Assembly (NCBI GenBank): GCA_963816085.1
Contig: CAWFIX010000003.1
Span: forward strand, 487,167-551,166
Reading direction: 5' to 3'
Source of the DNA: Candidatus Uhrbacteria bacterium
Lineage (GTDB): Bacteria; Patescibacteriota; Patescibacteriia; 2-12-FULL-60-25
Length of the DNA: 64,000 nucleotides
Both the position numbers and the translations under genes were made by a program. Shown here piece after piece: positions 1 to 64,000 of the stretch. The notes under the pieces are model-generated. The model worked only from the letters and a program-made list of their open reading frames with translations, was not told the origin of the DNA and searched no databases. Positions within the stretch are counted from its first letter, which is position 1; every line of letters starts with the position of its first letter.

Positions 1-80
1 CCAGCTAAGAGGTTATTTAGAATTATAAGTTATTTTAGAGCGGATAGCCACTAGGGCCATCCCTACAAAACCAGAAAAAT

Positions 81-113
81 ACGTTACTGCGTTAAGACGT
101 TATGACGTTAAGG
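81..113. repeat. Short-period tandem repeat tract, ACGT-core family (8-nt period)
   Basis: Units acgttact/gcgttaag/acgttatg/acgttaag read directly. Abuts the GtrA stop codon. Same family as 46306-46387 and 46903-46984. Confidence 0.8.
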
Positions 114-593
114 CTATGGTCGTTTAAATGTGTACCATCTGTGGCCGGCGTAGGTGAAGAGTGGGACGGCGAGGCCGGCTAAAAATACCATGTACAGATC
201 GTAAATTTTGATGATGCTGTGGCCAAACCAAAAAATAAAAGCGTTGAGGATTATCGCTAAAACCGCAACAATTGTGTAACGACCAACTGAATTTTTAGGT
301 ATTGCGTGATCTTTAAATGTCCACAAGCGATGAGCTGTGTAATTTTCTGCAACAACAAAACCCATTACCAGATAGTAAACGTAAGTGCGAGAAATATCGG
401 GCATTAAAAAACGTGAAAAAATGAAATAGAGTACAAATTGAAATGCAAAAGTGGAAGCTCCAACCATACCAAACCTAACAAGCTTCCAAAACTCTTTTTT
501 GTATTTTTCTGAATCAGTCGACCTTCGACGTTTGACGTTAGACGTTCGACCTTCGACGTTTGATGTTGGTTGTTTATCTTGGCCAAGTGTCAT
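114..593 (-). CDS. GtrA-family membrane protein (start uncertain; ORF open to 659)
   Basis: Four-TM body with a GtrA-like 'VAENYTAHRLWTFK' segment. The N-terminal part of the long ORF is read through the heptad tract 517-567, so Met at 593 or 467 are candidate starts. Confidence 0.7.
   Translation of the reverse strand: MTLGQDKQPTSNVEGRTSNVKRRRSTDSEKYKKEFWKLVRFGMVGASTFAFQFVLYFIFSRFLMPDISRTYVYYLVMGFVVAENYTAHRLWTFKDHAIPKNSVGRYTIVAVLAIILNAFIFWFGHSIIKIYDLYMVFLAGLAVPLFTYAGHRWYTFKRP
517..567. repeat. Heptad tandem repeat tract (GACGTTn units)
   Basis: cgacgtt/tgacgtt/agacgtt/cgacctt/cgacgtt/tgatgtt. Lies between the S8 stop (574) and the GtrA body. Translated as TSNVEGRTSNVKRRRST in the long ORF. 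Confidence 0.85.
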
Positions 594-1439
594 AGAAAAG
601 TTTCCCCTCCACTCCATCCAGCTTTTCTCCAAGAGGCGCTTGCCTCCATTGCCAAACATTTACTTCTTTTGCTTGCTCAGCGTCTAAGATTTGAATCATG
701 CCATCTTTTTCCATTAAGTACGAAGGCTCACCGCTTTGAACAAATCGTAAAAGCTCACGACTATCGGCAGATAAGGCGCTAATCATTCTTAAACGATCGG
801 GATGCGTAGTCTCGATTATTGTTCCCTCCTCCAAGTTCCAGCGGTTTAGTAAAAACAATTGTGAATCGGTTATACCTCGTTTTAAGATTACAAAAGATTG
901 CAGTGGGCGCTCTAAGCCGATCGCCATCAAGCCATTTGGATTAGCTTCTTCGCCAAAGGTGATTGGATCTGTTTTGGTTTCTTCGGGAGATATGAGCCAA
1001 GCCCGGTTGCCGGATTGTTCCGTAAAAAGGATATTGTCCCAGCCCGAGGCGTTTATATCTTGAGTTGCGATAAGCAGGCCGCCGTTGATTGGCGGGTCGG
1101 ATTGCTCGGCCAGTTGACCGGCTGCAACCAAAACTCCATCGGTGCGGAAAACTCGCCATGCTCCCCTATCATCTCCTTCGGCGGTGACAATGACTTCGGG
1201 GTAGCGATCATCATCCCAGCGGATAAATGCGGCGCGAATTGCACGTTTATCGCCCGGGTTGCCAACCGGAAAAGTAAACAGTTCGTTGCCTTTTATGTCG
1301 GTAATCCAGATTGTTGGTGATTGATATTTTTCGGATGCGTATAAATTCCAGGAGCCGTATTTAAGCGAGCTGGCATCTGTTAGAGCCGCATAAGCATCCA
1401 ACATGCCCGCACCCATGCCGGTGGAATCTATTTCCGGGA
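574..1439 (-). pseudogene. C-terminal continuation of the S8 peptidase (end of subtilase fold plus repeat/propeller-like domain), in a different frame
   Basis: Frame of ORF 574..1662 carries 'GMGAGMLDAYAAL' (typical subtilase C-terminal motif). A bridging piece 'VAAMLKAKYPTWTGEQLAQRILDTAQP' sits in a third frame (ORF 1361..1696). Confidence 0.75.
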
Positions 1440-2537
1440 TTAAATGGTTGCGCTGTATCCAAAATCCTCTGCGCCAGCTGTTCGCCTGTCCAGGTTGGGT
1501 ATTTGGCTTTGAGCATGGCAGCGACATCCGGAGACGAGCGGAGCGGACATGGATGTGCCACTCCAAGCGCCATAGCCCGAAACTTCTTGATGATTGCCAT
1601 CGGGATCGTATGTGGGGCGCGCGGCAAAGATTTCGCCACCGGGTGCGGCGAGGCTGGTGCAAGAGCCGTAATTAGCTGATTCGTATTTTGACCCATCCGG
1701 ATTTGTGCCCGTGACTACAAGCAAACTTTGGCTGGCGGCACCGGGGTGGCATGCCGGGAAGGTTTCGTAGTCATCAAAATTGTGGGCAATGCCATCAAAA
1801 CCATTGCCGGCCGCAATAACAACAAGTACGCCCTCTGATGTGGCTTCGAGGATTGCATCAGCTACGGCTTGATCGAGCATGTCGCCCTCGAGGCTCATAT
1901 TGATAATGTCGGCACGATGGCGAGTTGCATAAATGATAGCCTCGGCTAATTTATCTGTGCCCCCGGAGCCATCACCATCGAGAATCACAAGGGGCATAAT
2001 TTTTACATTCCAAGCCATGCCGGCCATGCCGATATTGTCATTACCACGAGCGGCTATTAGCGAGGAGGTGATTGTTCCATGTTCCCAAGCACCAAACTCA
2101 TCGTTACTGGCATTTTTTATTGGACGCGTATCCGCAGTATCTTCTACAAAGTTCCAACCATGCGCATCATCTATATGACCGTCCGCGTCATTATCTTTTC
2201 CATCGATTGGTTCGTCAGGGTCTGCCCAAAGAGCACCTTTTAGATCGGGGTGAGAATCATCAATACCACCATCAATTACGGCGACAACGATATCGCGCGA
2301 TGAAGAGGTTGGCGCAATAGCCCAAGCTTCGTATGCATTGATAGCATCCAAATACCACTGACTGCGTTGGAATGTATCGTTAATTACCATGCGCTCGGGG
2401 GCTGTGCTGATGAGCGTTGGTACTGCAAAATCCACATAAAGGGTTGGAATTGGTAATTCTGCGGCTAAAGCCGGATTTGCCACCGCAAAAAGCATCAATA
2501 TTAGTGATGACAGAGAGAGGATTTTGTTGAATTTCAT
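1440..2537 (-). pseudogene. Subtilisin-like S8 serine peptidase, N-terminal catalytic fragment (frameshifted after the Ser motif)
   Basis: Signal peptide MKFNKILSLSSLILMLFAVANPALA. Asp 'VAVIDGGID', His 'HGTITSS' and Ser 'SGTSMSAPLVSG' motifs. The frame breaks near 1527 and again near 1443. Confidence 0.85.
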
Positions 2538-2799
2538 GGGGTGATTATAACTTAGTCTAAACTGATTCACAAGCTAATATTGCTAAATCAGATAAGATAT
2601 AAAGAGTATTTTAGTTTAGCCTTCGGCGACTCACTTTTGTGACCAAAAGTAAGCAAAAGTCCTGGGGTCCGCGATGCCCTCTCATTTCATGGGTAGCACT
2701 TTCTCTTTTACCATCCACGGTTACGCTACCCCCAGACCCCTTGGAGATTTAAATCGAAGATTACAACAATGCAATTATCTTTGTTATTTGTAATTCAAT

Positions 2800-4173
2800 C
2801 TAAGTTCCCATCCTCTTTAGTACTATTCGGATTGTTTTTAGTAGGATGGCTACATCTAGCATTAAGGTTCTGTGTTTGATGTAGTAGAGATCGTATTGTA
2901 GTTTTTTTATGTTTTCTTCGAAGGTTGAGGCGTATGGGAATTGGACTTGGGCCCAGCCGGTTAGGCCCGGGCGGGTTAAGTGGCGCAAAGAATAGTATGG
3001 CATCTGTGCAACGAGCTCGGTGACGAATTCGGGGCGTTCGGGGCGGGGGCCAATGAGCGACATATCCCCTTTTAGCACGTTCCAGATTTGTGGAAGTTCA
3101 TCGAGGCGTGTAGCGCGCATAAATTTACCGACTTTGGTTATGCGTGGGTCATCTTTTTGAGCAAACTGCGGGACACCTGGCGCTTCGGCGTCGGCGCGCA
3201 TGGTGCGGAATTTGAAGATACGAAAAGGTTTTTGATTGGCACCGACACGAATTTGAGAATATAAAACACTGCCCGGTGAACTGAGTTTAACAAGCAATGC
3301 CAAGAATGGATAAAGCAGAGCTGTTAGTATTGCGATTGGAATAGCAAGGACGATGTCGACTAGGCGCTTGATACCTTCGTAAGCAACTTTTTCGCCCTCG
3401 TGGATATGCGAGAGGAACCAATTTTGCGAGATATGTTCGAGCGGGATCCTGCCTGTGGCTGATTCTTCGAAACTGGCGCGGTCGACCAGGCTTACGGATG
3501 AGAAAATTGTTTCGTAAAGTGCATCTTGCAAACCCGGGACTTCCTCTGGTTTGTGGCCAACGATGATTGTATCGATAGATCCGCTGGTAATTAGATCTCG
3601 AATAGCTATTGGGGATGCGTGCCAAATAACCGACCCATCATCGAAACGTGTACCAGGCGCTGTTTGAAGCACGGCTTTTAACTCGAAACCAGGCGCAACT
3701 TCTTCGATGAGCTCGGCAATACGGCCGGCATCTTGAGGAGAGCCGATGAAGAGCAAGCGGGTTTTAAAAATAGTTTTGGCAATTATGCGATTGAAAGCTA
3801 TGCGCCAGATATAATCTAAAAGTAATACGATAATGGCGTAGAGGATGAGGTTGCGACGCGGGGCAATGCCAAAGATTGGGAGTAGGTAGAAAAAACCAAA
3901 AGCTAATAGCAGGTTAGCTATCATGCCCTCAAAGTATGTGCGTAGAAACTTAAGGGAGTCTCGACTAAGACGCAAATCGTAAAGGCCGGCAACGTAAAAG
4001 CCAATGAGCCATAAGCAGGAAAGGAAGAGAAATGGCAAAGCATGCTGATCGTATGAGCTGGGAGTTAACTCGCCAAAGCGCAATAAGAGCATGAGGGGGA
4101 CGGAAATTTGGAATACTAAAAAATCGCCTAGGAGTAGGAGTAACTGTTTAAAGCGGGTGCGGTTGTTTAGCAT
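2800..4173 (-). CDS. Polyprenyl-phosphate glycosyl-1-phosphate transferase (bacterial sugar transferase, WbaP/EpsB-like)
   Basis: N-terminal TM helices. C-terminal 'FRIFKFRTMRADAE' and 'DPRITKVGKFMRATRLDELPQIWNVLKGDMSLIGPRPERPEF'. Confidence 0.9.
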   Translation of the reverse strand: MLNNRTRFKQLLLLLGDFLVFQISVPLMLLLRFGELTPSSYDQHALPFLFLSCLWLIGFYVAGLYDLRLSRDSLKFLRTYFEGMIANLLLAFGFFYLLPIFGIAPRRNLILYAIIVLLLDYIWRIAFNRIIAKTIFKTRLLFIGSPQDAGRIAELIEEVAPGFELKAVLQTAPGTRFDDGSVIWHASPIAIRDLITSGSIDTIIVGHKPEEVPGLQDALYETIFSSVSLVDRASFEESATGRIPLEHISQNWFLSHIHEGEKVAYEGIKRLVDIVLAIPIAILTALLYPFLALLVKLSSPGSVLYSQIRVGANQKPFRIFKFRTMRADAEAPGVPQFAQKDDPRITKVGKFMRATRLDELPQIWNVLKGDMSLIGPRPERPEFVTELVAQMPYYSLRHLTRPGLTGWAQVQFPYASTFEENIKKLQYDLYYIKHRTLMLDVAILLKTIRIVLKRMGT

Positions 4174-4177
4174 AGGG

Positions 4178-4295
4178 CTGGCTCTGGGGTGAACTCACCC
4201 CTAACCCCTCTCTTAAGATCAATAGAGGGGGATCTGACCTGACAAATCCTAGAGCACCCTTTCTCTTGATCTTAAGAGAAAGGGCTGGGGATGGA
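4178..4295. mobile_element. MITE/REP-like composite palindrome (GGGGTGAACTCACCCC family)
   Basis: Hairpins ggggtgaactcacccc, cccctctcttaagatcaatagagggg and ccctttctcttgatcttaagagaaaggg. Related copies at 22150-22320 and 59646-59757. Confidence 0.75.
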
Positions 4296-4306
4296 GTTTA
4301 TCGCAG

Positions 4307-5197
4307 CTAAATCCTCTTCCGGATTCTCAAGATTGCTTTGATGGCTTCGATACCGTCCCTAAAATGGCGGATTTGGCTTTTGCGGTTGGGATAGCGGAAT
4401 TCGAGCCATGGGACGGGGACCTCGGTTATCCTTAACCTATCTTGCCTGGCTTTTGCTAAAAATTCAATATCCAAAAACCAACCGTCCTCCTCGCAAGATT
4501 TAAGCACAGCCAAGCCTTTTTCGTTCATTATTTTTAAACCGCATTGTGCGTCCGCTACTTTAAGATTTAAAAAGAGGTCGGCCATGAAGTTAAAGAGTTT
4601 TGAGCTTAGAGTTCGGAGCCAGTTGCGGTTCGTGGTTTTGGTGATGAGCAAGCGTGAGGCAATGACGATGTCGGCTTTGTCTTCGAGCAGTCGCGCGACC
4701 ATGCCGGGGATGGCATCCGGGTCGGCGGAGAGGTCGGCATCGATGAAACCGAAGAGACTGTCGAACGACGAACTTCGAACCACGAACTTCGATTCGGAGG
4801 GCGGAAATCTCCCAATCAACGCTTTGCGTTGATATCCCTCTTTATTAAAGAGGGTTTCAGAAACCTGATTAGATGCAAAACGGATCGCGGAGCCTTTGCC
4901 GACTTTGGGACAATCTAAATAGACAAATTGGTCCTGGGTCCTGGGTACTGAACCAACCGATTGGTCCTGGGTCCTGGGTACATGGTCCTGGTTACTTTTG
5001 TCGGAGCCAGGACTATGGACGTAGGACCATGTACGAATGATTTCTTCAGTAGTTTGTTTAGTGTTATCGGTTGATCCATTATCAGCTACGATTATCTGCC
5101 ATGGGATAGGTAAATCGGCCAGGGTTTTGGCGAGGCGGTGGAGGGTGTTTGTGATGTAGGGGGCTTCGTTGCGGGAAGGGATGACGAGGTGGAGCAT
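4307..5197 (-). CDS. GT2 glycosyltransferase (polyprenol-phosphate hexosyltransferase-like) carrying two repeat-derived in-frame inserts
   Basis: 'VIPSRNEA', 'IVADNGSTDNT', 'GKGSAIRFA' and DXD 'FIDADLSADP'. Inserts VPRTQDQSVGSVPRTQDQ and ETLFNKEGYQRKALIGRFPPSESKFVVRSSSFDS coincide with DNA repeats. Confidence 0.85.
   Translation of the reverse strand: MLHLVIPSRNEAPYITNTLHRLAKTLADLPIPWQIIVADNGSTDNTKQTTEEIIRTWSYVHSPGSDKSNQDHVPRTQDQSVGSVPRTQDQFVYLDCPKVGKGSAIRFASNQVSETLFNKEGYQRKALIGRFPPSESKFVVRSSSFDSLFGFIDADLSADPDAIPGMVARLLEDKADIVIASRLLITKTTNRNWLRTLSSKLFNFMADLFLNLKVADAQCGLKIMNEKGLAVLKSCEEDGWFLDIEFLAKARQDRLRITEVPVPWLEFRYPNRKSQIRHFRDGIEAIKAILRIRKRI
4761..4796. repeat. Heptad tandem repeat tract (GAACTTC/GAACnAC units) inside the GT2 ORF
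   Basis: tcgaacgacgaacttcgaaccacgaacttcgattcg. Same family as 15428-15460. Confidence 0.8.
4800..4853 (-). mobile_element. Hairpin-module element (two small hairpins) inside the GT2 ORF
   Basis: Reverse strand reads ccctctttaataaagaggg, tatcaacgcaaagcgttga, ttgggagatttccgcc. About 80% identical by eye to 22632-22690. Confidence 0.75.
4928..4992. repeat. Heptad tandem repeat tract (TGGTCCT/GGGTCCT units) inside the GT2 ORF
   Basis: tggtcctgggtcctgggtac ... tggtcctgggtcctgggtacatggtcctgg. Confidence 0.85.
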
Positions 5198-5285
5198 GAA
5201 TGTTTGCTTAACAAATACATGAATATGCTATAAGGTATATTGGATAAAAGCAAATAACCACCATGTTGCTTGAATATTAAATGCT

Positions 5286-5981
5286 ATGAAAAAAACCAAT
5301 GAAGAGCTGAAGAAGATTATTTTTGAAAAAAGCGATTTATCCGATGAAGACAAATTAAGAATATTTAATAATAATTACAAAGATTGGCAAACCAAACACG
5401 AATATATTTATAAAAGATTCAATATTAATTTTAACGACAAAATATTGGATATCGGTTGCAGTTTCGGCCACAATTTGATTCATTTTAGCCAAGATTCGGT
5501 TGGTATCGAAATTAACCAAAGCATTATCAACTTTCTCAATGCTTTGGGATTAAATGTTAAATCCATAAACGTGGAGGATGACTTGGGTAAAATGGATGAA
5601 AAATTCGATTTGATTTGGTGCACCGATTTTTTAGTTCATACAATCAGCCCTTATAAATTTTTATATGATTGCCGGCATGTATTAAACGATAACGGAAGAA
5701 TCGTAATCCAAATACCCCTCATGTCAATTTGGAATACGCATCGATCCCCGTGTCATTTTTACGGTTTTAACAAAAAAGCATTGCTTTATCTAATGGAAAT
5801 GTCGGGATATAAAATCATAAAAACATCCGGCCTTATCAGAAAATTACCGAGTTGGTTGAATGCTATTTTGGAACCTGTGCTTCAAATATGGGGTGGTAAT
5901 ATTTGGGTTTTGGCGGAAAAACAGAGTCAGGTGCCTATTAACACAAAAAAAGTTTTTCCACCAAGTTGGTTTAGCCTCTAA
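5286..5981 (+). CDS. Class I SAM-dependent methyltransferase
   Basis: Motif I 'ILDIGCSFGHNLI'; 'FDLIWCTDFLVHT'; 'NGRIVIQIP'. Confidence 0.8.
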   Translation: MKKTNEELKKIIFEKSDLSDEDKLRIFNNNYKDWQTKHEYIYKRFNINFNDKILDIGCSFGHNLIHFSQDSVGIEINQSIINFLNALGLNVKSINVEDDLGKMDEKFDLIWCTDFLVHTISPYKFLYDCRHVLNDNGRIVIQIPLMSIWNTHRSPCHFYGFNKKALLYLMEMSGYKIIKTSGLIRKLPSWLNAILEPVLQIWGGNIWVLAEKQSQVPINTKKVFPPSWFSL

Positions 5982-5989
5982 CCAGTTTT

Positions 5990-6613
5990 ATGTTAAAAAC
6001 AACACCATGGGAAGATTTTTTTAGAGCTAAAATAACCAAAATATTTACGGAAAGTAAAAATGTTTTGGACATAGGCGGAGGTTTGCGAGTTGCTAAAGAT
6101 AAAAATAATCGATATTTGGCCAAAAATGAATGGATTTTGCCATTATTGCAAAATGTAGATTATAAAGTTTTGGATCCTGTGCCGGATTATAATCCGGATA
6201 TTGTTGGGGATATTCACGACCTGCCTTTTACGGATAATTCATTGGATGCGATTATTTGCAATGCTGTTCTAGAGCATGTCAAAAACCCGTTTAAGGCGGT
6301 AGAAGAGATGCATCGAGTATTAAAACCCGGTGGTCATTGTTTTGTTTATGTGCCATTCTTATATTATTATCATCCCATGAAAGGTTATTACGCTGATTAT
6401 TGGAGATTCACCAGCGACGGAATAGATGAGTTGTTTAAACAATTTTCGAGTACGGAAAAACAAAATGTTAGAGGTGCCATTGAGACATGGATGCACCTAT
6501 CCCCTTTGGCAAAATATAAAACACCAAATTATCTGGCGTCACTGCTTGATCGAGCGTTTAATAAAATTACCTCTAATCAAACAAGCGGTTTTAATGTATT
6601 TCTGATTAAATAA
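5990..6613 (+). CDS. Class I SAM-dependent methyltransferase (type 11-like)
   Basis: 'VLDIGGGLRV' and 'LPFTDNSLDAIICNAVLEHVKNPFKAVEEMHRVLKPGGHCFV'. Confidence 0.85.
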   Translation: MLKTTPWEDFFRAKITKIFTESKNVLDIGGGLRVAKDKNNRYLAKNEWILPLLQNVDYKVLDPVPDYNPDIVGDIHDLPFTDNSLDAIICNAVLEHVKNPFKAVEEMHRVLKPGGHCFVYVPFLYYYHPMKGYYADYWRFTSDGIDELFKQFSSTEKQNVRGAIETWMHLSPLAKYKTPNYLASLLDRAFNKITSNQTSGFNVFLIK

Positions 6614-6615
6614 AT

Positions 6616-7305
6616 ATGAACCATCTACAGCAATTAATGATTCATGTGCCAAATTTAGATAAAATGAAATTAGTGGATATTGGCGCGGGTAAAGGTGGTT
6701 TTATGATGCAAGCTTTGGACGCGGGTGTAGATATTTATGGATTGGAGAAAAATGAGGATAATATTAAACTCGCACAACAAAAAATGGCGGAAAAGGGTTA
6801 TGAACAAAATCGTATAATCCAAGGCTTGGTGGAATCTTTGCCGTGGCCGGATGCGGGTTTTGATTTTGCAAATGCTTCCGAGGTTTTGGAGCATGTGGAG
6901 GATCCGGATAAAATGCTACATGAGATTCATCGTATATTAAAAACCGGTGGCCAAGCTTACGTAAGTATTCCCAATAGATTTGGTTTATATGACCCTCACT
7001 TTCATTTGTATTTTATCAACTGGATGCCAAGAAATTGGGCAATGAAAATTTTGAGCCTGCTTAAACAGCACAAAGATTATAATACCGATTCTGGCTATCA
7101 AAGCTTAACTCAAATGCATTATCATACTTATAAGAATGCTATTAAATTATTAACGAACCATGGTTTTGAAGTTACTGACACACGGTTAAGAAAAGTCTTG
7201 AATTTATCAAAAAATTCCCCGCTTAAAAAAATACTGACCATGTCTTATAAATTAACTGCACCATGGACTCTTTCGACTTTTCATTTTTGGTTAGTGAAGA
7301 AATAA
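6616..7305 (+). CDS. Class I SAM-dependent methyltransferase (type 11-like)
   Basis: 'LVDIGAGKGGF' and 'FDFANASEVLEHVEDPDKMLHEIHRILKTGGQAYV'. Confidence 0.85.
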   Translation: MNHLQQLMIHVPNLDKMKLVDIGAGKGGFMMQALDAGVDIYGLEKNEDNIKLAQQKMAEKGYEQNRIIQGLVESLPWPDAGFDFANASEVLEHVEDPDKMLHEIHRILKTGGQAYVSIPNRFGLYDPHFHLYFINWMPRNWAMKILSLLKQHKDYNTDSGYQSLTQMHYHTYKNAIKLLTNHGFEVTDTRLRKVLNLSKNSPLKKILTMSYKLTAPWTLSTFHFWLVKK

Positions 7306-7379
7306 AATATACAAAAAACTTACTACTGTAGCCATATAATAACTATCGAAAAAGTACGAAACCCGCAAACTTAAAAAGT

Positions 7380-8015
7380 ATGAAAAAAATTACACGTATA
7401 AAATTAGATCAAGCGATTTCAGCTTACACGGACGATGGCTTGACTTTGGAGGTTGGTTCTTATGGTACAGCTGATTATAAAAAGTATTTTCCCAACCGAG
7501 TCGGAATTGATATCAGGCCGGGTGAAGGCGTGGATAAGGTGGCGAGTGTTTATGCTTTGCCTTACCCGGACAATCATTTCGATAATGTCCTATGTATTAC
7601 CGTACTGGAACACCTAATCGAACCCCAAAAAGCCATAACCGAAATGAAGCGCGTCCTGAAAAAAAACGGAAAAATCATTGTTTCCGCGCCATTCCTTTAC
7701 CCAACACATGACGCGCCAAATGATTATTGGCGTTTCACTAAATATGGTATGGAACTTTTATTCAAAGATTGGCAAATAATTTATTTAAAAGGAGAAACAA
7801 ATGCCCAAGAAAGTATAGCTTCATTATTACAAAGATTAGGATTTCAATCAGATGTAAAAATGCGTTATTTTTTAAAAACTACGATTTATACAATGTCACA
7901 CATATTATTCAAACTACCCTATCTTTTTAGAAACATATACGGGAATATACAGAAAACTAAAATTGAACAAGATGCTTTTACCAGCTGCTTTTTTCTAGTT
8001 GCAGAGAAAATTTAA
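7380..8015 (+). CDS. Class I SAM-dependent methyltransferase (type 11-like)
   Basis: 'LPYPDNHFDNVLCITVLEHLIEPQKAITEMKRVLKKNGKIIV'. Confidence 0.8.
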   Translation: MKKITRIKLDQAISAYTDDGLTLEVGSYGTADYKKYFPNRVGIDIRPGEGVDKVASVYALPYPDNHFDNVLCITVLEHLIEPQKAITEMKRVLKKNGKIIVSAPFLYPTHDAPNDYWRFTKYGMELLFKDWQIIYLKGETNAQESIASLLQRLGFQSDVKMRYFLKTTIYTMSHILFKLPYLFRNIYGNIQKTKIEQDAFTSCFFLVAEKI

Positions 8016-9133
8016 TGAATATTACTTACATCCACAATTGCAGAATGCCGACCGAAAAAGCGCATGGCTATCAAATGGCTAAAATGTGCGAGGCTTTTGC
8101 GGATAGCAGCGTGAGTGTTGAACTCATCGTACCTGCGAGACACAATCATATTAAAGATGATATTTTTTCTTATTATCACACGAAAAACAATTTTACTATT
8201 CGTTATATAAAATTTGTTGATTTTCTGTCTTGGAGTTGGCTGAATCAGAAAATCAGTTTTACCTTAAACATTTTGGAATTTTTATGGCTCTCTCTTTTTT
8301 TAAAAATTGATAAACAAAATATCATTTACACACGTAGCCCCGAGTTAGCTTGGCTATTTGGAGTACGAGGTTATAAAACTTTTTTCGAGTGTCATCAGTT
8401 GCCGGAAAAAAAATCAAAATTGTTTGGATATTTCATAAAAACAATTCACGGGATTGTAACCATAACCAATGGCTTAAAACAAGACCTTGTTGCAGATTAT
8501 GCCTTTTCTGCCGATAAGATATTGACCGCGCCCGATGGAGTTGATTTGGAAACATTTGATATAAAAATAACACGCCAAGAAGCACGCGGGCAATTAGACA
8601 TACCAAGTGATAAAAAAATCATTTTATATACAGGTCATCTTTATACGTGGAAGGGAGTCGATACCTTGGCCGAAGCTTCAAAAAATTTGCCTGATGATTT
8701 TTTAATTTATGCAGTGGGAGGTGACGCAAAGGAAATAGCGGCATTTACAGAACGCAATCCAAATCATAAAATTATGAATATTCCTGCCGTACCCAGAACA
8801 ACGGTTGCGATTTGGCTCAAGGCCGCTGATTTTTTGATTTTGCCGAATAGCGCCAAAGAAAAAATTTCAGCCAAGTACACTTCACCGCTGAAATTATTTG
8901 AATTCATGGCAAGCGGAACTCCGATTATTGCCAGCGATCTGCCAAGTATCAGAGAAATTTTAGATAATGACAGTTGCTTTTTTTTCTGTGCAGACAGATC
9001 GCAAAGTCTTCAACTAACAATTGCTTCATCAATAAATGACTCTAAAATGCAGCAAAAAGGCGCAAAAGGGTTAGAACGAATCAAACTTTACACTTGGAAA
9101 AAAAGATGTTTAAGCATTATAGGATTCTTCTAA
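8015..9133 (+). CDS. GT4-family glycosyltransferase
   Basis: Two-Rossmann GT-B layout. C-terminal 'KYTSPLKLFEFMASGTPIIASDLPSIREIL'. One-nt overlap with the upstream methyltransferase. Confidence 0.8.
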   Translation: MNITYIHNCRMPTEKAHGYQMAKMCEAFADSSVSVELIVPARHNHIKDDIFSYYHTKNNFTIRYIKFVDFLSWSWLNQKISFTLNILEFLWLSLFLKIDKQNIIYTRSPELAWLFGVRGYKTFFECHQLPEKKSKLFGYFIKTIHGIVTITNGLKQDLVADYAFSADKILTAPDGVDLETFDIKITRQEARGQLDIPSDKKIILYTGHLYTWKGVDTLAEASKNLPDDFLIYAVGGDAKEIAAFTERNPNHKIMNIPAVPRTTVAIWLKAADFLILPNSAKEKISAKYTSPLKLFEFMASGTPIIASDLPSIREILDNDSCFFFCADRSQSLQLTIASSINDSKMQQKGAKGLERIKLYTWKKRCLSIIGFF

Positions 9134-9134
9134 A

Positions 9135-9839
9135 TTAATGCAATAATCCAAGTTTCTTGAGAAACGAACCCAGTTTTTGCATATAAACAAAAAAAGTATT
9201 ATAAATCGCATTACATCCGATATACGGTTCATAATTTCCTACTAAAGATTTTTTTTCAATGCAACTAAAATCATTGCCAAATTTTTCCGCCCATTTTTCT
9301 TTATCCTTTACGGCAATAGCAAAAATATAAACTGAAGCGTTGCGCTGACCATTAAAACTTAAATATTGTAAGTGCATGTTGTTTTTTTCAAACATCTTCT
9401 TAACCGCCAAAGGCGTCATTCTCCAATAATCACCGTAATCCGTATGCATTTGTTGCAAGAAAGGAATAACCAAAATTACAACATCTTTACTCATTAAGCA
9501 AAGGTTTTTAAAAGCTTGTTCAATCTCGAAAACATGTTCCAAAACAGTGTGATTAAAAATCACATCGAACTTTTCCACCAGCTCATTGGGTAATTCTTTT
9601 TCCAAATCCAAAAAAATTTCCCCCTCCATGCCCTGAAAACCCATGGCCTCGGTTTTATAATTGGTAATTGTGTAACTTTTTTTATTCTTAAAATAATTTT
9701 TATATTCATCCCCTTCCTTATCTTTATCTTGCCAACCACTAACATTAACAATATCCCCCTCAAATAAATGGGCGAATTTTTTTAATTCATTATTTGACCA
9801 GATTCTTGGTAATCTAAATTTACGGTCTACTATTTTCAT
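9135..9839 (-). CDS. Class I SAM-dependent methyltransferase
   Basis: 'FDVIFNHTVLEHVFEIEQAFKNLCLMSKDVVILVIPF'. Start moved to the Met at 9839 (ORF open to 9884). Confidence 0.75.
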   Translation of the reverse strand: MKIVDRKFRLPRIWSNNELKKFAHLFEGDIVNVSGWQDKDKEGDEYKNYFKNKKSYTITNYKTEAMGFQGMEGEIFLDLEKELPNELVEKFDVIFNHTVLEHVFEIEQAFKNLCLMSKDVVILVIPFLQQMHTDYGDYWRMTPLAVKKMFEKNNMHLQYLSFNGQRNASVYIFAIAVKDKEKWAEKFGNDFSCIEKKSLVGNYEPYIGCNAIYNTFFVYMQKLGSFLKKLGLLH

Positions 9840-11103
9840 ATTTTTTTGAATTATTAATAAAGAATATAATAAACACTGTTTCAAAGAACCTTACAAACAC
9901 TTTTGCTAAAACGGCACCTAATAAGCCAAAATACACCACACCCACAAAAACAGATAGTATTTGAACAATTGCTACTATACTGTTCCACCAATATAATTTT
10001 TTTGTTTTCATTTGCGCTTGCAATGCGGTGATTGGTAATATGTTTACTATAGTGATTAAGGAGATCGCTAAAATTTGAGTGTACATCACCGACTCTGAAT
10101 AAGCCGGGAATAGAACAGCATATAAATAAGGCGCGGCAATAATATATATAAGACAGATAAAAAACACAACCAAGCCAAATTTAAACATTTTTTTGTAGAG
10201 TGCGCCGGCCGGTATATCTTGTTTTTGCTCCGCGAATTTGGGGAAGGCTAATGGATTAATCATTTTAAAAACAGCCTTTAATTGCTCTGTCGGTGCCAAG
10301 GCTATATTGTAAATAGCCATATTAACAGCACCTAAAAAGTGAAAAACCAATATTTGATCGATCAGAGCCGCACCCATATTTAAAACATTTAAGGCGCTAA
10401 GATGTTTGCCATATTTAACTACATCGGGGTCTTGTTCTTTGTTTAAGTTGATTTTTTTCTTAGTAAGATACAACCATAATCTTTGCAACCAAGAATTAAC
10501 GAATAGATAGGGTATAATTAAAATCCAAACTTGTTGAGTCAATAAAATAACCGGCAACACAAGTATAAAGTTTGTAATTTGGGTAAATATGTTGTACTTA
10601 ACCAATAGATCAAATCTTTTTTTGCCTTGAAGTATTGCATTATATAGATTATAAACATTAAAAAAAGGAATAAATATACAAACTATAAAAAAAGAATTCG
10701 CTAAAATTAAATTATTATTCCACAGATAATATAGCGCCAAAAATAACGTAACCACCCCCCCGATCATTCCCCATTTTATTTCAGTCCTGATAACCAAACC
10801 TAAAGAACCATCTTTATTCTGCGCTGAAGATCTGGCCATGGCCGTGCCCATGCCGGATAATGTAAACAAAGATAATACGCTTATTATTGAAATGACATAC
10901 TTATATGTACCATAAGTTTCTTTGGGCAAGAAGTTTGCGAAGATCAAAGATAATATTATCGTAATAGGAATGGTTACGATCTTATCTAAAAACAACAGGC
11001 TGCCGCCCTTAGCCAGATAGACCATGTCAGTCTTGGTGTATTTTTCAGAATGACGCAGCAAATCGAATACATTGGATTTAATTTTTTTTAACATGATGGA
11101 CAA
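9820..11103 (-). CDS. Wzx-like oligosaccharide flippase (MOP superfamily polysaccharide biosynthesis protein)
   Basis: 427 aa, about 12 hydrophobic helices, located inside a glycan cluster. Confidence 0.75.
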   Translation of the reverse strand: MSIMLKKIKSNVFDLLRHSEKYTKTDMVYLAKGGSLLFLDKIVTIPITIILSLIFANFLPKETYGTYKYVISIISVLSLFTLSGMGTAMARSSAQNKDGSLGLVIRTEIKWGMIGGVVTLFLALYYLWNNNLILANSFFIVCIFIPFFNVYNLYNAILQGKKRFDLLVKYNIFTQITNFILVLPVILLTQQVWILIIPYLFVNSWLQRLWLYLTKKKINLNKEQDPDVVKYGKHLSALNVLNMGAALIDQILVFHFLGAVNMAIYNIALAPTEQLKAVFKMINPLAFPKFAEQKQDIPAGALYKKMFKFGLVVFFICLIYIIAAPYLYAVLFPAYSESVMYTQILAISLITIVNILPITALQAQMKTKKLYWWNSIVAIVQILSVFVGVVYFGLLGAVLAKVFVRFFETVFIIFFINNSKKYENSRP

Positions 11104-11107
11104 GTGT

Positions 11108-11938
11108 TTATTGTTTATTGGATTTTTTATAATTTGAGCGTTGAAAAATGCTGATGCACGACAAAGATTTGCAGATCAAGTTTATATTATTCGACCATTT
11201 TATTAACTCTAAATTTAACGGCAGTCTTTTTTCTCTGTGAAATATAATATTTCTCGCAACCTTATATATCCCACCCAATGTACTGCGTACAACAAAATAA
11301 AACAAATGCAACCAACTTTTGAAAGTTACATCTTTAAATTTTTCCAACTGAATTTTTAAATAATAATCATACTTACTGCGCAACTTGTGAACATCACTTT
11401 CATGAGGCACTAAAAGATAACCCACTAGCCATCCCTTTTCCTCATATGGCAAAACATCAATCCTTTCGTGAACTTTTTTAATAAAAAATTTTACATGTTG
11501 CCTATGGAAAAATCTAACTTGATAGTTTGGATAAGTTGAAGCCCAATCTATCATCTCACCATTTAAAATATATTTACGAGGCACATTAAAAACGAAAAAT
11601 CTATTCTCTTCATCGTTAATAATATTGCAGATTTCATTTTTAAGCTCATTCGAAATAAACTCGTCTGAATCCAAATACAAAAACCAATCGTTTCCAGCAG
11701 CTTTCAACATTTGATTTCTGACACCTGAAAAATCAGCAATGCGGTTATCGGGATATTTAAATTCTTGATTTTGAACGATAATATTACAGTTATACATCTT
11801 GGCTATTTCCAAAGTTCTATCAGTGCTCCCCCCATCGCAAATAATTATTTCCTCAAAATTCTTAACTGAATCCATCGCTTTTTCCAGCGTATTTTCGTTA
11901 TTAAAGGTTAAAATACCTACCGAACAAGGTATCTTCAT
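11108..11938 (-). CDS. GT2 glycosyltransferase
   Basis: 'VGILTFNNENTLEKAMDSV', 'IIICDGGSTDRT', 'LYLDSDEF'. ATGA start/stop overlap with the 11935 gene if the Met at 11938 is used. Confidence 0.8.
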   Translation of the reverse strand: MKIPCSVGILTFNNENTLEKAMDSVKNFEEIIICDGGSTDRTLEIAKMYNCNIIVQNQEFKYPDNRIADFSGVRNQMLKAAGNDWFLYLDSDEFISNELKNEICNIINDEENRFFVFNVPRKYILNGEMIDWASTYPNYQVRFFHRQHVKFFIKKVHERIDVLPYEEKGWLVGYLLVPHESDVHKLRSKYDYYLKIQLEKFKDVTFKSWLHLFYFVVRSTLGGIYKVARNIIFHREKRLPLNLELIKWSNNINLICKSLSCISIFQRSNYKKSNKQ

Positions 11939-12564
11939 ATTTTTTCCAAAACCATTAACCAATGCGCGGGATCATCAGTATGAATTATATCTTTAGTTAT
12001 AATTAAACCCGTTTTAGCTATATCCGTTCTTATTTTATTTTGCGAATACCCTTTTTTACCGCTTTCCCAATAGTGTTCCCCGTTAAATTTATGTTCCTTC
12101 CAGAAAAATGGGATTTTCGTGAATATAACAAAGCGTTTCAAAATGGGTAATTTTACATCTAAACGCAATACAGCGCCTGCGTTTGGTAACCCCAATACAA
12201 TAAATTTCCTCGAAACCCGTTTCAACTCTTTAAGCGCAGGCATAAAATTATCATAAGGTAAGTGCTCTAGAACCTCTGAACACAAGGCCACATCAAATTC
12301 CGAATCCGTAAAAGGCAATTCAGTCACCCCAGCTAAAAAATCCGGCCTAAGATTTGGATCAATATCTACAGTGATTACTTCAATTCCGGCTTTTTTTAGC
12401 ATGTCCGTAACCGTTTTATTTCCGGGGCCGATTTCTAAAACTTTTTTCGCTCCTGTTTGTAATACAAAATTTATCTGATACCAAAAATTCATCCACGTTT
12501 CATTATTGTTGTAATTACTAATATCGTAGTGTTTTTTTTCGACTTGGGGTTTAGCGATGGCCAT
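11935..12564 (-). CDS. Class I SAM-dependent methyltransferase (type 11-like)
   Basis: 'VLEIGPGNKT' and 'LPFTDSEFDVALCSEVLEHLPYDNFMPALKELKRVSRKFIV'. Confidence 0.85.
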   Translation of the reverse strand: MAIAKPQVEKKHYDISNYNNNETWMNFWYQINFVLQTGAKKVLEIGPGNKTVTDMLKKAGIEVITVDIDPNLRPDFLAGVTELPFTDSEFDVALCSEVLEHLPYDNFMPALKELKRVSRKFIVLGLPNAGAVLRLDVKLPILKRFVIFTKIPFFWKEHKFNGEHYWESGKKGYSQNKIRTDIAKTGLIITKDIIHTDDPAHWLMVLEKI

Positions 12565-12565
12565 A

Positions 12566-13204
12566 TTATTGCGTTACTTCTCTTTGAACGCCATCAATTT
12601 TTACCAAAACAGTGTTCACCGGTTCACCTATTTTTTCAGCAACATAAAACACCTGCCATGATAGAGCGGGAAAATTTTTTACTCTGATTTGTATGTTAAT
12701 TTTAGGAAAATGCATATAATAACCTTCGACTTTATCCAGAAAAAAGCCGTTCTTTTTTAACAATCTTTGCATGTCGAGAAAAGTCCAATTTTGTAGATGT
12801 TCGCCAGGATCGGGGTCATTAATCAGGTTGCGAAAAAACCAATTATGTAATGTCGTCCACCAATCATTTGCTTGCGGAGTGGATAGTATGAGTTTGCCAT
12901 TATTTATTAATACACGATTCACTTCTCTTAAAAAATGCGATGGATTTTCAACGTGCTCAATGACATCACCGGCGATAACTACATCAAAACAAGCGTTCTG
13001 AAAAGGCATGTTACTGTTATTCAAATTACAGACAACTGTCTTTGAATAATTTGAAGGGACATTGGAAGGCTCTGCAATATCCAGACCAACGGCGTTTTTA
13101 AGAAATGAATTTGGATTGGCTGCATATCCTATATCTAAAATCCTATCTGTATTTTTACAAAAACCGGCTTGAATTTTTAACTTTCTATTTTTTTTATTAT
13201 TCAT
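12566..13204 (-). CDS. Class I SAM-dependent methyltransferase
   Basis: 'ILDIGYAANPN' and 'FDVVIAGDVIEHVENPSHFLREVNRVLINNGKLIL'. Confidence 0.8.
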   Translation of the reverse strand: MNNKKNRKLKIQAGFCKNTDRILDIGYAANPNSFLKNAVGLDIAEPSNVPSNYSKTVVCNLNNSNMPFQNACFDVVIAGDVIEHVENPSHFLREVNRVLINNGKLILSTPQANDWWTTLHNWFFRNLINDPDPGEHLQNWTFLDMQRLLKKNGFFLDKVEGYYMHFPKINIQIRVKNFPALSWQVFYVAEKIGEPVNTVLVKIDGVQREVTQ

Positions 13205-13220
13205 ACGGTATTAAAAATTC

Positions 13221-14243
13221 TCATAACAATCCTCTCCGCTGTTTTTCCGTCCCAAAGAGGAATAGTAATCTGTTTTTTATTCTATCCATCTTCTTATATG
13301 CATCAAGGATCGTGTCTTTTGTAATACCACCAATTACATTTGTACCTTGTGTTACTGTTATGGGTCTTTCCGTTTCAGTTCTGAGCGTTATGCACGGAGT
13401 TCCAAGGTAGGAAGTTTCTTCCTGCACTCCTCCGGAATCGGTTAAAACCAATTTAGCATTTTTTTGATAGTAAACAGCATCTTTATAGTTTAATGGAGGT
13501 AAAATTTTAAAAACCTTATTTAACCTATCCATCATACCAAACTTTTCAGCCATCTTTTGCGTTCTTGGGTGTAGCGGTAAATATATGGGCGCATCTTGCG
13601 AAATAATTTCCAGTGCATCTAAAATTTCATTAAAAACTTCTTCGTTATCGATGTTTTCCGCCCGATGCAAAGTTGAAAAATAGAATTCCTCATGAGACTC
13701 CGGAACTTGCTCGGCAAATTTTGCCAGTGTGTCTATCATGATATTGCCCACAAGGTGAACATTTTCTGTTATACCTTCGTTGGCCAAATGCTCTATCCCC
13801 TCTTCCATGGTTACAAAAAGCATGTCAGAAATTCGATCTGTTAAAATGCGGTTATGTTCCTCGGGCATTAAGCGGTTAAAGGATCTTAAGCCCGCTTCTA
13901 CGTGCGCGAGTTTGATGCCCATCTTATTAGCCACCATAGCTCCAACCAATGTGGAATTTACATCACCCACAACCATTACCAGATCCGGCTTTTCTTGCAA
14001 AAAGATTTCTTCCAAGCCCAAAGCGATATCCGCAATTTGCTTTATGACAGATTCTCTTCTTGGGCTTAAGTGGTGTGTGGGTTTTATCTCGAATTCATCA
14101 AAAAAATCCTGCGACATGTTTTTATCAAAATGTTGCCCTGTGTTTATCAATATATAATCAATGCCCCGCTTTTCAAATTCATGGCACAATGGCGCCACTT
14201 TCATAAAATTCGGACGCGCACCGCAGATTAATGCAATTTTCAT
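13221..14243 (-). CDS. wecB: UDP-N-acetylglucosamine 2-epimerase (non-hydrolysing)
   Basis: 'ICGARPNFMKVAPL', 'NTGQHFD', 'GDVNSTLVGAMVA', 'HVEAGLRSFNRLMPEEHNR', 'TDSGGVQEETSYLGTPCITLR'. Confidence 0.92.
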   Translation of the reverse strand: MKIALICGARPNFMKVAPLCHEFEKRGIDYILINTGQHFDKNMSQDFFDEFEIKPTHHLSPRRESVIKQIADIALGLEEIFLQEKPDLVMVVGDVNSTLVGAMVANKMGIKLAHVEAGLRSFNRLMPEEHNRILTDRISDMLFVTMEEGIEHLANEGITENVHLVGNIMIDTLAKFAEQVPESHEEFYFSTLHRAENIDNEEVFNEILDALEIISQDAPIYLPLHPRTQKMAEKFGMMDRLNKVFKILPPLNYKDAVYYQKNAKLVLTDSGGVQEETSYLGTPCITLRTETERPITVTQGTNVIGGITKDTILDAYKKMDRIKNRLLFLFGTEKQRRGLL

Positions 14244-14245
14244 AA

Positions 14246-16552
14246 TTAGTTACCGGGTTTTATGTATTTATTCATATTGGCAATTAAAGCCGGCAGACTG
14301 TGCTTTGCCTTAATTATATCTCTTAAGTATTCAATATCATAATCTTTCCACTTTTCAGCAAGTATGAAATCCGCCATTTCCTTGGGATCGTCATTTTGGA
14401 TGGATACTGGCAAGCCGATAGCATTTGAGTTGCCTTTTGTGGTAATGGGGTAAATACCGAACAACATTGCCTCTACCATGGTTTTATCAATTGTCTCTGA
14501 GGCCATGTTGACCATCAATCTGTGCTTAGGATAGACCTGTTTAAGCTGGTGCATGGGGACCGGACCCATGAATTTAACACGCGATTCCAGCGATTCTTTT
14601 GCAACCAGCGCCTTAAGTTCTTCCACATATTCTTTCTCAACATCTCTACCGTAAATTGTTAAGTTGTATTTTTCCGGTAAATGTTTTAATGCTAAAATTC
14701 CCAATTCAAGGCGCTTGGATCTGCATAGGCGATGGACGGTTAGTAAATTATATTTTGTTTCATCGTCTGAACCGCGGATCGTTTCTGCCTCTTGCAGCCA
14801 AAAATCCAAATCGATTCCGTGCCCCAAAACAACTTTCTTGGTTCTCCCCTCATATTGTGGGAGACTTTGTTTTGTTGCAGCGAACATTCTCCGGCAAAGC
14901 AACCCCGACAGGAAAACATGTACATGCATGACGTAATGAGTAAACCAAAGATATATCGGGATTCTCCTTAGTGCCCAATACCACCCACCCAAAGTCACAT
15001 ACTCGGTATTCATGTGAACAAAAACTCTGTTGTATTTTAATGAAATTATTATTTTATAAAATTCAAAAATTCTCCGAATTTTGCCGTAACCCTTTTCTTT
15101 GCCCAGGGAATGAACCGGGAAAGAACCATCAAAAGCCCCCTTCTCCAAACAAATGACTTCGACATCGACTCCTTGCCTAATAAACTCTTTTATCCAAAGA
15201 ATGGTAAAAGCTAAATCATCATCATCTTGATTGATCTTTTGCGTTAAAAAAAGCATTTTAACTTTTTCTTCTGAATTTTGTTGATTTATCATAGATTGTT
15301 TTTCTTCATCGAATCGATTCTCGTGAGCACCCTCACTAAACTTCCAAAAATCTTCATCTTCCTTTTTTTTAGCGGATAGCTGATGGCTGATGGCGGATAG
15401 CAGGAAAACCTTCATGCTCGCTTCGCTCGCGAACATCGAACTTCGAACAACGAACAACGATTTTCCCAAAACAGATACCATTGCATTAGCTAGAGCGACT
15501 ACATCGCCGACGGGGACGATGATGCCGTTTTCGCTGTTTTTGACGACTTCCTCGGCACAGCCGACATCTGTCATTATAACAGGCGTGCTGCAGGCAAGCG
15601 ACTCAACGGCAGTCATGCCAAAGCCTTCGCGATCCGAGGTGATTAGTGTGGCGATAGCGTTGCGATAGAGTTCGGCGAGATCGTTTGTCCAGGGGATTAT
15701 TTCCACTCTGCTATGCAAATCAAAATCAGCGATCCATCTTTTAACTTGATCCTCGAGCGGGCCTGCGCCAACGATTTTTAGGTTAACATCAGGGTTTTGC
15801 TTGGCAAAGATGCTGAAGGCGTGGATTGCGAGGTCGATGCGCTTGATGGGGACGAAGCGGCAGACGACTAAAAAGTATTTTGTATTTTGTATCTCGTATC
15901 TCGCTGATCCCTGAGCGTCGTCCGTCACTGTCCACTGATCACTGTTCACTGCCCCCTGTTCACTGTTCACTAAGTTACTCTTTGCAGTTTGCAGTTTGAA
16001 GTTTTCATTTAGCACGACCGGAAAGCGGACGATTCGCTCCCTCGGCACGCCAAGCTTGATAAGTGCTTCTTCAGTTCTTTGGCTGACGACGCGGATTGCA
16101 TCCGCGCGGGTGACGATGAAGCGAGCAAAGAGATAGCGGAATTGGTTGAGCCAGGATTCTTGGCGGTAATAGTTACCGTGGAAGTGATAGCCGTGGTCTT
16201 GGATAGCGAGTGCTGAGTTTAAGAACTTTGACGCTAAATAGGCGACCAAGCCTGTCTCTGTAGGGTCTTGGGATGTGATGACTGCAAATTTTTGTTTGCG
16301 CAATTTCCAAACGATTCTTAGCGCATCGGTAACGTAAAAAAACTTGTTCCACGAGTTGGTGGAGATGACGCGCAAATTCGGCGTTATTCGCTCGTCAAAC
16401 TTTTGCTTGGCAAAGACGATGATCGTGGATTCAAAGCCCGCCTCTTCGAGTTGTTTGGCAATCCTTCCCCTCGCCGGGTGCCCATCTTGAAAAAGGCCTT
16501 TCTCGAGGCCGATTACCAACAATGGTTTGCGCTTTTCATTTTGATCGGGCAT
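14246..16552 (-). CDS. Tandem double GT4 glycosyltransferase (one ORF; could be two genes, second Met at 15256)
   Basis: First GT-B unit has 'SDREGFGMTAVESLACSTPVIMTDVGCAEEVV'. The second starts 'MLFLTQKINQDDDDLAFTILWIKEF'. Heptad-repeat-coded linkers lie at 15371-15460 and 15875-15971. Confidence 0.75.
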   Translation of the reverse strand: MPDQNEKRKPLLVIGLEKGLFQDGHPARGRIAKQLEEAGFESTIIVFAKQKFDERITPNLRVISTNSWNKFFYVTDALRIVWKLRKQKFAVITSQDPTETGLVAYLASKFLNSALAIQDHGYHFHGNYYRQESWLNQFRYLFARFIVTRADAIRVVSQRTEEALIKLGVPRERIVRFPVVLNENFKLQTAKSNLVNSEQGAVNSDQWTVTDDAQGSARYEIQNTKYFLVVCRFVPIKRIDLAIHAFSIFAKQNPDVNLKIVGAGPLEDQVKRWIADFDLHSRVEIIPWTNDLAELYRNAIATLITSDREGFGMTAVESLACSTPVIMTDVGCAEEVVKNSENGIIVPVGDVVALANAMVSVLGKSLFVVRSSMFASEASMKVFLLSAISHQLSAKKKEDEDFWKFSEGAHENRFDEEKQSMINQQNSEEKVKMLFLTQKINQDDDDLAFTILWIKEFIRQGVDVEVICLEKGAFDGSFPVHSLGKEKGYGKIRRIFEFYKIIISLKYNRVFVHMNTEYVTLGGWYWALRRIPIYLWFTHYVMHVHVFLSGLLCRRMFAATKQSLPQYEGRTKKVVLGHGIDLDFWLQEAETIRGSDDETKYNLLTVHRLCRSKRLELGILALKHLPEKYNLTIYGRDVEKEYVEELKALVAKESLESRVKFMGPVPMHQLKQVYPKHRLMVNMASETIDKTMVEAMLFGIYPITTKGNSNAIGLPVSIQNDDPKEMADFILAEKWKDYDIEYLRDIIKAKHSLPALIANMNKYIKPGN
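15371..15460. repeat. Two adjacent heptad tracts (GATAGCn and GAACnTC units) inside the double-GT4 ORF
   Basis: agcggatagctgatggctgatggcggatagc and gaacatcgaacttcgaacaacgaacaacga. Translated as SLFVVRSSMFAS...LLSAISHQLSA. Confidence 0.85.
15875..15971. repeat. Heptad tracts (GTATnTT/GTATCTC and nnCACTG units) inside the double-GT4 ORF
   Basis: gtattttgtattttgtatctcgtatctcg and cgtcactgtccactgatcactgttcactgccccctgttcactgttcact. They lie in the linker between the two Rossmann halves of the first GT. Confidence 0.85.
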
Positions 16553-16729
16553 GGGATGAAAGATAAGATAAATATGACACACCGGTATCGAGATCTTACA
16601 TTAGATTATAGTAAAAGTCGCCCTTTTGTCCACAAAAATGCAATTTCAACTTTATTTGGAGATTATTGCCGAAAAATAGCCATTTTTGCTTGTAAATTAC
16701 GCTATAACCTGATAATCTTGGTTGGTCTT

Positions 16730-17872
16730 ATGATGAAAAAGATTTTAATGTGTACAGGGATCTTTCCTCCGGATATTGGCGGGCCGGCAACGATGCTTGG
16801 TGCCTTGGCACACGAGTTGGAGCAAGCGGGATTCCAAATCAAAATATTAACTTATTCCGAAAAAGCCGGATCTGAAAAAAATATTATCCGTGTTAGAAAA
16901 AATGGAGTTTTTGGTAAAGCGGTGTATTTTTTACGGATGTTTTTTTTATCTTTTTGGAGTGACGTTTTTTATGTTACGGAAACATACAGCGTTGGTTATT
17001 TTGCATACATTATAAAAAAAATCACCGGTCGAAAATATATTATTCGTTTTGCCGGCGATAGCGCCTGGGAGACTGCCGTAGCCAACGCGTGGACTCAAGA
17101 TTATATTGTGGACTTTCAACATAAAACATATGATGGAAAAATTGAGACCATGAAAAAAAGGCGGAATTTGATTTTGCATAACGCCGATAGAATAATAACT
17201 GTCAGCAATTTTTTAGCGGATTTGTTGACGCAAATGGGCGTAAAAAGGGATGTTATCAAAGTAATTTATAATTCCGTTGAATTTATAAATGATACGGGCC
17301 GTGATCTGAATGAATGCAAAAATAGCGGCAACGGCGATAAAATCATAACCACGATTTGCCGGCTGACTCCTTGGAAGGGGGTGGATGGTATCATTAAAAT
17401 CATACCGTCTATTATAAAAGAATGCGGAGAAGTGAAATTTTTGATACTCGGTGACGGGCCAGAGATGGATCGCCTAAAGAATCTGGCAAAAGAAATGCAG
17501 GTCGAAGACAAAGTTATTTTTTTGGGCAGAGTTAAGCACCAAGATGCCATGCAATGCCTTAAAAATTCGCATTTATTCGTTTTGAATACAAATTACGAAG
17601 GGTTATCTCATGCAATACTCGAGGCAATGCATGCTGACATCCCCGTTGTCTCAACCAATGTTGGCGGAAATCCCGAAACAATCGAGGATGCGAAGGAGGG
17701 CTTGCTCGTGGAGTATAATAACGGGGGACAACTAAAAGATGCCATCGTCAAAATATTATCAAACCCCGAGCTGGCGCAAACCTACACGGAAAATGCCAAG
17801 TCCAAATTACAAAAATTCAACTGGGGCGATAATGTGAAAGAAACGATTAATGTTATTAATGAAATATTATGA
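16730..17872 (+). CDS. GT4-family glycosyltransferase
   Basis: Start at ATGATG 16730 ('MMKKILMCTGIFPPDIGGPATM'); 'NTNYEGLSHAILEAMHADIPVVSTNVGGNPETI'. The ORF upstream of 16730 is antisense overlap. Confidence 0.85.
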   Translation: MMKKILMCTGIFPPDIGGPATMLGALAHELEQAGFQIKILTYSEKAGSEKNIIRVRKNGVFGKAVYFLRMFFLSFWSDVFYVTETYSVGYFAYIIKKITGRKYIIRFAGDSAWETAVANAWTQDYIVDFQHKTYDGKIETMKKRRNLILHNADRIITVSNFLADLLTQMGVKRDVIKVIYNSVEFINDTGRDLNECKNSGNGDKIITTICRLTPWKGVDGIIKIIPSIIKECGEVKFLILGDGPEMDRLKNLAKEMQVEDKVIFLGRVKHQDAMQCLKNSHLFVLNTNYEGLSHAILEAMHADIPVVSTNVGGNPETIEDAKEGLLVEYNNGGQLKDAIVKILSNPELAQTYTENAKSKLQKFNWGDNVKETINVINEIL

Positions 17873-19347
17873 GCAAAGTATTATTGATAAATCCCCCGTT
17901 TAATATTGCCAAAGAGAATTACGACAGCTCAATCTCGGTTGGGCTGTTAAGCATTGCTACGGCGCTCGATGCTCATGGTATATCCGTACAAATTATCGAT
18001 GGAGTAAGGCAAAAGAATTACCTCGAGCTTATAAAAGCCAGTGCTCCGGATTGTGATTATTTGGGAATTTCGGTGATGACTACACAAATACCGGCCGCTT
18101 TGGCCATCAGTAAAATCGTAAAAGAGATTAACCCGGCATGTAAAACGGTTTGGGGCGGTCCGCATCCAACTTTTTTTACGGAAGAAACCGCCATACATCC
18201 CCTGGTGGATATTGTTTGCGTTGGCGAGGGCGAGATAACCCTTCAAGAAATTGCGGAAAATAAAAGTCTTTCCGAGGTATTGGGAATCGCTTATAAACAG
18301 GACGATGGCAGTGTAAAGGTTAACGATATCAGGCCGTTGCACGACCCAACAACAATGCCCTTATTCAATTGGGATCTTGTATCACAAGAGATCTTGGAAA
18401 ATCTTTACATCGTACCATCGCTCACATCCAGAGGTTGCCCTCACCGTTGCACGTTCTGTATTAATGCAATTACCAAAAACAAGTGGCGCACACGCACGGC
18501 CGAGCAAGTCCTAAAAGATTTGGAAATCATTCAGAGCAAACCTTATTTTAAAGGCAAACCTTTGCGGTTTTGGGACGAAAACTTTTTTGTTAACATTTTC
18601 AGAGCCAAAGAAATAATCAATGGCATGCTGGAAAGAGGTTTGTCCATGCCCTGGGAAACAACGGTGAGATGCAATTATTTAAGGCATGGCATGGTTGATG
18701 ATGAGTTTATGGCAAAACTCAAACAATCGGGCTGTTATCTTTTGTCATTCGGAGCTGAATCCGGTTGCCCAAGGATATTATCAAAGATTAAAAAAGATAT
18801 TTCTCCCGAAGATATAATCAATTCCGCCAAGATGAGTTTAAGGCACGGAATAATCCCGCAATTTTCATTTATGATTGGCCTGCCGGGTGAGGAAAAGCAC
18901 GAGATGATGGAGACGTTAAAGGTGATCGATAAATTGGTCAGCTTAAGCGACAAGGTGCAAATCTTAGGCCCTCAAGCTTTTCGCCCATATCCGGGCTCAC
19001 CCTTGTACAATGAATGCTTGGAAGCGGGCTGGAAGGCGCCAAACTCTTTGGAGGAATGGTCGCATTTAATTAAAAACGAGTTGAATTATTTAACGGTAAA
19101 AAACTTTCCCTGGGTAAAAGATAAAGATTTCGTTGAATCCATGGAAGCCTATGTCCGTTTTGGTGCGCACAGTATAAAAAGCGCCATGGGATCGAGTGTT
19201 AAAGCGCAAAAAATTATCAAGCTGGGATTTATTCTTCTGTGCAAATTAAGATGGAAACTAAAATTTTTCAATTGGCCTATTGAGTTTAAGTTAGCTAAGA
19301 AATTCGTAACAAGTAAAGAGAAACCCCAAGAGGAACAGCCGTGGTGA
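17869..19347 (+). CDS. B12-binding-domain radical SAM protein (class B-like)
   Basis: N-terminal B12-like Rossmann 'YLGISVMTTQIPAALAI...VWGGPHPT'. CxxxCxxC in 'LTSRGCPHRCTFCINAI'. ATGA overlap with the upstream GT4. Confidence 0.85.
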   Translation: MSKVLLINPPFNIAKENYDSSISVGLLSIATALDAHGISVQIIDGVRQKNYLELIKASAPDCDYLGISVMTTQIPAALAISKIVKEINPACKTVWGGPHPTFFTEETAIHPLVDIVCVGEGEITLQEIAENKSLSEVLGIAYKQDDGSVKVNDIRPLHDPTTMPLFNWDLVSQEILENLYIVPSLTSRGCPHRCTFCINAITKNKWRTRTAEQVLKDLEIIQSKPYFKGKPLRFWDENFFVNIFRAKEIINGMLERGLSMPWETTVRCNYLRHGMVDDEFMAKLKQSGCYLLSFGAESGCPRILSKIKKDISPEDIINSAKMSLRHGIIPQFSFMIGLPGEEKHEMMETLKVIDKLVSLSDKVQILGPQAFRPYPGSPLYNECLEAGWKAPNSLEEWSHLIKNELNYLTVKNFPWVKDKDFVESMEAYVRFGAHSIKSAMGSSVKAQKIIKLGFILLCKLRWKLKFFNWPIEFKLAKKFVTSKEKPQEEQPW

Positions 19348-19356
19348 TAAAGATAT

Positions 19357-19477
19357 TGTCTTGAACCAAGATTCACTCGATTATTTCGATTATCTTGATT
19401 ATTCATTATATTTCGGATGTCCGTATAAAATAATAATCATGTTAATCCTTTAATCAAGTGAATCAAGGTTCAAGACA
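19357..19477. repeat. Long mismatched inverted repeat built from 7-9 nt units (AATCAAG/CTTGATT family) between convergent genes
   Basis: Left arm is tgtcttgaaccaagattcactcgattatttcgattatcttgattatt. Right arm is aataatcatgttaatcctttaatcaagtgaatcaaggttcaagaca. The right end supplies the stop and last codons of the 19470 gene. Confidence 0.85.
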
Positions 19478-22079
19478 ATGAATTGAACATGTTGCTCATT
19501 TTGTTCGCTATCCCCTCCCAATCATACTGCTCCTCTACGAGCGTTGCGCCCTGGCGGATGAGCTTCTCTCTCAACCCCGGTTCTTCTTGAATGCGCATAG
19601 CTGCTTTCGCGATTGACTCCGGGTTTCTTGGTTCGCAGAAAACTCCGGTTTCACCGTCGACGAGGAAATCAGGAATGCCGCCAACCGGTGTGCCGATGAT
19701 TGGTAAGCCTGCGGACATTGCTTCTAAGAAAGAGTTACCGAGTCCTTCGGAGAGTGATGGGCGGATGAAGATGTCGGCGGATTGGATTAGTGATGGGAGT
19801 TCGTCATGAGATTTTTGACCGAGGAAGACGACACGCGATTGTAAATTCAGCTCCGCCACCAAATCTTCCAGCATCTTGCGATCATCCCCATCACCAATCA
19901 CCAAAATTCTGTTGTTATCAGGCATGCCTGATAATGCCTTAATAATATCGTCTGTGCCGTTTTTTAGGACGAGGCGAGAGGCGGTGACGAGAACTATGTC
20001 GCCATCCGCAAAACCAAAACTTTGGCGTAGTGTTTGACGTTCCTCGGGGCTTATCTGTTTTGAAAAATGTGGGATATTGACGCCATTGGGGATAACTACC
20101 GGTTCACCTTTAAAGCCCATTTCCTTGCCCCAGTTCGCTAGGAACTTACTAATAGCTTGAATGGCATTTGCGCGTTTAAAAATCCTCAGGAAGAGCGGTT
20201 TAAAGGCTCCTACGCGCTTTAAGATGTACTCGGGGGGGTCGCCTTCTTGCAAAGTCAGCATCATCTTGGTTTTGGGGCGGATCCAGGTGTAAATGAGTGC
20301 AGTGAAGCCACCAAAACTGGCCATCATGGGCCACACAATGGGGACGTCTTTGGCTGGCGCGACTCGGATAGCTTTGATGACTCCCAAGATGGGTAAGAGA
20401 TATTTATCGAAAGATTTGCCAAAGCCTACGCGGTGGACTGTGACATTGCCGATTTGCTCGGTAGATGCTAACCCGGGCTGGATGCGGGCGGTTACCATAT
20501 CGAACTTCCAATCGGGTAAGCGGTCTGTAATTTCTTTAATTGCAATTTCCGCTCCACCGACGAGCGGGTAGTAAGCGGTGGAGAAGATGAGTATTTTCTT
20601 TTTTGTATTTTCCACCTCATCCTTTTTTGTTAACTCTTTTAAAATCACGTTATAAACGAATCTGATTTGGTTAGCAAAAACATCTCCGGCTTGATTGGAT
20701 GCGGTAAGCCTGGCGCGAGTTGCAACCTTTGATGCATAGCGCAATTGATTGCCGGATGCGGCGCTGATTTGGTCTGCGTTTTTTAGGATGTATTTCAAAA
20801 TCACCCGCGCATACCAAGGTACTCGCTCTATACGCTGGTCGGCGAGAGTAATCAAAAGTGGCGTGTTTGTTTTTCGGCGCCAGAGAATTGAGGCTATGGC
20901 CGCATAGCTCGCCATGACAGACCATGCAAAAAGATATTTGTGATTTTGTGATAGTTCTTTGGCTTTTTTCATGCCCAAAATCGGCAAGAGATATTTATTA
21001 CTAATTCTGCCCTTGCCCAAGCGATGAATCGTTGCATTTGGAAGCGGCGATTGTACATCTTTAGCTGCCGATGAAAAAGCCGTTGTGATTACATCAAAAT
21101 GCACATCAGGCATTTTTTCCATTAACAATCGCAAAGCTTTTTCTGCCAAACCTTCGATTGGATGAAAAGTTGTAGAGAAAACCAAAACTCGCTTTTCATT
21201 TGACTTTTCTTGAACGGCCTCGCGTTTAAGCTCGGTGATGAAATCCGGGAGGTTGTGCTTCTGTGTCCAACCAAGTTCCGCCACACGAGTCGTGTCCGCG
21301 TTTGAGGTTTGGCGATTACCACGACGCTCCGGGAGCATCACAATATTATCGCTGAACATTTTGGCGACTTCGAGAATGGAAAAATTTTCTTTGGCACCGA
21401 TTCCAAATTCATCACCCTCCCCTTTTTCGCCAACCAGCATCAAGCCGTCGACTATATCATCAATGTGTGTGAAGTTTCTTGATTGAGTCCCGGGTGCAAC
21501 CACTGTGAGTGGTTGGCCGTGGCGATATTCTTCTTTGAAGATGCCAACGAGGGTTGAGTAAGGGCCAAAAGAAATTTCACCCGGTCCGTAGACGTTATAG
21601 AAATAAGTAATCGCAAAAGGGACGCCATACCAAGCGCCGTAGTTTTTAACAAGTTCTGTGTTGGTGGCTTTTGTCCAGGTGTAAGGAGTTAAATCTCGCC
21701 CTCTGCCATCGTCTGAAAATTTTGTGGATGAACCCGCGTATAAAATTTTACATCCGCGTTTACGGCAAAATTCCAAAACCGCAAAAGTCCCTATCTTATT
21801 TAAATCCCAAACCAGCTCGGGAGGATCTTCTAAACTTTTTTCGACGCGAGAATATTCGCCAAGATGAAAAACAATATCCGGAGTTTCTGTGATTATTTCT
21901 TCAATATCTTTTGTATGACCATCTCGATATTCAACTCCATCAATATGCTTATCACGCGAGCCGGTGAAGTAATTATCGAGCGAGATGACGCGGACTCCGG
22001 AATCTTTTAAACGACGACAAAGATGGGATCCAATAAATCCCGCACCACCGGTTACAACAGCAAGTTTAATCTGCGTCAT
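19470..22079 (-). CDS. Three-domain fusion: NAD-dependent sugar epimerase/dehydratase (SDR) plus two GT4 glycosyltransferase units
   Basis: 'VVTGGAGFIGSHLCRRL' and 'YTWTK' (YxxxK) at the N-terminus, then two GT-B units. The last has 'PSLSEGLGNSFLEAMSAGLPIIGTPVGGIPDFL'. Confidence 0.85.
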   Translation of the reverse strand: MTQIKLAVVTGGAGFIGSHLCRRLKDSGVRVISLDNYFTGSRDKHIDGVEYRDGHTKDIEEIITETPDIVFHLGEYSRVEKSLEDPPELVWDLNKIGTFAVLEFCRKRGCKILYAGSSTKFSDDGRGRDLTPYTWTKATNTELVKNYGAWYGVPFAITYFYNVYGPGEISFGPYSTLVGIFKEEYRHGQPLTVVAPGTQSRNFTHIDDIVDGLMLVGEKGEGDEFGIGAKENFSILEVAKMFSDNIVMLPERRGNRQTSNADTTRVAELGWTQKHNLPDFITELKREAVQEKSNEKRVLVFSTTFHPIEGLAEKALRLLMEKMPDVHFDVITTAFSSAAKDVQSPLPNATIHRLGKGRISNKYLLPILGMKKAKELSQNHKYLFAWSVMASYAAIASILWRRKTNTPLLITLADQRIERVPWYARVILKYILKNADQISAASGNQLRYASKVATRARLTASNQAGDVFANQIRFVYNVILKELTKKDEVENTKKKILIFSTAYYPLVGGAEIAIKEITDRLPDWKFDMVTARIQPGLASTEQIGNVTVHRVGFGKSFDKYLLPILGVIKAIRVAPAKDVPIVWPMMASFGGFTALIYTWIRPKTKMMLTLQEGDPPEYILKRVGAFKPLFLRIFKRANAIQAISKFLANWGKEMGFKGEPVVIPNGVNIPHFSKQISPEERQTLRQSFGFADGDIVLVTASRLVLKNGTDDIIKALSGMPDNNRILVIGDGDDRKMLEDLVAELNLQSRVVFLGQKSHDELPSLIQSADIFIRPSLSEGLGNSFLEAMSAGLPIIGTPVGGIPDFLVDGETGVFCEPRNPESIAKAAMRIQEEPGLREKLIRQGATLVEEQYDWEGIANKMSNMFNSLS

Positions 22080-22149
22080 ATGGGCTACATTACGTTAATG
22101 AAGCGAAAAAGGCAATAAAAAGAGGTTTGGAGTTGTTATATTGGCTTTG

Positions 22150-22320
22150 TGTGAACTCACCCCCTGCCCCCTCTCTTAAGATCAATAGAGGGGGTACTTA
22201 AAAACTGTTTTCCGAAGTCTCTCTCTTGATCTTATCACCGCCCCGGGCGTGATCCCGCATACAATAATACTTATTAAATAATTGTTGCGGGAAGAGAGAG
22301 ATTTAGAGTGAGTTCACCCT
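22150..22320. mobile_element. MITE-like element of the GTGAACTCACCCC family with terminal inverted repeats
   Basis: gtgaactcaccccctgccccctctcttaagatcaatagaggggg ... atcaccgccccgggcgtgat ... gagtgagttcaccc. The ends are reverse complements. Confidence 0.75.
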
Positions 22321-22382
22321 TTGCTTTTTAGCCTTTTTATGCTAAAACTACCATTGTGGATAATTTACCTAAACAAGCGGTA

Positions 22383-23692
22383 ATGCTCATGATTACCAGC
22401 CAAGATTGGGGCGGAGCTCAGCTCTATGTTTTTGAATTGGCCAAGGAACTGAAAGGCGCGAGGTGAGGAGGTTATCGTGGTGGCTGGGAGTAACGGAAAT
22501 CCTCTGTCTCTTCGAGACATCTCCTTTGACAAGGAGACTTTACCAAAGCGCCCCCTCGTCTCCGCCATAGGCGGATCCGCCTATGGCGGAAAAGGGGGAT
22601 ATTCAATGCAAAGCATTGAATCGGGGGATTTGAGCCCTCTTGTCAAAGAGGGACATTTAACGCAAAGCGTTAATTGGAGATATCCGCCGGGCCATGAATT
22701 GGGCCAAAGATGCCGAGAAGAAGGCATCAATTTTATCGAGCTGAAAAATGTGGCTCGTGATATTAATCCAATTGCAAATGTTATTGTCGATGATCGAGCT
22801 CATAAAACTTTTTAGACAACTAAAACCACGGGTCGTGCATCTAAACTCTACGATGATGGGTGTGGTGGGTTCTCTTGCCGCGACTTTGACCAGAGTCCCC
22901 AAGAGGATTTATTGTATTGGAGGTTGGGTTTTTAATGAAGATTTACCAACCTGGAAAAAGAATTTGTATATTTGGATAGAGAGACTTAGCGCAAGATGGA
23001 AAGATGTGATTATTGTTGTGCATCCGGGTGATGAGGAGTTGGCGAAAAAGTTAAAGATAGAACCGCAAAAAAAACTGGTTACCATCCCCAATGGAATTGC
23101 AATCGAAGAATTTGAATCTAAATTACTGAGTCGGAACGAAGCAAGAGAAAAACTTGGCATTGATCCTGAAGCGATAATAATTGGAAATATCGCAAATGCT
23201 TATCCACCTAAGAATCTTTTTTGGTATTTGGAAGTTTGTAAAAAGATCCACGACGCAGATAAGAGAATCTGCTTCGTAATAATTGGCGAGGGGCCGCAAT
23301 TTGCGGATTTAAAGAAAAAAAGAGATGCCTTGGGTGCAGGGAGCTATGTTATGCTGGCCGGGCGTAGGATGGATGCACCAACTTTGTACAAGGCTTTTGA
23401 TTTATTTGTACTCCCCTCTTCTAAAGAAGGTATGAGTATTACATTGCTCGAGGCCATGGCTGCAAAAGTCCCAATCGTTGCCACGGATGTTGGCGCGGCA
23501 AAGTGGATGCTTGGTAGTGGTGGTGTGATAGTCCCATCCGGTAATGCAGATGCGATGCAATCTGCGATCTTGGATTTAGTGTTTAATTCCGAAAAACAAA
23601 AAAACATCTCGCAGATGGCCCACGAGATGCTTTTAAATAATTTTGATTTGCAAAAACTTTTTGATTCTACAATAGAGATTATAAATCAATAG
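22383..23692 (+). pseudogene. GT4 glycosyltransferase split over three frames and carrying a 192-nt hairpin-module insert
   Basis: 'MLMITSQDWGGAQLYVFELAKELKG' (frame 0, TGA at 22464), 'VVAGSNG...EEGINFIELKNVARDINP' (frame 1), 'LIKLFRQLKPRVVHLNS...' to the end (frame 2). Confidence 0.8.
22501..22692 (+). mobile_element. Cluster of five small hairpins (64 codons, stop-free) inserted in the GT4 gene
   Basis: tctcctttgacaaggaga; ccgccataggcggatccgcctatggcgg; attcaatgcaaagcattgaat; ccctcttgtcaaagaggg; ttaacgcaaagcgttaa. Confidence 0.8.
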
Positions 23693-23693
23693 T

Positions 23694-26081
23694 TTAGCGG
23701 CGCGGGCCTTTGTAAACCGCTTCGGGTTCCGATTCTTGGGTTGCGGTAGCTATGGTGGAATCCGTGTTAACCACAGAAGGAGTTGGTGCGGGGGCGGCAG
23801 CTTGGGCTTTTGTGATTGTTAAAGCCTCATTAATTGTTTCTACATCACCATTGATTAATGGCAACAGTGCGGCTTTTGTGGCCGGGTCCATTTGCGCAAC
23901 TGCGTTAATAATCAAATCTCTTTCGGCAATAAGATCCAAACTTTCGGCCGCTTGTGCTATTTGAACGTATGTTTGTGGTTGCGATGCGGGTAGGTTGGGT
24001 AATAGCAAAATTAATTTTTGCATGTTCTCCTTATCATCCAAAATCACATAAGCCTGAGCAACTATCATCGCATCTTGTGCATTTTGTAATCTTTGTGGAT
24101 ATTTTACGGTCATGGCTTTACGGAAATACTCGGCTGCAACCTCGGGTTGATTTTTGTTAAACATGTAAGTAATACCCACATACCACCAAGGTTCGCCGAT
24201 TTCCTCATCAAATGAAGCGGCAGATTGATATGCTTGCAATGCTTCATCTACTCTGCCGGTAGCTTTTAACAACTCGGCTAGGCCAAAAAACAATTGCTGG
24301 CGCTTGGGACTCAATACAATAGCCTTTCTGTATGCGTCTTCGGCTTTAGCTAATATTTCAGGGTCCTTGGCGGCGTTGCCAACTGATGCCAACATACTTG
24401 AGTAAACAAATAATCCATGCGCGTCGTGATCGTGTGTTTTTAATCTTTTTTCCGTTACATCCACTGTTTCATTATAGAACAAACGCCAATCGGGCCATTT
24501 CTCGAAACTGCCACTATTTGCCAAGCTGATTAAGTTTCGCGAATAAAGGAATGACTGCTCATCAAGATACGGAGTTTGTTTGGTTTTGATCTTCCCAATA
24601 AGGCTCATCATCGTGTTTACATCACCTCTCGCAAAAGCCGTATTAGCATCAATGACCATCATGGATGTGTAAAAAGGAACTACCGAGGCTAGATAAACCA
24701 ATAGAAGAAAAGCGGCTTGTAATACAGCAAAAGAAATCCAGGGTACGGGTTTCTTACCGGTTACATGCTCCGCTTCACCATCCTTAAAGGCTTTAAAGCC
24801 CACACAAATTACCAAAGCGTAAAGAAGATAGCTCATGCTGAATGCGGCAGGGTGGTCGAAAACAAATAGATTCTGCAAGAAGTATCCAGCCGGTAATCCC
24901 AGGAGAACTGCGGTTGTAGGAATGTCGATATATCTTTTACGACGTGAATAAATAACCGTGTAATAAATACCAATCCAAATTCCCAAGAAAGTTAGCGCAC
25001 CAAAAAGACCGGTCATACTAATCACATCCATTACCGTGTTATGCGCTCTGTCGAACCAGGTTTCGTAATAGCCGGATCTGAGTGAATTGGGATTGTAGTG
25101 TTTATTGAAAGCAATGTGGAAGTTATCCAATCCGTAACCGGTTGGCGGCCTTTCCAAAAAGCTTTGCCAGGCGATATCCCAAGCTATAAAGCGCCCCGCA
25201 GTTCCGGTTTGCAGAGAGAAGATACGGGTTGCAGTTGGGTAGGATTTTTGTAGAGATTGAAATGTAGCAGTATTAACACCTACCGTTACTATGCCTACAT
25301 ATATTAAAGCAGCAAGACCGATACCTCCAAAAAGTACGGCTCTGACTTTGGTGTTTTTATACATGACACCCACGGCAATAGTCGATATAACCGCCCCAAA
25401 CATAAGACCCATAAATGGTCCACGTGAACCCGCTGCGAACATGGCAGACATGGACACAATCGCAGCAATTACATACCAAGCTCTTAAATCGTTTCGCTTG
25501 GTTTTAAACCAAAGTAAAACAAGGAAAAAAAGTATGAACATCTGGTACGCGCCTTGGTAAATAGGATTATCCAGAAGGCCGCCAACACGGCTGGTGGCAG
25601 GGAATTTCAGTAAATTAGGGAACGGCTTTTGCAAAAGCGCCACGATTCCCATAAAAACTCCCAGAACAATCAGATAGTTTAATAAATAATGCCATTGTTT
25701 CCAGGTTTTTAAGACGGCTGTTGCCATCGTTAACCAAGCGAAGAAATGCAGTAAAGTAAAAAGGCCGTTCATGCGCTCTTGATTGCCCCACCAAGCGCGG
25801 AGAGGGTCGATGGCAAAAACCATGGATAAAAAGAGGGCAACAAAATATGCTATGAACGCAAAATACAAGAATGATTTGCGAGGCCGATATTCGGGTTCGA
25901 CCCAGGCTAAAATCAGATAAGCCGGGAAGGTTAGGCCAATAATTACCTGGAAAAATATTAGTTTGGAAAATACAAAGGGAAAGATAACCACCGGCAGAAA
26001 CATAAGGGGCATTAACAGCCCACCATAAATACCCGCATAAGCGATGTATTTAAGTATTTTTATAGCTTGAGTACGTTGCAT
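23694..26081 (-). CDS. O-antigen ligase/polymerase-like (Wzy_C-type) membrane protein with C-terminal TPR domain
   Basis: More than 10 TM helices, 'AAGSRGPFMGLMFGAVIS' loop, C-terminal TPR-like 'AEDAYRKAIVLSPKRQQLFFGLAELLKATGRVDEALQAYQSA'. Confidence 0.8.
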   Translation of the reverse strand: MQRTQAIKILKYIAYAGIYGGLLMPLMFLPVVIFPFVFSKLIFFQVIIGLTFPAYLILAWVEPEYRPRKSFLYFAFIAYFVALFLSMVFAIDPLRAWWGNQERMNGLFTLLHFFAWLTMATAVLKTWKQWHYLLNYLIVLGVFMGIVALLQKPFPNLLKFPATSRVGGLLDNPIYQGAYQMFILFFLVLLWFKTKRNDLRAWYVIAAIVSMSAMFAAGSRGPFMGLMFGAVISTIAVGVMYKNTKVRAVLFGGIGLAALIYVGIVTVGVNTATFQSLQKSYPTATRIFSLQTGTAGRFIAWDIAWQSFLERPPTGYGLDNFHIAFNKHYNPNSLRSGYYETWFDRAHNTVMDVISMTGLFGALTFLGIWIGIYYTVIYSRRKRYIDIPTTAVLLGLPAGYFLQNLFVFDHPAAFSMSYLLYALVICVGFKAFKDGEAEHVTGKKPVPWISFAVLQAAFLLLVYLASVVPFYTSMMVIDANTAFARGDVNTMMSLIGKIKTKQTPYLDEQSFLYSRNLISLANSGSFEKWPDWRLFYNETVDVTEKRLKTHDHDAHGLFVYSSMLASVGNAAKDPEILAKAEDAYRKAIVLSPKRQQLFFGLAELLKATGRVDEALQAYQSAASFDEEIGEPWWYVGITYMFNKNQPEVAAEYFRKAMTVKYPQRLQNAQDAMIVAQAYVILDDKENMQKLILLLPNLPASQPQTYVQIAQAAESLDLIAERDLIINAVAQMDPATKAALLPLINGDVETINEALTITKAQAAAPAPTPSVVNTDSTIATATQESEPEAVYKGPRR

Positions 26082-26141
26082 ATGAGAAAAAGAGTACCAT
26101 AAGAGTGTAGATATTTGTAGAGATGCATCTTCCGTGGTTTG

Positions 26142-26205
26142 TGTAGGGATAATCCCTTGCGGCGCCCCTCGCAGTCGAATGACGAAGTGGGGTGGTTATC
26201 CGTAC
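26142..26205 (+). mobile_element. REPIN type I (about 64 nt), left flank of RAYT-1
   Basis: tgtagggataatcccttgcggcgcccctcgcagtcgaatgacgaagtggggtggttatccgtac. Reverse complement of 26814-26877. Overlaps the RAYT stop codon. Confidence 0.85.
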
Positions 26206-26783
26206 TTATCACCTCCTTTTAACCATTGGTTTGGGTTATAAATTATATATTCTGCGATATTATCATAATCTTTCTCGTTATCAACGATTCGTTCGTAATA
26301 ATTTTTTTGCCATAATTTACCTGGAAACGGTAAGCATAATTTATTTTTAACCATTTTTATATATTCTCCGGTAGTTCTTGATTTAAAGGCTCCAACTACA
26401 TCTCCAAGCGATGTCGTATTTCTTACGTAGGGATAACCCTTGTGGTTATCCGTACTATTTCTATTGCTTAATATGCACGGGCGATCACAAGGATACGCCC
26501 CTACGACAGGTTGTAGACTTTTGTTACGCAGCTCGATTATCCCATGAATATGATTCGGCATAACAATGAATTCTTGTGGGATGACGATATCAAATTCTTT
26601 TTCGAGATTCTCCCAATTACGATAAAGCATGCACCCCGCCTCATTTAAAAACATGTAATGATTTTTTATTTCACCAAAATAATGCTTAAAATCATTTGTG
26701 CAAATTGTAATGAAATAAAAACCGGATTCTGAATAATCAAAACCTTTTAATCGTTTGGTTTTGCGATAGGGTAGTTTTTCCAT
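26196..26783 (-). CDS. HUH/Y1 transposase-like protein (IS200-like fold, REP-associated RAYT type), copy 1
   Basis: 'GFYFITICT' and HUH 'MPNHIHGII'. Conserved C-terminal region GDVVGAFKSRTTGEYIK, no catalytic Tyr assigned. Start at the Met at 26783. Flanked by inverted REPINs. Confidence 0.85.
   Translation of the reverse strand: MEKLPYRKTKRLKGFDYSESGFYFITICTNDFKHYFGEIKNHYMFLNEAGCMLYRNWENLEKEFDIVIPQEFIVMPNHIHGIIELRNKSLQPVVGAYPCDRPCILSNRNSTDNHKGYPYVRNTTSLGDVVGAFKSRTTGEYIKMVKNKLCLPFPGKLWQKNYYERIVDNEKDYDNIAEYIIYNPNQWLKGGDKYG
26425..26507. repeat. REP-like hairpins embedded in frame inside RAYT-1
   Basis: acgtagggataacccttgtggttatccgtac and gcacgggcgatcacaaggatacgcccctacgac. Translated as VVGAYPCDRPCILSNRNSTDNHKGYPYV. 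Confidence 0.8.
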
Positions 26784-26813
26784 GTTGTAATGATAGCATA
26801 GACAGTGTAGTAA

Positions 26814-26877
26814 GCACGGATAACCACCACACTTCACTCTCCGAGTTGCGAGTGGCACAGCAAGGGTTATCCCTACA
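26814..26877 (-). mobile_element. REPIN type I, right flank of RAYT-1 (inverted)
   Basis: gcacggataaccaccacacttcactctccgagttgcgagtggcacagcaagggttatccctaca. Confidence 0.85.
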
Positions 26878-26896
26878 AAGATACTTGAAAATATAC

Positions 26897-26930
26897 AAAA
26901 TCCCCCCGCATTTCTGCGGGGGGATTTTTC
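26897..26930. terminator. Bidirectional rho-independent terminator downstream of the surface-protein gene
   Basis: aaaatccccccgca-tttc-tgcggggggatttt, a GC-rich stem flanked by A and T runs. Confidence 0.8.
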
Positions 26931-27018
26931 GTTCCAGACGAATCCGGAACGTAGAACTTCTAATCCATCATCTTGATCTGCAAGGCTTGCGCGATGCAGA
27001 GAGCAAGAGAGCGGGGTG

Positions 27019-30000
27019 TTAGTTGCTCAATGACTGGCTCTGGGTTAGATCTTCGACGTAAACGTCGTTGGTCCAATCGCGAGAGGTCTGGCTGGCTGAG
27101 GAGTGTGGTACCTCAGAGTTGTCGGACCAGACAAATGTACCTACGTTGTCACCTGCACCATCTGGTGCGACTGCGGTGTCAATGCTGTAGATATCTGCAC
27201 TGGCACCAAGGGCGCCAACTGCAGTTGCATTGTCCAAGTAACCTGTAACGATCGCTGTTGCAGGATCTGTGTAGAGGTTAGTTGTTACGTTGTTTCCAGT
27301 ACCTGTGTAAGAAACTGATGCGCGGAGCGAGTAAACATTACCCGTGCCACCTACTGAATCTTCGTTGGTAAAGGATACGACTACGTAAGCCTGGTTAACA
27401 CCCGCTGGGATGCTACCTGCTTCGAGGTCGCCTGTGCTGGTACCGTTTACGATTGCAATGTCAGCTAGAGGGATCTGTGTGGATCCGCGATAGAGACGGA
27501 AGTTTGCAAGCGCTGTAGCTGCTGTCTTTGAGATGTTGAATACCATCTGTTTCAAAGCAGCATTGCCGGCTGAGTCAGCACCAACCTGTACGCGATACAA
27601 TTCGCGTTCACCAGCGGAAAGCGTGGTGTTCGAGAGTGATTGCATTGTTACTACAGGTTTTGTCTTGCGAAGAACCATAGCATTGCCATCAGTTGCGCCC
27701 TGAGCTGCGTATACACGCTCGCCGGATGCTTCACCGATAGTTTGCATGTTCAACATGGCTGCATAGTTAGCATCCCAGTTACCGGTTTGAATATTTTCAT
27801 CAATACCGAGAGCAGGTGTCATACCCGAGCGAGTTACGCCGGTTGTTGCACCACTTACAGACGATGAAGCCTGTACGGAAGCTAATTTAGCCCATACTTC
27901 GAAAGTGGCCGAGCCATCCTTAGGAATTGTGATCTTGTTTCCTGCGAGGCTGACGTCTACAGCACCGGTTGCACCGGCTGGTAATACGCTAGCACCCTTA
28001 ACTGCACCTCCTGCTGCTACTGCAACCTGAGTGTAGTTAGAGTTATCGCCGGAGATTGATTCTACACGCATTAAGTCAACGAGCATGTTTTCGTACTGTG
28101 CTGTTGCTTTATAACGTGCCATTGGTACCCATACATCTTTACCTGCTACAACGATTGTTGCGGCCGGGTGAGCATCTTGGGACACTGTGAGTGTACCTCT
28201 AGCCAAGATTGTTTGGAATACGCTTGGTGTGTTGCTGAGCTGAGTTGTGCCAAGAGCTGTTGTGATGGTTGGAGTAAGTGTGTTTGCATCGTCATCCTGA
28301 GCTGTAATGCTGGAAGCACCTACGGCTACGCGATCATTGTTTGGAGCAGCAGTTGCAGCAGAGCTGAATGTTGCTTTAACGGTTAAGTTCTTGGTTGTAC
28401 CGGCTGGGATATCAAGATTCATGTTAGTGATCTGAGCCTTACCGGTTACTGTGTCAGGAGCCTGTGGAGTACCAACCAATGTGTCGCCATCATAGAGAGC
28501 GAGTTTGGTGATACGTTGTGAACAGTCGGCTGCCAAGTATGTACCTGTCATGCCGATATCAGCCTTACAATCAAGAGTCATATTGGTGATCTTGATGTCG
28601 GACTGTGAACCTGCGTCAAGCGAGATACCTACAACCGGTTTGTCTTGCGACTTCTTAACAACTGTTCCGGAAACCGGAGTGGAAGCTAAGTCGGCTGTGA
28701 GATCTGATTGCTTAACTGTTTGTGCATTACCAACTGTGTTGGCATTAGGAACGATCTTGGACAATGCCAAGCTTTCACCTGTGTCAACAACTTTTACGTC
28801 GCCATCCAAGAAAGCGAGCCAGGTTGCGCGGTATTGGTTGTTACCATCACCGTAGAATTCGTTAGCCGCATCCTCTGTATTGGAGAGATCTGCAACGATA
28901 GCGAGATTCATTGTTTCACCTGCATCGATGTTGAATGTGTCGTTGAAAGTTAAGTTTTCGGTAGTTGCACCATTAGCACCTGTAAGTTCTTTTGGACCCA
29001 TTACAGTTGTGCCTGTGTCCATGTTCTTAATCTTGATGTTGCGGAAGTACTTTGTACCGGCTGAACCGATGATCTTATCTGTACCTGCAACGCCTGCCAA
29101 TGTTGTGCGCAAGTTGCGGATTTCGAGGTCGTTATCTGAGGAGGTCAAAGAGAACTCATAGAGAACAACGCCGAGTTTACCTTTAGCAACTGAACCTGAT
29201 GCCGGGCCATTGAAAGCGAATGTAAGGTTACCACCTTGTGTGGTTACTGTTACACCCTCAGCTGATGTGTCAAAAGCTGTGATATCAATAGCTGCACCCG
29301 AGTTGTAAACTGAATCTACAGCCATAACGTCCGAGTTGTATTCGAGGTAAGTGATGATTGTGCGACCTGCACGACCGGATACATCTGCCTTAAGATCGAA
29401 AACGCGTGTGACGCCATTTGGTAGCAAGTAAGGAGTATCGAATGTTAATACGATTTGACCCTTAGCATTTACGCCAGCTACGGAAGCAATCTTTGTGGAA
29501 CCCTGGAAGAGTTCGAAGTTTGCCAAGTCCGAGTTGTCGATGCCACCGGCTTGATACAAAGCTACACGGTGGACATAGATGTCGTTGGTGTTAGCTGTAA
29601 GTTTGAAGCTCGAGATAGGAGCTGCCTTTTGGCCGATAACCGGGTTTGCCGGTGCTGGGCCTGGTTGAACTGTAAGTGTACCAGCGGAAGCTGTTCCTAC
29701 TACGAAGACGTTGCCGCGTACTGGGAAGCTGCCCGAGATAGTACCTGAACCGGAGAGAACAACTGAAGCTGCATCCATAAGCTCGAAAGCGTGGTTGCCG
29801 CCGGTTGTTGCCGGGTTGCTGAAGTCAGCATAAACGTAGTAAGACTTCATGCTGTTTGCAGCCAAAGTCTGGTTTAAGCTGTTGAATTCAACTGTGTTTG
29901 ATGATGAGTTTACCGAGCGGCCTGTTGTGAGGCGGTTGCCTTCCATGTCATACAAGTAGACATTTGCGAAATCGCTGGTTGAACCAACGCCTACGCGGTG

Positions 30001-30837
30001 GAAGTGTAAACCTTCAAGCATAGCACCTTGGGCGCCAGCCTGAACGATAACTTTGACCATAGGAACGCCCATGGCATTCTTAGGAACTGTTGCACCTGCC
30101 GGGGTGTCGGATGCTAGTGAGACTGTTACGTCGCCACCAACTACTTGGCCTGGGCAAGCTACATTCCAGAAGTTTGAGTCAACACCGGTTACGTTTGCAC
30201 CATCAGTATAAGTGATAGCGGTTTCGACGGCATTGATCATGTTCCAATGATTTGCGTTAAATGCTGCATCATCGGCAATCATGCGCTTCATGCCATTCTC
30301 CACTACATAGCGGTTGCTATCACCTGCATAGGTGATGAGCTGGCCATCAGGGTGAACGTTAGAAGATACTGAAGAACCGATTTCATAGTTTACAAAGAAA
30401 CTATCCGGTACATCAATTACGCGAGTTGCCCATGCATCGCCCCAAAGTGCCTTGGCGATTGCTTCGGATTCGATCCAATGCAATGTGCCGCATTTGGTGA
30501 CAGCATAGGTTTTCGGATCGGTTGTAATTTTCACCAGTTTTGTACCTGGGCGAACTGTTACATTACCGCCGATTTGAATGGCTGCGAGTTCTGCATCTGT
30601 GATGGTTACTACAGACGAGAAATCGTTAAACCATGAGAAATATGTTTTCTCATTTGGGAATACGTAGCGCTTGCCATCTGTGTTATAGAAATACACAGCT
30701 GGTCCGGAAGCTTTGATTAAGTCGCCAGCAGCGAGTGTGGCGGCCTGAGCTGTTACCGGGAACGCTAATGCGCCTGCTCCTACTGACCAGAGAACGGTCA
30801 AAAAGGTAACAAACGTTGAAAAAGCTTTTCTTAACAT
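27019..30837 (-). CDS. Large secreted surface protein (S-layer/adhesin-like, Ig-like repeats)
   Basis: Signal peptide 'MLRKAFSTFVTFLTVLWSVGAGALAFPVTAQA'. 1272 aa, rich in Thr/Ala/Gly/Val/Asn, with repeated beta-rich segments. Strong terminator downstream. No specific family recognised. Confidence 0.7.
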   Translation of the reverse strand: MLRKAFSTFVTFLTVLWSVGAGALAFPVTAQAATLAAGDLIKASGPAVYFYNTDGKRYVFPNEKTYFSWFNDFSSVVTITDAELAAIQIGGNVTVRPGTKLVKITTDPKTYAVTKCGTLHWIESEAIAKALWGDAWATRVIDVPDSFFVNYEIGSSVSSNVHPDGQLITYAGDSNRYVVENGMKRMIADDAAFNANHWNMINAVETAITYTDGANVTGVDSNFWNVACPGQVVGGDVTVSLASDTPAGATVPKNAMGVPMVKVIVQAGAQGAMLEGLHFHRVGVGSTSDFANVYLYDMEGNRLTTGRSVNSSSNTVEFNSLNQTLAANSMKSYYVYADFSNPATTGGNHAFELMDAASVVLSGSGTISGSFPVRGNVFVVGTASAGTLTVQPGPAPANPVIGQKAAPISSFKLTANTNDIYVHRVALYQAGGIDNSDLANFELFQGSTKIASVAGVNAKGQIVLTFDTPYLLPNGVTRVFDLKADVSGRAGRTIITYLEYNSDVMAVDSVYNSGAAIDITAFDTSAEGVTVTTQGGNLTFAFNGPASGSVAKGKLGVVLYEFSLTSSDNDLEIRNLRTTLAGVAGTDKIIGSAGTKYFRNIKIKNMDTGTTVMGPKELTGANGATTENLTFNDTFNIDAGETMNLAIVADLSNTEDAANEFYGDGNNQYRATWLAFLDGDVKVVDTGESLALSKIVPNANTVGNAQTVKQSDLTADLASTPVSGTVVKKSQDKPVVGISLDAGSQSDIKITNMTLDCKADIGMTGTYLAADCSQRITKLALYDGDTLVGTPQAPDTVTGKAQITNMNLDIPAGTTKNLTVKATFSSAATAAPNNDRVAVGASSITAQDDDANTLTPTITTALGTTQLSNTPSVFQTILARGTLTVSQDAHPAATIVVAGKDVWVPMARYKATAQYENMLVDLMRVESISGDNSNYTQVAVAAGGAVKGASVLPAGATGAVDVSLAGNKITIPKDGSATFEVWAKLASVQASSSVSGATTGVTRSGMTPALGIDENIQTGNWDANYAAMLNMQTIGEASGERVYAAQGATDGNAMVLRKTKPVVTMQSLSNTTLSAGERELYRVQVGADSAGNAALKQMVFNISKTAATALANFRLYRGSTQIPLADIAIVNGTSTGDLEAGSIPAGVNQAYVVVSFTNEDSVGGTGNVYSLRASVSYTGTGNNVTTNLYTDPATAIVTGYLDNATAVGALGASADIYSIDTAVAPDGAGDNVGTFVWSDNSEVPHSSASQTSRDWTNDVYVEDLTQSQSLSN

Positions 30838-31160
30838 AATAATCCTAGTGGATTTGCCTTTAAGGACAGTTTTACCTGTCCGGATACAGGAGTCATCCTT
30901 GCGAATGATTTCCTGTGAATGTGATTAATGAAGAGTTCTGGCGTACCTACCCGAGTTTAAACCCGAGTTCGACCTTTTTAGATAGCCGTGGCGAGGATTT
31001 TGTATCGCCGGGCGTTAGAGTTCGAGATCCCTGCTAGATTTGGGGACCCCGTACAAATAACTTTCAGGGCATTTGCCGAGTTAGTTGTTTATACGATTCC
31101 CCCGCCCGTCAGGGCATCCGTCAGTTAAGACAGGTGACCTGTGACATGGGGGAATGAACT
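30838..31160 (-). promoter_or_regulatory. Long, hairpin-rich 5' leader/promoter region of the surface-protein gene
   Basis: 437 nt without an ORF between the anti-sigma stop and the 30837 start. Nested stems such as attccccc...gggggaat, acaggtgacctgt and ggacagttttacctgtcc. Confidence 0.4.
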
Positions 31161-31227
31161 AATTACCAATTACCAATTACCAATTAAGAATTAACAATTA
31201 CCAATTACCAATTACCAATTAAGAATT
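31161..31227. repeat. Heptad tandem repeat (AATTACC x3, AATTAAG, AATTAAC, AATTACC x3, AATTAAG)
   Basis: Nine near-perfect 7-nt units read directly. Confidence 0.9.
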
Positions 31228-31274
31228 ATTTATACTTATTTAACTGCCAAATACTATATACAAGATACTAGATA

Positions 31275-32528
31275 CTAATTTGTTTTTGGTGCCGGTGTTG
31301 TTCCGCTGTCTGAGTCGCTGGTGTTTACCGTACCAGCCGGTTGAGCAGAAGTGCCAGGTAGCGGGTTAGTCGTGGTGCCGGATCCTGAATTTTGCTGTTG
31401 TGGATTAGTGAGTAAATCTTGTTCCGCTTGTTTGGTTACCGCTTCCTGTTTTACCACACCCTCTTCTACGGTTTTTTGGGCGGCAAATGCTTGCTGGGTG
31501 CCAACCTTTATAAGTTGCACCGCTCCGTCGAGATCTTTATCGGCAACCATCTTATCGGCTTCGTTGAAAGATTTGGCCGCATCGCTAAGTTGCTCTTTTG
31601 GCGTACCTTCGCTACCTGTTTTTAAATCCGGAGTAGATGTGGAATTTGTTGCGGCAGTAGAAGTTGTGGTTGATTCGGTGGTTGTGGATTTGGTTGATGT
31701 GGTTACCTCAACTTTAAGACCGGTAGACTGGTTGATGGTTTTGGCGACTTTTTCATTGTGAGTTTTTAACACAATGATTACCTCTTGCTCGGTTACAACT
31801 TCAGCATCTTCTTCGTGAGTTTTTATCAAAAGCTCTAAAGCTTTTACAGATGTATCTGATGCGGCGGCTTGAGCTTCTGAGACTTTGACTATTTCCGTTG
31901 CGGAAAGCTTGGATTTTGATTCTTGCAGATCGGCCATTACGGATGTTGTTTTTTCATCTACGATGCGAGCCGCTTCTTTTGCTTTTGCCGGGGATGCCGT
32001 ATTTTGCACTTCGTCCAATTGATTCTTAATTGTATCCATGTCGCGTTTTAAAACCTCCGCCGCCTGCATGACACGCTCGGATTTATCGGCCAGAGGGCTA
32101 TCGATCACTTGTTTCATTTCTGTGACTCGGCGCTCCGTAAATTCAGTTTTGAGTTTGACGCGATCTTCGGGGGCTTTAATCATGGCTATGCGAGCCTGCT
32201 CGGTTACGAGTTTAATACTGTAGAGAAGATCACCCGGCAAGGCACGTTCTGCGGCGGAGACAGAGAATAGCGAGCCACTAAAAAGAGCCACAATGATCGC
32301 AATGGCTATGGCTGCCGGAGCTCGCATCCATTTAAAGGATATGACCGGTACAAAAATCTTAAAGCTGCGGCTAATAGCTGTTTTGGTTTTAGCCGGGGCG
32401 GGTTGTGAGTTCTTAACTTGCATGAGCAGTGTTTGGCGCGTTTCGGCAACCCAAAGAGCATCAGGCTTCATCTGCTTGGCGGCAGACCTGATGTTTCTGG
32501 TTCTTTTGAATAAGTGATAACTGCTCAT
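31275..32528 (-). CDS. Membrane-anchored putative anti-sigma factor (DUF5667-like ectodomain, low-complexity tail)
   Basis: Single TM 'APAAIAIAIIVALFSGSLFSV', then 'LPGDLLYSIKLVTEQARIAM'. Four nt downstream of the ECF sigma gene. Ser/Thr-rich C-terminus. Confidence 0.65.
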   Translation of the reverse strand: MSSYHLFKRTRNIRSAAKQMKPDALWVAETRQTLLMQVKNSQPAPAKTKTAISRSFKIFVPVISFKWMRAPAAIAIAIIVALFSGSLFSVSAAERALPGDLLYSIKLVTEQARIAMIKAPEDRVKLKTEFTERRVTEMKQVIDSPLADKSERVMQAAEVLKRDMDTIKNQLDEVQNTASPAKAKEAARIVDEKTTSVMADLQESKSKLSATEIVKVSEAQAAASDTSVKALELLIKTHEEDAEVVTEQEVIIVLKTHNEKVAKTINQSTGLKVEVTTSTKSTTTESTTTSTAATNSTSTPDLKTGSEGTPKEQLSDAAKSFNEADKMVADKDLDGAVQLIKVGTQQAFAAQKTVEEGVVKQEAVTKQAEQDLLTNPQQQNSGSGTTTNPLPGTSAQPAGTVNTSDSDSGTTPAPKTN

Positions 32529-32532
32529 TGTA

Positions 32533-33084
32533 TTATTTTTGCTCCTTAAGAGCTTTCATGCCGCGATAGTAGATAATGCGGACGTTGCCGGGGGTTTTAT
32601 CTAGGATGCTGGCGATATCCGCGAAGCTTAGGTCATCTATTAGGCGGAGGGCTAAAACATCACGATAGGAATCTTTTAGCTTATCTAACTGCCCAAGGAT
32701 GAGGGAGAGCTCGGTACGAGCCTCCATGTAAGCACGCCCATGGCTGGCCTCGTGTATAGATGTAGACGTGTCATCCGCCTCAAATGTTACAACTTCCAAA
32801 GATTCCGTATCTTTACGGGTTCTATAAAAGTCTGCGATTTGGTTACGGGCTATTTGATATAGGTAAGCGCGGACGCTCTTAACTTTCTTTTGTGACTGTA
32901 AGTGTTGCCAAAATCTGGTAAAAGTCTCGGCCGTGATATCTTCCGCATCTTGTTTTCTGGGCAACTTTAAAATAACAAACCGGTAAATGGCTGTTACATA
33001 TTTATCATATATTTTCGCAAATGCCTCCGGATCCTGCTTGACCTGAACCCGATAGAGCAAGTAGCGATCTAGGAGTTCTGCCAT
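32533..33084 (-). CDS. ECF-type sigma-70 family RNA polymerase sigma factor
   Basis: Region 2 'YDKYVTAIYRFVILKL...DAEDITAETFTRFW'. Region 4 'RDVLALRLIDDLSFADIASILDKTPGNVRIIYYRGMKALKE'. Confidence 0.9.
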   Translation of the reverse strand: MAELLDRYLLYRVQVKQDPEAFAKIYDKYVTAIYRFVILKLPRKQDAEDITAETFTRFWQHLQSQKKVKSVRAYLYQIARNQIADFYRTRKDTESLEVVTFEADDTSTSIHEASHGRAYMEARTELSLILGQLDKLKDSYRDVLALRLIDDLSFADIASILDKTPGNVRIIYYRGMKALKEQK

Positions 33085-33127
33085 GGCAAAAATAATGTTG
33101 AGAAAAGCTGAGCTATTCGCTCAATAA

Positions 33128-33154
33128 ACATAAAAAGGCAAGACTTAGCTTGCC
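33128..33154 (-). terminator. Terminator-like hairpin just upstream of the sigma gene
   Basis: ggcaag-ctaagt-cttgcc followed by tttttatg on the minus strand. Confidence 0.35.
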
Positions 33155-33297
33155 ATAAAAACCGAATTTTGTCGAGTGTAGACGTCAATACCCACTAACA
33201 GAGCAATAAATATAATAAATTCAAAGAAATGATAGATCCGGAGCTTTGGACCGAGTGGATGTCCGGATAATGTTCTAAGGACTACTGACTTAATGCT

Positions 33298-33333
33298 TTT
33301 ATTGGTTATTGGAGTTTGGTTATTGGTTATTAT
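33298..33333. repeat. Heptad tandem repeat (GGTTATT units)
   Basis: ttattggttattggagtttggttattggttattat. Confidence 0.8.
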
Positions 33334-33355
33334 CAACAGTTTGTCTAATCTATCG

Positions 33356-33384
33356 TTGACAAGTTATTACTAAATTGAAATAAT
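33356..33384 (+). promoter_or_regulatory. Sigma-70-like promoter for the HTH gene
   Basis: TTGACA (33356-61), 17-nt spacer, AATAAT (33379-84). This would make the mRNA near-leaderless (ATG at 33385 or 33397). Confidence 0.4.
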
Positions 33385-33696
33385 ATGGTTAATCACATGC
33401 CAGATACCGCAACCCAACCAGCTCCAGTAATTCGCTTGTATATTTCAGAAGCGGCGAAGCTTTTTGGCGTGTCAGATCGAACAGTGCGCAGGGCCATAGC
33501 CCGTAAAGAGATCCGCTACATCATTGTTCGCAACCGTTATCAAATCCACTTTGACTCCATGCTCAATTGGTCACAAAAAATGCCAAGACTCCAAAAAAAG
33601 CGCGACCAAGCGGGCTTGGGGCAATGGGTTTCAAAATGGAAAATAACAAACCCAAAATTTTCACCACGACCACCGCGTAAAAAATCGATAGAGTAA
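33385..33696 (+). CDS. Helix-turn-helix DNA-binding protein (excisionase/MerR-like HTH)
   Basis: 'ISEAAKLFGVSDRTVRRAIARKEIRY'; basic C-terminus. Confidence 0.65.
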   Translation: MVNHMPDTATQPAPVIRLYISEAAKLFGVSDRTVRRAIARKEIRYIIVRNRYQIHFDSMLNWSQKMPRLQKKRDQAGLGQWVSKWKITNPKFSPRPPRKKSIE

Positions 33697-33797
33697 AAAA
33701 ATAGATTTTTAGCGCCCCGTGAACAGCAGAGCTGTTTTTACGGGGCACGGATATCTAAAAAACGATTTCACGCGGTACCACCACAAGACAAAAAATA

Positions 33798-33954
33798 ACC
33801 AAATCTCAAGATACAAATACAAAAATTCAAATTTCCAAATCACAAGATACAAGATCCAAACAATCCAGAAATTACAGACTTAAATTAAGATATTTGATTT
33901 TTCTTATTTGAAAGTTGATATTTGTTTGTTCCTTGGAAATTGTATCCTTGGAGC
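33798..33954. repeat. Long mismatched inverted repeat built from heptads (CAAGATA/CAAATnC family)
   Basis: Left arm is ccaaatctcaagatacaaatacaaaaattcaaatttccaaatcacaagatacaagatccaaaca. Right arm is gatatttgatttttcttatttgaaagttgatatttgtttgttccttggaaattgtatccttgg. Confidence 0.8.
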
Positions 33955-34058
33955 TTTCAATGAGAATAGCAAAAAAACTCCCGAGCGCGTTTCGGGAGTT
34001 TTAAAAATAATATACCGGGACGTATCTCTCAAGATCGAGCGATATCCGGCAGTTTTTT

Positions 34059-34190
34059 CGTAGGGATAAACCCTTGTGGTTATCCGTGCTTTATCACCAG
34101 ATATCCATTTCCGCCTACGACAACAGCGCGGGCGATCACCTCACTTCGTCACTCGACTACGAGGGGCGCCGCAAGGATACGCCCCTACGC
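34059..34190. mobile_element. REP cluster (GGATAAAC hairpin plus inverted REPIN type I)
   Basis: tcgtagggataaacccttgtggttatccgtgc ... gcgggcgatcacctcacttcgtcactcgactacgaggggcgccgcaaggatacgcccctacgc. The reverse complement aligns with 26142-26205. Confidence 0.8.
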
Positions 34191-34248
34191 TAATATTATT
34201 TAAATCAACTCCTACAGGAATCAAGATAATTTGATCGAGAAGCTGAGT

Positions 34249-34368
34249 GGTAATCAAGGCTCTGCCCATAGGGCTCTGCCCGGAGGGTTCAGACAAATGG
34301 TAATCAAGGCAAATCATGGTAAATCAAGTTTAATCAAGGTTCAGACAATAAGTTTCGGTTCAGACAGT
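34249..34368. repeat. Degenerate direct repeats (GGTAATCAAGG / AATCAAGGTTCAGACA family)
   Basis: ggtaatcaaggc x2, aaatcaag, taatcaaggttcagaca, ggttcagaca. Related to 19445-19477. Its end supplies the stop codon of the GT4 gene tail. Confidence 0.8.
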
Positions 34369-35573
34369 ATAAATTTTTTCCAGATTCTCCAGATGACTTT
34401 CCCAACCGAAATTTTTGATGACTTGATCACGTCCGTAGTCGCCAAGTTCTAGGCGTTGCTCATTTGTGAAAGTTTCCATTTGTCCAAAGCTTCGATCCAG
34501 GATTCGATGGAGTCGGGTTTGGCGAGGAAGCCACTTACACCGTCTGTGACAAGCTCGGGTAAGCCGCCGATGTCTGAGGCGATTAGAGGCACACCTTCGG
34601 CCATAGCTTCGAGCGCGGTAAGAGGTGCATTTTCGTACCAGACGGATGGAATGCAAAGTGCTTTGGCTTCGCGACGGATGCGTTTTAGTTCTTCGCCGGT
34701 TTGGAATCCCACAAAGTTTATACGACCTTGCGCGATTTGGTTTGCGAGTGACTCTAACTTGTTGCGATCCGGACCTTCGCCAACTATGTCGAGTTTTACA
34801 GATGGCACACGTGCCACGGCACGGATTAGAGTTTCAATTCCTTTCTCGGGATAGAGGCGACCTATAACAGCATAAGCCCCATGTCCGCGATTGCCAGATA
34901 CTTGCGTTGGGATCTCGACAGGGTTTGGTAAGTATGTGAGTTTTCCGGGCGGATCTCCCCAGTCTACCATCTTATCCAGCATGAATTTTGATGGGCAGAT
35001 AAAAGCTTTAACCGTCCGCTCGTAGGAATGCGTGATTTTGGTGAGACTCATTTCTGCGGCGGCCAGGATGTTGGGTGCGAGGCCGGGAAAAAGACATTTG
35101 TGTAAAATTGCGTTGTAGTACTTTCCTCCTTTGCAACGCTCACAGACGGAGCCTTGGGTGTACATTTTGTAATTAGGGCAAGCGAGTTTGTAATCGTGAA
35201 GAGTTTGGACGCATGGGATTTTGTGTTTGCGGATAACGGAGAGAATGCTGGATGAGAGATGGTGATAGATGTTGTGCAAGTGGATGACGTCGGGTTTAAT
35301 TTCCGTGACTTGCGATTCCAACGCTTCTTTTGCTTCGCGATTCCAAATGAAGTTAATAGCCTTTTTAGCATCCTTGCTTATCCCCTCTTTGCGATCGTAA
35401 TTGTAGCGATGTACAAAAAAATCCTTATCAGCAGATTGTAGGTTTTTTGGCGATCTTGTGGAAAACGCGTGAACTTCGTGGCCACGCTCCGTAAGCCTAC
35501 GCGAGAGTTCGTGCATGTAGACCTCGGCGCCACCGCGAAGATCGAAGAATTTGTTTATTTGAAGGATTTTCAT
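34360..35573 (-). pseudogene. GT4 glycosyltransferase with one frameshift in an A3/T3 run (34479-34481) near the 3' end
   Basis: Main frame ends 'EALDKWKLSQMSNA*'. The adjacent frame continues with a typical GT4 tail 'METFTNEQRLELGDYGRDQVIKNFGWESHLENLEKIYTV*'. One extra A would restore it. Confidence 0.8.
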
Positions 35574-35583
35574 ATGTTACGAA

Positions 35584-37344
35584 TTACGAATCAGTCGCGA
35601 ATCTGACCGAATATGTTTTTTTTATCAATGAATCATACAATGCGACGTGATCGGTTGCCATTTTGTCGATGGAATATTTGGAAAAATCTTGTGATGATAT
35701 TTGTTGAGCTTGATTAATGGCTTCAGCGGGGCGGTCTAAGATATCCTCTATTGCTCTGGCGAGATCTTCCTCACTGCCGGGTTTTACCATTTTTACTTTT
35801 TCGTTAAACAACTCACGCATTACCGGTAAATCTGTAACCACCATGGGAATACCGGCAACAGCGGCTTCGACTGCGACCAAGCCAAATCCCTCCCATGCCG
35901 AAGGCAAGATGAAGATATCGTGATTTGCATAAACATCGTGAGTGCTATCGACCACGCCATTCCAATAAATTCGCGGCAAAATGCCCAACTCATCAGCTAA
36001 ATGTTTGAGATCGTTTTCCATTGAGCCTTCGCCATAGATAGAACACTCGAACCGTCCACGAACGTCCGCAAGGGCGCGTAAGAAAATGTCGGGGTTTTTT
36101 TGAGGCTCAAGGCGGCCGATAAACAATAGACGCGGAACATCGTAAAAAGGACGATTTTGCCTTTTTACTATTTTGTTGATTTCGACTCCGTTAGGAATTG
36201 TTTTTATTTTATCTTTAGCTATATGAAGTTCACTTTGGATATAGCGAGCTACATCATTAGAAATAGCAATGTAAGTTTGGGAATAGGATTTTAAGGCGCG
36301 CATGAAGAAGATGCCAAGTTGACCATAATGATTTTGCACATTGTGGATTGTAGTTACGATATTTTTACATCCGGCCATACGTGCCGAGATGCGGCCCCAG
36401 AAATCTGCGGCAAAAAGATTGGTGTGTACAACATTCGGTTCCAAATCCATGAGAAGATTTTTTAGACGCGTGATGTTTTTGAACCTGCCAAAAATGCCTT
36501 CGCGATCGAGAACTGTGAACGTGATGTTTTGCCTGCGAAGCGAATCCTCCAGCCCGCCTCCGCGAACGTTGGTGATGATGTGGGCTTCGTAACCCGAATC
36601 AGGCATGCGCGCCGCGAGTTGCATCACCAAACGCTCTGCACCTCCGCCTGCGGATAATGTTGGCAAAATATAAGCAACCAAATTAGATGACAACTTTTTG
36701 CGACATTCAAAAACCCAAGATGAGGCTCTTTTTTTGGAGATAATTCCCGATAATAATCCATCCAGTGAATCTAAAAAGTGAAATAACGAACTGCCTTTTT
36801 TTATGCGTGATGCATGTTTGGTAAAAATTCCCGAAAACCAAAAACCGGAGGATTTTGAAGAATAGATACGCAAGTCCGCATCTTTAATCTTATTGCGAAT
36901 TTCTTGATAGTTAGTATCTTTTTTATCCGTGCCGATGAGGATGATGCCGTGCGATTTGATTTTATCCAGCATCAAATTACATAGGTCGGTTATTTCTTCC
37001 GTAGTTATAACCGCGGGGTTTAACACAATGTCGTATTTTCCAGATAATTCTTCAGAAAGCTTTGTTGTTTTGGAGTTGATGGAAATTCCCAGCTCGGATG
37101 ATAATTTTTGGGTTTTTTCGGCTTGGGTTTCCGATAGGTGGAGATTGGTGACTTGGAATCCGAGCGTTGCAATGGGTAAAGCAAAATTTGCATGCTCATC
37201 CCCTGTTACCAAAATGTTAAATTCTTGATCCGGATGCTCATCCGCAAAGTCAGTAATGCGCTCAATAAAAAGATCGAGCGCTCGAAGCCCACCGGGAACG
37301 CGATGCAAGGATGTTGTTGCGTGATGAGGTAAACTTGGCTTCAT
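35584..37344 (-). CDS. Fusion of a Rossmann/methyltransferase-like N-domain (degenerate SAM motif) and a GT4 glycosyltransferase
   Basis: N-domain 'FNILVTGDEHANFALPIATLGFQVTNLHLSE...YDIVLNP'. GT4 part 'LPTLSAGGGAERLV' and 'PSAWEGFGLVAVEAAVAGIPMVVTDLPVMRELF'. Confidence 0.75.
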   Translation of the reverse strand: MKPSLPHHATTSLHRVPGGLRALDLFIERITDFADEHPDQEFNILVTGDEHANFALPIATLGFQVTNLHLSETQAEKTQKLSSELGISINSKTTKLSEELSGKYDIVLNPAVITTEEITDLCNLMLDKIKSHGIILIGTDKKDTNYQEIRNKIKDADLRIYSSKSSGFWFSGIFTKHASRIKKGSSLFHFLDSLDGLLSGIISKKRASSWVFECRKKLSSNLVAYILPTLSAGGGAERLVMQLAARMPDSGYEAHIITNVRGGGLEDSLRRQNITFTVLDREGIFGRFKNITRLKNLLMDLEPNVVHTNLFAADFWGRISARMAGCKNIVTTIHNVQNHYGQLGIFFMRALKSYSQTYIAISNDVARYIQSELHIAKDKIKTIPNGVEINKIVKRQNRPFYDVPRLLFIGRLEPQKNPDIFLRALADVRGRFECSIYGEGSMENDLKHLADELGILPRIYWNGVVDSTHDVYANHDIFILPSAWEGFGLVAVEAAVAGIPMVVTDLPVMRELFNEKVKMVKPGSEEDLARAIEDILDRPAEAINQAQQISSQDFSKYSIDKMATDHVALYDSLIKKTYSVRFATDS

Positions 37345-37347
37345 AAA

Positions 37348-38829
37348 TTATGTAACTCCAAACAAATTATTCTCTTTTTGCAAACGCTTTTCGCGGATGT
37401 GATACATCTCGGCAGTGGCTAAAAGCAGACCAATAGGTAGCCAGAGATGAGATGTCCAGTAAGCCGTATTAAATAGTTGATATACGACGGCACCTGATGC
37501 TGATGCTGCGAGAAGATAACAAACAACGAGCGGTTTGCCGTGAAGATCTTTCATACGAATCCAGGCATATCTGGCGGACATGGCAAGTACAAGAAGATAA
37601 GCCAAGAGACCGAACCCGCCGACTTCGGCAATAAGTTTTTGGATAAAGCCATGAGCATCAAGCGGAGCGCCAAACTCGATTAGGAAAACTTGAGCGTTGC
37701 CAACTCGCCAGATAAAAGTTCCTGCGCCACTGCCGATAATTGGGTGCTCGGTAAAAGCCGTCCAGGCGATTTCGGTCAGCATCCAACGGGTGGTGTTGGA
37801 GTTTTCGGCTGTTGTTGAAAAACTAAATTGAACTTGATATAAGGCCAAGGGAATCATGATGATGCCGAGGCCGATTATTGCGCCGATATATTTTTTTATA
37901 AAAGGGCGCCAAATAGTTAGAAGCAAAAAACCGAGTTGAAAAGCAAAGACAATCCAGGCCGTGCGAGCAAAAGTAAGCAGAGCCGCTAAAATTTGTGCTG
38001 CGCTCAAAAATATCAAAACCGTTTGCATGCGATATTTTTTTGATAAAATCGCAAGAGCGATTGTTGCCGGTGCTGCAAACATTAAAAGTTCGGCAAGTAG
38101 ATTGTGATTATCGCCGATGGCATTGATTCCAAACATTGGAATTGGATGCGCGCGTCGCACGGCCCAAGCGTAGGGCTCGATATCTAAAAGAGAAACATAA
38201 GCGTTTAAAGCCGCGAGAGCCCCAACAAAAGCCAGCACTCCAAATACTGCGCGAAGGCGACGCTCGGAACGGATGAGGTTGGCGGGTAATGCGATAAATG
38301 CAACGTAACAAAAAATTACAGGACGCAATACAAATTTGCCAATCAAGACAGGATCCGGGCCGTAGGAGCTGAAGATTGTGATTAGATGAGCAACCGCCAG
38401 AGTTGCGTATGATTTCCAGACCGGCAGGATGGGTCGCCAGTTTACATCGTGGCGCTTAAACCAGAGCAAGATAACTTTAACAGCCCAAGCTGTGATGAGT
38501 GCCATCAAAACAACATCTCCTAAAAATATATCGATAGATCCACCAAAAGCACGTTCGCCAATGTTTAGCGCGCCGGTGTCGAGGGAGACGGTAAGGCCAA
38601 GAAAAAGAGATAAGAATATTGATAAGTAAAAAGTTGTGTAAGTTGCGCGGTAGGCGAAAACCAGGAGGATGATGGCGATGGTGATAGCGATTGGGCCAAA
38701 AGGAATTCCAAAAACCACAAGAATACTGCCAACAAAGAGTAACAAGAAAAGACCCCAGGATAATATTGGCCAACTTGAGGCTTTATTCTCCGGTTTTGTG
38801 TGCTTATGTGAAAGGTGTTTTTCCTCCAT
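37348..38829 (-). CDS. O-antigen ligase/polymerase-family membrane protein
   Basis: 493 aa, polytopic; 'LTFARTAWIVFAFQLGFLL' Wzy_C-like loop region. Confidence 0.7.
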   Translation of the reverse strand: MEEKHLSHKHTKPENKASSWPILSWGLFLLLFVGSILVVFGIPFGPIAITIAIILLVFAYRATYTTFYLSIFLSLFLGLTVSLDTGALNIGERAFGGSIDIFLGDVVLMALITAWAVKVILLWFKRHDVNWRPILPVWKSYATLAVAHLITIFSSYGPDPVLIGKFVLRPVIFCYVAFIALPANLIRSERRLRAVFGVLAFVGALAALNAYVSLLDIEPYAWAVRRAHPIPMFGINAIGDNHNLLAELLMFAAPATIALAILSKKYRMQTVLIFLSAAQILAALLTFARTAWIVFAFQLGFLLLTIWRPFIKKYIGAIIGLGIIMIPLALYQVQFSFSTTAENSNTTRWMLTEIAWTAFTEHPIIGSGAGTFIWRVGNAQVFLIEFGAPLDAHGFIQKLIAEVGGFGLLAYLLVLAMSARYAWIRMKDLHGKPLVVCYLLAASASGAVVYQLFNTAYWTSHLWLPIGLLLATAEMYHIREKRLQKENNLFGVT

Positions 38830-38847
38830 GAACTAGGTAGTCTATCA

Positions 38848-38924
38848 AGTTTAAAGTTTGTAAAGTTCATAAAGTTGGCTTTCTTGCATCTTTATGAACT
38901 TTAAACTTTATGAACTTTATGAAC
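38848..38924. repeat. Inverted repeat built from 7-9 nt units (AAAGTTn / CTTTATGAA)
   Basis: agtttaaagtttgtaaagttcataaagttgg / ctttatgaactttaaactttatgaactttatgaac. Confidence 0.85.
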
Positions 38925-39020
38925 TATATTATAGCATATGTGAGAATGGCAAAAAAGTGCGCAATCAAGGGAAATTTCACCCTTTGCTAGATGTGAAACG
39001 ATATTTTGCTCCGTCATCCC

Positions 39021-39049
39021 TTGACAAAAAGCGCATTTTAGTGATAAGA
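39021..39049 (+). promoter_or_regulatory. Sigma-70-like promoter upstream of the first GC-rich gene
   Basis: TTGACA, 17 nt, (TG)ATAAGA. A strong SD GGAGGAG precedes the ATG at 39144. Confidence 0.45.
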
Positions 39050-39143
39050 AGCACGTATCTGTGCACACTTTCGTGCACTGAAAACACGACCTTTCACAAC
39101 GCAATAGCGTGTTTCTAAGCCCTTTGGGAGGAGAAGAGGAAAA

Positions 39144-40997
39144 ATGAGAATTCGATCGATGTCCAGTGGGTTGGTTTTGGTATTTTTGTTCGGTGCGACC
39201 GCGGTGAACTGCGGCGGGATGAATGATCCCGGGCAGGAGCCGGTGCGGAGCAGTAAGGCAGCCCTGTGTGAAAACTCGGGGTACTGCACTTCCGAACAAT
39301 CAGCGATCAACGACACCTGCTACAACAACGCATCTCAGACAATCTTGACGTGTTGGAGGTGCTTGCGAGTCCCCGCGAACGAGATTCCGGGACTCGAACA
39401 AGCCTTCCCCGATTTCGACAACTGCGAACACCCCGATGCGGGTAGTGCAGGATCGGCTGGTTCGGCAGGCTCCGCAGGGAGCGCAGGATCAGCCGGAGTC
39501 GGAGGAGCCGATGCAGGTGTGGATGCCCTCGTTTGCAACGATGGCGATACACTCAACTGTTCGCCGAGCTGTCCAGCGGAGCACACCGGCACACAGACAT
39601 GCGCGAACAATGCATTCGGTTCTTGCGTCTGTGTCCCTTGGGGCTCAGATGCGGGCGCGGATGCAACCCCAGACGCCGAACCCGACGCAGAACCGGATGC
39701 TGCACCTGATGCGGAACCGGATGCTGAGGTGGATGCTGCACCTGATGCGGAACCAGACGCTGCGCCCGACGCAGAACCGGATGCGGGCGCGGATGCAACC
39801 CCAGACGCCGAACCCGACGCAGAACCGGATGCTGCACCTGATGCGGAACCGGATGCTGAGGTGGATGCGGGTGTGGATGCGCCACTCTGTCCTGAGACGA
39901 AGGGTGGCTACTGTTCGCCTCCTGGTGAATACGCCTGTAGCGATACCCTGCGATGCAGCTGTGTGCTGGATCTTTCAAAGGACGACGCCGGAGAGAACTA
40001 CCAGAGCATCTGGTCGGACCCAACGGCGACCGGCCTTTGGGCATGCTTGGGTGAATGCCAGTGGTCCAATCCATGCACAGAGGAATGCGCCACTTGCGTT
40101 GGCCCTGCACTGGGTGGCGTGTTGGGTGACACCGAGACATTCCAATGTCGGGGTGGATACTTGTTCCGGCCGGATATGGAATTGACCGGAGTGCCCACGT
40201 GCCCCGACACCGATGGTGGAACGGGTGGTGCGGGCGGATCAGCTGGTAGCGCGGGCTCCGCAGGGAGCGCGGGCGCGGCTGGAACGGCGGGATCAGCAGG
40301 AACCGCTGGCACTGGTGGAACTGGTGGTACGGGTGGCGCGGGCGGAAGCTCGGGCAGTGCCGGAACCGCTGGCACTGGTGGAACTGGAGGTACGGCAGGC
40401 ACCGGTGGATTCGCGGGCAACACACAAGTCGCCTGCGATGAGACCGAGGTCTATACGACCAGCTTGTCGGCAATCCCGGCAACAGGGTTGTACCTGGAGT
40501 ATCTCACTCCTTCCTACCCCGATCCGCTCCATGCGGCGTTCTACAACTGGACGGATTACGGGGACAACGGACCTGCTGGATACGGCGGATACTTCGATAC
40601 TGATTGGCAGATGCGATGTGTGACGGAATCGTCACAGCAATCGCCCATCATCTGCCCGCTCGAGGATACGGTCACGTATCTCCTCGAGGTCATGCCTAAG
40701 TTGGTCCTCACGGAAACGGCGGACCAGACCACCACTCCTCCGGGCTGCACCATCTACACGGACGACAGCGCCTTGTACTGGGGCAACGCTGTTGCGACGG
40801 AAGCAGAGAAGAGTGCACTCTTCTATCCCGGTACTTGGAGGCTCTGGTACAACGGCGTCATGCTCGAAGAGTATGTGGACGCCGCCGGTGCAACTCCTCC
40901 TCCGGGATCATACTTCGTCAAGATCTACAAAGATCCGGGTGACCCCGTTGGCACCACGACCTATCGTGTGAACATGGCAGTTCGCTGGGTCAAGTGA
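39144..40997 (+). CDS. Secreted Cys-rich, Gly/Ser/Ala- and Pro/Asp/Ala/Glu-repeat protein (possible lipoprotein), GC-rich foreign-looking gene
   Basis: Signal peptide 'MRIRSMSSGLVLVFLFGATAVNCGG'. (GSA)n, (PDAE)n and (GTGG/GSAG)n arrays and many Cys. Own terminator at 41023-41052. Confidence 0.8.
   Translation: MRIRSMSSGLVLVFLFGATAVNCGGMNDPGQEPVRSSKAALCENSGYCTSEQSAINDTCYNNASQTILTCWRCLRVPANEIPGLEQAFPDFDNCEHPDAGSAGSAGSAGSAGSAGSAGVGGADAGVDALVCNDGDTLNCSPSCPAEHTGTQTCANNAFGSCVCVPWGSDAGADATPDAEPDAEPDAAPDAEPDAEVDAAPDAEPDAAPDAEPDAGADATPDAEPDAEPDAAPDAEPDAEVDAGVDAPLCPETKGGYCSPPGEYACSDTLRCSCVLDLSKDDAGENYQSIWSDPTATGLWACLGECQWSNPCTEECATCVGPALGGVLGDTETFQCRGGYLFRPDMELTGVPTCPDTDGGTGGAGGSAGSAGSAGSAGAAGTAGSAGTAGTGGTGGTGGAGGSSGSAGTAGTGGTGGTAGTGGFAGNTQVACDETEVYTTSLSAIPATGLYLEYLTPSYPDPLHAAFYNWTDYGDNGPAGYGGYFDTDWQMRCVTESSQQSPIICPLEDTVTYLLEVMPKLVLTETADQTTTPPGCTIYTDDSALYWGNAVATEAEKSALFYPGTWRLWYNGVMLEEYVDAAGATPPPGSYFVKIYKDPGDPVGTTTYRVNMAVRWVK
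39648..39867 (+). repeat. 132-bp in-frame tandem duplication (second copy about 88 nt identical) within (PDAE)n coding repeats
   Basis: gatgcgggcgcggatgcaaccccagacgccgaacccgacgcagaaccggatgctgcacctgatgcggaaccggatgctgaggtggatgc occurs at 39648 and 39780. Confidence 0.9.
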
Positions 40998-41022
40998 TCC
41001 GGATCTGACTCCTACCTACCTT

Positions 41023-41052
41023 AACCGAGGCAATTCTTGCCTCGGTTTTTTC
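41023..41052 (+). terminator. Rho-independent terminator of the 39144 gene
   Basis: aaccgaggcaa-ttc-ttgcctcggtt followed by ttttttc. Confidence 0.85.
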
Positions 41053-41130
41053 ATACTCGAACCAGGGTTTACCAGGATTAAAAACTACAAATTTGCAGGA
41101 TTATTCCTTAATATTTTTAATAAACAATCC

Positions 41131-41230
41131 TCGTAGGGGCGTATCCTTGTGATCGCCCGCACCATGGCTACAGCTGATTAAGCTACGCCTTTGGCGACAG
41201 AACTGGCGAACACGAGGTATCACCCCTACG
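41131..41230 (+). mobile_element. REPIN type II (about 100 nt, TCGTAGGGG...CCCCTACGA ends)
   Basis: Near-identical over about 100 nt to the sequence embedded in RAYT-2 (48388-48490). Sits between the two GC-rich genes. Confidence 0.85.
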
Positions 41231-41233
41231 AAG

Positions 41234-41272
41234 ACAAAAAGAAAAACACCCTGAGTTCCTAGTTCAGGGTGT
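41234..41272 (-). terminator. Rho-independent terminator of the 41294 gene
   Basis: Minus strand acaccctga-actaggaac-tcagggtgt followed by ttttctttttg. Confidence 0.8.
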
Positions 41273-41293
41273 GTTAGAGGTTGAAAGAGCTGG

Positions 41294-43543
41294 TTAGTTG
41301 GTCAGCGAATTCTCCGAGATGTACCGATGGCAGGAATTCTGCGTCGGCACCTTGGAAAGGCTGACGGGGATTGGCGTGGAGGTGGATTGGCCGAAGCCGT
41401 ATCCACGAGCGCTGATGTTACTCAGCTCGTGGCAAGTTCCACCCCAGTAGGAGTTATCCCATTCGGTGGGGTTGCCCCACTCGAAGTAGAACTCGCGGGG
41501 GGCATAGTAACCAGTGAACGACTTCTCGAAGCATGAGCTGTTGTAGCTCATGGTGTGAGGCTGCCATTCGGGAGCCACTTCCCAAAGCGTGGGCTTCGGG
41601 TGGACATACTCAGACGGACCACATAGCGTGACGACCACAGTTGCAAACGGATCCTTGCCGTTGCAATTTTGGTCTTCACCGTCGCCCCAGATTTCAACAG
41701 CATTGGGGCGGACGCGCGGGTCAGAATCGAGGCAGTCACCCTCGGCAACCGTGTAGCCATCGCCATCAACATCACTTGAGGTGATGAGATGTGAAGGCTC
41801 TGCGATTACCTCGAGGTTGTACCAGCCGCCGCCATTGTCTTTGGCGTAAGGCGGTACAGTCCAGGTGACAATACCATTGCTCTCGACAAAACAGTAGGTA
41901 TTCATCTGATATACAGGTGAGCCGTACTGCTCTGTGGATGAGATCGCGGAGAACGACCAGAAATCGTTTGTGTTCGGGTCGTAATTCACGGGGTCGGTTG
42001 CTGCGTTCCACTCGAAGGCAGTTCCTTCTTTGATCTGAACACTGAACTTGGCCCAGTGCACAGCGTGAGTATTGTTGTACTCACCAAGGAAGTCGCCCCA
42101 TTCAACCGGATTCTGTGACTCGTGATCCACATCCTTTCCGAGGATGTAGTAATCGTGAGCCAATCCATCCGGGTGGCGGAGGAAGCAAGTCAGAGTCGCT
42201 TCGTTTGCCGGCTGTTGCGGAGGATCTGCGATGTAACCATCACAGTTTTCATCCACGTCATTTCCGGCCACTTCCGCGACTCCGGGGTTGATGTCGTATC
42301 GACTGTCGTTGCAGTCACTAGCCTGATCCGCATAGCTCGCGGGCTTTGAGCACGCTTGCGTGGTGACGCTGTCGACGCCGTAACCATCCTTGTCGGCGTC
42401 GCGGTAGAAGGTGGTTTTGACACCTTCGTCAATAACGCCGTCGCAGTTGTCATCATATCCATTACAGGTTTCGGTTGCATTGGGATGAACGTTGAAGTTT
42501 TGGTCGTTGCAATCGCCTTCGGCGACTGTGTAACCATCCTTGTCGATGTCATCAACAATCCCGCCACCCGAGCCACCAGTGCCAGAGGTGCCACCGGTTC
42601 CGGCAGTTCCTCCGCTTCCGGCAGTGCCGCCAGTACCCGATGTGCCACCAGTACCAGACGTTCCGCCCGATCCAGCAACTCCACCAGTTCCCGAGGTTCC
42701 ACCAGACCCGGCAACTCCGCCGGTTCCTGCAGTTCCACCCGTGCCCGAGCTTCCGCCCGTGCCTGAACTTCCACCGGTTCCGGATGCTCCTGCGGCACCA
42801 GCCGTGCCATTCCACTCGCAACTACAGACATGGCTCCAGTCATTATTGATACATTTTTCAGTACCAACGTAATCCGGATCACAGTCGCAACTACGAGATT
42901 CATCGCTTTGGCAGGTTTCGATGAGATAGCAGTTACACATTTCGGACAATTGTCCGTTGATGCACTCTTGCGTTCCATTGAAACCGGAGCCGCAGCGATA
43001 GGAGCAGTCGACAACGGCAGTACAAGAATTGCTTGTTCCACCGGTGCCCGACGTACCACCGGAACCAGATGCTCCACCTGACCCAGATGTTCCGCCCGTG
43101 CCTGCAGTTCCACCGGTTCCGGATGTGCCACCCGTGCCCGAGCTTCCGCCCGTGCCAGATGTTCCACCGGTTCCTGCGGATCCACCTGTACCAGCTGTTC
43201 CACCGGAGCCAGAAGCTCCTGCGGATCCACCGGTGCCTTGGGAATCGGGGCACTTGCACCCCTCAGCCCATGTATTATCGGGCTGGCAGAGCAATTTTCC
43301 GTCGTTGCTATCAGGGCAGTCGCACCACTTCCACGCACCTATTGGTGCGCAATGGTTGGGATCGACCGCAGCTCCAGCGGCACCGGCTTCGCCGGATTCG
43401 CCAGCAGAGCCGGCCGAGCCGGACCCTCCTGCTGCCCCTGCCGCCGAAAGCGGTTGGGGGGAGGTAGTGTCTTCGATGCAACCCGTACCAAATACTCCAA
43501 ATACAAACAAGATACAAGAAACAAACAATTTCCGGCTATACAT
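41294..43543 (-). CDS. Secreted Cys-rich protein with (GTGGxS)n arrays and three Asp/Cys 'putative metal-binding' (MopE-like) motifs; possible lipoprotein; GC-rich
   Basis: Start at 43543 with SD AAGGAG 7 nt upstream. 'MYSRKLFVSCILFVFGVFGTGC'. Motifs 'DKDGYTVAEGDCNDQNFNVHPNATETCNGYDDNCDG', 'DADKDGYG...DCNDSRYDINPG...DENCDG' and 'DVDGDGYTVAEGDCLDSDPRVRPNAVE...DQNCNG'. Confidence 0.8.
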   Translation of the reverse strand: MYSRKLFVSCILFVFGVFGTGCIEDTTSPQPLSAAGAAGGSGSAGSAGESGEAGAAGAAVDPNHCAPIGAWKWCDCPDSNDGKLLCQPDNTWAEGCKCPDSQGTGGSAGASGSGGTAGTGGSAGTGGTSGTGGSSGTGGTSGTGGTAGTGGTSGSGGASGSGGTSGTGGTSNSCTAVVDCSYRCGSGFNGTQECINGQLSEMCNCYLIETCQSDESRSCDCDPDYVGTEKCINNDWSHVCSCEWNGTAGAAGASGTGGSSGTGGSSGTGGTAGTGGVAGSGGTSGTGGVAGSGGTSGTGGTSGTGGTAGSGGTAGTGGTSGTGGSGGGIVDDIDKDGYTVAEGDCNDQNFNVHPNATETCNGYDDNCDGVIDEGVKTTFYRDADKDGYGVDSVTTQACSKPASYADQASDCNDSRYDINPGVAEVAGNDVDENCDGYIADPPQQPANEATLTCFLRHPDGLAHDYYILGKDVDHESQNPVEWGDFLGEYNNTHAVHWAKFSVQIKEGTAFEWNAATDPVNYDPNTNDFWSFSAISSTEQYGSPVYQMNTYCFVESNGIVTWTVPPYAKDNGGGWYNLEVIAEPSHLITSSDVDGDGYTVAEGDCLDSDPRVRPNAVEIWGDGEDQNCNGKDPFATVVVTLCGPSEYVHPKPTLWEVAPEWQPHTMSYNSSCFEKSFTGYYAPREFYFEWGNPTEWDNSYWGGTCHELSNISARGYGFGQSTSTPIPVSLSKVPTQNSCHRYISENSLTN

Positions 43544-43675
43544 GATTTTCTCCTTGTCTTTAGTCCATAATCCTGGATACATAAATCCTGGCGTTGAATT
43601 AGCTGGGATTGTGTACGGAGGAAATGGACGTTTTTCGAGGTTCGATGGGCGTTCTCCTCCATTGGAAAACATATA

Positions 43676-43704
43676 AATATAGCATAAAAATGCCATTTTG
43701 TCAA
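43676..43704 (-). promoter_or_regulatory. Sigma-70-like promoter of the 41294..43543 gene
   Basis: Minus strand TTGACA (43704-43699), 17 nt, TATATT (43681-43676). Confidence 0.5.
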
Positions 43705-43810
43705 TGGTAGCTGGACAGAGTTTTTGTCTATAGTCAAATAAAATTAGAAATATCTTAATTAACGGCTTAACAAAGCTAAAAATATTATACGTGTGGATTG
43801 ATAGGAACTA

Positions 43811-43839
43811 TTGACAACTTAGCCAAATACTGTTACAGT
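43811..43839 (+). promoter_or_regulatory. Sigma-70-like promoter with extended -10 for an orphan plus-strand transcript
   Basis: TTGACA (43811-16), 17-nt spacer ending TGt, TACAGT (43834-39). Confidence 0.5.
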
Positions 43840-44232
43840 CCAAATGTCCTAATCGACAAGCGCGCTTATAGAGACAGGACGCAGAACCCCCTCACTCCAA
43901 GCAATTAAGGAGAAGGAAATGCGTACCAACATACTGAATCATGGTGAATATTATCGTGTAACACAGGGACTGTGAGCTCCAAGAGTCCACGCTGTACACC
44001 TTGTGTATATATTAGGAAATAGCGCCATGAATACGAAGCGCACTATCGATCGAAATCGATCGAATGGAATCGGACCTTCAGACTCAAAAAGGCTATATAC
44101 TCCCAGTGAGCTACAGCCACACATGCACTGCCCGTTTGGTGGTTAGGTTGGGGCCTCTGAGCCCAGTAATACCTTTTCGTTTTATACCACCATAGTGTTA
44201 GGCTCCCATACAGAGCCTTGATCTGCGAGACG

Positions 44233-44264
44233 GAAAAAATTAAAACACGACTTACAGCCGTGTT
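44233..44264 (-). terminator. Rho-independent terminator for the TrmB-like gene
   Basis: Minus strand aacacg-gctgtaagt-cgtgtt followed by ttaatttttt. Confidence 0.7.
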
Positions 44265-44275
44265 CCCTAAGCGAA

Positions 44276-44306
44276 AGCGCCAACCTACTCAGGCGCTCTT
44301 TTTTAT
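44276..44306 (+). terminator. Rho-independent terminator of the orphan plus-strand unit
   Basis: agcgcc-aacctactca-ggcgct followed by cttttttatttt. Confidence 0.75.
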
Positions 44307-44307
44307 T

Positions 44308-45063
44308 TTACGGATTTAATTGCGCCCCTCTCCAGATGAGCTCGAACATGGCACGCAACATATCGCGAGTTTCTTTATTTTCGAATAAAAATACAACCGG
44401 CTTGGCTTTAGGTAAGATTATCGCCACTTTTTCATCGAATAAAGTCATCTCCCCTGTAAACTGATATTGTTCGTATGGTATGAATTTTACCTGCCAATTT
44501 TCTTTATTATAGATTGGTAATTTTAAACCCGGCTTTAATGCAACAAGTACACGGCCGCGTAACTGCCTAGTTAAAAGCATCCTTTGTGTTTCATCTATCT
44601 TAGACATTTTTTCGATCTCCTCATCAAGTGCGGAAATGGTTAATATCTCTCCCCTGGTTTGCAAATAGATTTCACGAACCGTACGCAAGCCCTCCTCACC
44701 CTCAAAAAATCTGACATTTGGTTTATCTTCTGAGGCAGAATTATATAGTGCCAAAAATGATGGCAATGCTTCTTTAAGCCTGTCTTCCTTTTCTTGGATC
44801 AGACGGACATCTTTTTCAATGAGACGTTTTAAGCGTTCGGGAGACTCGGCAACAAACATCGTTTTCTTGCCTTTATCAAAAGTCGACATCAAGCCGCGGC
44901 GTTTTAGCGACTCAATCATGACATATGTTGTTGCGCGATTTACACCGGATTTTTTGGCAATATCTTGCACGCTGGCCGGGCCAAGCTCGAGCATGGACAG
45001 GTAGACAAGGGATTCTTTGTCCGAGAGGCCATATTCGGCCAAGCATTCATTTAAGTCTTTCAT
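44308..45063 (-). CDS. TrmB-family transcriptional regulator
   Basis: N-terminal wHTH 'YGLSDKESLVYLSMLELGPASVQDIAKKSGVNRATTYVMIESLKRRGLMS'. Confidence 0.85.
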   Translation of the reverse strand: MKDLNECLAEYGLSDKESLVYLSMLELGPASVQDIAKKSGVNRATTYVMIESLKRRGLMSTFDKGKKTMFVAESPERLKRLIEKDVRLIQEKEDRLKEALPSFLALYNSASEDKPNVRFFEGEEGLRTVREIYLQTRGEILTISALDEEIEKMSKIDETQRMLLTRQLRGRVLVALKPGLKLPIYNKENWQVKFIPYEQYQFTGEMTLFDEKVAIILPKAKPVVFLFENKETRDMLRAMFELIWRGAQLNP

Positions 45064-45070
45064 ATTTATT

Positions 45071-45137
45071 TACGTCAAAAGTCGAATGTCTAACGTCGAA
45101 CGCATTTCGGACATTTGACGTTTGACGTTTGACGAGG
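45071..45137. repeat. Mismatched inverted repeat of heptads (ACGTCnn / nnGACGT)
   Basis: acgtcaa/aagtcga/atgtcta/acgtcga - loop - ggacatt/tgacgtt/tgacgtt/tgacgag. Confidence 0.9.
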
Positions 45138-45148
45138 TTGTTAGTGAG

Positions 45149-46276
45149 TTACCATTGTGTTAGAACGGGGAGAGTTAGTTCGGCGGTGTTGCGCCAGGTG
45201 TATTTGGAAGCTTGGGCTATGCCGGCGGTTTGGAGTTTTTTTGCGAGGCCGGATTCATCTTGAATACGCGTCATGGCGTGTGCCATACCTTCGAGTTCAC
45301 CCGGGGGGAAGTAGATAGCTGCGTCTTTGCCAATTATTTCGGGAAGAGATGCGGCGTCTGATGAGAGTACCGGGCAACCACAGGCCATTGCTTCTACAGG
45401 CGGAATGCCAAATCCTTCATACCAAGATGGATGGATGAGCGCTTGTGCACCATTTAGAATCGCCGGTTTATCGGCCTCGGGGACGTAACCGAGCTGTAAA
45501 ATGTCTTGTTTAGCGCTTGAATCCGCAATGGCTTTTTTGATTTCCTCATAACCAAAACCCGGGTTGCCTATGAGGACAAGTTTGGTTGGATCTCCCAAGC
45601 CTCGGCGAGCTTTGAATAAAGTAAAAGCTTTGACCAAATTGGCAATATTCTTTTTAGCTTCGAGGCGGCCAACGGAAACAAAATATGGTTTAGAAATACG
45701 ATAGCGAGTTAAGCGTTCTTCGATTTCAGCCAAATCGGAAATTGGGCGATAACGATCGTGATCTATTCCATTTGGGGTTATTGCGATTTTTGATGGATCT
45801 ATACCATAAGTTTCCGCGATTTCACGGCCGGAGAATTCGGATACGGTTATAACTCTTTCGGCGCGTTTAGCGATATCTTTTGTGCTCCACTCGTGGAATT
45901 TGCGATCACGGGGTTTGTATAATTGCGGTAAGCGCTTAAAACCAACATCGTGGACTGTGACTACGGATTTTTTTGGTGAGACCCGAGGGAGCACATGCGC
46001 CGGAATAAAAAAGACATCCGTGGGGCGGCGCCAAAGCTCGTAAGAGAGACGAACTTGAGTCCAGCCTTTACCGATTGGCCAATGCGCGCGAACCTCGTAC
46101 CAATTTTTAGGAAGCTTTTCCAAACCGTTTTGCAATACTTCGTTGGAATACAAAACCCAAGAATGCTCGCTATCTTTGGTAAGTTCTTTTAAATTCTGAA
46201 TAACGTGCCACGCATACCACTCTACACCGGTTTTATTGGTTTTATTGGCACGAGAAGCATCAATACCGATTAACAT
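45149..46276 (-). CDS. GT4-family glycosyltransferase (mannosyltransferase-like)
   Basis: Start at the Met at 46276 ('MLIGIDASRANKTNKTGVEWY'); 'PSWYEGFGIPPVEAMACGCPVLSSDAASLPEI'. Confidence 0.85.
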   Translation of the reverse strand: MLIGIDASRANKTNKTGVEWYAWHVIQNLKELTKDSEHSWVLYSNEVLQNGLEKLPKNWYEVRAHWPIGKGWTQVRLSYELWRRPTDVFFIPAHVLPRVSPKKSVVTVHDVGFKRLPQLYKPRDRKFHEWSTKDIAKRAERVITVSEFSGREIAETYGIDPSKIAITPNGIDHDRYRPISDLAEIEERLTRYRISKPYFVSVGRLEAKKNIANLVKAFTLFKARRGLGDPTKLVLIGNPGFGYEEIKKAIADSSAKQDILQLGYVPEADKPAILNGAQALIHPSWYEGFGIPPVEAMACGCPVLSSDAASLPEIIGKDAAIYFPPGELEGMAHAMTRIQDESGLAKKLQTAGIAQASKYTWRNTAELTLPVLTQW

Positions 46277-46305
46277 GTCAACATTATAACATATTACAAA
46301 CCTGA

Positions 46306-46387
46306 GGTCATAACGTCGTAACGTCGTAACGTACAAACCACCTCCAACTCCGTTACGACATTAAGACGTTATGACTTTACGACTTTC
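46306..46387. repeat. Mismatched inverted repeat of 8-nt units (GTCGTAAC / CGTTAnGA)
   Basis: gtcataacgtcgtaacgtcgtaacgtaca...ccgttacgacattaagacgttatgactttacgac. Confidence 0.9.
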
Positions 46388-46412
46388 CAGTTGAGATGAT
46401 AACCTTTGCGTT

Positions 46413-46910
46413 ATGGGTTATTACATAATTATCCGCGGGCCGCTGGGTTGCGGAAAAACGACGATAGCAAAAGCACTGGCCGCGAGGTTAAGCGCTGAGT
46501 ATTTATCTGTGGATGAGATTTTAGATGAAAATAAACTTGAAGATAATATGGGGGATGGATTTATCTCACAGGAAAGTTTTAAGAAGGCTGATAATTACTT
46601 ATCGGAAAAAGCTAAAGAGTTTTTGGATAAAAAAATACCGGTTGTTATTGATGGTAATTTTTATTGGAAATCGCAAATTGATGATTTAGCGGAAAAGCTC
46701 ATTTATCCGCATGCGATATTTACCTTGGATGCGCCGCTTGAGGTTTGTATCGAAAGAGACGCTAAGCGCGAGAATCCACTTGGCGAAGATGCGACCAGAG
46801 TAATATACGAAAAAACCACCTCAGTTGAGGCGGGCAAAAAAATTGATGCCACAAAAGACACCGAAGTGGTGATTACTGAGATTATTGATGTGTTATTGAT
46901 GAAGTCTTAA
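46413..46910 (+). CDS. P-loop NTPase / small kinase-like ATP-binding protein
   Basis: Walker A 'IRGPLGCGKTTIAKALA'; 165 aa. Bracketed by two homologous repeat hairpins. Confidence 0.7.
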   Translation: MGYYIIIRGPLGCGKTTIAKALAARLSAEYLSVDEILDENKLEDNMGDGFISQESFKKADNYLSEKAKEFLDKKIPVVIDGNFYWKSQIDDLAEKLIYPHAIFTLDAPLEVCIERDAKRENPLGEDATRVIYEKTTSVEAGKKIDATKDTEVVITEIIDVLLMKS

Positions 46911-46984
46911 AGTCTTAACGTCATAACGTCCTAATGTACAAAAAAACACCCCGTTAAGACGTTACGACTTTATGACGTTAAGAC
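46903..46984. repeat. Mismatched inverted repeat of 8-nt units between convergent genes
   Basis: aagtcttaaagtcttaacgtcataacgtcctaatgtaca...ccgttaagacgttacgactttatgacgttaagact. The loop and arms are homologous to 46306-46387. Confidence 0.9.
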
Positions 46985-46995
46985 TATAGAGTTGT

Positions 46996-48003
46996 TTACG
47001 AGTTCCCCAAAATAGACCTCTTGTAAGAGTCTAAATTTTCGAGGGCGATGCCTGTTCCTTTGGCCACGCAGTATTGGGGTTCGTCGGCTACGAAGGCCGG
47101 GATACCGGTAGCTTCGGAGATTATGCGATCTAAGTTTCTTAATTGTGATGAACCGCCGGAGAGGACGACACCTTTTTCCATAACGTCTGCCGATAGTTCC
47201 GGAGGAGTGTTGCGGAGAACTTCTTTCATGGTGTCGATCATGCCTTGGAGTTCGTGCTGAATTGCGTCTGTAATATCGTCGGAATTGATGGAGACGATTC
47301 TTGGCAAGCCGTTGATCATATCGCGGCCTTTTATTTCCATTACCAATTTATTTTCCAAATAAAGTGCTGATCCGATGCGGATTTTAGCTTCCTCTGCTGT
47401 ACGCTCGCCAATGGCCAGGCCGTATTTGCGGCGGATATGTTCTTGAATTGCGAGATCGAGTTTAGTACCACCTATGCGAACTGATGCGGAAGAGACTATG
47501 CCGCCCAAAGAGATGACAGCAATTTCGGATGTGCCGCCGCCAATATCTGTGATCATGTGGCCGGATGCGGAGCCGATGGGGATATCTGCGCCGATGGCGG
47601 CAACGATTGGTTCTTTAATGATATATGCGGCGCGTGCACCGGCTGCGATTGTTGCATCGATAACTGCACGACGCTCTGTTGATGTGATGCCCCCGGGGAC
47701 GGCGACCATAACCTCGGGGCGGAAGAAACGGATGGATCCTAAAGCTTTATTCAAAAAGTAACGAAGCATGGCTTCGGTTGTGTGATAATCGGCGATGACT
47801 CCATCTTTTAGTGGGCGGCGTGCAACGATTGTATCCGGTGTGCGCCCAATCATATCTTTCGCTTCTTTACCAACAGCAAGCACGCGCTTATCTGCGATTG
47901 AGACTGCCACAACAGAAGGCTCATTAATAACAATCCCCTTTTTAGGGATGTAAACGAGTACCGTTGTTGTACCCAGGTCGATAGCCACCTTTTTACCAAA
48001 CAT
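46996..48003 (-). CDS. mreB: Rod-shape-determining actin homologue MreB
   Basis: 'VAIDLGTTTVLVY', 'NEPSVVAV', 'RPLKDGVIADY', 'VPGGITSTERRAV', 'TDIGGGTSEIAVISLGG'. Confidence 0.93.
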   Translation of the reverse strand: MFGKKVAIDLGTTTVLVYIPKKGIVINEPSVVAVSIADKRVLAVGKEAKDMIGRTPDTIVARRPLKDGVIADYHTTEAMLRYFLNKALGSIRFFRPEVMVAVPGGITSTERRAVIDATIAAGARAAYIIKEPIVAAIGADIPIGSASGHMITDIGGGTSEIAVISLGGIVSSASVRIGGTKLDLAIQEHIRRKYGLAIGERTAEEAKIRIGSALYLENKLVMEIKGRDMINGLPRIVSINSDDITDAIQHELQGMIDTMKEVLRNTPPELSADVMEKGVVLSGGSSQLRNLDRIISEATGIPAFVADEPQYCVAKGTGIALENLDSYKRSILGNS

Positions 48004-48090
48004 AATTCTTGCCTATCTCATCACCAATGCGGACTTTTCGCAAGAGCTTAATTGAGCAATAAAATTACTCAAACAAACCCTTAAACACCT

Positions 48091-48121
48091 CGTAGGGATA
48101 AACTTAGTGTTTATCCGTGCC
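48091..48121. repeat. REP hairpin (GGATAAAC type), left flank of RAYT-2
   Basis: cgtagggataaacttagtgtttatccgtgcc. Confidence 0.75.
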
Positions 48122-48128
48122 AAATCAA

Positions 48129-48788
48129 CTATTTTAATTCCTTATTATTTTCATCCTTATCCCACTGCATCGGATTGTAGCTTATATACTCCGAGATTTT
48201 CTCATAATCTTCTTCATCACGGATAACATGCTCATAATAGTTTCTTTGCCAAAGCTTTCCTTGGAAAGGCTTCCATGAATTCTTTTTAACGTTCTTAATA
48301 TACTCAACTGAAGTTCTTGATTTAAAAGCCTGCACGATTCTTCCAAGCGTGTCTTGTTTTGTACCGCTATGTCTACTTGTTTCAACTCGTAGGGGCGTAT
48401 CCTTGTGATCGCCCTCACTAAGGCTACAGCTAATCAAGTTACGCCTTTGGCGACAGAACGGGCGAACACTATGTTCGCGCCCTACGATCGAAAACTGGCG
48501 AATGCTAGGCATCGTCCCTACGCGGTCATTTTGAATTTCGATAATCCCGTGAATGTGATTTGGCATTACGATAAATTCATCCAGAATAATTTGAGGAAAT
48601 TGTTTTTCTAGATTCCGCCATTCGGCATAAAGCATGCAACCGGCATGATTTAATATTATCTTGTGATTTTGAATTTTGCCAAAATAATTTTCGGAGTCAT
48701 TTGTGCAGATAGTGATAAAATAAGAGCCGGAATCGGCGTAATCAAAACCAGGGATACGAATTGATTGTCGGTTTGGCAATTTATTCAT
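48129..48788 (-). CDS. HUH/Y1 transposase-like protein (RAYT type), copy 2, with an approximately 100-nt REPIN read through in frame
   Basis: 'GSYFITICT' and 'MPNHIHGII'. Conserved C-terminal region GRIVQAFKSRTSVEYIK, no catalytic Tyr assigned. The central 'VGREHSVRPFCRQRRNLISCSLSEGDHKDTPLRVE' is coded by REP DNA. Confidence 0.85.
   Translation of the reverse strand: MNKLPNRQSIRIPGFDYADSGSYFITICTNDSENYFGKIQNHKIILNHAGCMLYAEWRNLEKQFPQIILDEFIVMPNHIHGIIEIQNDRVGTMPSIRQFSIVGREHSVRPFCRQRRNLISCSLSEGDHKDTPLRVETSRHSGTKQDTLGRIVQAFKSRTSVEYIKNVKKNSWKPFQGKLWQRNYYEHVIRDEEDYEKISEYISYNPMQWDKDENNKELK
48388..48533. mobile_element. REPIN type II copy embedded inside the RAYT-2 ORF
   Basis: tcgtaggggcgtatccttgtgatcgccctcactaaggctacagctaatcaagttacgcctttggcgacagaacgggcgaacactatgttcgcgccctacga, aligning with 41131-41230. 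Confidence 0.85.
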
Positions 48789-48826
48789 GTATCAATAAGA
48801 TAATGATTGTGATGGTGATTATTTAG

Positions 48827-48896
48827 CGAAGGCGAACACCACAAGGTCGTCTGGTTTATTAGGTGCGGGCGATCACAAGGATGCGCCCCTACGAGA
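48827..48896 (-). mobile_element. REPIN type II-related element, right flank of RAYT-2 (inverted)
   Basis: The reverse complement starts ctcgtaggggcgcatccttgtgatcgcccgcacc. Confidence 0.75.
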
Positions 48897-48898
48897 GT

Positions 48899-51097
48899 TT
48901 ATTGCAATTTCACGGTAAACACTTGATCGTACAGCGACCCGGCCTGCGCTTCGTAGTTTGTGTCGCCCCATTTTTCCTCGGGCTCGGGTGGCTCGGCGGT
49001 GGCGATACTTTGTGGGAAGAGAATTTTAACGTTGAGTTCTGCGTTATCGACACCGGGTTGTTTGGGCCAATCGAGGCGATAGGTGCCATCTAAAATTGAT
49101 GCGACGGACGATTTGGGGAGCTCGTAGGTGAAAGCAAGTTTACCTGTTTTGCCAGGTTCGATAGCCCAGAATGCACCGAACACGGTTTTGCCAAGTTCTT
49201 TCATGACGTCGACGGTACCCGGAGCAAAACGACCGCCGGTTTGAGTGAGGTCGCCTGCCATGGCGCCGGTAGATGAGATGAGTTGGCTACCCTCGGGAAC
49301 ATAGACGCGAGTGTAACTGCGGTAACGAGTGTAACGCCAAGTGATTTGCCTGTTTGTGTTTTGATACGTGAAGGTGACGTTGGCTTTCGGATGCTCGAGA
49401 TCGCGTGCATCAAGAGTATATTGAATTGATTTTGACATCACGCCATCCGTTTTTAGTGCTGCGAGATTGGCATCGATTATCCAAAGAAAGTCTCCATCTG
49501 TTGGTTTAGTTCTACCACTCCAATTGCGAGCGTCTACAACAGATTGAATCTTGGGATTGCGATTGTAGATGAGGATTTGTTTTTGATCGAGTGCTGTGGT
49601 GATGATGCTGATAATTTTTGGCCATTCGGACCTTGGTAGAGCTTGGATTTTAGCCAGAATCTCATCCCCTACTTTGCCCATTAAATCTTTGCGATTTTCT
49701 TGAGTGATATCGGGCGCGACTTCGACTTCGTATTGAAGCACATCCATGAAGTTTGAAGTATTAAATGTTTTACCTTCCACGATGACCGGGCCGGTGAAAG
49801 CTAGGAGGGATTCGAAAAATCCCGGTTCCAAGGCGATAAAACCATCTTGATGCGGTGCGGGCTTGCCAAGTGGGACCGCGCGCTCACGTTCGTAGAAATC
49901 CAGAATCCTCTCGGCGGAAGTTGGGAAATCGGGCGACCAGTTAGCATCGCGCATAAACCATTTGGTAACACCGAGATTTTTTTGGATGGGTGCGGGCGGT
50001 ACTTCGCTCCAAACTCCTGAGGCTGGATTATCGATGTCGTAAATATCAAAAAATTCGTATGATTCGATATTGCCCGCATCCAGCTCCGCTGTGACGATAC
50101 TTCCGATAAAACCTCCAGCCGGGCGAATCTCGTCGGCATTTTGAGTTGCTATCACATAATTTTGTGGATCCGGATAGCCAAGCAAAGGAATGAATACTTC
50201 GATTAAAGGGACTCCTTGTTCGAGAGATTGTTGCAAAATTGGCAAGTAAACAGTCATTGGCTCGAGCGCGTCGCGGATTGGGCCGGCGAGTTGATCTTTG
50301 GGCAAATCGTTCCACATGGCAAGAGCGATATCGATTTTATCACGAGCAAGGCGGATCTCGGGTAAAGATCTGTAAAGTGATTCCAACAATGCCAAACGCT
50401 CTTCCTTGGTTAGATCTTGCAGGCGCTCGGAAGCATCGACATCCACCTGGGTCGCACCGGTTGTTTTTGTGGCAAGGAACATTGCTTCTTGCAATGCGCC
50501 GGCAACATTTAAAATATCTTGTACGCCATCTAATGTTTGTGAGCTGACTTGAGCAGTATCTTGTAATCCACGGATTTGAGTACCAAGGTAAGGCATATCG
50601 CGCCAAAAGCCAACGCCGTTTAGATAGCTCTGCATGGCATCAAACTGTTCTTGCGCTGTGCCGGCTTCGGATTTAGCGGAATCGAACTCGCCTGCCTCCA
50701 GCATGTTTTGCATGCTCTCGAGCGAGAGTTTAGCTTGATAGCCAGACCAACCGGCACGACCCAAGGCGATAAGCGGCGGGATAAAGAAAATTCCCAAAAT
50801 AATTACTACCGCAAGAATTGCATATCTGAGTTTACGGTTTTTCTTAACTTTTCCTCGTCCCACGTCGCTCGTCCCACGTCCTACGTCGGCTGCGTTGCGT
50901 TCAATATCATCATCCGGGCGGAGAGGAATGAAGGGTTTACCTACGTCAACGCGTCCCACGTCGCTCGTCCCACGTCCCGCGTCAGCAACACCAATAACGT
51001 TATTGGGTACAACTTCGGAAACTGAAGAATCCAGCTCGTGGGGAGGCGGTAGTGAGGGGACGCTTGGGCAAGTTAGAAAATTCGGTGATTGCACCAT
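48899..51097 (-). CDS. DUF4012-like membrane-anchored protein
   Basis: N-terminal TM 'YAILAVVIILGIFFIPPLIAL'. 'NYVIATQNADEIRPAGGFIGSIVTAEL' matches the DUF4012 core as I recall it. The N-terminal tail carries heptad-coded 'GRGTSDVGR' repeats. Confidence 0.7.
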   Translation of the reverse strand: MVQSPNFLTCPSVPSLPPPHELDSSVSEVVPNNVIGVADAGRGTSDVGRVDVGKPFIPLRPDDDIERNAADVGRGTSDVGRGKVKKNRKLRYAILAVVIILGIFFIPPLIALGRAGWSGYQAKLSLESMQNMLEAGEFDSAKSEAGTAQEQFDAMQSYLNGVGFWRDMPYLGTQIRGLQDTAQVSSQTLDGVQDILNVAGALQEAMFLATKTTGATQVDVDASERLQDLTKEERLALLESLYRSLPEIRLARDKIDIALAMWNDLPKDQLAGPIRDALEPMTVYLPILQQSLEQGVPLIEVFIPLLGYPDPQNYVIATQNADEIRPAGGFIGSIVTAELDAGNIESYEFFDIYDIDNPASGVWSEVPPAPIQKNLGVTKWFMRDANWSPDFPTSAERILDFYERERAVPLGKPAPHQDGFIALEPGFFESLLAFTGPVIVEGKTFNTSNFMDVLQYEVEVAPDITQENRKDLMGKVGDEILAKIQALPRSEWPKIISIITTALDQKQILIYNRNPKIQSVVDARNWSGRTKPTDGDFLWIIDANLAALKTDGVMSKSIQYTLDARDLEHPKANVTFTYQNTNRQITWRYTRYRSYTRVYVPEGSQLISSTGAMAGDLTQTGGRFAPGTVDVMKELGKTVFGAFWAIEPGKTGKLAFTYELPKSSVASILDGTYRLDWPKQPGVDNAELNVKILFPQSIATAEPPEPEEKWGDTNYEAQAGSLYDQVFTVKLQ
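50855..50986. repeat. Two heptad tracts (CGTCCCA/CGTCGCT units) inside the DUF4012 ORF
   Basis: tcgtcccacgtcgctcgtcccacgtcctacgtcgg and cctacgtcaacgcgtcccacgtcgctcgtcccacgtcccgcgtcagc. Same family as 58514-58550. Confidence 0.85.
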
Positions 51098-51103
51098 GAT
51101 ACT

Positions 51104-51982
51104 TTAAAGCACCTGGCGTATTTCGATATGGGGATTTTTTACGCCACGGTACTTCCAGAAATAGTATACCGCACTTCCTATATGTTTGCGTGTTAACTTG
51201 TGGGTAAAAATCTGCCATGGCCAAGTAATCATGCTTTCGCGAGCATGATAATGAACCAAGCTTGCATGTGGTGCGTAAACCACGCGCCAATTATATTTCC
51301 AGGCACGGCGGCAAATATCCACCTCTTCAAAGTACATGAAAAAGTTTTCATCAAATAATCCGATCTCATCTAAAGCTTTTTTTCTGATTAAAATCGCCGA
51401 ACCCATTAAGGCATCAACTTCGATAGCGCGGTTTTGATCTAAAAGCTCCTTCATTAAGTAATGATGGATAGCGCGCCTGCCCCAAGGAGTGAGACCCAGT
51501 GGTGATCTGCGATAAATAGGAATGAGAGGATTGGGAAAACGGTAGCAAGAATCTTGCCGTGTGCCATCCGGGTTTAAAAGCTTGGGACCAACCAACCCAA
51601 CATCAGGGTGTTCGTCCATAAATTTTACAAGCTTTTCCAACTCTCCGGGGAAGATTACCAAATCCGGATTCACAAGCATTATGTATTCGCCGCGCGCTCT
51701 GCGGAGAGCGAAATTGTTGCCCGCACCAAAGCCCACGTTTCTGGGAGTGTCGATAAGATCTACCCAAGGATATTTATTGCGCACCAAATCCCCTGTTTCG
51801 TCGCCGGGGGCATTGTTAACTAAAAAATATTCGTGAGGGAACTCGATTTTTGAATCTTCAAAACCTTTCAAAAGCAATCTGATTAAATTTGGTGTTTTAT
51901 AACAAACCGTCACAAAAGAGACCTTGGGATCCCCGGCTTTTATGTTTTCTTGATTGTATTTAATATTATTCTCCTTACTCAT
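51104..51982 (-). CDS. GT2 glycosyltransferase
   Basis: 'VSFVTVCYKT', 'FLVNNAPGDET', 'GFGAGNNFALRRARGEYIMLVNPDLVI'. Confidence 0.85.
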   Translation of the reverse strand: MSKENNIKYNQENIKAGDPKVSFVTVCYKTPNLIRLLLKGFEDSKIEFPHEYFLVNNAPGDETGDLVRNKYPWVDLIDTPRNVGFGAGNNFALRRARGEYIMLVNPDLVIFPGELEKLVKFMDEHPDVGLVGPKLLNPDGTRQDSCYRFPNPLIPIYRRSPLGLTPWGRRAIHHYLMKELLDQNRAIEVDALMGSAILIRKKALDEIGLFDENFFMYFEEVDICRRAWKYNWRVVYAPHASLVHYHARESMITWPWQIFTHKLTRKHIGSAVYYFWKYRGVKNPHIEIRQVL

Positions 51983-53031
51983 ACCAAAGCCCCTCGGATT
52001 TGTGCAGAGGAAACTTTTTCCTTTTGCTTCAAGTTCTTACGCTTTTTCCACATTTTTGGCAAGCCCCTGATGGCCGAGAAATAGCCTTTGACGCTAGCCC
52101 AAGAAAAGATGGAAGCAACCAGTTTTGCGCTTTCATAAGGCAAAATCCAGAGGCCGTGGATAAAAATATCCGACAATGCGAGGTGCTTTGCGAGAACCCA
52201 AGTATGATTACGGGTTGAGAAATAGTTGATATGAGCCGGTTTTTTACGGCGATATGCAAAAGCTGTGAGCCAATTATTTTTTGCTGTAGATGGAGCGGCT
52301 CTGTGATGCCAAACTAAAGCCTGTGGAACATAGGCACATTTCATACCCAAACGTTTTAAGCGCCAAGCCACATCTATATCTTCTTGATAAGCAAAAAAGT
52401 CTTCATCATAAAATTGATCGCCGGCTTCGCGCGCTCCAATCAAAGATGATGCACGGAAGCAACTGAATGCTCCGCAGACGCCGAAGATTTCGCGATCGTT
52501 GTCGTATTGATTTTCATCAATCTCCCCAGCTCCTCTATCATATGCTCGACGAGCTTTTGTGAGTACGAGGCCGGTAGCATCAAGAAGATTGGAACGCTCG
52601 GTTTTTATGTGCTCGGTTTCTGTCATGCGCAAATAGGCACGGCGGAGTTTGGGCATGCAAGCATCTACATCAGGGTGAGAATCCATGAACTCTTGCAGGT
52701 TTGCGAGGCAACCAGGGTCGAGCTCCGTATCCGGGTTGCAGATGATGATGTAGCAAGTTGAAAGATCAACTTCCTTCCAGCGCGAAAGTGCTAATGTGAT
52801 ACCTTGATTATGTGCGCGGGAGAATCCTTGATTATTCATGTTGCGCAAAACCGTGACAGTTGGGCGTTCGGCCGCAATCATTGCCGGAGCTCCATCGTTT
52901 GAGGCGTTGTCTACAACTATTGTTCTAAAAGGGATAATTTGCTCATCTAATGACTCAAAAAGAGCCGGCAAGTAAGCCATCGAGTTCCAGCTGACAATGT
53001 TGAGTGATAATCTTTCGGGGGTGTTATCCAT
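51979..53031 (-). CDS. GT2 glycosyltransferase
   Basis: 'LSLNIVSWNS', 'IVVDNASNDGA', 'NQGFSRAHNQGITLA'. ATGA-type 4-nt overlap with the downstream GT2. Confidence 0.85.
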   Translation of the reverse strand: MDNTPERLSLNIVSWNSMAYLPALFESLDEQIIPFRTIVVDNASNDGAPAMIAAERPTVTVLRNMNNQGFSRAHNQGITLALSRWKEVDLSTCYIIICNPDTELDPGCLANLQEFMDSHPDVDACMPKLRRAYLRMTETEHIKTERSNLLDATGLVLTKARRAYDRGAGEIDENQYDNDREIFGVCGAFSCFRASSLIGAREAGDQFYDEDFFAYQEDIDVAWRLKRLGMKCAYVPQALVWHHRAAPSTAKNNWLTAFAYRRKKPAHINYFSTRNHTWVLAKHLALSDIFIHGLWILPYESAKLVASIFSWASVKGYFSAIRGLPKMWKKRKNLKQKEKVSSAQIRGALV

Positions 53032-53080
53032 AGATTGGGATTATGACGGCTACGCAACGATAGGGCAACCCGATATTTAT

Positions 53081-54580
53081 TTATTTTTTATCAAGTTCCG
53101 TAGTCCTCTTGGGCGAAACATTAAAACCAAGATACTTCCCGATCATCAACCGTGTTTGCGAATCAATAGCCGGGATTGCGCCAAAGAGAACGAAGGTGAT
53201 TGGTAAAAGTGCCCATTGTAGGACGACTACGATGATTGTTTGCCAACGTGGGATGTATTTGGGGCGTGGAGGCAGTAATGTTGCGGATAAAGCTGCGGAT
53301 ACTAGAACGCCGATCATAGCGAAGCGCATGAGCCATTCGAGTGTGAACGGAGTATTTTGAAAAATTGCGTAAGAGCGGAATTGCTCGGGGGCGAACCAGA
53401 ATGGGAGTTGGCCAAGTAAGAAGATGAGGAGCGGGACTGTGGCCCAGGTGTACATGCCTTCGAGTTGTTTAAATAGAAAACGGATTTTTAGACCCAGTGG
53501 CATGATTTTATCGCGTGAGAAACTCATGGCCATGAACGGGAAATTTTCCACTCCCCAAGCCCAGCGACGTAATTGTTTGTAGAGAGCGAATAAAGCATCT
53601 TTGTAGGAGCCGGACATTACGGTGTCCATGGAGACGGGCAAGTAAATTGCTTCGACTCGGTAATCGCCGTGATAGTGGTTAAATGCTTGCAGGAAGATGC
53701 GAGAATCTTCGCTCACAATGTCTTTTTGCCAAAAGCCGACATCTAAGAGCATGCGCCAAGTCATGCTATGCGAGGAGAAAGTCATCATTGTCTCTGGGCG
53801 GGCAAGCTCGGTCATGAGCCAAAAGGTTGTGCCGAACATGGCGACGCGAACTGCGGCCGGAGATTCCCAGAGATTGTTATTGTAGAGAACCACCGGTTGA
53901 TAGGAACAGCGGAGGGGTTGTTCGACAGTGAGGAATTTGTAGGTGATGCAGGCGAAGTATTGCGGGTGCGCGATGGTGTCCACATCAAAAGCTGTAACCA
54001 TGATTTTATCGGGGTCGATATCCAAAGCCTCGATTTTTGGAATCAACTGATGGCCCATGTAATTCATGTTTGAGCCTTTGCCGATAATCTCACCGGGTAA
54101 ATCTGCTGGATGGATGGTGGTATAAAATGCAAAAAACTTGGATCCGAATTCACTTTTAATGATTTCCACCTTCTCCTCGAATGCTTCCTTGGCACGGCCT
54201 TCACCACCCAAAACGATTATCATCTTGTCTTTTGGATATGTGGATTGAATCAATGAATTTAAAGAATCTCTAAGAACTACAATATCTTCTTTAACCGTGG
54301 GCAACATTATTATGTGGTAAACCTCATTAAACCCGGGCATGGCTTTAGCCATTGTTAGCCAATCTTTTTTGATGTCAGAGCGGTAGGAGAACCAGGAAAG
54401 GATGAGGTATGGCAAAAAATAAGCGACGCGGAAGAGCCAGTATAAATCGTAAATGATAATAAAATAAACCACCCAAAGCGGGCGAATGAAAGAAAGGGTG
54501 ATACTGAGGATGATGGTGAGCCAAACCAAAAGTGCCGGGATGATTTCGTAAAATCTTTTTTCTAGTCTTTCTTTGTTCAT
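53081..54580 (-). CDS. Membrane-embedded processive GT2 synthase (cellulose/chitin-synthase-like)
   Basis: N- and C-terminal TM bundles, 'IIMLPTVKED', 'VTAFDVDT', and the Q(R/Q)xRW signature 'QLRRWAWG'. Confidence 0.8.
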   Translation of the reverse strand: MNKERLEKRFYEIIPALLVWLTIILSITLSFIRPLWVVYFIIIYDLYWLFRVAYFLPYLILSWFSYRSDIKKDWLTMAKAMPGFNEVYHIIMLPTVKEDIVVLRDSLNSLIQSTYPKDKMIIVLGGEGRAKEAFEEKVEIIKSEFGSKFFAFYTTIHPADLPGEIIGKGSNMNYMGHQLIPKIEALDIDPDKIMVTAFDVDTIAHPQYFACITYKFLTVEQPLRCSYQPVVLYNNNLWESPAAVRVAMFGTTFWLMTELARPETMMTFSSHSMTWRMLLDVGFWQKDIVSEDSRIFLQAFNHYHGDYRVEAIYLPVSMDTVMSGSYKDALFALYKQLRRWAWGVENFPFMAMSFSRDKIMPLGLKIRFLFKQLEGMYTWATVPLLIFLLGQLPFWFAPEQFRSYAIFQNTPFTLEWLMRFAMIGVLVSAALSATLLPPRPKYIPRWQTIIVVVLQWALLPITFVLFGAIPAIDSQTRLMIGKYLGFNVSPKRTTELDKK

Positions 54581-54969
54581 ATTTTTTTGGACATGGTTAT
54601 GTTGGGCTCGCTATCGTAGATTGGATCTGCGTATTTTAATTTTTTTAGTTTACCTGATGTAATTTTTTTGATGACGCTTGCGAGACTCCCCGACTCTTCC
54701 ACTGTGATGCCATAAAGAGGTTTGGTGAAAATGCGTGATAATAAGTTGGCAACGAGGACGCCGGCACGGATTGCGGAGAAAGAGCCCGGGCCTTGCACTA
54801 CCACTATACCATCTGCGCTAGCGATTTTGTCTTTGGAGAATTTGTGAGCGATAGTACCAACGAGTGCGCCGGGTTTTATATCGAAAGATTTGATTGTGTT
54901 TTTTTGTTCATCCAAAAATCCCAGGCTTGCCAACCCGCGCGCGTGAGTATCGATGTAGAACAAATTCAT
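54577..54969 (-). CDS. tsaB: Short TsaB-like protein (tRNA t6A biosynthesis, N-terminal ASKHA half)
   Basis: 'IVVVQGPGSFSAIRAGVLVANLL' resembles the TsaB 'GPGSFTGLRIG' motif. Only 130 aa. Confidence 0.65.
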   Translation of the reverse strand: MNLFYIDTHARGLASLGFLDEQKNTIKSFDIKPGALVGTIAHKFSKDKIASADGIVVVQGPGSFSAIRAGVLVANLLSRIFTKPLYGITVEESGSLASVIKKITSGKLKKLKYADPIYDSEPNITMSKKI

Positions 54970-54983
54970 GATAAAGTTAATTG

Positions 54984-55060
54984 ATCGTCAAATGTTGAAC
55001 TTCTAACGTTAAACTGCATTGAAATGACGTAGGACGTTTGACGTGCGACGTGCGACGATC
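54984..55060. repeat. Mismatched inverted repeat of 7-8 nt ACGT-core units
   Basis: atcgtcaaatgttgaacttctaacgttaaa - loop - atgacgtaggacgtttgacgtgcgacgtgcgacgatc. Confidence 0.8.
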
Positions 55061-55068
55061 CATCTACA

Positions 55069-55671
55069 TTATGCCACAGGTTTCTTGATTCGTTTATCGA
55101 CAGCTATGTGTTGCTCGGTATTTAGGACGGATGCGAGGAAACGGTCGGCGATATCTTGGCGGTATGAGTACTCGCTTGGAGTGAGGCATGTGTAGTTGAT
55201 ATCGAACCCAAGGGCGGTTTCGGATTTTTGGACAATGCGGCGTAATTCATCTTTATCCGCGATCTCACCAATAATGAACAAATCCACAGGTGCGGTTTTG
55301 CCTAAAAATGTGCCCATGAATGCCAAGTAGGTAATATCACCCAAAGTTGTAATTTCTTTATCCAGCTTGCGATCCATGAGAAAATGGGATTTGCCCAAAA
55401 GCGATTGCATCTCTTTAAGAAGTGGAAAGCCTTTGTTAACAATGTAGTATTTGCGCTTTAAACCCGGCCTTTTTGCACTGTCATCATCTTTATCCTCGGC
55501 CTCAATGATTAAGCCAACCTTGATAAGATTGTCGATTTCGCGGCGTACGGCGTTTATCTGCGTATCGATCTCACGAGTAAGCTCACGAATAAAATAAGCC
55601 TCATCCGGTTTGGTTAAGAACAAATTTAGGAGCTTTACGCGGGTCTTTGACCCAAAAAGGTGTTCAAGCAT
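55069..55671 (-). CDS. Winged-helix (ArsR-like) transcriptional regulator
   Basis: Start at the Met at 55671: 'MLEHLFGSKTRVKLLNLFLTKPDEAYFIRELTREIDTQINAVRREIDNLIKVGLI'. Confidence 0.75.
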   Translation of the reverse strand: MLEHLFGSKTRVKLLNLFLTKPDEAYFIRELTREIDTQINAVRREIDNLIKVGLIIEAEDKDDDSAKRPGLKRKYYIVNKGFPLLKEMQSLLGKSHFLMDRKLDKEITTLGDITYLAFMGTFLGKTAPVDLFIIGEIADKDELRRIVQKSETALGFDINYTCLTPSEYSYRQDIADRFLASVLNTEQHIAVDKRIKKPVA

Positions 55672-55792
55672 ATCGTCTTCCACTATCCTGCCCTTTTCGA
55701 GCGAGCTTGACAAGAGGTGCCGCATTTTGTACTCAGATACTATCCCCCATAGACGAAATAGCTATAAATTGCGTATACTTTTAAATAATCCC

Positions 55793-56698
55793 ATGTCTGA
55801 TAAATTCTTCCGCTTCGCGGACATCGAGTTTGGCAATAGCCCAACAAATGAAAACATCGTTGGGGTGTTTCGTTTTGAGCAAGGGCGCCAGAACCGCCAA
55901 GGCCCATATCATATAGTTGTGGCCGAGATTGATTCGGCTTTGTATGCATATGAGCAATTACTCGACACAATTAATGCCACCGTCGAACAATCGCGCACAC
56001 TGATGGCCGGAATGGCTCTCGATCCGTTCGCGAGATTTGAAAAGATTATCGAAAGAGTGAATGAGGCGATAACGGTTTTCCAGGAAAAGGAACCAACACC
56101 AATTAATTGGGATAGGTTGAATATTTATATAATTGAATGCTCGGGCGATCAGCTTTGCGTATCGGGACATGGCAAACTGATGAATATTTTTCTAAAGAAA
56201 CAAACCGATGGATATCAAAGCTTTGATTTGTGTGGCTCACTGGAACAGCCCGAGGTGACAGATCCTAAGAAAGTTTTTGCGTCGCTAATTTGCGGTGACA
56301 TGAATCCTGGTGATGTTTTCTTTATTGGTACAAATAATTTTGAAAGAACAAAAGAGAAGCTTAGAATAAAGGAGCGTTTTTCAGAACTGCCTATGGTGTC
56401 GGCCGCAACCGAGATAAAACGCGACCTGGAAAAAGAGAACCTGTTAGATGATTTTGTTGCATTGTCGATTTCTCTTAGTGAAGATGAATCCCCCAATTTT
56501 GTAGATAGAAAGCCAAAAAAACAGGCCGAAGAATCTTTAAGAAATTTACACGCGAATGAAAACGATGTTCAGCAGACTTTAGCACCATCTATCAGCCCAC
56601 TTAAAGAATCGCAAGCAAGACTCGGAAACAATGGCCAAGCCGCAAATACCATCGCCGGTTGCATCTTTGCAAAAATCTTGGCAGAAGGTTTTACATAA
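55793..56698 (+). CDS. Hypothetical protein (probable cytoplasmic N-part of a longer broken gene)
   Basis: Start at the ATG at 55793 ('MSDKFFRFADIEFGNS'). No family recognised. The 3' end overlaps the next ORF by 68 nt in another frame. Confidence 0.55.
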   Translation: MSDKFFRFADIEFGNSPTNENIVGVFRFEQGRQNRQGPYHIVVAEIDSALYAYEQLLDTINATVEQSRTLMAGMALDPFARFEKIIERVNEAITVFQEKEPTPINWDRLNIYIIECSGDQLCVSGHGKLMNIFLKKQTDGYQSFDLCGSLEQPEVTDPKKVFASLICGDMNPGDVFFIGTNNFERTKEKLRIKERFSELPMVSAATEIKRDLEKENLLDDFVALSISLSEDESPNFVDRKPKKQAEESLRNLHANENDVQQTLAPSISPLKESQARLGNNGQAANTIAGCIFAKILAEGFT

Positions 56699-57284
56699 AA
56701 TAACAAAAAAGCGCATTAAGGCGACTCCCACATCAGAAACTGCTTTGCGCGGTTTGCATGCCGGGCGAGGAAGCTTTTTTACAACCAAACGAAAAATAAT
56801 GGCTGGCGTTGTTGCAGTTGCCCTGATTCTAATACTTGTAGCGTTTTCGAGCTGGCAAAGAGGTAAGCGCATAGCTGCCGAACAGGCTGCTTGGGAGCAA
56901 AGTTTTGCGGAGGTTACGGATCTCAGAAATCGAGCTGAGAATGATCTTTTATATGCAAAAGATTCTCAGGCATCAACAAAAATAACACAAGCCGAACAAA
57001 TTATTGCTTCATTGGATGTCGCAACGGACGACAGAAAGACAAGAATCGAGTCATTAAACAATGAATTCGATCAGCTGAAGAACCGATTACGCAAAGTTGT
57101 GGCGGTAAGCGGAATTACAGAGTTATATTCTTTGCCCGTGGTGGCGCAAGATGGGATGCTGACAGCCCCGGTTCTAACCGAAACGAAGGCTTATGTTGTT
57201 GATAATCAAAACCGAAAGATAATTGTTATCAATTTAGTATCACGCGAAAAAAATGAGATAACTCTGCCCAGACCCGGCCGGTAA
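56631..57284 (+). CDS. Hypothetical membrane-anchored protein (TM plus coiled-coil-like segment)
   Basis: TM 'IMAGVVAVALILILVAFSSW'. The frame is +1 relative to the preceding ORF. Confidence 0.5.
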   Translation: MAKPQIPSPVASLQKSWQKVLHKITKKRIKATPTSETALRGLHAGRGSFFTTKRKIMAGVVAVALILILVAFSSWQRGKRIAAEQAAWEQSFAEVTDLRNRAENDLLYAKDSQASTKITQAEQIIASLDVATDDRKTRIESLNNEFDQLKNRLRKVVAVSGITELYSLPVVAQDGMLTAPVLTETKAYVVDNQNRKIIVINLVSREKNEITLPRPGR

Positions 57285-57285
57285 G

Positions 57286-57886
57286 TTGGTTGGGGGGTCG
57301 CTCGGAGATAAATCCGTTGTGTTTATGGATGACAAAGGTAAATTTTATGCAGTAGCTATAGCTGACGATGATTTTACTCCACTCAACGCTTTTACAGGCG
57401 CCAGCTCTACCAGCGACTTTTTACTCTACAATAAACGTGCTTATGTGTTGGATGGTTCAGCCGGTCAAATTTATAGATTAGGCCAGACAAACTCGGGCTT
57501 TAGCGGACCAAGTACATATTTGGATAATGCTGATGATTTGATACGCGGTGGAGTCAGCCTAGCGATTGATAGCAATGTATATGTCGCTAAATCCAATGGC
57601 ACAATTACCAAGTACTTATCGGGTGAGCAACAAGCCTTTGGACTTGGGCACAGTTGACCCGGCACTTCGATCGATTTCCGCGCTTTGGACCGATACTGAT
57701 GACGCAAGACTCATGGTTACAGACCCCGCAGAAAAGAGATTATTACTATTCGATAAAAATGGACTCCTAACAGCTCAACTTACCTCGAATGAGTTTGGAA
57801 CTCTAAGAGATGTTTCCTCTCGTCTAAACGCAAAACAAGCGCTCGTAGTGAGTGATAATAGGCTGCTACTGGTGCCGCTTCCCTAA
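57286..57886 (+). pseudogene. Continuation of the same protein in two further frames (beta-rich repeats)
   Basis: '...EITLP|DPAGKLVGGSLGDKSVVFMDDKGKFYAV' is continuous across the 57284 stop if one nt is removed. A second shift near 57640-57660 joins 'GEQQAF' to 'LDLGTVDPALRSISALW'. Confidence 0.55.
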
Positions 57887-57888
57887 CC

Positions 57889-57922
57889 AGCTGATAGCGG
57901 ATAGCCGATGTCTGATAGCGGG
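57889..57922. repeat. Heptad tract (GATAGCn units)
   Basis: agctgatagcggatagccgatgtctgatagcggg. Same family as 15371-15401. Confidence 0.8.
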
Positions 57923-57957
57923 AAACAAATGAAAGAATTGAATAATGAAAAAATGAA

Positions 57958-57992
57958 ATAAAAACGCTCCGATTGCTCGGAGCGTTTTTTTG
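57958..57992. terminator. Bidirectional rho-independent terminator between the 57886 gene and rplL
   Basis: aaaaacgctccga-ttgc-tcggagcgttttttt. Confidence 0.9.
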
Positions 57993-57994
57993 TT

Positions 57995-58038
57995 GTACGA
58001 AGTACGAAGTACGAAGTACGATGTACGACGTACGTCGA
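57995..58038. repeat. Heptad tandem repeat (GTACGAA x3, GTACGAT, GTACGAC, GTACGTC)
   Basis: Read directly. Lies immediately 3' of rplL. Confidence 0.9.
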
Positions 58039-58046
58039 TTTGATAG

Positions 58047-58469
58047 TTATTTGAGTTCGCAAGAACCACCGGCATCTTCGATCTTTTTCTTGATCTCTTC
58101 CGCCTCGGCTTTTGAAGCGCCTTCTTTGATAACTTTAGGAGCGCCGTCTACCATGTCTTTAGCTTCTTTCAAGCCCTGGCCTGTGACTTCGCGAACAACT
58201 TTGATGACACCAATTTTATTGCCACCTGCTGCTGTTAGCTCTACATCAAATGAAGATTTCTCTTCAGCTGCTTCGGCACCACCTGCTGCACCACCGGCCA
58301 TCATGACAGGAGCTGCTGCGCTAACACCGAATTTCTCTTCGAGAACTTTTACAAGTTCGGATAAATCGAGAACCGAGAGTTTCTCTACGCTTTCTACGAT
58401 TGTTTTAAATTTTTCAGGCACTACAACTTCTTTCTTCTCCTCTGTTGCCTGTGTATTCTCATCGGACAT
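58047..58469 (-). CDS. rplL: 50S ribosomal protein L7/L12
   Basis: '[24 protein letters not shown]', '[53 protein letters not shown]'. Confidence 0.95.
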
Positions 58470-58513
58470 AAACTTATTTTAATTAATAAATAATAGATAA
58501 TAAATAATAAAGA

Positions 58514-58586
58514 TTCGTCGCTCGTCGCACGTCCTACGTCCCACGTCTTAACTCGTGATAAACGTTATGAACGTTACAAACGTAAT
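58514..58586. repeat. Mismatched inverted repeat of heptads (CGTCnnn / AACGTnn) between rplJ and rplL
   Basis: cgtcgct/cgtcgca/cgtccta/cgtccca/cgtctta - aactcgtgat - aaacgttatgaacgttacaaacgtaa. Confidence 0.85.
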
Positions 58587-58587
58587 C

Positions 58588-59277
58588 TTATTCCTTAGGA
58601 GCTTCTTCTGCTGGAGTTTCCTCTGCTTTAGGAGCTTCTTCTGCTTTTGGTTCTTCAGCTGGTGCTGGAGTTTCGGCAGGTGCTTCTGTTGTTTCTACCG
58701 GGGCTTCTGCAGGTTTTTCCTCATCTGGTGCTACGGCGACCTCTGCTTCGGCTTTAGGAGCTTCGGGAGCTGGTGCTGGCGCACCTTCTTCTTCCTCTTT
58801 CTTGGTGCGGATTGCATCCAAGGCGCGGACGAATCCGGAAGTTGGACCGTTGATGACATTTAGGAACATGCCATACAGTTGTGTGCGGCCAGGGAGTTTG
58901 GAAAGAGTAACAACATATTCTTGTGTTACAACCGATCCGTTGAACAAACCACCGACTAATTGTAATGTGGTTGATTTGGTCATGTCGCCCAAAATCTTTG
59001 CCGGTGCTACCTCGTCATCTGTTCCGAAAGCTAGACCGAGCATTCCCGGGAATTCTTTGGAATTGATCTCGAAGCCGGCTTCTTTGGCTGCGCGGTTGAT
59101 GAGAGTCTTTTTAGCAACAACATAAGGAATCTTACTTTCGAACATTTTGTCGCGAAGTTCATCAACTTGCGGCACTGTAAGACCTTGGTAGTTCGCAAAA
59201 ACAACTGAAGGACTATCTTTAAAGAGCTGAGTAAGTGAATTTATGATCACTTCTTTTTCTTGACGTGTTTTTGGCAT
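58588..59277 (-). CDS. rplJ: 50S ribosomal protein L10 with an approximately 70-aa Pro/Ala/Glu-rich C-terminal extension
   Basis: 'MPKTRQEKEVIINSLTQLFKDSPSVVFANYQGLTVPQVDELRDKM'. The tail is 'KKEEEEGAPAPAPEAPKAEAEVAVAPDEEKPAEAP...'. Confidence 0.92.
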   Translation of the reverse strand: MPKTRQEKEVIINSLTQLFKDSPSVVFANYQGLTVPQVDELRDKMFESKIPYVVAKKTLINRAAKEAGFEINSKEFPGMLGLAFGTDDEVAPAKILGDMTKSTTLQLVGGLFNGSVVTQEYVVTLSKLPGRTQLYGMFLNVINGPTSGFVRALDAIRTKKEEEEGAPAPAPEAPKAEAEVAVAPDEEKPAEAPVETTEAPAETPAPAEEPKAEEAPKAEETPAEEAPKE

Positions 59278-59284
59278 AAAACTT

Positions 59285-59330
59285 AACGTACTTATTTAAC
59301 TCGTACTAAGTACTGCGTACTACGAGCTAT
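59285..59330. repeat. Heptad-like tract (CGTACTn units), complement family of 57995-58038
   Basis: aacgtacttatttaactcgtactaagtactgcgtactacgagc, just 5' of rplJ. Confidence 0.7.
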
Positions 59331-59359
59331 TGTAATATTTAACGACCTTTGACACTGAA

Positions 59360-59489
59360 ATAACCAATCACCAAGCTCCAATCATCAATAAATATCCAAT
59401 CACACAATTTTCAATCACCAAATTGATCATTTGAGTTGAATCGGTTATTGGTTATTTATTGGTTATTGTTTTGTTGGTTATTGGTTATT
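59360..59489. repeat. Long mismatched inverted repeat of heptads (CCAATnA / GGTTATT)
   Basis: ataaccaatcaccaagctccaatcatcaataaatatccaatcaca... / ...cggttattggttatttattggttattgttttgttggttattggttatt. Confidence 0.85.
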
Positions 59490-59645
59490 AAAGTACCCAC
59501 AGCATCCTGTGGGTAAAATCGCTAAATTAAGCGATATTTACAGCCTCGGCAGGGGATCTTTTAACTCCTTTTTAGGTGGAGCCCTGCTGTCTTTGGATGT
59601 GTGATGGACACAATATAAACCGAATAGAACATTGTGTCAACATAG

Positions 59646-59757
59646 CTCTGGGATGAACTCCATCCCTACCCTTCCTCTTAATTAAGAGGAAGGATGGTTT
59701 AAGAAACTGTAATTCAGCCCCTCTAATGACTTTAAGAGAGGGGGAAGGGGGTGAGTC
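59646..59757. mobile_element. MITE/REP-like composite palindrome (same family as 4178-4295)
   Basis: ctctgggatgaactccatccctacccttcctcttaattaagaggaagg...cccctctaatgactttaagagaggggg...gggggtgagtc. Confidence 0.75.
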
Positions 59758-59772
59758 AAAACCAGGCTACAG

Positions 59773-60175
59773 TTAACTAGGCTTAAACCCGGATTTGATC
59801 AGATTCTGCACCGGAATAAAAAGTGGCTCCGGCAAATTGTCCCAATCGTGCCATTGCCAGCATTCGCATTTATCGGGTTCCATGATTTGTGGTTCCCCTG
59901 CCGGTGCATCTGCGAGCATGTAGATTGTGATGTAGTGCTTGTCTTCATCAGGCATTTTATCGTTGGTTGCAGTTGAGAAGCGGATGTTCTCGATATCTAA
60001 ACCGCACTCTTCTTTTGTCTCGCGAGCAGCGCACTCTTCCCAAGTTTCCATCCACTCCAAGTGACCGCCCGGGAAACTCCAATGCCCGGAGCCGTGTGCG
60101 CCTTTGCGTTTGTGCAAAAGGACTTTATGCTTCGCGTATGATGATGACTCCGAGGCCGACACGGACTTCGCTCAT
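59773..60175 (-). pseudogene. NUDIX hydrolase with a frameshift after codon 16
   Basis: NUDIX box 'GGHLEWMETWEECAARETKEECGL' in the main frame. The true-looking N-terminus 'MSEVRVGLGVIIIREA' (ATG at 60175) is in another frame and stops at 60125. Confidence 0.8.
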
Positions 60176-60211
60176 ATTAATTATCAATTACGAATTAACA
60201 ATTAACAATTT
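60176..60211. repeat. Heptad-like AT-rich tract (AATTAnC units)
   Basis: ttaattatcaattacgaattaacaattaacaattt. Confidence 0.7.
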
Positions 60212-60267
60212 AGGAATCGCTGCCCTTCGACTTCGCTCAGGACGAGACGCGATATTTATTTTATTTG

Positions 60268-60336
60268 AGAAGCTAAGAATCTGGGAATCTAAGCGGGCTG
60301 CTCAGATTTTCAGATTCTTAGTAGCTTAGATTCTCA
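60268..60336. repeat. Mismatched inverted repeat of heptads (AAGAATC / GATTCTT)
   Basis: gagaagctaagaatctgggaatctaagc - gggctgc - tcagattttcagattcttagtagcttagattctc. Confidence 0.8.
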
Positions 60337-60370
60337 ATGAGCTAATTGTTGCGCTAGCGGAGGAATGAGT

Positions 60371-60430
60371 CAAATAAAAAAATGGGGCTTCTGCAACCAA
60401 AGTCCAAAGACCAAGGTTACAAAAGCCCCA
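60371..60430 (-). terminator. Rho-independent terminator downstream of the 60565 gene
   Basis: Minus strand ggggctttt...agaagcccc followed by atttttttatttg. Confidence 0.65.
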
Positions 60431-60564
60431 AGAGCCAACTATCGAGAGCCGGGTGACTCCCGAAAGAACGATGGCACTCCCCCGTACGGGCTGTGGTGGC
60501 CGTGCCAGTAGCCGCCCAAATTGATTCCGCGTTCATCCTGATAGAAGTCCAGATCCGGTACGAC

Positions 60565-61266
60565 CTACCACGGATCCTCGCTTTTGATGTTGACCTCGTA
60601 ACCAGGTATCCAGACATATGGCACCTCGCAGTCGGCCATGGCCTTGACCCACTCTGGGTGAAGTGCGGCCGTGGCCAGAATGCCGGCATGGGGCGAAGTA
60701 TCGGGATCACGAATGTCAATCGGTGCGCGGTCGCGATTGCAACCCAAGTTGATCACCTCCCAACGCAAGACTGGCTCATCCTTGGCCGGGTGTTCGATGC
60801 CCTTAAGGAGGCGGAGCTTATCCGAGCCAGCATCGTCGTAATCTGCCAAACGCGATCTGGCGTGCTGGAGAGAAGCCGCGATCTGCCAGAGCTCTTGGAA
60901 AGTGTACTCCACTCCGCCCATATCGGCTCCATCAGGAAAGTAAGGCACGAGCGTGAGAGCTACCAGCTCACGATCCGGCCACTTGGGAACAGACTGTTCG
61001 ATGAGTGTGAAGTCCTCGTCCGTGAAGTACCAGGAGCGCTGGATGTTGAGCTCGCGGATGCGCATGATCTGCTTCTCGATGGGAGTGAAGTATCCGTTGA
61101 TAAGTTTTTCTTTACTCGGTAACCGCCCTTCTATACACCCCTGCAGTACAGCTGAAAGTTGATCCGGATCGTACGGATAGCCATCCTTTTGCCGAAGCTG
61201 CCGTTTGATCTCTGCGAGTTGCCCGTCAAGCTTGTAATACATTTCGCCTTCGACTCTGGTAGCCAT
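60565..61266 (-). CDS. Hypothetical protein (no family recognised), moderately GC-rich
   Basis: Strong SD GAAGGAG 7 nt upstream of the ATG at 61266. 233 aa. The TAG stop is followed by 64 further sense codons. Confidence 0.6.
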   Translation of the reverse strand: MATRVEGEMYYKLDGQLAEIKRQLRQKDGYPYDPDQLSAVLQGCIEGRLPSKEKLINGYFTPIEKQIMRIRELNIQRSWYFTDEDFTLIEQSVPKWPDRELVALTLVPYFPDGADMGGVEYTFQELWQIAASLQHARSRLADYDDAGSDKLRLLKGIEHPAKDEPVLRWEVINLGCNRDRAPIDIRDPDTSPHAGILATAALHPEWVKAMADCEVPYVWIPGYEVNIKSEDPW

Positions 61267-61417
61267 GACGAATCTCCTTCTGCTTGGATTATCTTTGCCG
61301 GTGCACCATGCACCGACAAAGCCTCACCATCTACTTAAGTGATAAGTGCAAAGTGTAAAGTACAAAGAGTTATAATGGTTAACGTAGCAGAAATTTGGGG
61401 ATTTGTCAAGGGGCATC

Positions 61418-61505
61418 GGACTATCCTCCCAACCTCCTTATTAAGGAGGTGCTTTGGTGTAAGCTGCCTGAAAACAACCCCTTAATAAGGGGCGGGGGGA
61501 TGTGC
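61418..61505. mobile_element. REP-like double hairpin (related to the CCCCTCT...AGAGGGG family)
   Basis: acctccttattaaggaggt and ccccttaataagggg hairpins. Confidence 0.6.
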
Positions 61506-61715
61506 TGTAAAACACACTAACTCGACTTAAGCCCAATCTCGTGCCATACTTACCCCATGGAAACACAAATAATAAAGGCTCCATCGGCGGAGCTTAGGGT
61601 GGTGGATTTGGGTAAAACCAGGCAAATAATGACCAAAGGGAAGGCTTATCACCGCGGTAAGCTTGTTAAGTTTTTGAATACAATGGAGACTCCGCTTAAA
61701 TAAACTCAACTCGAT

Positions 61716-62633
61716 ATGGAGAAGCCTGTTATTGAAGAAAAAAATATTAGGGATTTAGAAAACTTATCAAGATTTCAAGATGAGGTTTTAGTCAACGGTG
61801 TATGCGAAAAATTTGGCATCTCAAGCGTCAGATTAAAAACGATGCAACCCAACATTATATTAGTTGAGGGTGTTGCGGATGACGGAGTGAAAAAAGAGTA
61901 TGTTGCAAAAAAATTACGAAACCAAAGCCAGTTGCTCGATTCCAGCATCAACCGAGAGGTTATGTTTTATGAAGGTTTGTCCCGAAAAATAGATATCCAT
62001 GTCCCCTCATACCTTGGTATGGTTGAGGGATTTGAAATTTTTGAAAAATTAACAAACCACACAGAAAATGTAAATAAAGTTCGTTTAGCACATGAGCTAC
62101 CAAAAATACAAAGTGCCGTTTTAACGACCTCGGAACGCTCTGCTCTTGAGGGTGAATTTTCGAACAAAGCTAATGTGGCACAGAACGTCAAGAAGTTGAT
62201 AACCGAAGTATCTCAATCAACCGTACCCACAAAACTAAAAGAATCATTAACTGGTTGCGCCTCGATTACAATTGAAGCCGTTGATTACCTGAACGGATTA
62301 CCCCAAGTATTAACTCATGGCGACTATTGGAGAGGCAATGCAATTTTTAGCGATGGAGACTTGTATATTATAGATTGGGAAAATTGCCAAGTTAACAATA
62401 GTTATTATGATTTAGCAACGCTTTATTATACGGAAAAATTAATGTTTGGCAGCCAAGATGAAGAGTGGACTGAGGTTAATTTTGATGATCAAAAAGCTAT
62501 GGAATATAATTTTATATTGCAGACAATTTTCCAGATCCTTCCTGAGTTATTGTTAGAGGAAAGAGCTGAACCCGTATGGAGGAAACAATGGCTTGATACT
62601 TTTTGTTCAGTAATCGATAAATACCATCAATAA
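61716..62633 (+). CDS. Aminoglycoside/choline-kinase-like phosphotransferase (APH fold)
   Basis: 'LTHGDYWRGNAIF' (HGDxxxxN) and 'YIIDWENCQVNNSYYDLA'. Confidence 0.8.
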   Translation: MEKPVIEEKNIRDLENLSRFQDEVLVNGVCEKFGISSVRLKTMQPNIILVEGVADDGVKKEYVAKKLRNQSQLLDSSINREVMFYEGLSRKIDIHVPSYLGMVEGFEIFEKLTNHTENVNKVRLAHELPKIQSAVLTTSERSALEGEFSNKANVAQNVKKLITEVSQSTVPTKLKESLTGCASITIEAVDYLNGLPQVLTHGDYWRGNAIFSDGDLYIIDWENCQVNNSYYDLATLYYTEKLMFGSQDEEWTEVNFDDQKAMEYNFILQTIFQILPELLLEERAEPVWRKQWLDTFCSVIDKYHQ

Positions 62634-62643
62634 TTACCCTGCT

Positions 62644-63381
62644 ATGAAAAAAATAGAAAAGATAACCGCCAGCTACTATGGAGAAAATGGTACTTATCTA
62701 GAAGACCATGCCCGGTTCTTAACCAAAGAAAGACTGAAAAATGATATACATTTCATATCAAAAATTTTAAGTCTGAAAAAAACAGATAAAATATTGGATA
62801 TAGCATGTGGTCAAGGACGCCATACGTTAACTTTGGCAGAAAAAGGTTATTCGGTAGATGGTTTGGATTTTTCCGAGTATCTATTAGATATTGCCAAGAA
62901 GGTGGCTTCAAAAACCACAAACCACAAACCATTTTTTTATAAAGAAAATTTGGAAAACATGGAATTGAAACAAAAGTATGATAAAGCTTATTGGTTTTTT
63001 ACCGACTTGGCGCAAATAGATTTACGCAAGGCTCTTCATTCAATAAGTAATTCGATGAAACGCGGTGGATTGGTATTAATTGATACAGACAATATATTCC
63101 GCATATTAACATATCTTTTACAAAATCCCGGTTCTGCATATACTTTTGATGCAAAGCGATTAATGCTCGTAGATAAAAAAAGAGGCTTAGAAGTGCCATA
63201 TCCAGTTTTATTTATGTGGGAAGAATGGATAAAAGCTGCCGGGTTTTCACTTGTTTCAACTTATGGAGACTATAAGCTTGAAGAATATTCTATTAAAAGT
63301 CCACGTCTTATAATGTTAATTAAAAAAAACGGGCAAGGTTGCCCGTTGAGTAGTTCAAATTCATGCCGATGCGGCATGTGA
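62644..63381 (+). CDS. Class I SAM-dependent methyltransferase
   Basis: 'ILDIACGQGRHTLTLAEKGYSVDGLDFSEYLLDIAKK'. The last roughly 15 codons run through the terminator hairpin, so the true stop may differ. Confidence 0.8.
   Translation: MKKIEKITASYYGENGTYLEDHARFLTKERLKNDIHFISKILSLKKTDKILDIACGQGRHTLTLAEKGYSVDGLDFSEYLLDIAKKVASKTTNHKPFFYKENLENMELKQKYDKAYWFFTDLAQIDLRKALHSISNSMKRGGLVLIDTDNIFRILTYLLQNPGSAYTFDAKRLMLVDKKRGLEVPYPVLFMWEEWIKAAGFSLVSTYGDYKLEEYSIKSPRLIMLIKKNGQGCPLSSSNSCRCGM
63322..63347 (-). terminator. Rho-independent terminator of the radical SAM gene
   Basis: aacgggcaa-gg-ttgcccgtt preceded on the plus strand by an A8 run (a U-run on the minus strand). Confidence 0.75.
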
Positions 63382-64000
63382 GTTTATAGTTTCGTATAGT
63401 TTAGTGATCTTTCCTACGAAAAGGTCCGGTTTTTCAGTTAGTATCCACATCATCTCAAGGATTGAGTCGTGAATTTCTTCACATTTAAAATGTGGGCAAT
63501 TGATATCTTTTGTTGTTTGGTAGTTTTCACCACGGCAATTACCTGCACAAACATACCGAACGTCGCATGCCGCGCATTTGACATTCATCGAGTCTATATG
63601 GAGTGATCGAAGTTTTTTTAAGATGGTGGAGTTTTCCCAGATATCGGACAAGTCCTCGTTTAGCAGGTTGCCTAGGTGAAATGCAGATATCGCGGTGTCA
63701 GCACATGGATAAAGGCTCCCATCGGCTTTAACATACACCGCCCTATTCGTACCAATGCCACAACCATAGCTTTTTACTCCAGCCGTAATACCCATGATTT
63801 GGTTAGCGAAGGTTGAGTTTAGCATTAACTCCTGATACCTTTCACTATGGCGTATAGTATCAAAGATTTTACGGTAAAACTTCGCCAATGGAACGGCAAT
63901 CAATTGTTTTTTAGCTGCTGGGCTGTTACCACGGCCTACGTGCATCATGTTTAAACAATTGAAACCCTGTACCCCAAGAGTATCCACCAATCGCAATGTT
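63361..64000 (-). CDS. Radical SAM protein, C-terminal SPASM/twitch domain (5' part lies beyond the window)
   Basis: 'YPCADTAISAFHLGNL' and 'CAACDVRYVCAGNCRGENY'. The ORF is open at the window edge. Confidence 0.75.
   Translation of the reverse strand, partial: TLRLVDTLGVQGFNCLNMMHVGRGNSPAAKKQLIAVPLAKFYRKIFDTIRHSERYQELMLNSTFANQIMGITAGVKSYGCGIGTNRAVYVKADGSLYPCADTAISAFHLGNLLNEDLSDIWENSTILKKLRSLHIDSMNVKCAACDVRYVCAGNCRGENYQTTKDINCPHFKCEEIHDSILEMMWILTEKPDLFVGKITKLYETINSHAASA

What the first reader, a model, noticed from the sequence alone, without database searches (positions are those of the whole stretch)
22501..22692. Homologous hairpin-module element inserted in frame in two unrelated glycosyltransferase genes (RPE-like behaviour)
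A 192-nt (64-codon, stop-free) block sits inside a GT4 gene between the conserved 'VVAGSNG' and 'EEGINFIEL' segments. It consists of five consecutive small hairpins: tctcctttgacaaggaga, ccgccataggcggatccgcctatggcgg, attcaatgcaaagcattgaat, ccctcttgtcaaagaggg and ttaacgcaaagcgttaa. Its last ~58 nt are about 80% identical by eye to 4800-4853 read on the reverse strand. That second copy lies inside the GT2 gene 4307..5197. Both copies are in sense orientation relative to their host gene. They give related peptides, PLVKEGHLTQSVNWRYPP and TLFNKEGYQRKALIGRFPP. The flanks are read in the same frame, while the central hairpin is read one frame apart because of compensating 1-nt indels. In-frame insertion of palindromic elements into coding genes is established for Rickettsia (RPEs). 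I know of no equivalent description for this kind of genome.
Basis: partly seen in the sequence, partly recalled or inferred. Interest (0 to 1): 0.75.

Follow-up and report, generated by a model that had tools for sequence, protein, structure and literature searches.

The report
In-frame hairpin repeats in Patescibacteria genes
A roughly 50-base DNA repeat made of two small hairpins is scattered through the genomes of a group of ultra-small (Patescibacteria) bacteria and sits, readable as protein, inside surface loops of at least six unrelated enzymes, much as the palindromic elements of Rickettsia do, and it often flanks a small nuclease gene that may be what spreads it.

Summary
Window 22498-22692 is a stop-free run of six perfect mini-hairpins (RNA fold z = -7.8). 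Its last ~58 nt are 77% identical to 4800-4858 on the minus strand, inside a GT2 gene.

This is not a two-copy coincidence. An exact-pattern scan (fewer than one chance hit expected) and an HMM found 77 distinct copies in related Patescibacteria assemblies, at least 10-20 per genome.

The unit is a conserved hairpin A (CCCTCTT-loop-AAGAGGG), then ACAT, then a hairpin B that differs between copies but stays paired (97% of cells paired against 81% when shuffled), then ATTGGGAGATT.

Copies lie in frame in GT4, GT2, Elp3-like, Wzy-like, DinB and PolX genes, and also between genes. Coding arrays have a 54-nt period; intergenic arrays have 56-59 nt.

The whole GT4 insert is one diverged inverted copy plus two forward units. 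In relatives the same inverted arrangement flanks a DUF559 (Vsr-like) endonuclease gene at two independent sites, once in frame inside Elp3.

Caveat: the window's GT4 carries two +1 frameshifts next to the insert and is probably a pseudogene here. Orthologues with the same kind of insert are intact.

Verdict: an RPE-like but unrelated new repeat family. The mobilising enzyme is unproven; DUF559 is the candidate.

The parts
22384..23692 (+). GT4-family glycosyltransferase, host of the insert. In this genome it is broken by two +1 frameshifts, near 22452 and 22785, and is a probable pseudogene.
   Evidence: Pfam hits Glycos_transf_1 and Glyco_trans_4_4 on the reconstructed protein. Three-frame translation. 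DNA alignment with intact orthologues L001 and L016 shows the two extra bases. The source annotation calls only fragments, P0001 (112 aa) and P0123 (279 aa).
22498..22692 (+). The whole insert: a stop-free 65-codon run of hairpin modules between '..VVAGSNG' and 'GHELGQRCREEGI..'.
   Evidence: Insert-free homologues read AGG(K)-GELGxRC directly. Six perfect hairpins. Fold z = -7.8.
22495..22538 (-). Module M1, an old and diverged inverted (antisense) copy of the element. It reads tail CGGAAATCC, then small hairpin TGTCTC-TTC-GAGACA, then hairpin TCTCCTT-TGAC-AAGGAGA, and is translated in frame as GNPLSLRDISFDKET.
   Evidence: Its reverse complement has the element's architecture, the same GTCA loop and the tail GATTTCCG. 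It is shared with L001, L013 and L016. In the more distant L045 the same loop holds a clean inverted pair of a simpler hairpin-plus-tail element. This module is below the detection threshold of the covariance model, so the assignment is by eye.
22551..22634 (+). Unit U1, a forward unit of the CCCCC subtype: CCCCCT...AAAGGGGGATAT, then hairpin B TCAATGC-AAA-GCATTGA, then ATCGGGGGATTTGAG. Its hairpin-A loop is expanded by a nested palindrome.
   Evidence: Covariance-model hit at 22577-22631, 34.9 bits, E = 8e-8. Leave-window-out HMM E = 1.5e-3. Inverted repeat I1, 23-nt arms.
22561..22590 (.). Nested 30-nt perfect palindrome: two inverted copies of the small hairpin CCGCC-ATA-GGCGG.
   Evidence: The single hairpin CCGCCATAGGCGG lies between genes downstream of GT4 in L001 (12059) and L016 (4930).
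22635..22692 (+). Unit U2, a canonical forward unit: hairpin A CCCTCTT-GTCA-AAGAGGG, then ACAT, then hairpin B TTAACGC-AAA-GCGTTAA, then TTGGAGATATCCGCC. Read as SPLVKEGHLTQSVNWRYPP.
   Evidence: Covariance model 49 bits, E = 7e-12. Leave-window-out HMM E = 3e-10.
4307..5197 (-). GT2-family glycosyltransferase (296 aa, intact), the second host. Its baseline homologues are about 235 aa.
   Evidence: Pfam Glycos_transf_2. Homologue alignment shows variable inserts at two loops. AlphaFold gives core pLDDT above 90, with residues 62-85 and 120-144 below 50 and coil.
4800..4854 (-). Single canonical unit inside GT2: CCCTCTTT-AAT-AAAGAGGG, then ATAT, then CAACGC-AAA-GCGTTG, then ATTGGGAGATTTCCGCC. 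Read as TLFNKEGYQRKALIGRFPP, between GKGSAIRFA and FGFIDADL.
   Evidence: Covariance model 68 bits. Leave-window-out HMM E = 8e-13. The same unit is at the same site in orthologue L002/L003. It is absent from P0003, P0009 and the ~235-aa homologues.

Best explanation
**What it is.** The block is a cluster of copies of a small dispersed DNA repeat found in one clade of Patescibacteria.

- The basic unit is about 50-58 nt.
- It starts with a conserved pyrimidine/purine hairpin A (CCCTCTT or CCCCCTT, a loop, then AAGAGGG or AAGGGGG), followed by ACAT or ATAT.
- Next comes hairpin B. It is optional, and its stem sequence differs from copy to copy while staying paired.
- It ends with a conserved tail, ATTGGGAGATT(yCGCC).

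**How it behaves (inferred).** The unit is, or recently was, copied to new places as selfish DNA.

- New units tend to land next to existing ones, which builds arrays.
- Inside genes, only insertions whose total length keeps the reading frame and that fall in tolerant surface loops survive. There they are translated as short, flexible Pro/Gly/Lys-rich peptides.

**The window.**
- The GT4 insert is one old inverted copy plus two forward units. This MITE/REPIN-like inverted pair has been extended, and one unit has a further palindrome nested in its loop.
- The GT2 insert is a single forward unit.
- In this genome the GT4 host has since suffered two frameshifts.

**Candidate mobilising enzyme.** The best candidate is a small DUF559 (Vsr-like, PD-(D/E)xK) endonuclease. 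In relatives its gene sits between inverted copies of the element.

**Shown:** the family, its structure, its in-frame residence in unrelated genes, and presence/absence differences between orthologues.
**Inferred:** mobility, targeting next to existing copies, and the role of DUF559.
For: **A dispersed family**
- The pattern CCCTCTTN{3,4}AAAGAGGGAYATN{12,20}ATTGG, with fewer than one chance hit expected by my own estimate, matched 19 stretches in 5 species-representative assemblies and 22 metagenome stretches.
- nhmmer plus de-duplication gives 77 distinct copies, at least 10-20 per genome in five genomes.

**A maintained hairpin B**
- The pattern did not require pairing in hairpin B. Yet across 26 distinct copies, 97.1% of cells pair against 81% when shuffled (0 of 500 shuffles reach this).
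- 40 cells show changes on both sides of a pair, against 11.5 expected.
- Slid-register controls give 18-37% pairing.

**In-frame copies in unrelated proteins confirmed by Pfam**
- GT4 and GT2.
- Elp3-like radical SAM, Wzy_C and DinB/IMS.
- A PolX-like protein, assigned by eye.

**Evidence of turnover**
- DinB of L011 has a clean extra 54-nt unit, of a different subtype, directly after the unit shared with L036, L006 and L034.
- Wzy of L023 likewise has two units where L009, L017 and L029 have one.
- GT4 arrays hold 1-5 units in different genomes.

**Frame selection**
- Array period is 54 nt in coding arrays, against 56-59 nt in intergenic arrays.

**Insert-free homologues and loop location**
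-.

**The DUF559 link**
- The arrangement element(-) / DUF559 / element(+) is seen in L015, L019, L026 and L027, which share one orthologous site.
- It is also seen in frame inside Elp3 in L018 and L043. At that exact site, Elp3 of L042 has a solo unit and Elp3 of L021 has only a hairpin plus tail.
- A more distant DUF559 gene (36% identity) is embedded in arrays of a second double-hairpin family.
- L045 was retrieved through the GT4 protein, not through the element. It has a DUF559 gene right after a GT4 whose loop holds an inverted hairpin pair.
Against: - No transposition event was observed. Mobility is inferred from distribution and from differences between orthologues.
- No target-site duplication or clear target motif was found.
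- The unit's own two ends are not inverted repeats of each other.
- The two copies flanking a DUF559 gene differ in hairpin B, and sometimes in subtype. That is unlike the matched ends of a classic transposon.
- PD-(D/E)xK nucleases of this type are not known transposases.
- The loci were fetched because they contain the element, so seeing DUF559 genes near elements is partly an ascertainment effect. The inverted flanking geometry is not.
- The window itself has no DUF559 gene.
- Only 3 units occur in 64 kb of the source genome, and the rest of that genome could not be read.
- At orthologous sites hairpin B can differ wholesale (Elp3 site 1). Simple 'insert once and decay' does not explain this.
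Confidence: 0.75

Rival explanations
1. A structural nucleic-acid motif kept by selection for a cellular job rather than selfish DNA. Possible jobs are an mRNA-stabilising or terminator-like hairpin, or a binding site for a DNA or RNA protein, as proposed for REP/BIME sequences. Spread would be secondary to function.
For: - Strong maintenance of pairing in hairpin B, with compensatory changes.
- One apparent double compensatory change at an orthologous site: Wzy CCGGC/GCCGG in L009, L017 and L029 against CCAGC/GCTGG in L023.
- Hairpin A and the tail are conserved across genomes.
- Many intergenic copies lie just past gene ends.
Against: - About 40% of copies lie inside coding sequence, at unrelated positions in unrelated genes. 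A shared regulatory role is hard to picture there.
- Intergenic copies show no orientation preference relative to neighbouring genes: 22 and 15 downstream, 15 and 8 upstream.
- No Rfam family matches.
- Copy number in arrays varies freely between close relatives.
- This reading is not exclusive of mobility.
Confidence: 0.12
2. REP sequences mobilised by the RAYT-like tyrosine transposase encoded 3.5 kb away, at window 26196-26858 on the minus strand.
For: - That ORF hits Pfam Y1_Tnp (27 bits; cut-off 23) and NCBIfam 'REP-associated tyrosine transposase' (58.7 bits, below its cut-off of 80).
- RAYTs are known to act on small hairpin repeats, and REPs occur as inverted pairs (PMC3337134, listed).
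Against: - The RAYT-like gene is flanked by its own, different, ~65-nt inverted repeats beginning GTAGGGATAAyCC. Further copies lie at 34060, 48092 and 54.
- The focal element has no GTAG or CGTC tag.
- In L001 a DUF559 gene occupies this slot instead, yet the element is abundant in that genome.
Confidence: 0.07
3. No mobility: palindromes are generated locally in permissive loops by replication slippage or template switching, and the resemblance between loci is convergent low-complexity sequence.
For: - The same loops also hold other short palindromic or heptamer tracts: TCGAACT and GGTCCTG in GT2; GACGT-type and TTCGAA-type in DinB and GT2 orthologues.
- Template switching can turn imperfect hairpins into perfect ones, which would help explain the near-perfect hairpin B.
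Against: - A 35-45-nt specific sequence (hairpin A, ACAT, ATTGGGAGATT) recurs in unrelated genes and in intergenic DNA. The 23-base pattern was expected to give fewer than one chance hit in about 600 Gb.
- An HMM built without the window copies recovers them at E = 1e-10 to 1e-13.
- The unit added in L011 is a different subtype from its neighbour, so it is not a local duplication.
Confidence: 0.03
4. A protein-level module: a linker or surface peptide (PLVKEGH...GLGD) selected for its amino-acid sequence and moved between genes by recombination.
For: - Genic copies most often use one frame (..KEGH/Y...GLGD).
- The peptide is conserved between GT2 orthologues.
Against: - All three sense frames are used in genuine genes, giving KEGH, KRDI and QRGT. 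Antisense copies are also translated, as ISPFDKGA and GNPLSLRDISFDKET.
- More than half of the copies are not in long ORFs.
- The hairpin B region is unconserved as peptide but covaries as nucleic acid.
- AlphaFold gives pLDDT below 50 and coil.
- The 72-aa insert peptide has no relative among 5.8 billion proteins other than itself.
Confidence: 0.03

Closest known systems
Rickettsia palindromic elements (RPEs; Ogata et al. 2000, as summarised in PMC10969869)
   Same: - Small palindromic repeats in a small, reduced genome.
- Inserted in frame in many unrelated genes, as well as between genes.
- Translated as extra peptide segments placed where they do not wreck the fold.
- The full GT4 insert, an inverted pair of about 100-190 nt, is also of RPE-like size.
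   Different: - No sequence relationship is expected. The host phylum is different.
- The unit is 50-58 nt, against about 100-150 bp for RPEs.
- The architecture is two separate hairpins, the second one hypervariable but covarying.
- It forms tandem arrays with a 54-nt period.
- All three frames are used, and antisense copies as well.
- A candidate partner nuclease gene exists. The RPE review read here names no partner enzyme for RPEs.
REP / REPIN sequences with RAYT transposases (PMC3337134, PMC3116915, PMC3733652; titles and abstracts only, as listed)
   Same: - Short hairpin repeats.
- They occur singly, as inverted pairs and as clusters.
- A single-copy nuclease or transposase gene is flanked by inverted copies of its cognate repeat.
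- Different nuclease lineages appear to go with different repeat families.
   Different: - No GTAG or CGTC tag.
- About 40% of copies are intragenic, whereas REPs are by definition extragenic.
- The flanked gene is a DUF559 PD-(D/E)xK endonuclease, not a Y1 (HuH) transposase.
- The RAYT-like gene in the window has its own, different, flanking repeats.
Double-hairpin elements and palindromic repeats of fungal and algal mitochondria (e.g. PMC5910586, PMC7218506, PMC2670323; titles and abstracts only, as listed)
   Same: - A unit made of two adjacent small hairpins.
- Dispersed and clustered copies.
- Regarded as selfish DNA in a compact genome.
   Different: - Organellar rather than bacterial, and unrelated in sequence.
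- I did not read these papers for in-frame coding insertions, so that point rests on my own recollection only.
MITEs with an autonomous parent (IS/MITE pairs; review PMC10969869)
   Same: The inverted pair with a short spacer in GT4, against the inverted pair with a gene between the arms (DUF559), mirrors the relation between a MITE and its parent IS.
   Different: - No target-site duplication found.
- The arms are not identical.
- The enclosed gene is not a recognised transposase.
Free-standing homing endonuclease genes of the Vsr-like / PD-(D/E)xK type (from my own knowledge: the EDxHD family, I-Bth0305I)
   Same: A small nuclease gene that appears at some orthologous sites and not at others, including inside a host ORF without breaking it.
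   Different: - Here the gene is bracketed by a repeated hairpin element. That would make the repeat itself the likely target or landing pad.
- No intron or intein is involved.
- Activity is untested.

Membership tests
Rickettsia palindromic elements (RPE) | Sequence membership in one of the RPE families of Rickettsia | not tested
The different phylum, unit length and architecture make homology very unlikely.
Rickettsia palindromic elements (RPE) | In-frame insertion in many unrelated protein-coding genes, with the gene kept open | tested here: met
   GT4, GT2, Elp3-like (2 sites), Wzy_C, DinB (2 sites) and PolX-like, all with open frames of 290-726 aa.
Rickettsia palindromic elements (RPE) | Element of about 100-150 bp whose ends pair into one long stem | tested here: not met
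   The unit is 46-58 nt with two local hairpins, and its ends are not complementary. Only the composite inverted pair in GT4 approaches this form.
REP / REPIN-RAYT | Conserved GTAG or CGTC tag at one end of the palindrome | tested here: not met
   The alignment of 26 copies shows no such tag. The GTAG-tagged repeats in the window are a different family, around the RAYT-like gene.
REP / REPIN-RAYT | Extragenic location | tested here: not met
   32 of 77 copies lie in open frames of 290 aa or more.
REP / REPIN-RAYT | Cognate RAYT (Y1/HuH) gene flanked by inverted copies of the repeat | tested here: not met
   The gene flanked by inverted copies is DUF559. The window's RAYT-like ORF is flanked by other repeats.
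REP / REPIN-RAYT | Occurrence as inverted doublets and clusters | tested here: met
   Inverted pairs in the GT4 loop (window, L001, L045) and around DUF559 genes; arrays of 2-5 units.
MITE | Terminal inverted repeats and target-site duplications | tested here: inconclusive
   A single unit has neither. The inverted pair has the outer ends GGAAATCC...GGATTTCC. No duplication is evident in the flanks.
MITE | A related autonomous element encoding a transposase | tested here: inconclusive
   Units of the form element(-) / DUF559 / element(+) exist at two independent sites, but DUF559 is not a known transposase.
Integron attC site | Complementary R''/R' and L''/L' boxes bracketing a variable palindrome, next to gene cassettes and an IntI integrase | tested here: not met
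   The conserved flanks (hairpin A, ACAT ... ATTGGGAGATT) are not mutually complementary boxes. The loci read here are ordinary chromosomal genes (glycosyltransferase, Elp3-like, DinB, Wzy), and no cassette array was apparent. No search for an integrase was run.
Known RNA families (Rfam 15) | Match to a curated covariance model | tested here: not met
   No match at gathering threshold in the window, and none at E of 1 or less in 22380-22800.

The most novel reading that the evidence does not exclude
The double-hairpin repeat and the DUF559 (Vsr-like PD-(D/E)xK) endonuclease together form a previously unrecognised kind of bacterial mobile system.

- The nuclease gene sits between inverted copies of its cognate hairpin repeat, as RAYT sits between REPs, and it acts on the folded or cruciform repeat.
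- Each round of cutting and repair rebuilds the variable palindrome (hairpin B) and adds units next to old ones.
- Because the units are frame-neutral, the system continually remodels surface loops of proteins in Patescibacteria, including cell-envelope glycosyltransferases.
- It can even carry the nuclease domain itself in frame into a host protein, as in Elp3.
Probability: 0.3. Interest if true: 0.85.

Novelty: new variant of a known kind. Interest (0 to 1): 0.68.

Why it matters
**A second clear case.** In-frame colonisation of protein genes by selfish palindromic DNA has essentially one textbook example, the RPEs of Rickettsia. Here the same behaviour appears in a very different, equally reduced lineage (Patescibacteria/CPR). 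That suggests it is a recurrent outcome in small genomes with little intergenic space, not a Rickettsia oddity.

**Practical consequences.**
- These inserts inflate and diversify CPR protein lengths. GT2 runs from 232 to 330 aa and GT4 from 365 to 515 aa.
- In L002 and L003 the contig starts within 25 bases of the GT2 gene, so the repeats may also break assemblies.
- They create spurious 'hypothetical' ORFs and can mislead homology and structure pipelines.

**A testable mechanism.**
- The link to DUF559 genes gives a concrete hypothesis for what moves the repeats.
- It also offers a function for a very widespread 'domain of unknown function'.
- The hypervariable but always-paired second hairpin is an unusual signature. 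Its origin, whether selection, arm-to-arm correction or regeneration at each event, is open.

Tried and rejected
- **Insert peptide search.** The 72-aa insert peptide, searched against 5.8 billion proteins, matched only itself. That route to other in-frame copies failed, because copies differ in hairpin B and in frame.
- **Reaching the source genome.** Exact look-ups of window proteins were not on record. The source genome is also absent from the species-representative collection, since the pattern did not return it.
- **Rfam.** Nothing at gathering threshold or at the permissive threshold.
- **PDB.** A sequence search with GT2 found nothing at 1e-5, so AlphaFold was used instead.
- **Viral contigs.** No copies, so there is no sign of a phage vector.
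- **RAYT as the mobiliser.** Considered because of the ORF at 26196-26858. Set aside because that gene has its own distinct GTAG-tagged flanking repeats.
- **attC sites, CRISPR, DGR/retron elements.**
  - attC and CRISPR were considered because of the pattern 'conserved flank, variable palindrome, conserved flank' and the 54-nt periodicity.
  - They were rejected on anatomy. The array 'spacers' repeat, and the flanks are not complementary boxes.
  - DGR and retron elements were set aside without a test. No search for reverse-transcriptase, integrase or cas genes was run.
- **Orientation of intergenic copies.** No bias relative to neighbouring genes, so the data do not support a transcription-coupled mechanism.
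- **Clean empty sites.** Looked for at GT2 and at DinB site 1, but those loops are filled with other repeat types in the 'empty' orthologues. Clean comparisons came only from DinB site 2 and Wzy.
- **Alignment register.** MAFFT placed the 1-nt loop-length difference of hairpin A at the 5' end. Hairpin A was therefore left out of the pair counts; it is invariant anyway.
Full report
**1. What is at the coordinates**

Window 22498-22692 lies inside a GT4-family glycosyltransferase gene. Pfam finds Glycos_transf_1 and Glyco_trans_4_4 on the reconstructed protein.

The block is stop-free in the frame reading ..VVAGSNG / NPLSLRDISFDKET...SPLVKEGHLTQSVNWRYPP / GHELGQRCREEGINFIEL... It contains six perfect small hairpins, at 22505-19, 22520-37, 22561-90, 22601-21, 22635-52 and 22657-73.

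As a single strand it folds at -90.8 kcal/mol, against -57.0 +/- 4.3 for dinucleotide shuffles, z = -7.8. A census of perfect hairpins with stems of 7 or more gave 57 hits in the window against 9-29 in shuffles. The only dense clusters are this block and 4815-4854.

The last ~58 nt align with the reverse complement of 4800-4858 at 49 of 64 columns. Mean column identity is 78% and the window BLAST E-value is 4e-8. That second copy lies in an intact 296-aa GT2 gene, 4307-5197 on the minus strand.

Both copies are sense to their host.

**2. A correction: GT4 is broken in this genome**

The N-terminus (from 22384), the middle part that holds the insert, and the catalytic C-terminal part (22748-23692) are in three different frames. 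Alignment with intact orthologues shows two single-base insertions, near 22452 and 22785.

- The neighbouring long genes (869, 795, 1272 and 417 aa) are intact and colinear with the relative L001. General assembly error is therefore unlikely.
- The source genome's own gene calls are fragments of 112 and 279 aa.
- GT4 is probably a pseudogene here.

**3. Where the window comes from**

The window comes from a 1.32-Mb contig. Its homologues are all labelled Patescibacteria, and the more distant ones Uhrbacteria.

**4. Both hosts have insert-free relatives and variable loops**

GT2 homologues have a baseline of about 235 aa. Closer orthologues carry variable extra segments at two loops and at the C-terminus.

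- The 'LFNKEGYQRKALIGRFPP' segment recurs at the same site in P0004, P0005 and P0006.
- It is replaced by other sequence in P0003 and P0009.
- It is absent from the short homologues.
- AlphaFold predicts the GT2 core with pLDDT above 90. Residues 62-85 and 120-144, the insert regions, fall below 50 and are coil.

GT4 homologues of about 375-380 aa join 'AGGK' directly to 'GELGxRC'. The closest orthologues carry inserts of very different lengths at exactly that loop, up to 515-520 aa in total, in open frames.

**5. The unit**

In orthologue L001 the GT4 insert is a tandem array with periods of 54 and 108 nt. Each unit has four parts:

1. Hairpin A: CCCTCTT-GTCA-AAGAGGG.
2. ACAT.
3. A second hairpin, B.
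4. The tail ATTGGGAGATTT.

**6. It is a dispersed family**

An exact pattern covering hairpin A, ACAT and ATTGG was scanned. The 12-20 nt between ACAT and ATTGG were left free. My estimate is fewer than one chance hit.

- It matched 19 stretches in five species-representative assemblies.
- It matched 22 metagenome stretches, mostly from the genomes of L001 and L002.
- It matched no viral contigs.
- With nhmmer and de-duplication there are 77 distinct copies in the fetched loci, at least 10-20 per genome in five genomes.
- An HMM built without the window sequences recovers the window copies at E = 8e-13 and 3e-10, and a third unit (22591-22630) at 1.5e-3.
- A covariance model gives 68, 49 and 35 bits for the three window units.

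**7. Hairpin B varies but stays paired**

Although unconstrained by the search pattern, the free segment forms a hairpin in nearly every copy, with more than 20 different stem sequences.

- On 26 distinct copies, 97.1% of cells pair, against 81% when the 3' letters are shuffled (0 of 500 shuffles reach this).
- 40 cells show changes on both sides of a pair, against 11.5 expected.
- Slid-register controls give 18-37% pairing.
- Hairpin A, ACAT/ATAT and the tail are conserved in sequence.
- In a more distant relative (L045), and at one Elp3 site (L021), the element exists without hairpin B. B is therefore an optional, variable part.

**8. Where the copies sit**

About 40% lie in long open frames. 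Pfam confirms most of the hosts.

| Host | Evidence |
|---|---|
| GT4 and GT2 | |
| Elp3-like radical SAM/GNAT (two sites) | |
| Wzy_C O-antigen-ligase-like membrane protein | |
| DinB/IMS polymerase (two sites) | |
| PolX/PHP-like protein (weaker copy, assigned by eye) | |

- All three sense frames occur: KEGH is commonest, then KRDI and QRGT.
- Antisense copies are also translated when they are part of inverted pairs.
- The remaining copies are intergenic, some upstream of 23S rRNA genes or near a tRNA gene. They show no orientation bias relative to neighbouring genes.
- Array periods are 54 nt in coding DNA and 56-59 nt outside it. Selection for frame would produce this.

**9. Turnover between orthologues**

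- DinB of L011 has one extra 54-nt unit directly after the unit shared with three orthologues. It is a different subtype (CCCCCTT) with a different hairpin B, so it is not a local duplication.
- Wzy of L023 shows the same thing.
- GT4 arrays differ in number and order of units.
- New units therefore appear preferentially next to old ones.

**10. Anatomy of the window's GT4 block**

| Coordinates | Part |
|---|---|
| 22495-22538 | M1, a diverged copy in inverted orientation |
| 22551-22634 | U1, a forward CCCCC-subtype unit |
| 22561-22590 | 30-nt palindrome nested in the hairpin-A loop of U1 |
| 22635-22692 | U2, a canonical forward unit |

- The reverse complement of M1 reads hairpin TCTCCTT-GTCA-AAGGAGA, a small hairpin, and the tail ..GGATTTCCG. 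M1 is shared with L001, L013 and L016. In L045 it forms a clean inverted pair with a forward copy.
- The nested palindrome in U1 is made of two inverted copies of a hairpin that lies between genes downstream of GT4 in relatives.

**11. The nuclease link**

In the fetched loci, DUF559 genes lie between inverted copies of the element. These genes match Pfam PF04480. Their closest solved structure is 3HRL, 'endonuclease-like protein', and they resemble the YcjD-like PRK09767 model.

- *Site 1.* Next to a glycosyltransferase gene, orthologous in four genomes: L015, L019, L026 and L027.
- *Site 2.* In frame inside Elp3 in L018 and L043. At that exact position, Elp3 of L042 has a solo unit and Elp3 of L021 has only a hairpin plus tail.
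- A more divergent DUF559 gene in L001 is embedded in arrays (period 55 nt) of a second double-hairpin family.
- L045 was retrieved through the GT4 protein, not through the element. It has a DUF559 gene immediately after GT4.
- This geometry parallels REP-RAYT and MITE/IS relations.
- It is circumstantial. The two arms differ in hairpin B, no target duplication is seen, and the loci were ascertained through the element.

**12. The RAYT-like gene in the window**

ORF 26196-26858 on the minus strand matches Y1_Tnp and NCBIfam REP_Tyr_transpos. It is flanked by its own GTAG-tagged inverted repeats, with further copies at 34060, 48092 and 54. This is a separate repeat system and an unlikely driver of the focal element.

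**13. Comparison with what is known**

- In behaviour the family matches RPEs: in-frame residence in many unrelated genes of a reduced genome (PMC10969869).
- It differs from RPEs in unit size, two-hairpin architecture, array formation, frame usage and host phylum.
- It fails the defining REP features: the tag, extragenic location and RAYT flanking.
- It meets MITE criteria only ambiguously.
- It matches no Rfam family.
- Full-text searches combining Patescibacteria/CPR with palindromic, MITE or REP/RAYT terms, and a search for DUF559, found no description of such elements.

**14. Verdict**

The element is best filed as a new variant of a known kind: small selfish palindromic repeats tolerated inside genes. 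Two open points raise its interest: the constantly paired but hypervariable second hairpin, and the association with DUF559 endonuclease genes.

Noticed in passing
window 26135-26878 (ORF 26196-26858, minus strand); also 34060, 48092, 54: A RAYT-like tyrosine transposase gene (Pfam Y1_Tnp 27 bits; NCBIfam REP_Tyr_transpos 58.7 bits, below its cut-off). It is flanked by ~65-nt inverted repeats starting GTAGGGATAAyCC. There are 8 matches to that 13-mer in the window against 0.84 expected. This is a second, GTAG-tagged REP-like repeat family in a Patescibacteria genome. In L001 a DUF559 gene with hairpin arrays occupies the same intergenic slot.
   Followed up: partly
window 4761-4792 and 4930-4991 (inside GT2, minus strand): Imperfect heptanucleotide tandem repeats inside the coding sequence: TCGAACT x4.6 and GGTCCTG x3-4. 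They are read as SKFVVRSSSF and VPRTQDQ..VPRTQDQ. Orthologues carry similar 7-nt palindromic tracts (SKFEIRNSN, SYVVHRT, KYEVRGTN) in the same loops and as C-terminal tails. A change in unit number would shift the frame, so phase variation is conceivable. This was not tested.
   Followed up: partly
window ~22452 and ~22785: Two +1 insertions relative to intact orthologues bracket the hairpin insert of GT4, about 45 nt upstream and 90 nt downstream of it. Roughly 10 kb of neighbouring coding sequence is frame-intact. Whether strong hairpins promote nearby indels, or sequencing errors, is unknown.
   Followed up: partly
L018 4296-4828 and L043 258-786: A whole DUF559 endonuclease domain (about 120 aa) with its two flanking hairpin units is inserted in frame in Elp3, between the radical-SAM C-terminal domain and the GNAT domain. 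This gives a 726-aa open frame, against 555 aa in L021. No intein or intron is apparent.
   Followed up: partly
L001 14490-14830 and 15230-15560: A second double-hairpin repeat family (GTCCTCCTTTTTAAGGAGGAC, CGATTTTG, a variable stem, AAATCAGGTGGTTTT; period 55 nt) and a 152-nt higher-order repeat surround a DUF559 gene. Its variable stem also shows compensatory variants (GGC/GCC against GACC/GGTC).
   Followed up: partly
L002 and L003, positions 1-900 and 987-1346: Two independent assemblies, from JGI and ENA, both start their contig within 25 bases of the GT2 orthologue. The repeats may break assemblies here. A 23S_rRNA_IVP-family gene follows the GT2 gene.
   Followed up: no
L022 1716-3065 with 23S rRNA from 5751; L012 5058-5109 with 23S rRNA from 7481: Several copies of the element sit in a larger repeated context a few kb upstream of 23S rRNA genes. 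No 16S rRNA was detected in between.
   Followed up: no
L004, L009, L011, L013, L015, L018 (assembly CAZXFK01): This assembly is titled 'uncultured Gammaproteobacteria'. Yet it carries the element and close orthologues of the Patescibacteria GT4, Elp3, DinB and Wzy genes, so the label is probably wrong.
   Followed up: no
window 4257-4284, 59670-59693, 61432-61450: Isolated pyrimidine/purine hairpins of the same flavour as hairpin A: CCCTTTCTCTT..AAGAGAAAGGG, CCTTCCTCTT..AAGAGGAAGG and ACCTCCTT..AAGGAGGT. They lie at or near gene ends. They could be terminators or the raw material or relics of the element.
   Followed up: no

What the first reader, a model, noticed from the sequence alone, without database searches (positions are those of the whole stretch)
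39021..43704. GC-rich island: two convergent genes for Cys-rich, Gly-repeat secreted proteins with myxobacteria-style motifs, fully wired with host-type signals
Spot counts of single 60-nt lines give about 65% G+C at 39661, about 48% at 1021 and 27-30% at 5281 and 9961, so the compositional jump is obvious. Both proteins have signal peptides ending in Cys (possible lipoboxes 'AVNC' and 'GTGC'), long (GSAG/GTGGxS)n arrays and many Cys. The second has three copies of the Asp/Cys motif D-x-D-x-D-G-Y...C-(N/D)-D...P-x-A-x-E...(D/N)-x-(D/N)-C-(D/N)-G at about 42437-42550, 42236-42400 and 41657-41773. As I recall, this is the 'putative metal-binding (MopE-like) motif' abundant in Myxococcota secreted proteins. 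The island nevertheless has AT-rich sigma-70-like promoters, strong SD sites, AT-richer signal-peptide codons, two canonical terminators and a host REPIN (41131-41230) between the genes. That argues for real integration rather than a chimeric contig. Horizontally acquired surface or adhesion proteins in an episymbiont-type genome would be biologically interesting.
Basis: partly seen in the sequence, partly recalled or inferred. Interest (0 to 1): 0.7.

Follow-up and report, generated by a model that had tools for sequence, protein, structure and literature searches.

The report
Conserved Patescibacteria surface-lipoprotein gene pair
The GC-rich "island" is real, but it is an old, vertically inherited pair of genes for cysteine-rich, glycine-linker surface lipoproteins found at the same spot in related Patescibacteria. 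Most of its high G+C comes from the proteins' amino-acid make-up, not from recent gene transfer.

Summary
There are two convergent genes, A (39144-40997, +) and B (41294-43543, -), at 56-61% G+C in a 44% window. Both have signal peptides ending in Cys, Gly-rich arrays and 29-34 Cys. B has three PF11617 (MopE-type) motifs (E=2.6e-24). Host-type promoters, two terminators and a REP doublet are present.

The transfer reading is not supported. The same pair sits between TrmB-GT4-MreB and Wzy_C in five other Patescibacteria assemblies, and B with an A-position gene sits beside a fragmented TrmB/GT4 in a sixth. Flank G+C in these loci ranges from 41 to 60%. The pair is always 6-18 points richer than its own flanks. 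Its identity hierarchy follows the flanks, and its promoters are conserved.

Amino-acid composition plus host codon usage predicts about 60-65% of the jump. The rest is a third-position G+C excess in the non-repeat domains. It recurs in relatives and remains unexplained.

Best reading: strongly promoted, membrane-anchored surface proteins built as disulfide-knot beads on Gly-rich linkers, with distal beta-sandwich heads. They are probably adhesion or envelope proteins. Function is inferred, not shown.

This is a new member of a known kind, of modest interest.

The parts
37348..38829 (-). Flanking Wzy_C (O-antigen-ligase-like) membrane protein; conserved left neighbour of the pair
   Evidence: Pfam PF04932 E=4.4e-10. 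Orthologue lies next to A in L001, L002, L003, L083 and L084.
39019..39055 (+). Promoter of A: TTGACA (39021-39026), 18-nt spacer containing TG, then TAAGAA; followed by a 5' UTR of about 85 nt and a GGAGG SD
   Evidence: Block CTTGACAAAA..TTTTA..G.TAAG is invariant in W, L003, L002 and L001. Sequence read. Not picked up by the consensus scan.
39144..40997 (+). Gene A, 617 aa. Order: signal peptide + Cys23 (AVNC), Cys-rich N-domain, (GSA)n linker, 6-Cys module, (PDAE)n acidic linker, Cys-rich domain, 23-triplet Gly linker, C-terminal beta-sandwich
   Evidence: No Pfam family.
39639..39878 (+). (P-D-A-E)n acidic array, 12-nt period; replaced largely by (GSA)17 in relative L003
   Evidence: (D2).
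40218..40424 (+). Gly-X-Y array of A, 23 uninterrupted triplets
   Evidence: (D3).
40422..40994 (+). C-terminal 191-aa domain of A: all-beta sandwich, lineage-restricted
   Evidence: AF2 pLDDT 86.3, pTM 0.84. No PDB fold match with E<0.02. Only 13 representatives among 1.84 billion proteins.
41023..41047 (+). Intrinsic terminator of A
   Evidence: 11-bp stem plus T-run; -17.1 kcal/mol, z -6.3.
41130..41231 (.). REP doublet (REPIN-like) between the two genes
   Evidence: Second copy at 48386-48487 (86% identity). Single arms at 26480-26506 and 48868-48894; 4 hits against 0 expected. Folds at -50.2 kcal/mol. Present at the same place in L003.
41233..41272 (-). Intrinsic terminator of B (9-bp stem, 9-nt loop, T-run)
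   Evidence: Missed because the loop is longer than 8 nt.
41294..43543 (-). Gene B, 749 aa. Order: signal peptide + Cys22 (GTGC), three 6-Cys modules separated by Gly-X-Y arrays of 8, 23 and 28 triplets, two PF11617 motifs, beta-sandwich 1, invariant PF11617 motif, beta-sandwich 2
41297..42226 (-). Conserved C-terminal 310-aa unit of the B family (sandwich - motif - sandwich)
   Evidence: Alignment A3 has invariant residues D152, D154, D156, G157, D164, C165, D185 and C188. AF2 pLDDT 68.8 with two beta domains.
41654..41773 (-). PF11617 motif 3 (aa 591-630); the copy conserved in all B orthologues; matches the N-terminus of MopE* (PDB 2VOV)
42233..42547 (-). PF11617 motifs 1 and 2 (aa 333-437); copy number varies among orthologues
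42557..43237 (-). Two long Gly-X-Y arrays of B (42557-42808 and 43031-43237) flanking two 6-Cys modules
   Evidence: (D1).
43676..43704 (-). Promoter of B: TTGACA-17-TATATT with extended-10 TG; 5' UTR of about 125 nt; AAGGAG SD
   Evidence: 11 of 12 matches. Conserved in L002 and L001.
44308..45063 (-). Flanking TrmB-family regulator; conserved right neighbour
   Evidence: Pfam PF01978 E=1.3e-14. Synteny shown.

Best explanation
A and B are an ancestral, vertically inherited pair of cell-surface lipoproteins of an Uhrbacteria/Magasanikbacteria-like Patescibacteria lineage. They form a fixed part of a conserved envelope locus: GT2-GT2-DUF4012-MreB-GT4-TrmB-[B]-[A]-Wzy_C-GT4-GT4-ECF sigma-DUF5667-1270-aa protein.

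Each gene is transcribed from its own strong, conserved sigma-70-type promoter. Each protein is exported, and the Cys that ends its signal peptide is probably lipid-modified to anchor it in the membrane.

Each protein is a string of small six-Cys (disulfide-knot) modules separated by flexible Gly/Ser/Thr/Ala linkers. These hold one (A) or two (B) distal beta-sandwich domains away from the cell. In B, PF11617 D-x-D-x-D-G/Cys motifs act as small, probably Ca2+- and disulfide-stabilised connectors. The likely role is adhesion or envelope organisation for an episymbiotic cell.

The compositional 'island' is mainly a by-product of Gly (GGN), Ala (GCN), Pro, Thr and Cys-rich protein sequence, which explains about 60-65% of the jump. 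A gene-specific third-position G+C excess of unknown cause accounts for the rest.

Shown: anatomy, conservation, synteny, the composition breakdown and the folds. Inferred: lipidation, surface location, Ca2+ binding and adhesion.
For: Synteny and vertical descent:
- The pair sits between TrmB and Wzy_C in L001, L002, L003, L083 and L084. In L085, B and an A-position gene lie next to fragmented TrmB/GT4 genes, without Wzy_C.
- Named relatives are all 'Patescibacteria group bacterium'. MreB neighbours are named Uhrbacteria or Magasanikbacteria.
- Identity hierarchy for B and A: W-L003 92% and 63%; W-L002 72% and 53%. More distant pairs give 29-45% over partial alignments, or for A no significant match with L083 and L085. 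This matches the hierarchy of MreB, GT4, Wzy and DUF4012.
- dN/dS is 0.13-0.15, so both genes are under purifying selection.
- Promoters are conserved across genomes of 41-59% G+C.

Composition:
- Pair G+C against flanks is 0.61/0.56 vs 0.46 in W, 0.52/0.50 vs 0.41 in L002, 0.67/0.65 vs 0.59 in L001 and 0.69/0.66 vs 0.60 in L085.
- Expected G+C from amino-acid content and host codon usage is 0.549 and 0.516.

Protein anatomy:
- All 13 complete orthologues have a hydrophobic signal region followed by a small residue and Cys. Examples: AAAGC, IVAGC, LAVGC, LAAGC, TLVGC.
- The six-Cys module occurs once in A and three times in B, against 0 in shuffles.
- AF2 models are beta-sandwiches.
- PF11617 is present, with one copy invariant across the family.
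- Ca2+ stabilises MopE* (PMC3423442).
Against: - No experiment or expression data exist. Lipidation enzymes cannot be checked in this window.
- The lipoboxes of W are non-canonical: Asn at -1 in A and Gly at -3 in B.
- GC3 of the pair in W (0.61/0.57 vs 0.46) is not explained by amino-acid content. It is also not the codon preference of rplJ/rplL, which have GC3 0.36 and prefer A/T at 4-fold sites. Some extra process therefore acts on these genes.
- The fold searches gave only weak C2/PLAT-like or no matches, so no ligand can be named.
- In L083 and L085 the A-position gene has a different C-terminal domain.
Confidence: 0.75

Rival explanations
1. Recent horizontal acquisition of a GC-rich island by this genome, for example from Myxococcota.
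For: There is a G+C jump of 12-17 points. PF11617 and Cys-rich/Gly-rich secreted proteins are common in Myxococcota and Desulfobacterota hits. GC3 is above every other gene in the window.
Against: The pair is present at the same locus in five relatives, and partly in a sixth, with congruent divergence. Its G+C follows each host. Promoters and the REP doublet are shared with L003. Matches outside Patescibacteria cover only the 40-aa motif. There is no tRNA, integrase or border repeat.
Confidence: 0.04
2. Vertical locus, but with recurrent allele exchange or recombination among related Patescibacteria (including GC-richer ones), or GC-biased gene conversion in a recombination-prone surface-protein locus. 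This would produce the synonymous G+C excess. It is compatible with the best explanation.
For: The GC3 excess recurs: W +0.13, L003 +0.13, L084 +0.15, L083 +0.28, L002 +0.05, and none in GC-rich L001 and L085. Both G and C are enriched at 4-fold sites in the non-repeat domains. The pair evolves faster than its flanks. Linkers are swapped between W and L003.
Against: No incongruent identity pattern was seen among seven loci. Windowed synonymous divergence between W and L003 in B (0.38-0.72) is only slightly below the flanks (0.42-0.76). No population data are available.
Confidence: 0.3
3. The Gly arrays are collagen-like triple helices, so A and B are trimeric stalked fibres like BclA or Scl.
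For: Strict G-X-Y runs of 23-28 triplets in W. Pfam Collagen matches above its cut-off in the A orthologues of L003 and L002, at 40.5 and 31.2 bits against 27.2. PDB collagen chains are matched.
Against: The arrays contain no Pro and no charged pairs. W's own proteins do not reach the Pfam Collagen model. The G-X-Y phase is absent in L084 and short in L083. The phase also follows trivially from 9- and 18-nt tandem units.
Confidence: 0.1
4. B is a copper-handling protein like MopE.
For: PF11617 is named Cu-binding_MopE. MopE* (2VOV) is matched at E=4e-8.
Against: The confident match covers only MopE* residues 5-64. The copper site is Kyn130/His132/His203 (PMC3423442), outside the motif. The W/H positions near the C-terminus of B are not conserved in the family.
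Confidence: 0.05
5. Assembly chimera joining a GC-rich foreign fragment into the contig.
For: Only the composition change.
Against: The same gene order and junction sequences occur in independent assemblies. A host REP element lies inside the region.
Confidence: 0.01

Closest known systems
PF11617 'putative metal-binding motif' proteins, type MopE* of Methylococcus capsulatus (PDB 2VOV)
   Same: B has three copies above Pfam's threshold. Its third copy plus the following strand aligns with MopE* residues 5-64. Both are secreted or surface proteins.
   Different: The rest of B is unrelated by sequence. The MopE* copper site (Kyn130/His132/His203, PMC3423442) is not covered. B also has Gly-rich linkers, six-Cys modules and a lipoprotein-type signal.
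Myxococcota/Desulfobacterota secreted proteins with tandem PF11617 and Cys-rich repeats (e.g. DUF4215, 'cysteine-rich repeat', MYXO-CTERM proteins)
   Same: Shared motif, Cys richness and Gly/Ser/Thr low-complexity linkers. They appear as weak hits.
   Different: Similarity is limited to the motif and to composition. The beta-sandwich domains of A and B match only proteins that are unnamed or named Patescibacteria.
Bacterial collagen-like surface proteins (BclA, Scl1/Scl2; PF01391)
   Same: Long uninterrupted G-X-Y arrays between a membrane-proximal end and a distal globular domain. Array length varies between relatives.
   Different: No Pro or charged residues in the arrays. The Pfam model is not reached in W. 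The triplet phase is not conserved across the family.
S-layer/surface glycoprotein genes placed next to their glycosylation cluster (Geobacillus sgsE-slg with Wzy_C-type WsaB; Neisseria PglL substrates) - recalled from memory
   Same: Surface-protein genes adjoin a Wzy_C gene and several GT2/GT4 glycosyltransferases. The linkers are rich in Ser, Thr and Ala.
   Different: Glycosylation is untested. The Wzy_C protein has no solved relative by sequence. S-layer proteins are normally Cys-poor.
REP/REPIN elements with RAYT (IS200-like Y1 transposase) genes
   Same: A 102-nt inverted doublet, dispersed copies, and two Y1_Tnp-like ORFs carrying or adjoining REP arms.
   Different: The Y1_Tnp matches cover only the C-terminal half of the domain, so these may be remnants. 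The family itself was not compared with published REPINs.

Membership tests
PF11617 (Cu-binding_MopE motif) proteins | HMM match above Pfam's gathering score | tested here: met
   85.6 bits against 27, E=2.6e-24, 3 stretches in B; none in A.
PF11617 (Cu-binding_MopE motif) proteins | MopE*-type copper site (Trp/Kyn130, His132, His203) | tested here: inconclusive
   The confident alignment to 2VOV stops at residue 64. The site lies outside the motif (PMC3423442). Candidate W/H residues are not conserved.
Bacterial lipoproteins (Lgt/LspA substrates) | Signal peptide ending in a lipobox [LVI][ASTVI][GAS]-C | tested here: inconclusive
   W has AVN-C (A) and GTG-C (B), both non-canonical. Orthologues have canonical AAG-C, VAG-C, AVG-C, LVG-C and AAG-C. 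The Cys is conserved in all 13 complete proteins.
Bacterial lipoproteins (Lgt/LspA substrates) | lgt and lspA present in the genome; N-terminal Cys acylated | not testable with these tools
   These genes are not in the 64-kb window, and there are no proteomic data.
Horizontally acquired genomic island | Absent from or patchy in close relatives; phylogeny incongruent with the flanks | tested here: not met
   Present at the same locus in L001, L002, L003, L083 and L084, and partly in L085. The identity hierarchy is congruent with the flanks.
Horizontally acquired genomic island | Composition atypical after allowing for the encoded protein | tested here: inconclusive
   Amino-acid content explains 60-65% of the jump. 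The GC3 excess of +0.11 to +0.15 remains and recurs in relatives.
Horizontally acquired genomic island | Mobility signatures at the borders (tRNA, integrase, direct repeats) | tested here: not met
   No tRNA in the window. No border repeats or integrase. The REP doublet is internal and of host type.
Collagen-like triple-helix proteins (PF01391) | Uninterrupted G-X-Y repeats | tested here: met
   23 triplets in A; 23 and 28 in B.
Collagen-like triple-helix proteins (PF01391) | HMM match above threshold, and Pro or charged residues to stabilise the helix | tested here: not met
   No Pfam Collagen hit for W's A or B at E<=0.1. X and Y positions are T, S, A and G only. The phase is lost in L084.
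REPIN/RAYT system | Inverted REP doublet, dispersed copies, associated Y1 transposase | tested here: met
   The Y1_Tnp matches are partial (profile positions 61-121).
Protein O-glycosylation substrate of a Wzy_C-type oligosaccharyltransferase | Glycan on Ser/Thr of the linkers; neighbouring Wzy_C protein is an O-OTase rather than a ligase or polymerase | not testable with these tools
   Only adjacency to Wzy_C and GT genes is shown. No PDB relative by sequence.

The most novel reading that the evidence does not exclude
A and B are the major, strongly expressed host-contact fibres of this Patescibacteria lineage. In this reading, membrane-anchored stalks of disulfide knots and G-X-Y linkers (possibly triple-helical) are O-glycosylated by the adjacent Wzy_C/GT cluster and carry fast-evolving, previously undescribed beta-sandwich heads. 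Their recurrent synonymous G+C excess would mark a recombination and gene-conversion hotspot driven by diversifying selection at the symbiont-host interface.
Probability: 0.12. Interest if true: 0.6.

Novelty: new member of a known kind. Interest (0 to 1): 0.3.

Why it matters
It removes a false lead: a striking G+C jump in a small-genome bacterium here reflects protein composition, not gene transfer.

It also defines a conserved pair of uncharacterised, strongly promoted surface proteins in a fixed envelope locus of an uncultured lineage. The pair includes a confidently modelled domain with no solved relative. These are reasonable candidates for the cell-cell contact proteins that episymbiotic Patescibacteria must have.

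The leftover third-position G+C excess, repeated across relatives, is a small but testable puzzle about recombination or selection at surface-protein genes.

Tried and rejected
- Rfam found nothing: the whole window at gathering thresholds and 43544-44310 at E<=1. There are no tRNAs.
- Pfam and NCBIfam on A gave only composition-level hits (MSCRAMM SD-repeats, SclB) far below their cut-offs.
- The search for related loci with the 10-sequence alignment failed for lack of a conserved stretch. It worked with 3 close sequences, but 79 of 80 loci were motif-only hits.
- Foldseek against PDB for the B C-terminal unit gave only weak C2/PLAT-type sandwiches with TM about 0.15-0.2. For the A domain nothing scored below E=0.02.
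- The Wzy_C protein has no PDB relative by sequence.
- A and B C-terminal domains are not similar to each other.
- Translational selection as the cause of the high GC3 was rejected as a full explanation. rplJ/rplL and the 1272-aa protein prefer A/T at 4-fold sites.
- Recent W-L003 recombination in B is not evident from windowed synonymous divergence.
- Literature searches for PF11617, or for cysteine-rich or S-layer proteins in Patescibacteria/CPR, found no description of this family.
Full report
**Observation**

The window averages 0.44 G+C. The 1-kb windows at 39-41 kb reach 0.58-0.61, and those at 41-44 kb reach 0.51-0.55.

Two convergent ORFs fill the region. A is 39144-40997 (+), 617 aa. 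B is on the minus strand, 749 aa, taken as 41294-43543 from MYSRK. That start has an AAGGAG SD. The alternative start at 43696 lies upstream of B's own -10 box.

Both proteins begin with a hydrophobic signal region ending in Cys (AVNC, GTGC). They contain 29 and 34 Cys and are 13.6% and 17.4% Gly. Tandem arrays with periods of 9, 18, 36 and 54 nt encode the Gly-rich stretches, and a 12-nt array encodes (PDAE)n in A.

PF11617 (Cu-binding_MopE) matches B at E=2.6e-24 in three stretches, at the stated coordinates.

The expression signals are also real:
- B has a near-consensus promoter, TTGACA-17-TATATT with TG.
- Both genes have hairpin-plus-T-run terminators.
- The 102-nt inverted doublet at 41130-41231 has a second copy at 48386-48487.
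- The doublet's arm occurs four times in the window against none expected. Two IS200/RAYT-like ORFs lie next to the other copies.

**Is it a transferred island?**

The best database hits to B and A were P0001 and P0091. Both lie on contigs with the same gene order as the window: Wzy_C, A, convergent B, TrmB, GT4, MreB, DUF4012, GT2.

A scan of species-representative genomes found L003, labelled 'Patescibacteria group bacterium C14-29'. It is about 80% identical in DNA across the flanks. It has the same pair and the same REP doublet between the genes. Two further NCBI Patescibacteria assemblies (L083, L084) share the full arrangement. A 1.08-Mb contig (L085) shares it only in part: B and an A-position gene lie beside fragmented GT4/TrmB genes, without Wzy_C.

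Pairwise identities of A and B follow the same order as MreB, GT4, Wzy and DUF4012. W is closest to L003, then to L002, then to the rest. The promoters of both genes are conserved at the nucleotide level in genomes whose flanks range from 41 to 59% G+C.

Between W and L003, dN/dS is 0.13-0.15 for the pair and 0.02-0.07 for the flanks. The pair therefore evolves faster but is still constrained. No tRNA, integrase or border repeat marks the region.

Outside this lineage, matches to B cover only the 40-aa motif. They fall mostly in Myxococcota and Desulfobacterota MAGs.

The pair is ancestral to the lineage and was not acquired by this genome. An ancient origin of the motif elsewhere cannot be tested here.

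**Why is it GC-rich?**

In all seven loci the pair is richer in G+C than its own flanks:

| Locus | A | B | Flanks |
|---|---|---|---|
| W | 0.61 | 0.56 | 0.46 |
| L003 | 0.61 | 0.59 | 0.47 |
| L002 | 0.52 | 0.50 | 0.41 |
| L001 | 0.67 | 0.65 | 0.59 |
| L083 | 0.66 | 0.64 | 0.48 |
| L084 | 0.64 | 0.61 | 0.48 |
| L085 | 0.69 | 0.66 | 0.60 |

First and second codon positions carry most of the effect. In W, giving each amino acid the host's own codon frequencies predicts 0.549 for A and 0.516 for B. That is about 60-65% of the jump.

The remainder is a third-position excess, 0.61 and 0.57 against 0.46 in the flanks. It lies in the non-repeat domains (GC3 0.64), not in the Gly arrays (0.44).

The excess recurs in the mid-GC relatives: +0.13 in L003, +0.15 in L084 and +0.28 in L083. 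It is small in L002 and absent in the GC-rich L001 and L085.

It is not the local high-expression signature. The window's rplJ and rplL have GC3 0.36 and prefer A/T at four-fold sites, as does the 1272-aa neighbour protein. The pair is instead enriched in both G and C at those sites.

Synonymous divergence between W and L003 is near or above saturation, with dS about 1-1.8. A fading foreign signal would therefore need to be renewed. I could not resolve the cause. Candidates are biased gene conversion in a recombining surface-protein locus, allele exchange with GC-richer relatives, or nucleotide-level selection. Windowed synonymous divergence gives no clear sign of recent exchange.

**What the proteins are**

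All 13 complete orthologues keep a Cys directly after the hydrophobic signal region, with G, A, S or N before it. Several have canonical lipoboxes such as AAAGC, IVAGC and LAVGC. Membrane anchoring as lipoproteins is therefore the most likely reading, but it is inferred.

A six-Cys module, C-x(4-10)-C-x(0-3)-C-x(7-11)-C-x(6-11)-C-x-C, occurs once in A and three times in B. Shuffled sequences give none, and the module recurs in orthologues. The modules are separated by Gly/Ser/Thr/Ala linkers whose length and even type differ between W and L003. The (PDAE)n array of W is largely a (GSA)17 array in L003.

The conserved core of the B family is its last 310 residues. AlphaFold (pLDDT 68.8) models two beta-sandwiches joined by the one PF11617 copy that is invariant across the family. 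The N-terminal copies vary from 0 to 4. Foldseek finds only weak C2/PLAT-like resemblance.

The last 191 residues of A model confidently (pLDDT 86.3, pTM 0.84) as a beta-sandwich with no significant PDB match. Only 13 representatives exist among 1.84 billion proteins. In L083 and L085 the A-position gene carries a different C-terminal domain.

The architecture is anchor, then beads-and-linkers stalk, then distal sandwich heads. Together with strong conserved promoters and a position inside a glycan/envelope locus, it fits surface adhesion or envelope proteins. The ligand is unknown.

**Comparison with known families**

B qualifies as a PF11617-containing protein. The match to MopE* (2VOV, E=4e-8) confidently covers only residues 5-64, which is the motif and one strand. 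The MopE* copper site is Kyn130/His132/His203, and Ca2+ stabilises that protein (PMC3423442). Copper binding should therefore not be inferred. A Ca2+- and disulfide-stabilised connector is more plausible, but that is inference.

The Gly arrays of W keep strict G-X-Y phase for 23-28 triplets, and orthologues of A pass Pfam's Collagen threshold. Against a collagen helix:
- the arrays lack Pro and charged residues;
- W's own proteins do not reach the Collagen model;
- the phase is lost in L084;
- the phase follows directly from the 9- and 18-nt repeat units.

I rate a collagen-like helix at about 0.1.

Adjacency to Wzy_C and many glycosyltransferases suggests, from memory of PglL/WsaB systems, that the linkers might be O-glycosylated. 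This is untested.

**Verdict**

The feature is a lineage-specific, conserved pair of surface lipoprotein genes, a new member of a known kind. It carries a modest unexplained synonymous G+C excess. No description of the family was found in the searchable literature.

Noticed in passing
window 44028-44147 (+); equivalents L003 6384-6551 (-), L002 14454-14639 (+), L001 9396-9572 (-): Unannotated conserved small ORF (33-46 aa) between B and TrmB. In W it reads MNTKRTIDRNRSNGIGPSDSKRLYTPSELQPHMHCPFGG. The C-terminal motif ELQPxxHC is kept in four genomes. All four W-L002 differences within the ELQPHMHCP codons are synonymous, which argues for a protein. No Rfam match.
   Followed up: partly
window 43811-43966 (+): A divergent promoter (TTGACA-17-TACAGT with TG) is conserved in L002. 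It is followed by a conserved leader with a strong SD and an 18-aa ORF (MRTNILNHGEYYRVTQGL), upstream of the small ORF above. A +strand hairpin with T-run at about 44276-44305 could end this transcript of about 450 nt.
   Followed up: partly
window 26196-26858 (-) and 48129-48788 (-): Two ORFs of about 220 aa with partial IS200/Y1 transposase (RAYT-like) matches. REP arms of the same family as the 41130-41231 doublet lie inside or beside them (26480-26506, 48386-48487, 48868-48894), so the ORFs may be remnants or over-extended.
   Followed up: partly
window 38838-38926: Imperfect 40-nt inverted repeat made of TTTATGAAC/AAAGTT units, between the Wzy_C start and the A promoter. It is conserved in L003 and could be an operator site.
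   Followed up: no
window 5000-13500: A low-GC block (0.31-0.37 against 0.44; genes with GC3 0.29-0.39). It may be a better candidate for foreign or variable DNA than the reported island.
   Followed up: no
window 77-115, 520-578, 31161-31242, 45103-45133, 46294-46384, 46899-46993, 50855-50986, 55026-55058, 58515-58550: Many intergenic (and some genic) short tandem arrays of 7-8-nt units (GACGTTn, CGTTAAGA/CGTTATGA, AATTACC), often in inverted pairs flanking genes such as 46413-46910.
   Followed up: no
window 27019-33084 (-): A conserved trio sits next to the locus: ECF sigma factor (32533-33084), DUF5667 protein (31275-32528) and a 1272-aa protein with no Pfam family. The last has codon usage like rplJ/rplL (A/T at 4-fold sites, GGT for Gly), so it may be an abundant envelope protein.
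   Followed up: partly
window 39639-39878 vs L003 A aa 170-220: The acidic (PDAE)n linker of A in the window is replaced by a (GSA)17 linker in the 80%-identical relative. Linkers are swapped wholesale while the flanking Cys domains stay aligned.
   Followed up: partly
L084 10209-10442: In one relative a small GIY-YIG nuclease gene lies between the convergent A and B genes, where the window has the REP doublet. The inter-gene spacer seems to be a landing site for selfish elements.
   Followed up: no
window 23694-26081 (-): A second Wzy_C-domain protein, fused to TPR repeats (795 aa), lies 11 kb upstream of the first.
   Followed up: no

Follow-up and report, generated by a model that had tools for sequence, protein, structure and literature searches.

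In-frame REP hairpins in a variable loop of two paralogous RAYT genes from a Candidatus Uhrbacteria genome

The 64,000-nt stretch of DNA analyzed here (the window; CAWFIX010000003.1, positions 487,167-551,166) belongs to a 1.42-Mb Candidatus Uhrbacteria genome and contains two paralogous Y1/HUH transposase genes, RAYT1 and RAYT2, both encoded on the minus strand. RAYT2 (48129..48788, minus strand) is an intact ORF of the subclass 2.4 type that encodes 219 aa and carries the motifs NHIHGII (HUH), WQRNYY, and YISYNP (catalytic Tyr). RAYT1 was listed as an ORF at 26196..26858 with a GTG start at 26858, but its start is most likely the ATG at 26783, which gives a coding sequence at 26196..26783 (minus strand) and a protein of 195 aa, the same length as the database protein P0005. 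The Tyr motif of RAYT1 reads YIIYNP. The two proteins are 51-54% identical, and the genes share 308 of 468 nucleotide positions (66%) outside the loop that is the subject of this work. Both proteins exceed the cut-off of 23 for Pfam PF01797 (Y1_Tnp), with 24.6 bits for RAYT2 and 27.2 bits for RAYT1. The top family for both is NCBIfam NF047646 (REP-associated tyrosine transposase), which scores far above IS200 (21 and 16 bits); the scores of 74.4 and 59.4 bits nevertheless fall under the family cut-off of 80, and the match is broken into two parts by the loop insert. All catalytic motifs are present in the two intact ORFs. Residues H78, H80, W180, Y201, and P206 are invariant columns in a 41-sequence alignment, and with the HUH, WQ, and Tyr columns conserved in this way the RAYT genes look functional as judged from sequence.

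An AlphaFold2 model calculated with the same 41-sequence alignment has a core with pLDDT > 90 and a loop at approximately residues 90-140 with block means of 45-50 and no secondary structure, and the RAYT2 loop is predicted from this model to be disordered. Foldseek matched the model to 2xma, 2vih, 2f4f, and 4er8_A at a probability of 1.00, a set that includes ISDra2 TnpA, IS608 TnpA, and TnpA-REP (4er8_A). The last of these was also recovered by a profile search (E-value 3.8e-6), with coverage limited to the C-terminal motif. A third, distant RAYT-like gene lies outside the window (G000 C3:393348-393950). It is ~30% identical, has the motif MPDHFHAI, and holds in the same loop two 'double-foot' hairpins of different sequence (GTAGAGACGTCCCCGCTGGGGCGTCTAC), with ~6 similar hairpins elsewhere in the genome.

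The earlier note on this DNA, made from the sequence alone, had described a REPIN of about 100 nt read through in frame within RAYT2, and this description was borne out. The element is 97 nt long (48389..48485), runs from GTAG to CTAC, and is free of stop codons in one of its six frames, which is the frame used by the gene. Its two arms, REP-A (48389-48414) and REP-C (~48456-48485), stand in opposite orientations. The REPIN is translated as IVGREHSVRP...GDHKDTPLR, and the ORF contains the peptide VGREHSVRPFCRQRRNLISCSLSEGDHKDTPLRVE. As single-stranded DNA, the element folds at -23 kcal/mol (z = -3.85). A degenerate third REP (GTAGGGACGATGCCTAGCATTCGCC; ~48492..48521, minus strand) sits beside it in the loop as a GTAGGG-tagged hairpin (C3:535687) that reads RVGTMPSIRQF and looks like an older, decayed insertion. 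The presence of a decayed REP beside an intact REPIN points to successive insertions. RAYT1 was likewise said to carry REP hairpins at the equivalent position, and a 78-nt REPIN (26427..26504) was indeed found in the same loop, after the HUH strand, with the arms REP-B (26427-26452) and REP-A (~26479-26504). On the gene strand it reads VVGAYPCDRP...DNHKGYPYV (peptide VVGAYPCDRPCILSNRNSTDNHKGYPYV), and its single-stranded fold has z = -3.04. The sizes of about 27 and 55 aa that had been given for the two inserts need one correction. The inserts do occupy the same loop, but 55 aa is the length of the whole RAYT2 loop, which consists of one degenerate REP and the 97-nt REPIN encoding ~35 aa.

REP hairpins also stand on either side of both genes. 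A B-like REP (GTAGGGATAAACTTAGTGTTTATCC; 48092..48121, plus strand) lies directly 3′ of the RAYT2 stop codon, and a REP-A (48863..48892, minus strand) lies upstream of the gene. Downstream of RAYT1 is a 'long REP-B' (26142..26205, plus strand), a REP-B hairpin with an insert of ~33 nt in the hairpin loop (CGGCGCCCCTCGCAGTCGAATGACGAAGTGGGG), and its inverted partner is found upstream (26811..26877, minus strand). With inverted, GTAG-tagged REPs on both sides, each gene qualifies as a 'REPtron'. At ~6 other sites, CTTGCGGCGCC(A/C)CTCG follows a chimeric REP head. The upstream REP-A of RAYT2 and the internal REP-A arm form a 33-nt inverted repeat with 94% complementarity. A pairing of this kind, in which the flanking REP upstream of the gene is inverted relative to a distal internal arm of its own sub-type, was seen in all four loci examined: RAYT2 (48386-48418 / 48863-48895), RAYT1 (26427-26456 / 26811-26876), and the related loci L082 and L084. 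Between the two members of each pair lie the promoter and the N-terminal half of the gene with the HUH motif, and the pairs could have arisen through local copying or could provide a site for inversion or cruciform formation.

The hairpins belong to a dispersed family. A census by ViennaRNA folding of every GTAGGG-tagged site in the genome yielded ~70 genuine GTAG-tagged REP hairpins, each an imperfect, GC-rich palindrome with a 5′ GT[AG]G tag at its base; they occur in many copies and are mostly intergenic, as expected of REPs and REPINs. They have in common the tag (T/C)CGTAGGG, the loop C(C)TTGTG, and the tail CCGTGC, and their stems fall into sub-families set apart by compensatory changes. 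Among these are stem A (GGGGCG(T)ATC/GATCGCCC), stem B (GGGATAAC/GTTATCC), and stem C (GGGCGCGAAC/GTTCGCCC). Most of the REPs occur two by two in inverted orientation, and the resulting 25 REPINs are 70-129 nt long and have their tags at the outer ends. The 22-mer core of REP-A, GGGCGTATCCTTGTGATCGCCC, occurs four times in the window versus zero times in 100 shuffles; with up to 4 mismatches allowed, the 1.42-Mb genome has 22 occurrences. A free-standing intergenic REPIN in the window (41133..41229; z = -5.16 for its single-stranded fold) is ~88% identical to the RAYT2 insert. The segments 48388-48490 and 41131-41230 had been called almost identical, which is a fair description of their 88 identical positions of ~100 (BLAST: 91.7% over the first 84 nt) but slightly generous since the second arm differs.

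Only three of the 25 REPINs lie within long ORFs: those of RAYT1, RAYT2, and a 583-aa protein. The last is a multi-pass membrane protein encoded outside the window (G000 C3:884945-886696) with an in-frame REPIN at C3:886099-886195 that reads GVGREPCVRPVLTPTAELNNSNQSTGDHKDTPLRC (GVGREPCVRP...GDHKDTPLRC) in the same reading frame as that of RAYT2. The RAYT coding sequence amounts to 1.25 kb, or ~0.09% of the genome, and yet it holds 2 of the ~25 REPINs where ~0.02 would be expected by our own length-based estimate. Finding two REPINs at the same loop in so small a fraction of the genome is far from chance.

The relationship between the internal and dispersed copies bears on the suggestion in the earlier note that the loop is the source of the REP sequence, so that the dispersed copies would descend from a RAYT-internal master. 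The internal hairpin arms, although the two genes are only 66% identical in nucleotides outside the loop, are identical at 27-28 of 28 positions to REP copies dispersed in the genome and equal the most common variants, as such a descent would have it, and gene-internal REPs are also present in genomes that lack dispersed copies (discussed below). The full elements tell against it. The best copy elsewhere in the genome matches the RAYT2 REPIN at 97% over 72 nt and the RAYT1 REPIN at 86% over 79 nt, and a BLAST search of the genome returned no identical full-length copy of either. The internal REPINs mix arm types (A+C in RAYT2, A+B in RAYT1) just as intergenic REPINs combine different types, and the content of the loop differs between orthologues. 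With identical full-length copies absent elsewhere, the internal REPIN is ruled out as an obvious master copy, and the source reading, which gained no positive support, is in our view very unlikely.

Homologues were examined to see how far the arrangement extends. A protein search found 3,615 relatives of 163-291 aa in many phyla, and in the 41-sequence alignment the length differences are confined almost wholly to this loop, which lies between strand β3 (HUH motif) and helix αC (AFKSRT region) and ranges in length from 20 to 93 aa among 90 genes. The peptides RGEPCVRP...GEHKVRPY, GDHKDRPY, and VGA...APT recur in the loops of this alignment, and they are translated GTAG-tagged hairpins: GTA GGG GCx gives VGA, xGT AGG GGC gives xRG, and the reverse tag CCCCTAC gives PY, APT, or PL. 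A survey at the DNA level of 88 non-redundant genes from many phyla showed that 75 (85%) have at least one GTAGG/CCTAC tag in the loop. A fold of -8 kcal/mol or better was obtained for 79% of the tagged 28-mers versus 8% of control segments drawn from those genes. None of the 88 homologues has the forward tag in the frame that would read TAG as a codon. A 14-mer sharing test was put to qualitative use only, as its control is inflated by the N-spacer (~7 per locus). The tags themselves are scattered: the first falls 2-25 aa past the HUH strand, and 5-30 aa separate the last from the FKS helix. This spread rules out one fixed insertion site. Approximately 15% of the 88 homologues are untagged, and P0009 (163 aa) is an example of a close homologue without an insert.

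The recurrence of GDHKDRPY-like peptides in the loops of distant homologues could be taken to mean that the protein sequence is what is conserved and that its resemblance to REP DNA is coincidental. The peptides, however, covary exactly with the DNA stems: the stem is GAAC/GTTC for GEHKVRPY, GATC/GATC for GDHKDRPY, and GAAT/ATTC for GEYKIRPY. Homologues that share GEHKVRPY or GDHKDRPY were found to carry related hairpins with compensatory stems, not the same peptide alongside unrelated REPs. Parsing gave 110 units with 38 different inner stems, 98 of them fully complementary versus a mean of 12.6 upon permutation of the partners; the units were pre-selected for folding, and the figures therefore describe stem diversity with pairing and are not an unbiased covariation test. 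This stem-driven covariation of the peptides and the match to the genome's own dispersed REPs, seen in 8 of 12 other genomes and, in the present one, with 28-nt exact matches to intergenic copies, rule out coincidental peptide conservation. That the genes might instead be pseudogenes or products of mis-assembly is contradicted by the intact ORFs with their catalytic motifs and by the same gene architecture in independent assemblies. Taken together, these artifactual explanations are barely credible.

Several side observations came out of the same survey. Half-REPs are amplified in tandem in the loops of several homologues (L048:10181-10423, L043:10235-10339, L028, L011, and L039), either as GGCGAACACGATAAAAATACAAC in four copies or as GGTCCCTGTGCCGTCCCGAAA (KGPCAVP) in three copies after an initial related copy. 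The tandems yield peptide repeats such as GEHDKNTT and KGPCAVP and probably correspond to what Quentin et al. show as 'short repeats' in their Fig. S6. The distribution of the family is patchy, as it is absent from 39 of 61 relatives. One relative of the same genus has a RAYT1-like gene (G011:C6:24366-24818, L087) that is 69% identical and contains an in-frame TGA, which makes it probably a pseudogene.

Whether the loop always contains the REP of its own genome was addressed by using the RAYT loop DNA of each of 12 other genomes as the query against that genome. The answer was yes for eight of them, where the loop hairpin has from 13 to > 90 dispersed matches in the same genome; these include a Legionella MAG, Dysgonomonas, two Chloroflexota, Binatia, Latescibacterota, and Persicitalea. 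The other four have few matches, mostly in the gene and its flanks: six in G002 (locus L005), one in G069 (L048), two in G071 (L035), and five in G072 (L040). A REP that is almost confined to the RAYT gene and its surroundings in these four genomes indicates that the internal copy can persist without a dispersed population.

Comparison of orthologues showed directly that the content of the loop changes. The RAYT1 orthologue at L084 (genome G026) is syntenic, with 85% protein identity, a neighboring Wzy-like gene at 86%, and the same sigma / anti-sigma / 1271-aa gene context. Its loop contains a single 'long REP-B' (L084:7520-7590) versus the REP-A + REP-B REPIN of RAYT1, and such a difference between close orthologues, at one and the same position, signifies turnover. 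A more distant homologue, P0004 (65% identical to RAYT1 by BLASTP, 68% in a MAFFT alignment), retains the VGAYPCDRP arm and has a second arm different from that of RAYT1. Occupancy of the site is thus maintained even as the element in it changes. At the mreB locus (48092-48892 versus L082:1290-2010), a close relative has an MreB that is 99% identical and a next gene (732 aa) that is 81% identical, with a RAYT between inverted flanking REPs that is only 58% identical and lies in the opposite orientation. This arrangement suggests that whole REPtrons have been inverted or replaced at a fixed locus.

Of the three readings put forward in the earlier note, repeated insertion of the enzyme's own substrate into a permissive loop is the best supported, on account of the orthologue differences, the layering of elements in RAYT2, and the varied tags. 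We consider it probable that the internal hairpins reflect recurrent REP insertion and decay in this loop, with the encoded peptide as a passenger. In such a mechanism, RAYT would act preferentially on DNA near its own gene, a cis preference that we assume, and REPs would for that reason come to flank the gene and land in it repeatedly. Selection would spare only those insertions that are in frame and free of stop codons in this one tolerant loop, and the inserted REPs would later decay, be deleted, be amplified in tandem, or be replaced. The REP-encoded peptide would then have no role as a functional domain. Insertion and decay are favored by the different loop REPs of orthologues and the decayed REP beside the intact REPIN of RAYT2, by the varied positions of the GTAG tags and the predicted disorder of the loop, and by the sister REPIN that is read in frame in an unrelated membrane-protein gene.

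Some observations fit less comfortably with a passenger. The extreme enrichment (2 of the ~25 REPINs, and 85% of loops occupied) could be due to selection for the hairpin and not to a targeting bias, the arms match the commonest REP variants at 27-28 of 28 positions, unlike what slow decay would leave, and 4 of 12 genomes keep an internal copy without a dispersed population to re-seed it. High occupancy, arm identity, and persistence without dispersed copies keep alive, as a distinctly minor prospect, a role as a cis-regulatory element or 'seed copy'. The internal REP or REPIN would in that case be under selection as a functional cis element, either a self-limiting mRNA/ssDNA hairpin or a protected 'seed' copy. 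Consistent with this proposal, the loop is occupied across phyla, the internal arms match the dominant variants, the REP is found only in or beside the RAYT gene in G069, G071, and G072, and in all four loci examined the distal internal arm is matched by an inverted upstream REP of its own type. A cis element of this kind is harder to reconcile with loop content that differs between 85%-identical orthologues, with the untagged members and the insert-free P0009, and with the variable tag positions, and we regard selection for such an element as unlikely. A shade less likely is the more specific version in which the internal REP is a selected part of the REPtron, a master or seed copy under protection that may double as an autoregulatory hairpin. 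If this version were true, the enzyme and its substrate would travel together in a unit the size of one gene, by inheritance or by horizontal transfer, and the internal REP could start a REP population afresh in another genome. It would also account for the 85% occupancy, the arms of the dominant variant, and the confinement of the REP to the RAYT gene in some genomes.

Whichever reading is followed, these two paralogues provide a case from Patescibacteria of an oddity that has been published but little studied, namely a domesticated transposase whose gene carries its own presumed substrate in frame. Turnover with constant occupancy and hairpins confined to the gene sharpen the choice between a passenger and a functional cis element, a question that is now testable. 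The loop hairpins also have consequences for annotation. They explain the length range of 163-291 aa and the scores below the family-model cut-off, as well as the recurrence across phyla of low-complexity peptides such as VGA...APT and RGEPCVRP...GEHKVRPY.

In terms of known systems, an in-frame REP in a RAYT gene has been on record since 2018. Quentin, Siguier, Chandler, and Fichant (BMC Genomics 19:475; PMC6006769) established gene-internal REPs as the hallmark of TnpA-REP subclass 2.4, which is RAYT Group 4 of Bertels, Gallie, and Rainey 2017 (PMC5581495). They described "a remarkable and unique feature" (Fig. S10) and modeled the region as a peripheral extension. Both genes of the window fit subclass 2.4, an assignment based on motifs and architecture. 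They share with it the motifs NH[IFV]H and WQ (Table 1 of PMC6006769), a variable insertion between β3 and αC, and a patchy spread over many phyla. The Tyr motif YI(S/I)YNP matches the YIxNNP of the subclass at five of six positions. The host here is a 1.4-Mb Patescibacteria, whereas the published study emphasizes Cyanobacteria and Bacteroidetes, and unlike the cases described there, one small genome holds two paralogues and a third distant one. The comparison of orthologues also shows turnover directly, in contrast to the published account. The texts of Nunvar 2010, Bertels & Rainey 2011, and Corneloup 2021 make no mention of RAYT-internal REPs. What is new in the present analysis is the tag occupancy of 85% among 88 homologues, the match to the genome's own REP in 8 of 12 genomes, the turnover between orthologues, and the predicted disorder of the loop.

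The TnpA-REP of E. coli (4ER8; Ton-Hoang 2012, PMC3333891; Messing 2012, PMC3479197) resembles these proteins in its Y1 HUH fold and in the inverted GTAG-tagged REPs that flank its gene, and its substrate is a bulged REP hairpin. It differs in belonging to subclass 2.2 / Group 2, in having a short β3-αC loop (TLPEGDDDFSS), and in having no gene-internal REP, and its sequence similarity to the two RAYTs is weak. Intragenic REPs have been reported by Di Nocera et al. 2013 (PMC3733652), but outside of RAYT genes. The Rickettsia palindromic elements (Ogata et al. 2000, as relayed in PMC3733652) offer another parallel. There, as here, in-frame palindromes occupy tolerant protein loops, often as dimers encoding 20-30 aa. 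The hosts in those cases are unrelated housekeeping genes; in the Uhrbacteria genome, the host is the transposase thought to mobilize the repeat, and unlike the cases recounted there, the site is one and the same loop throughout a whole protein family.
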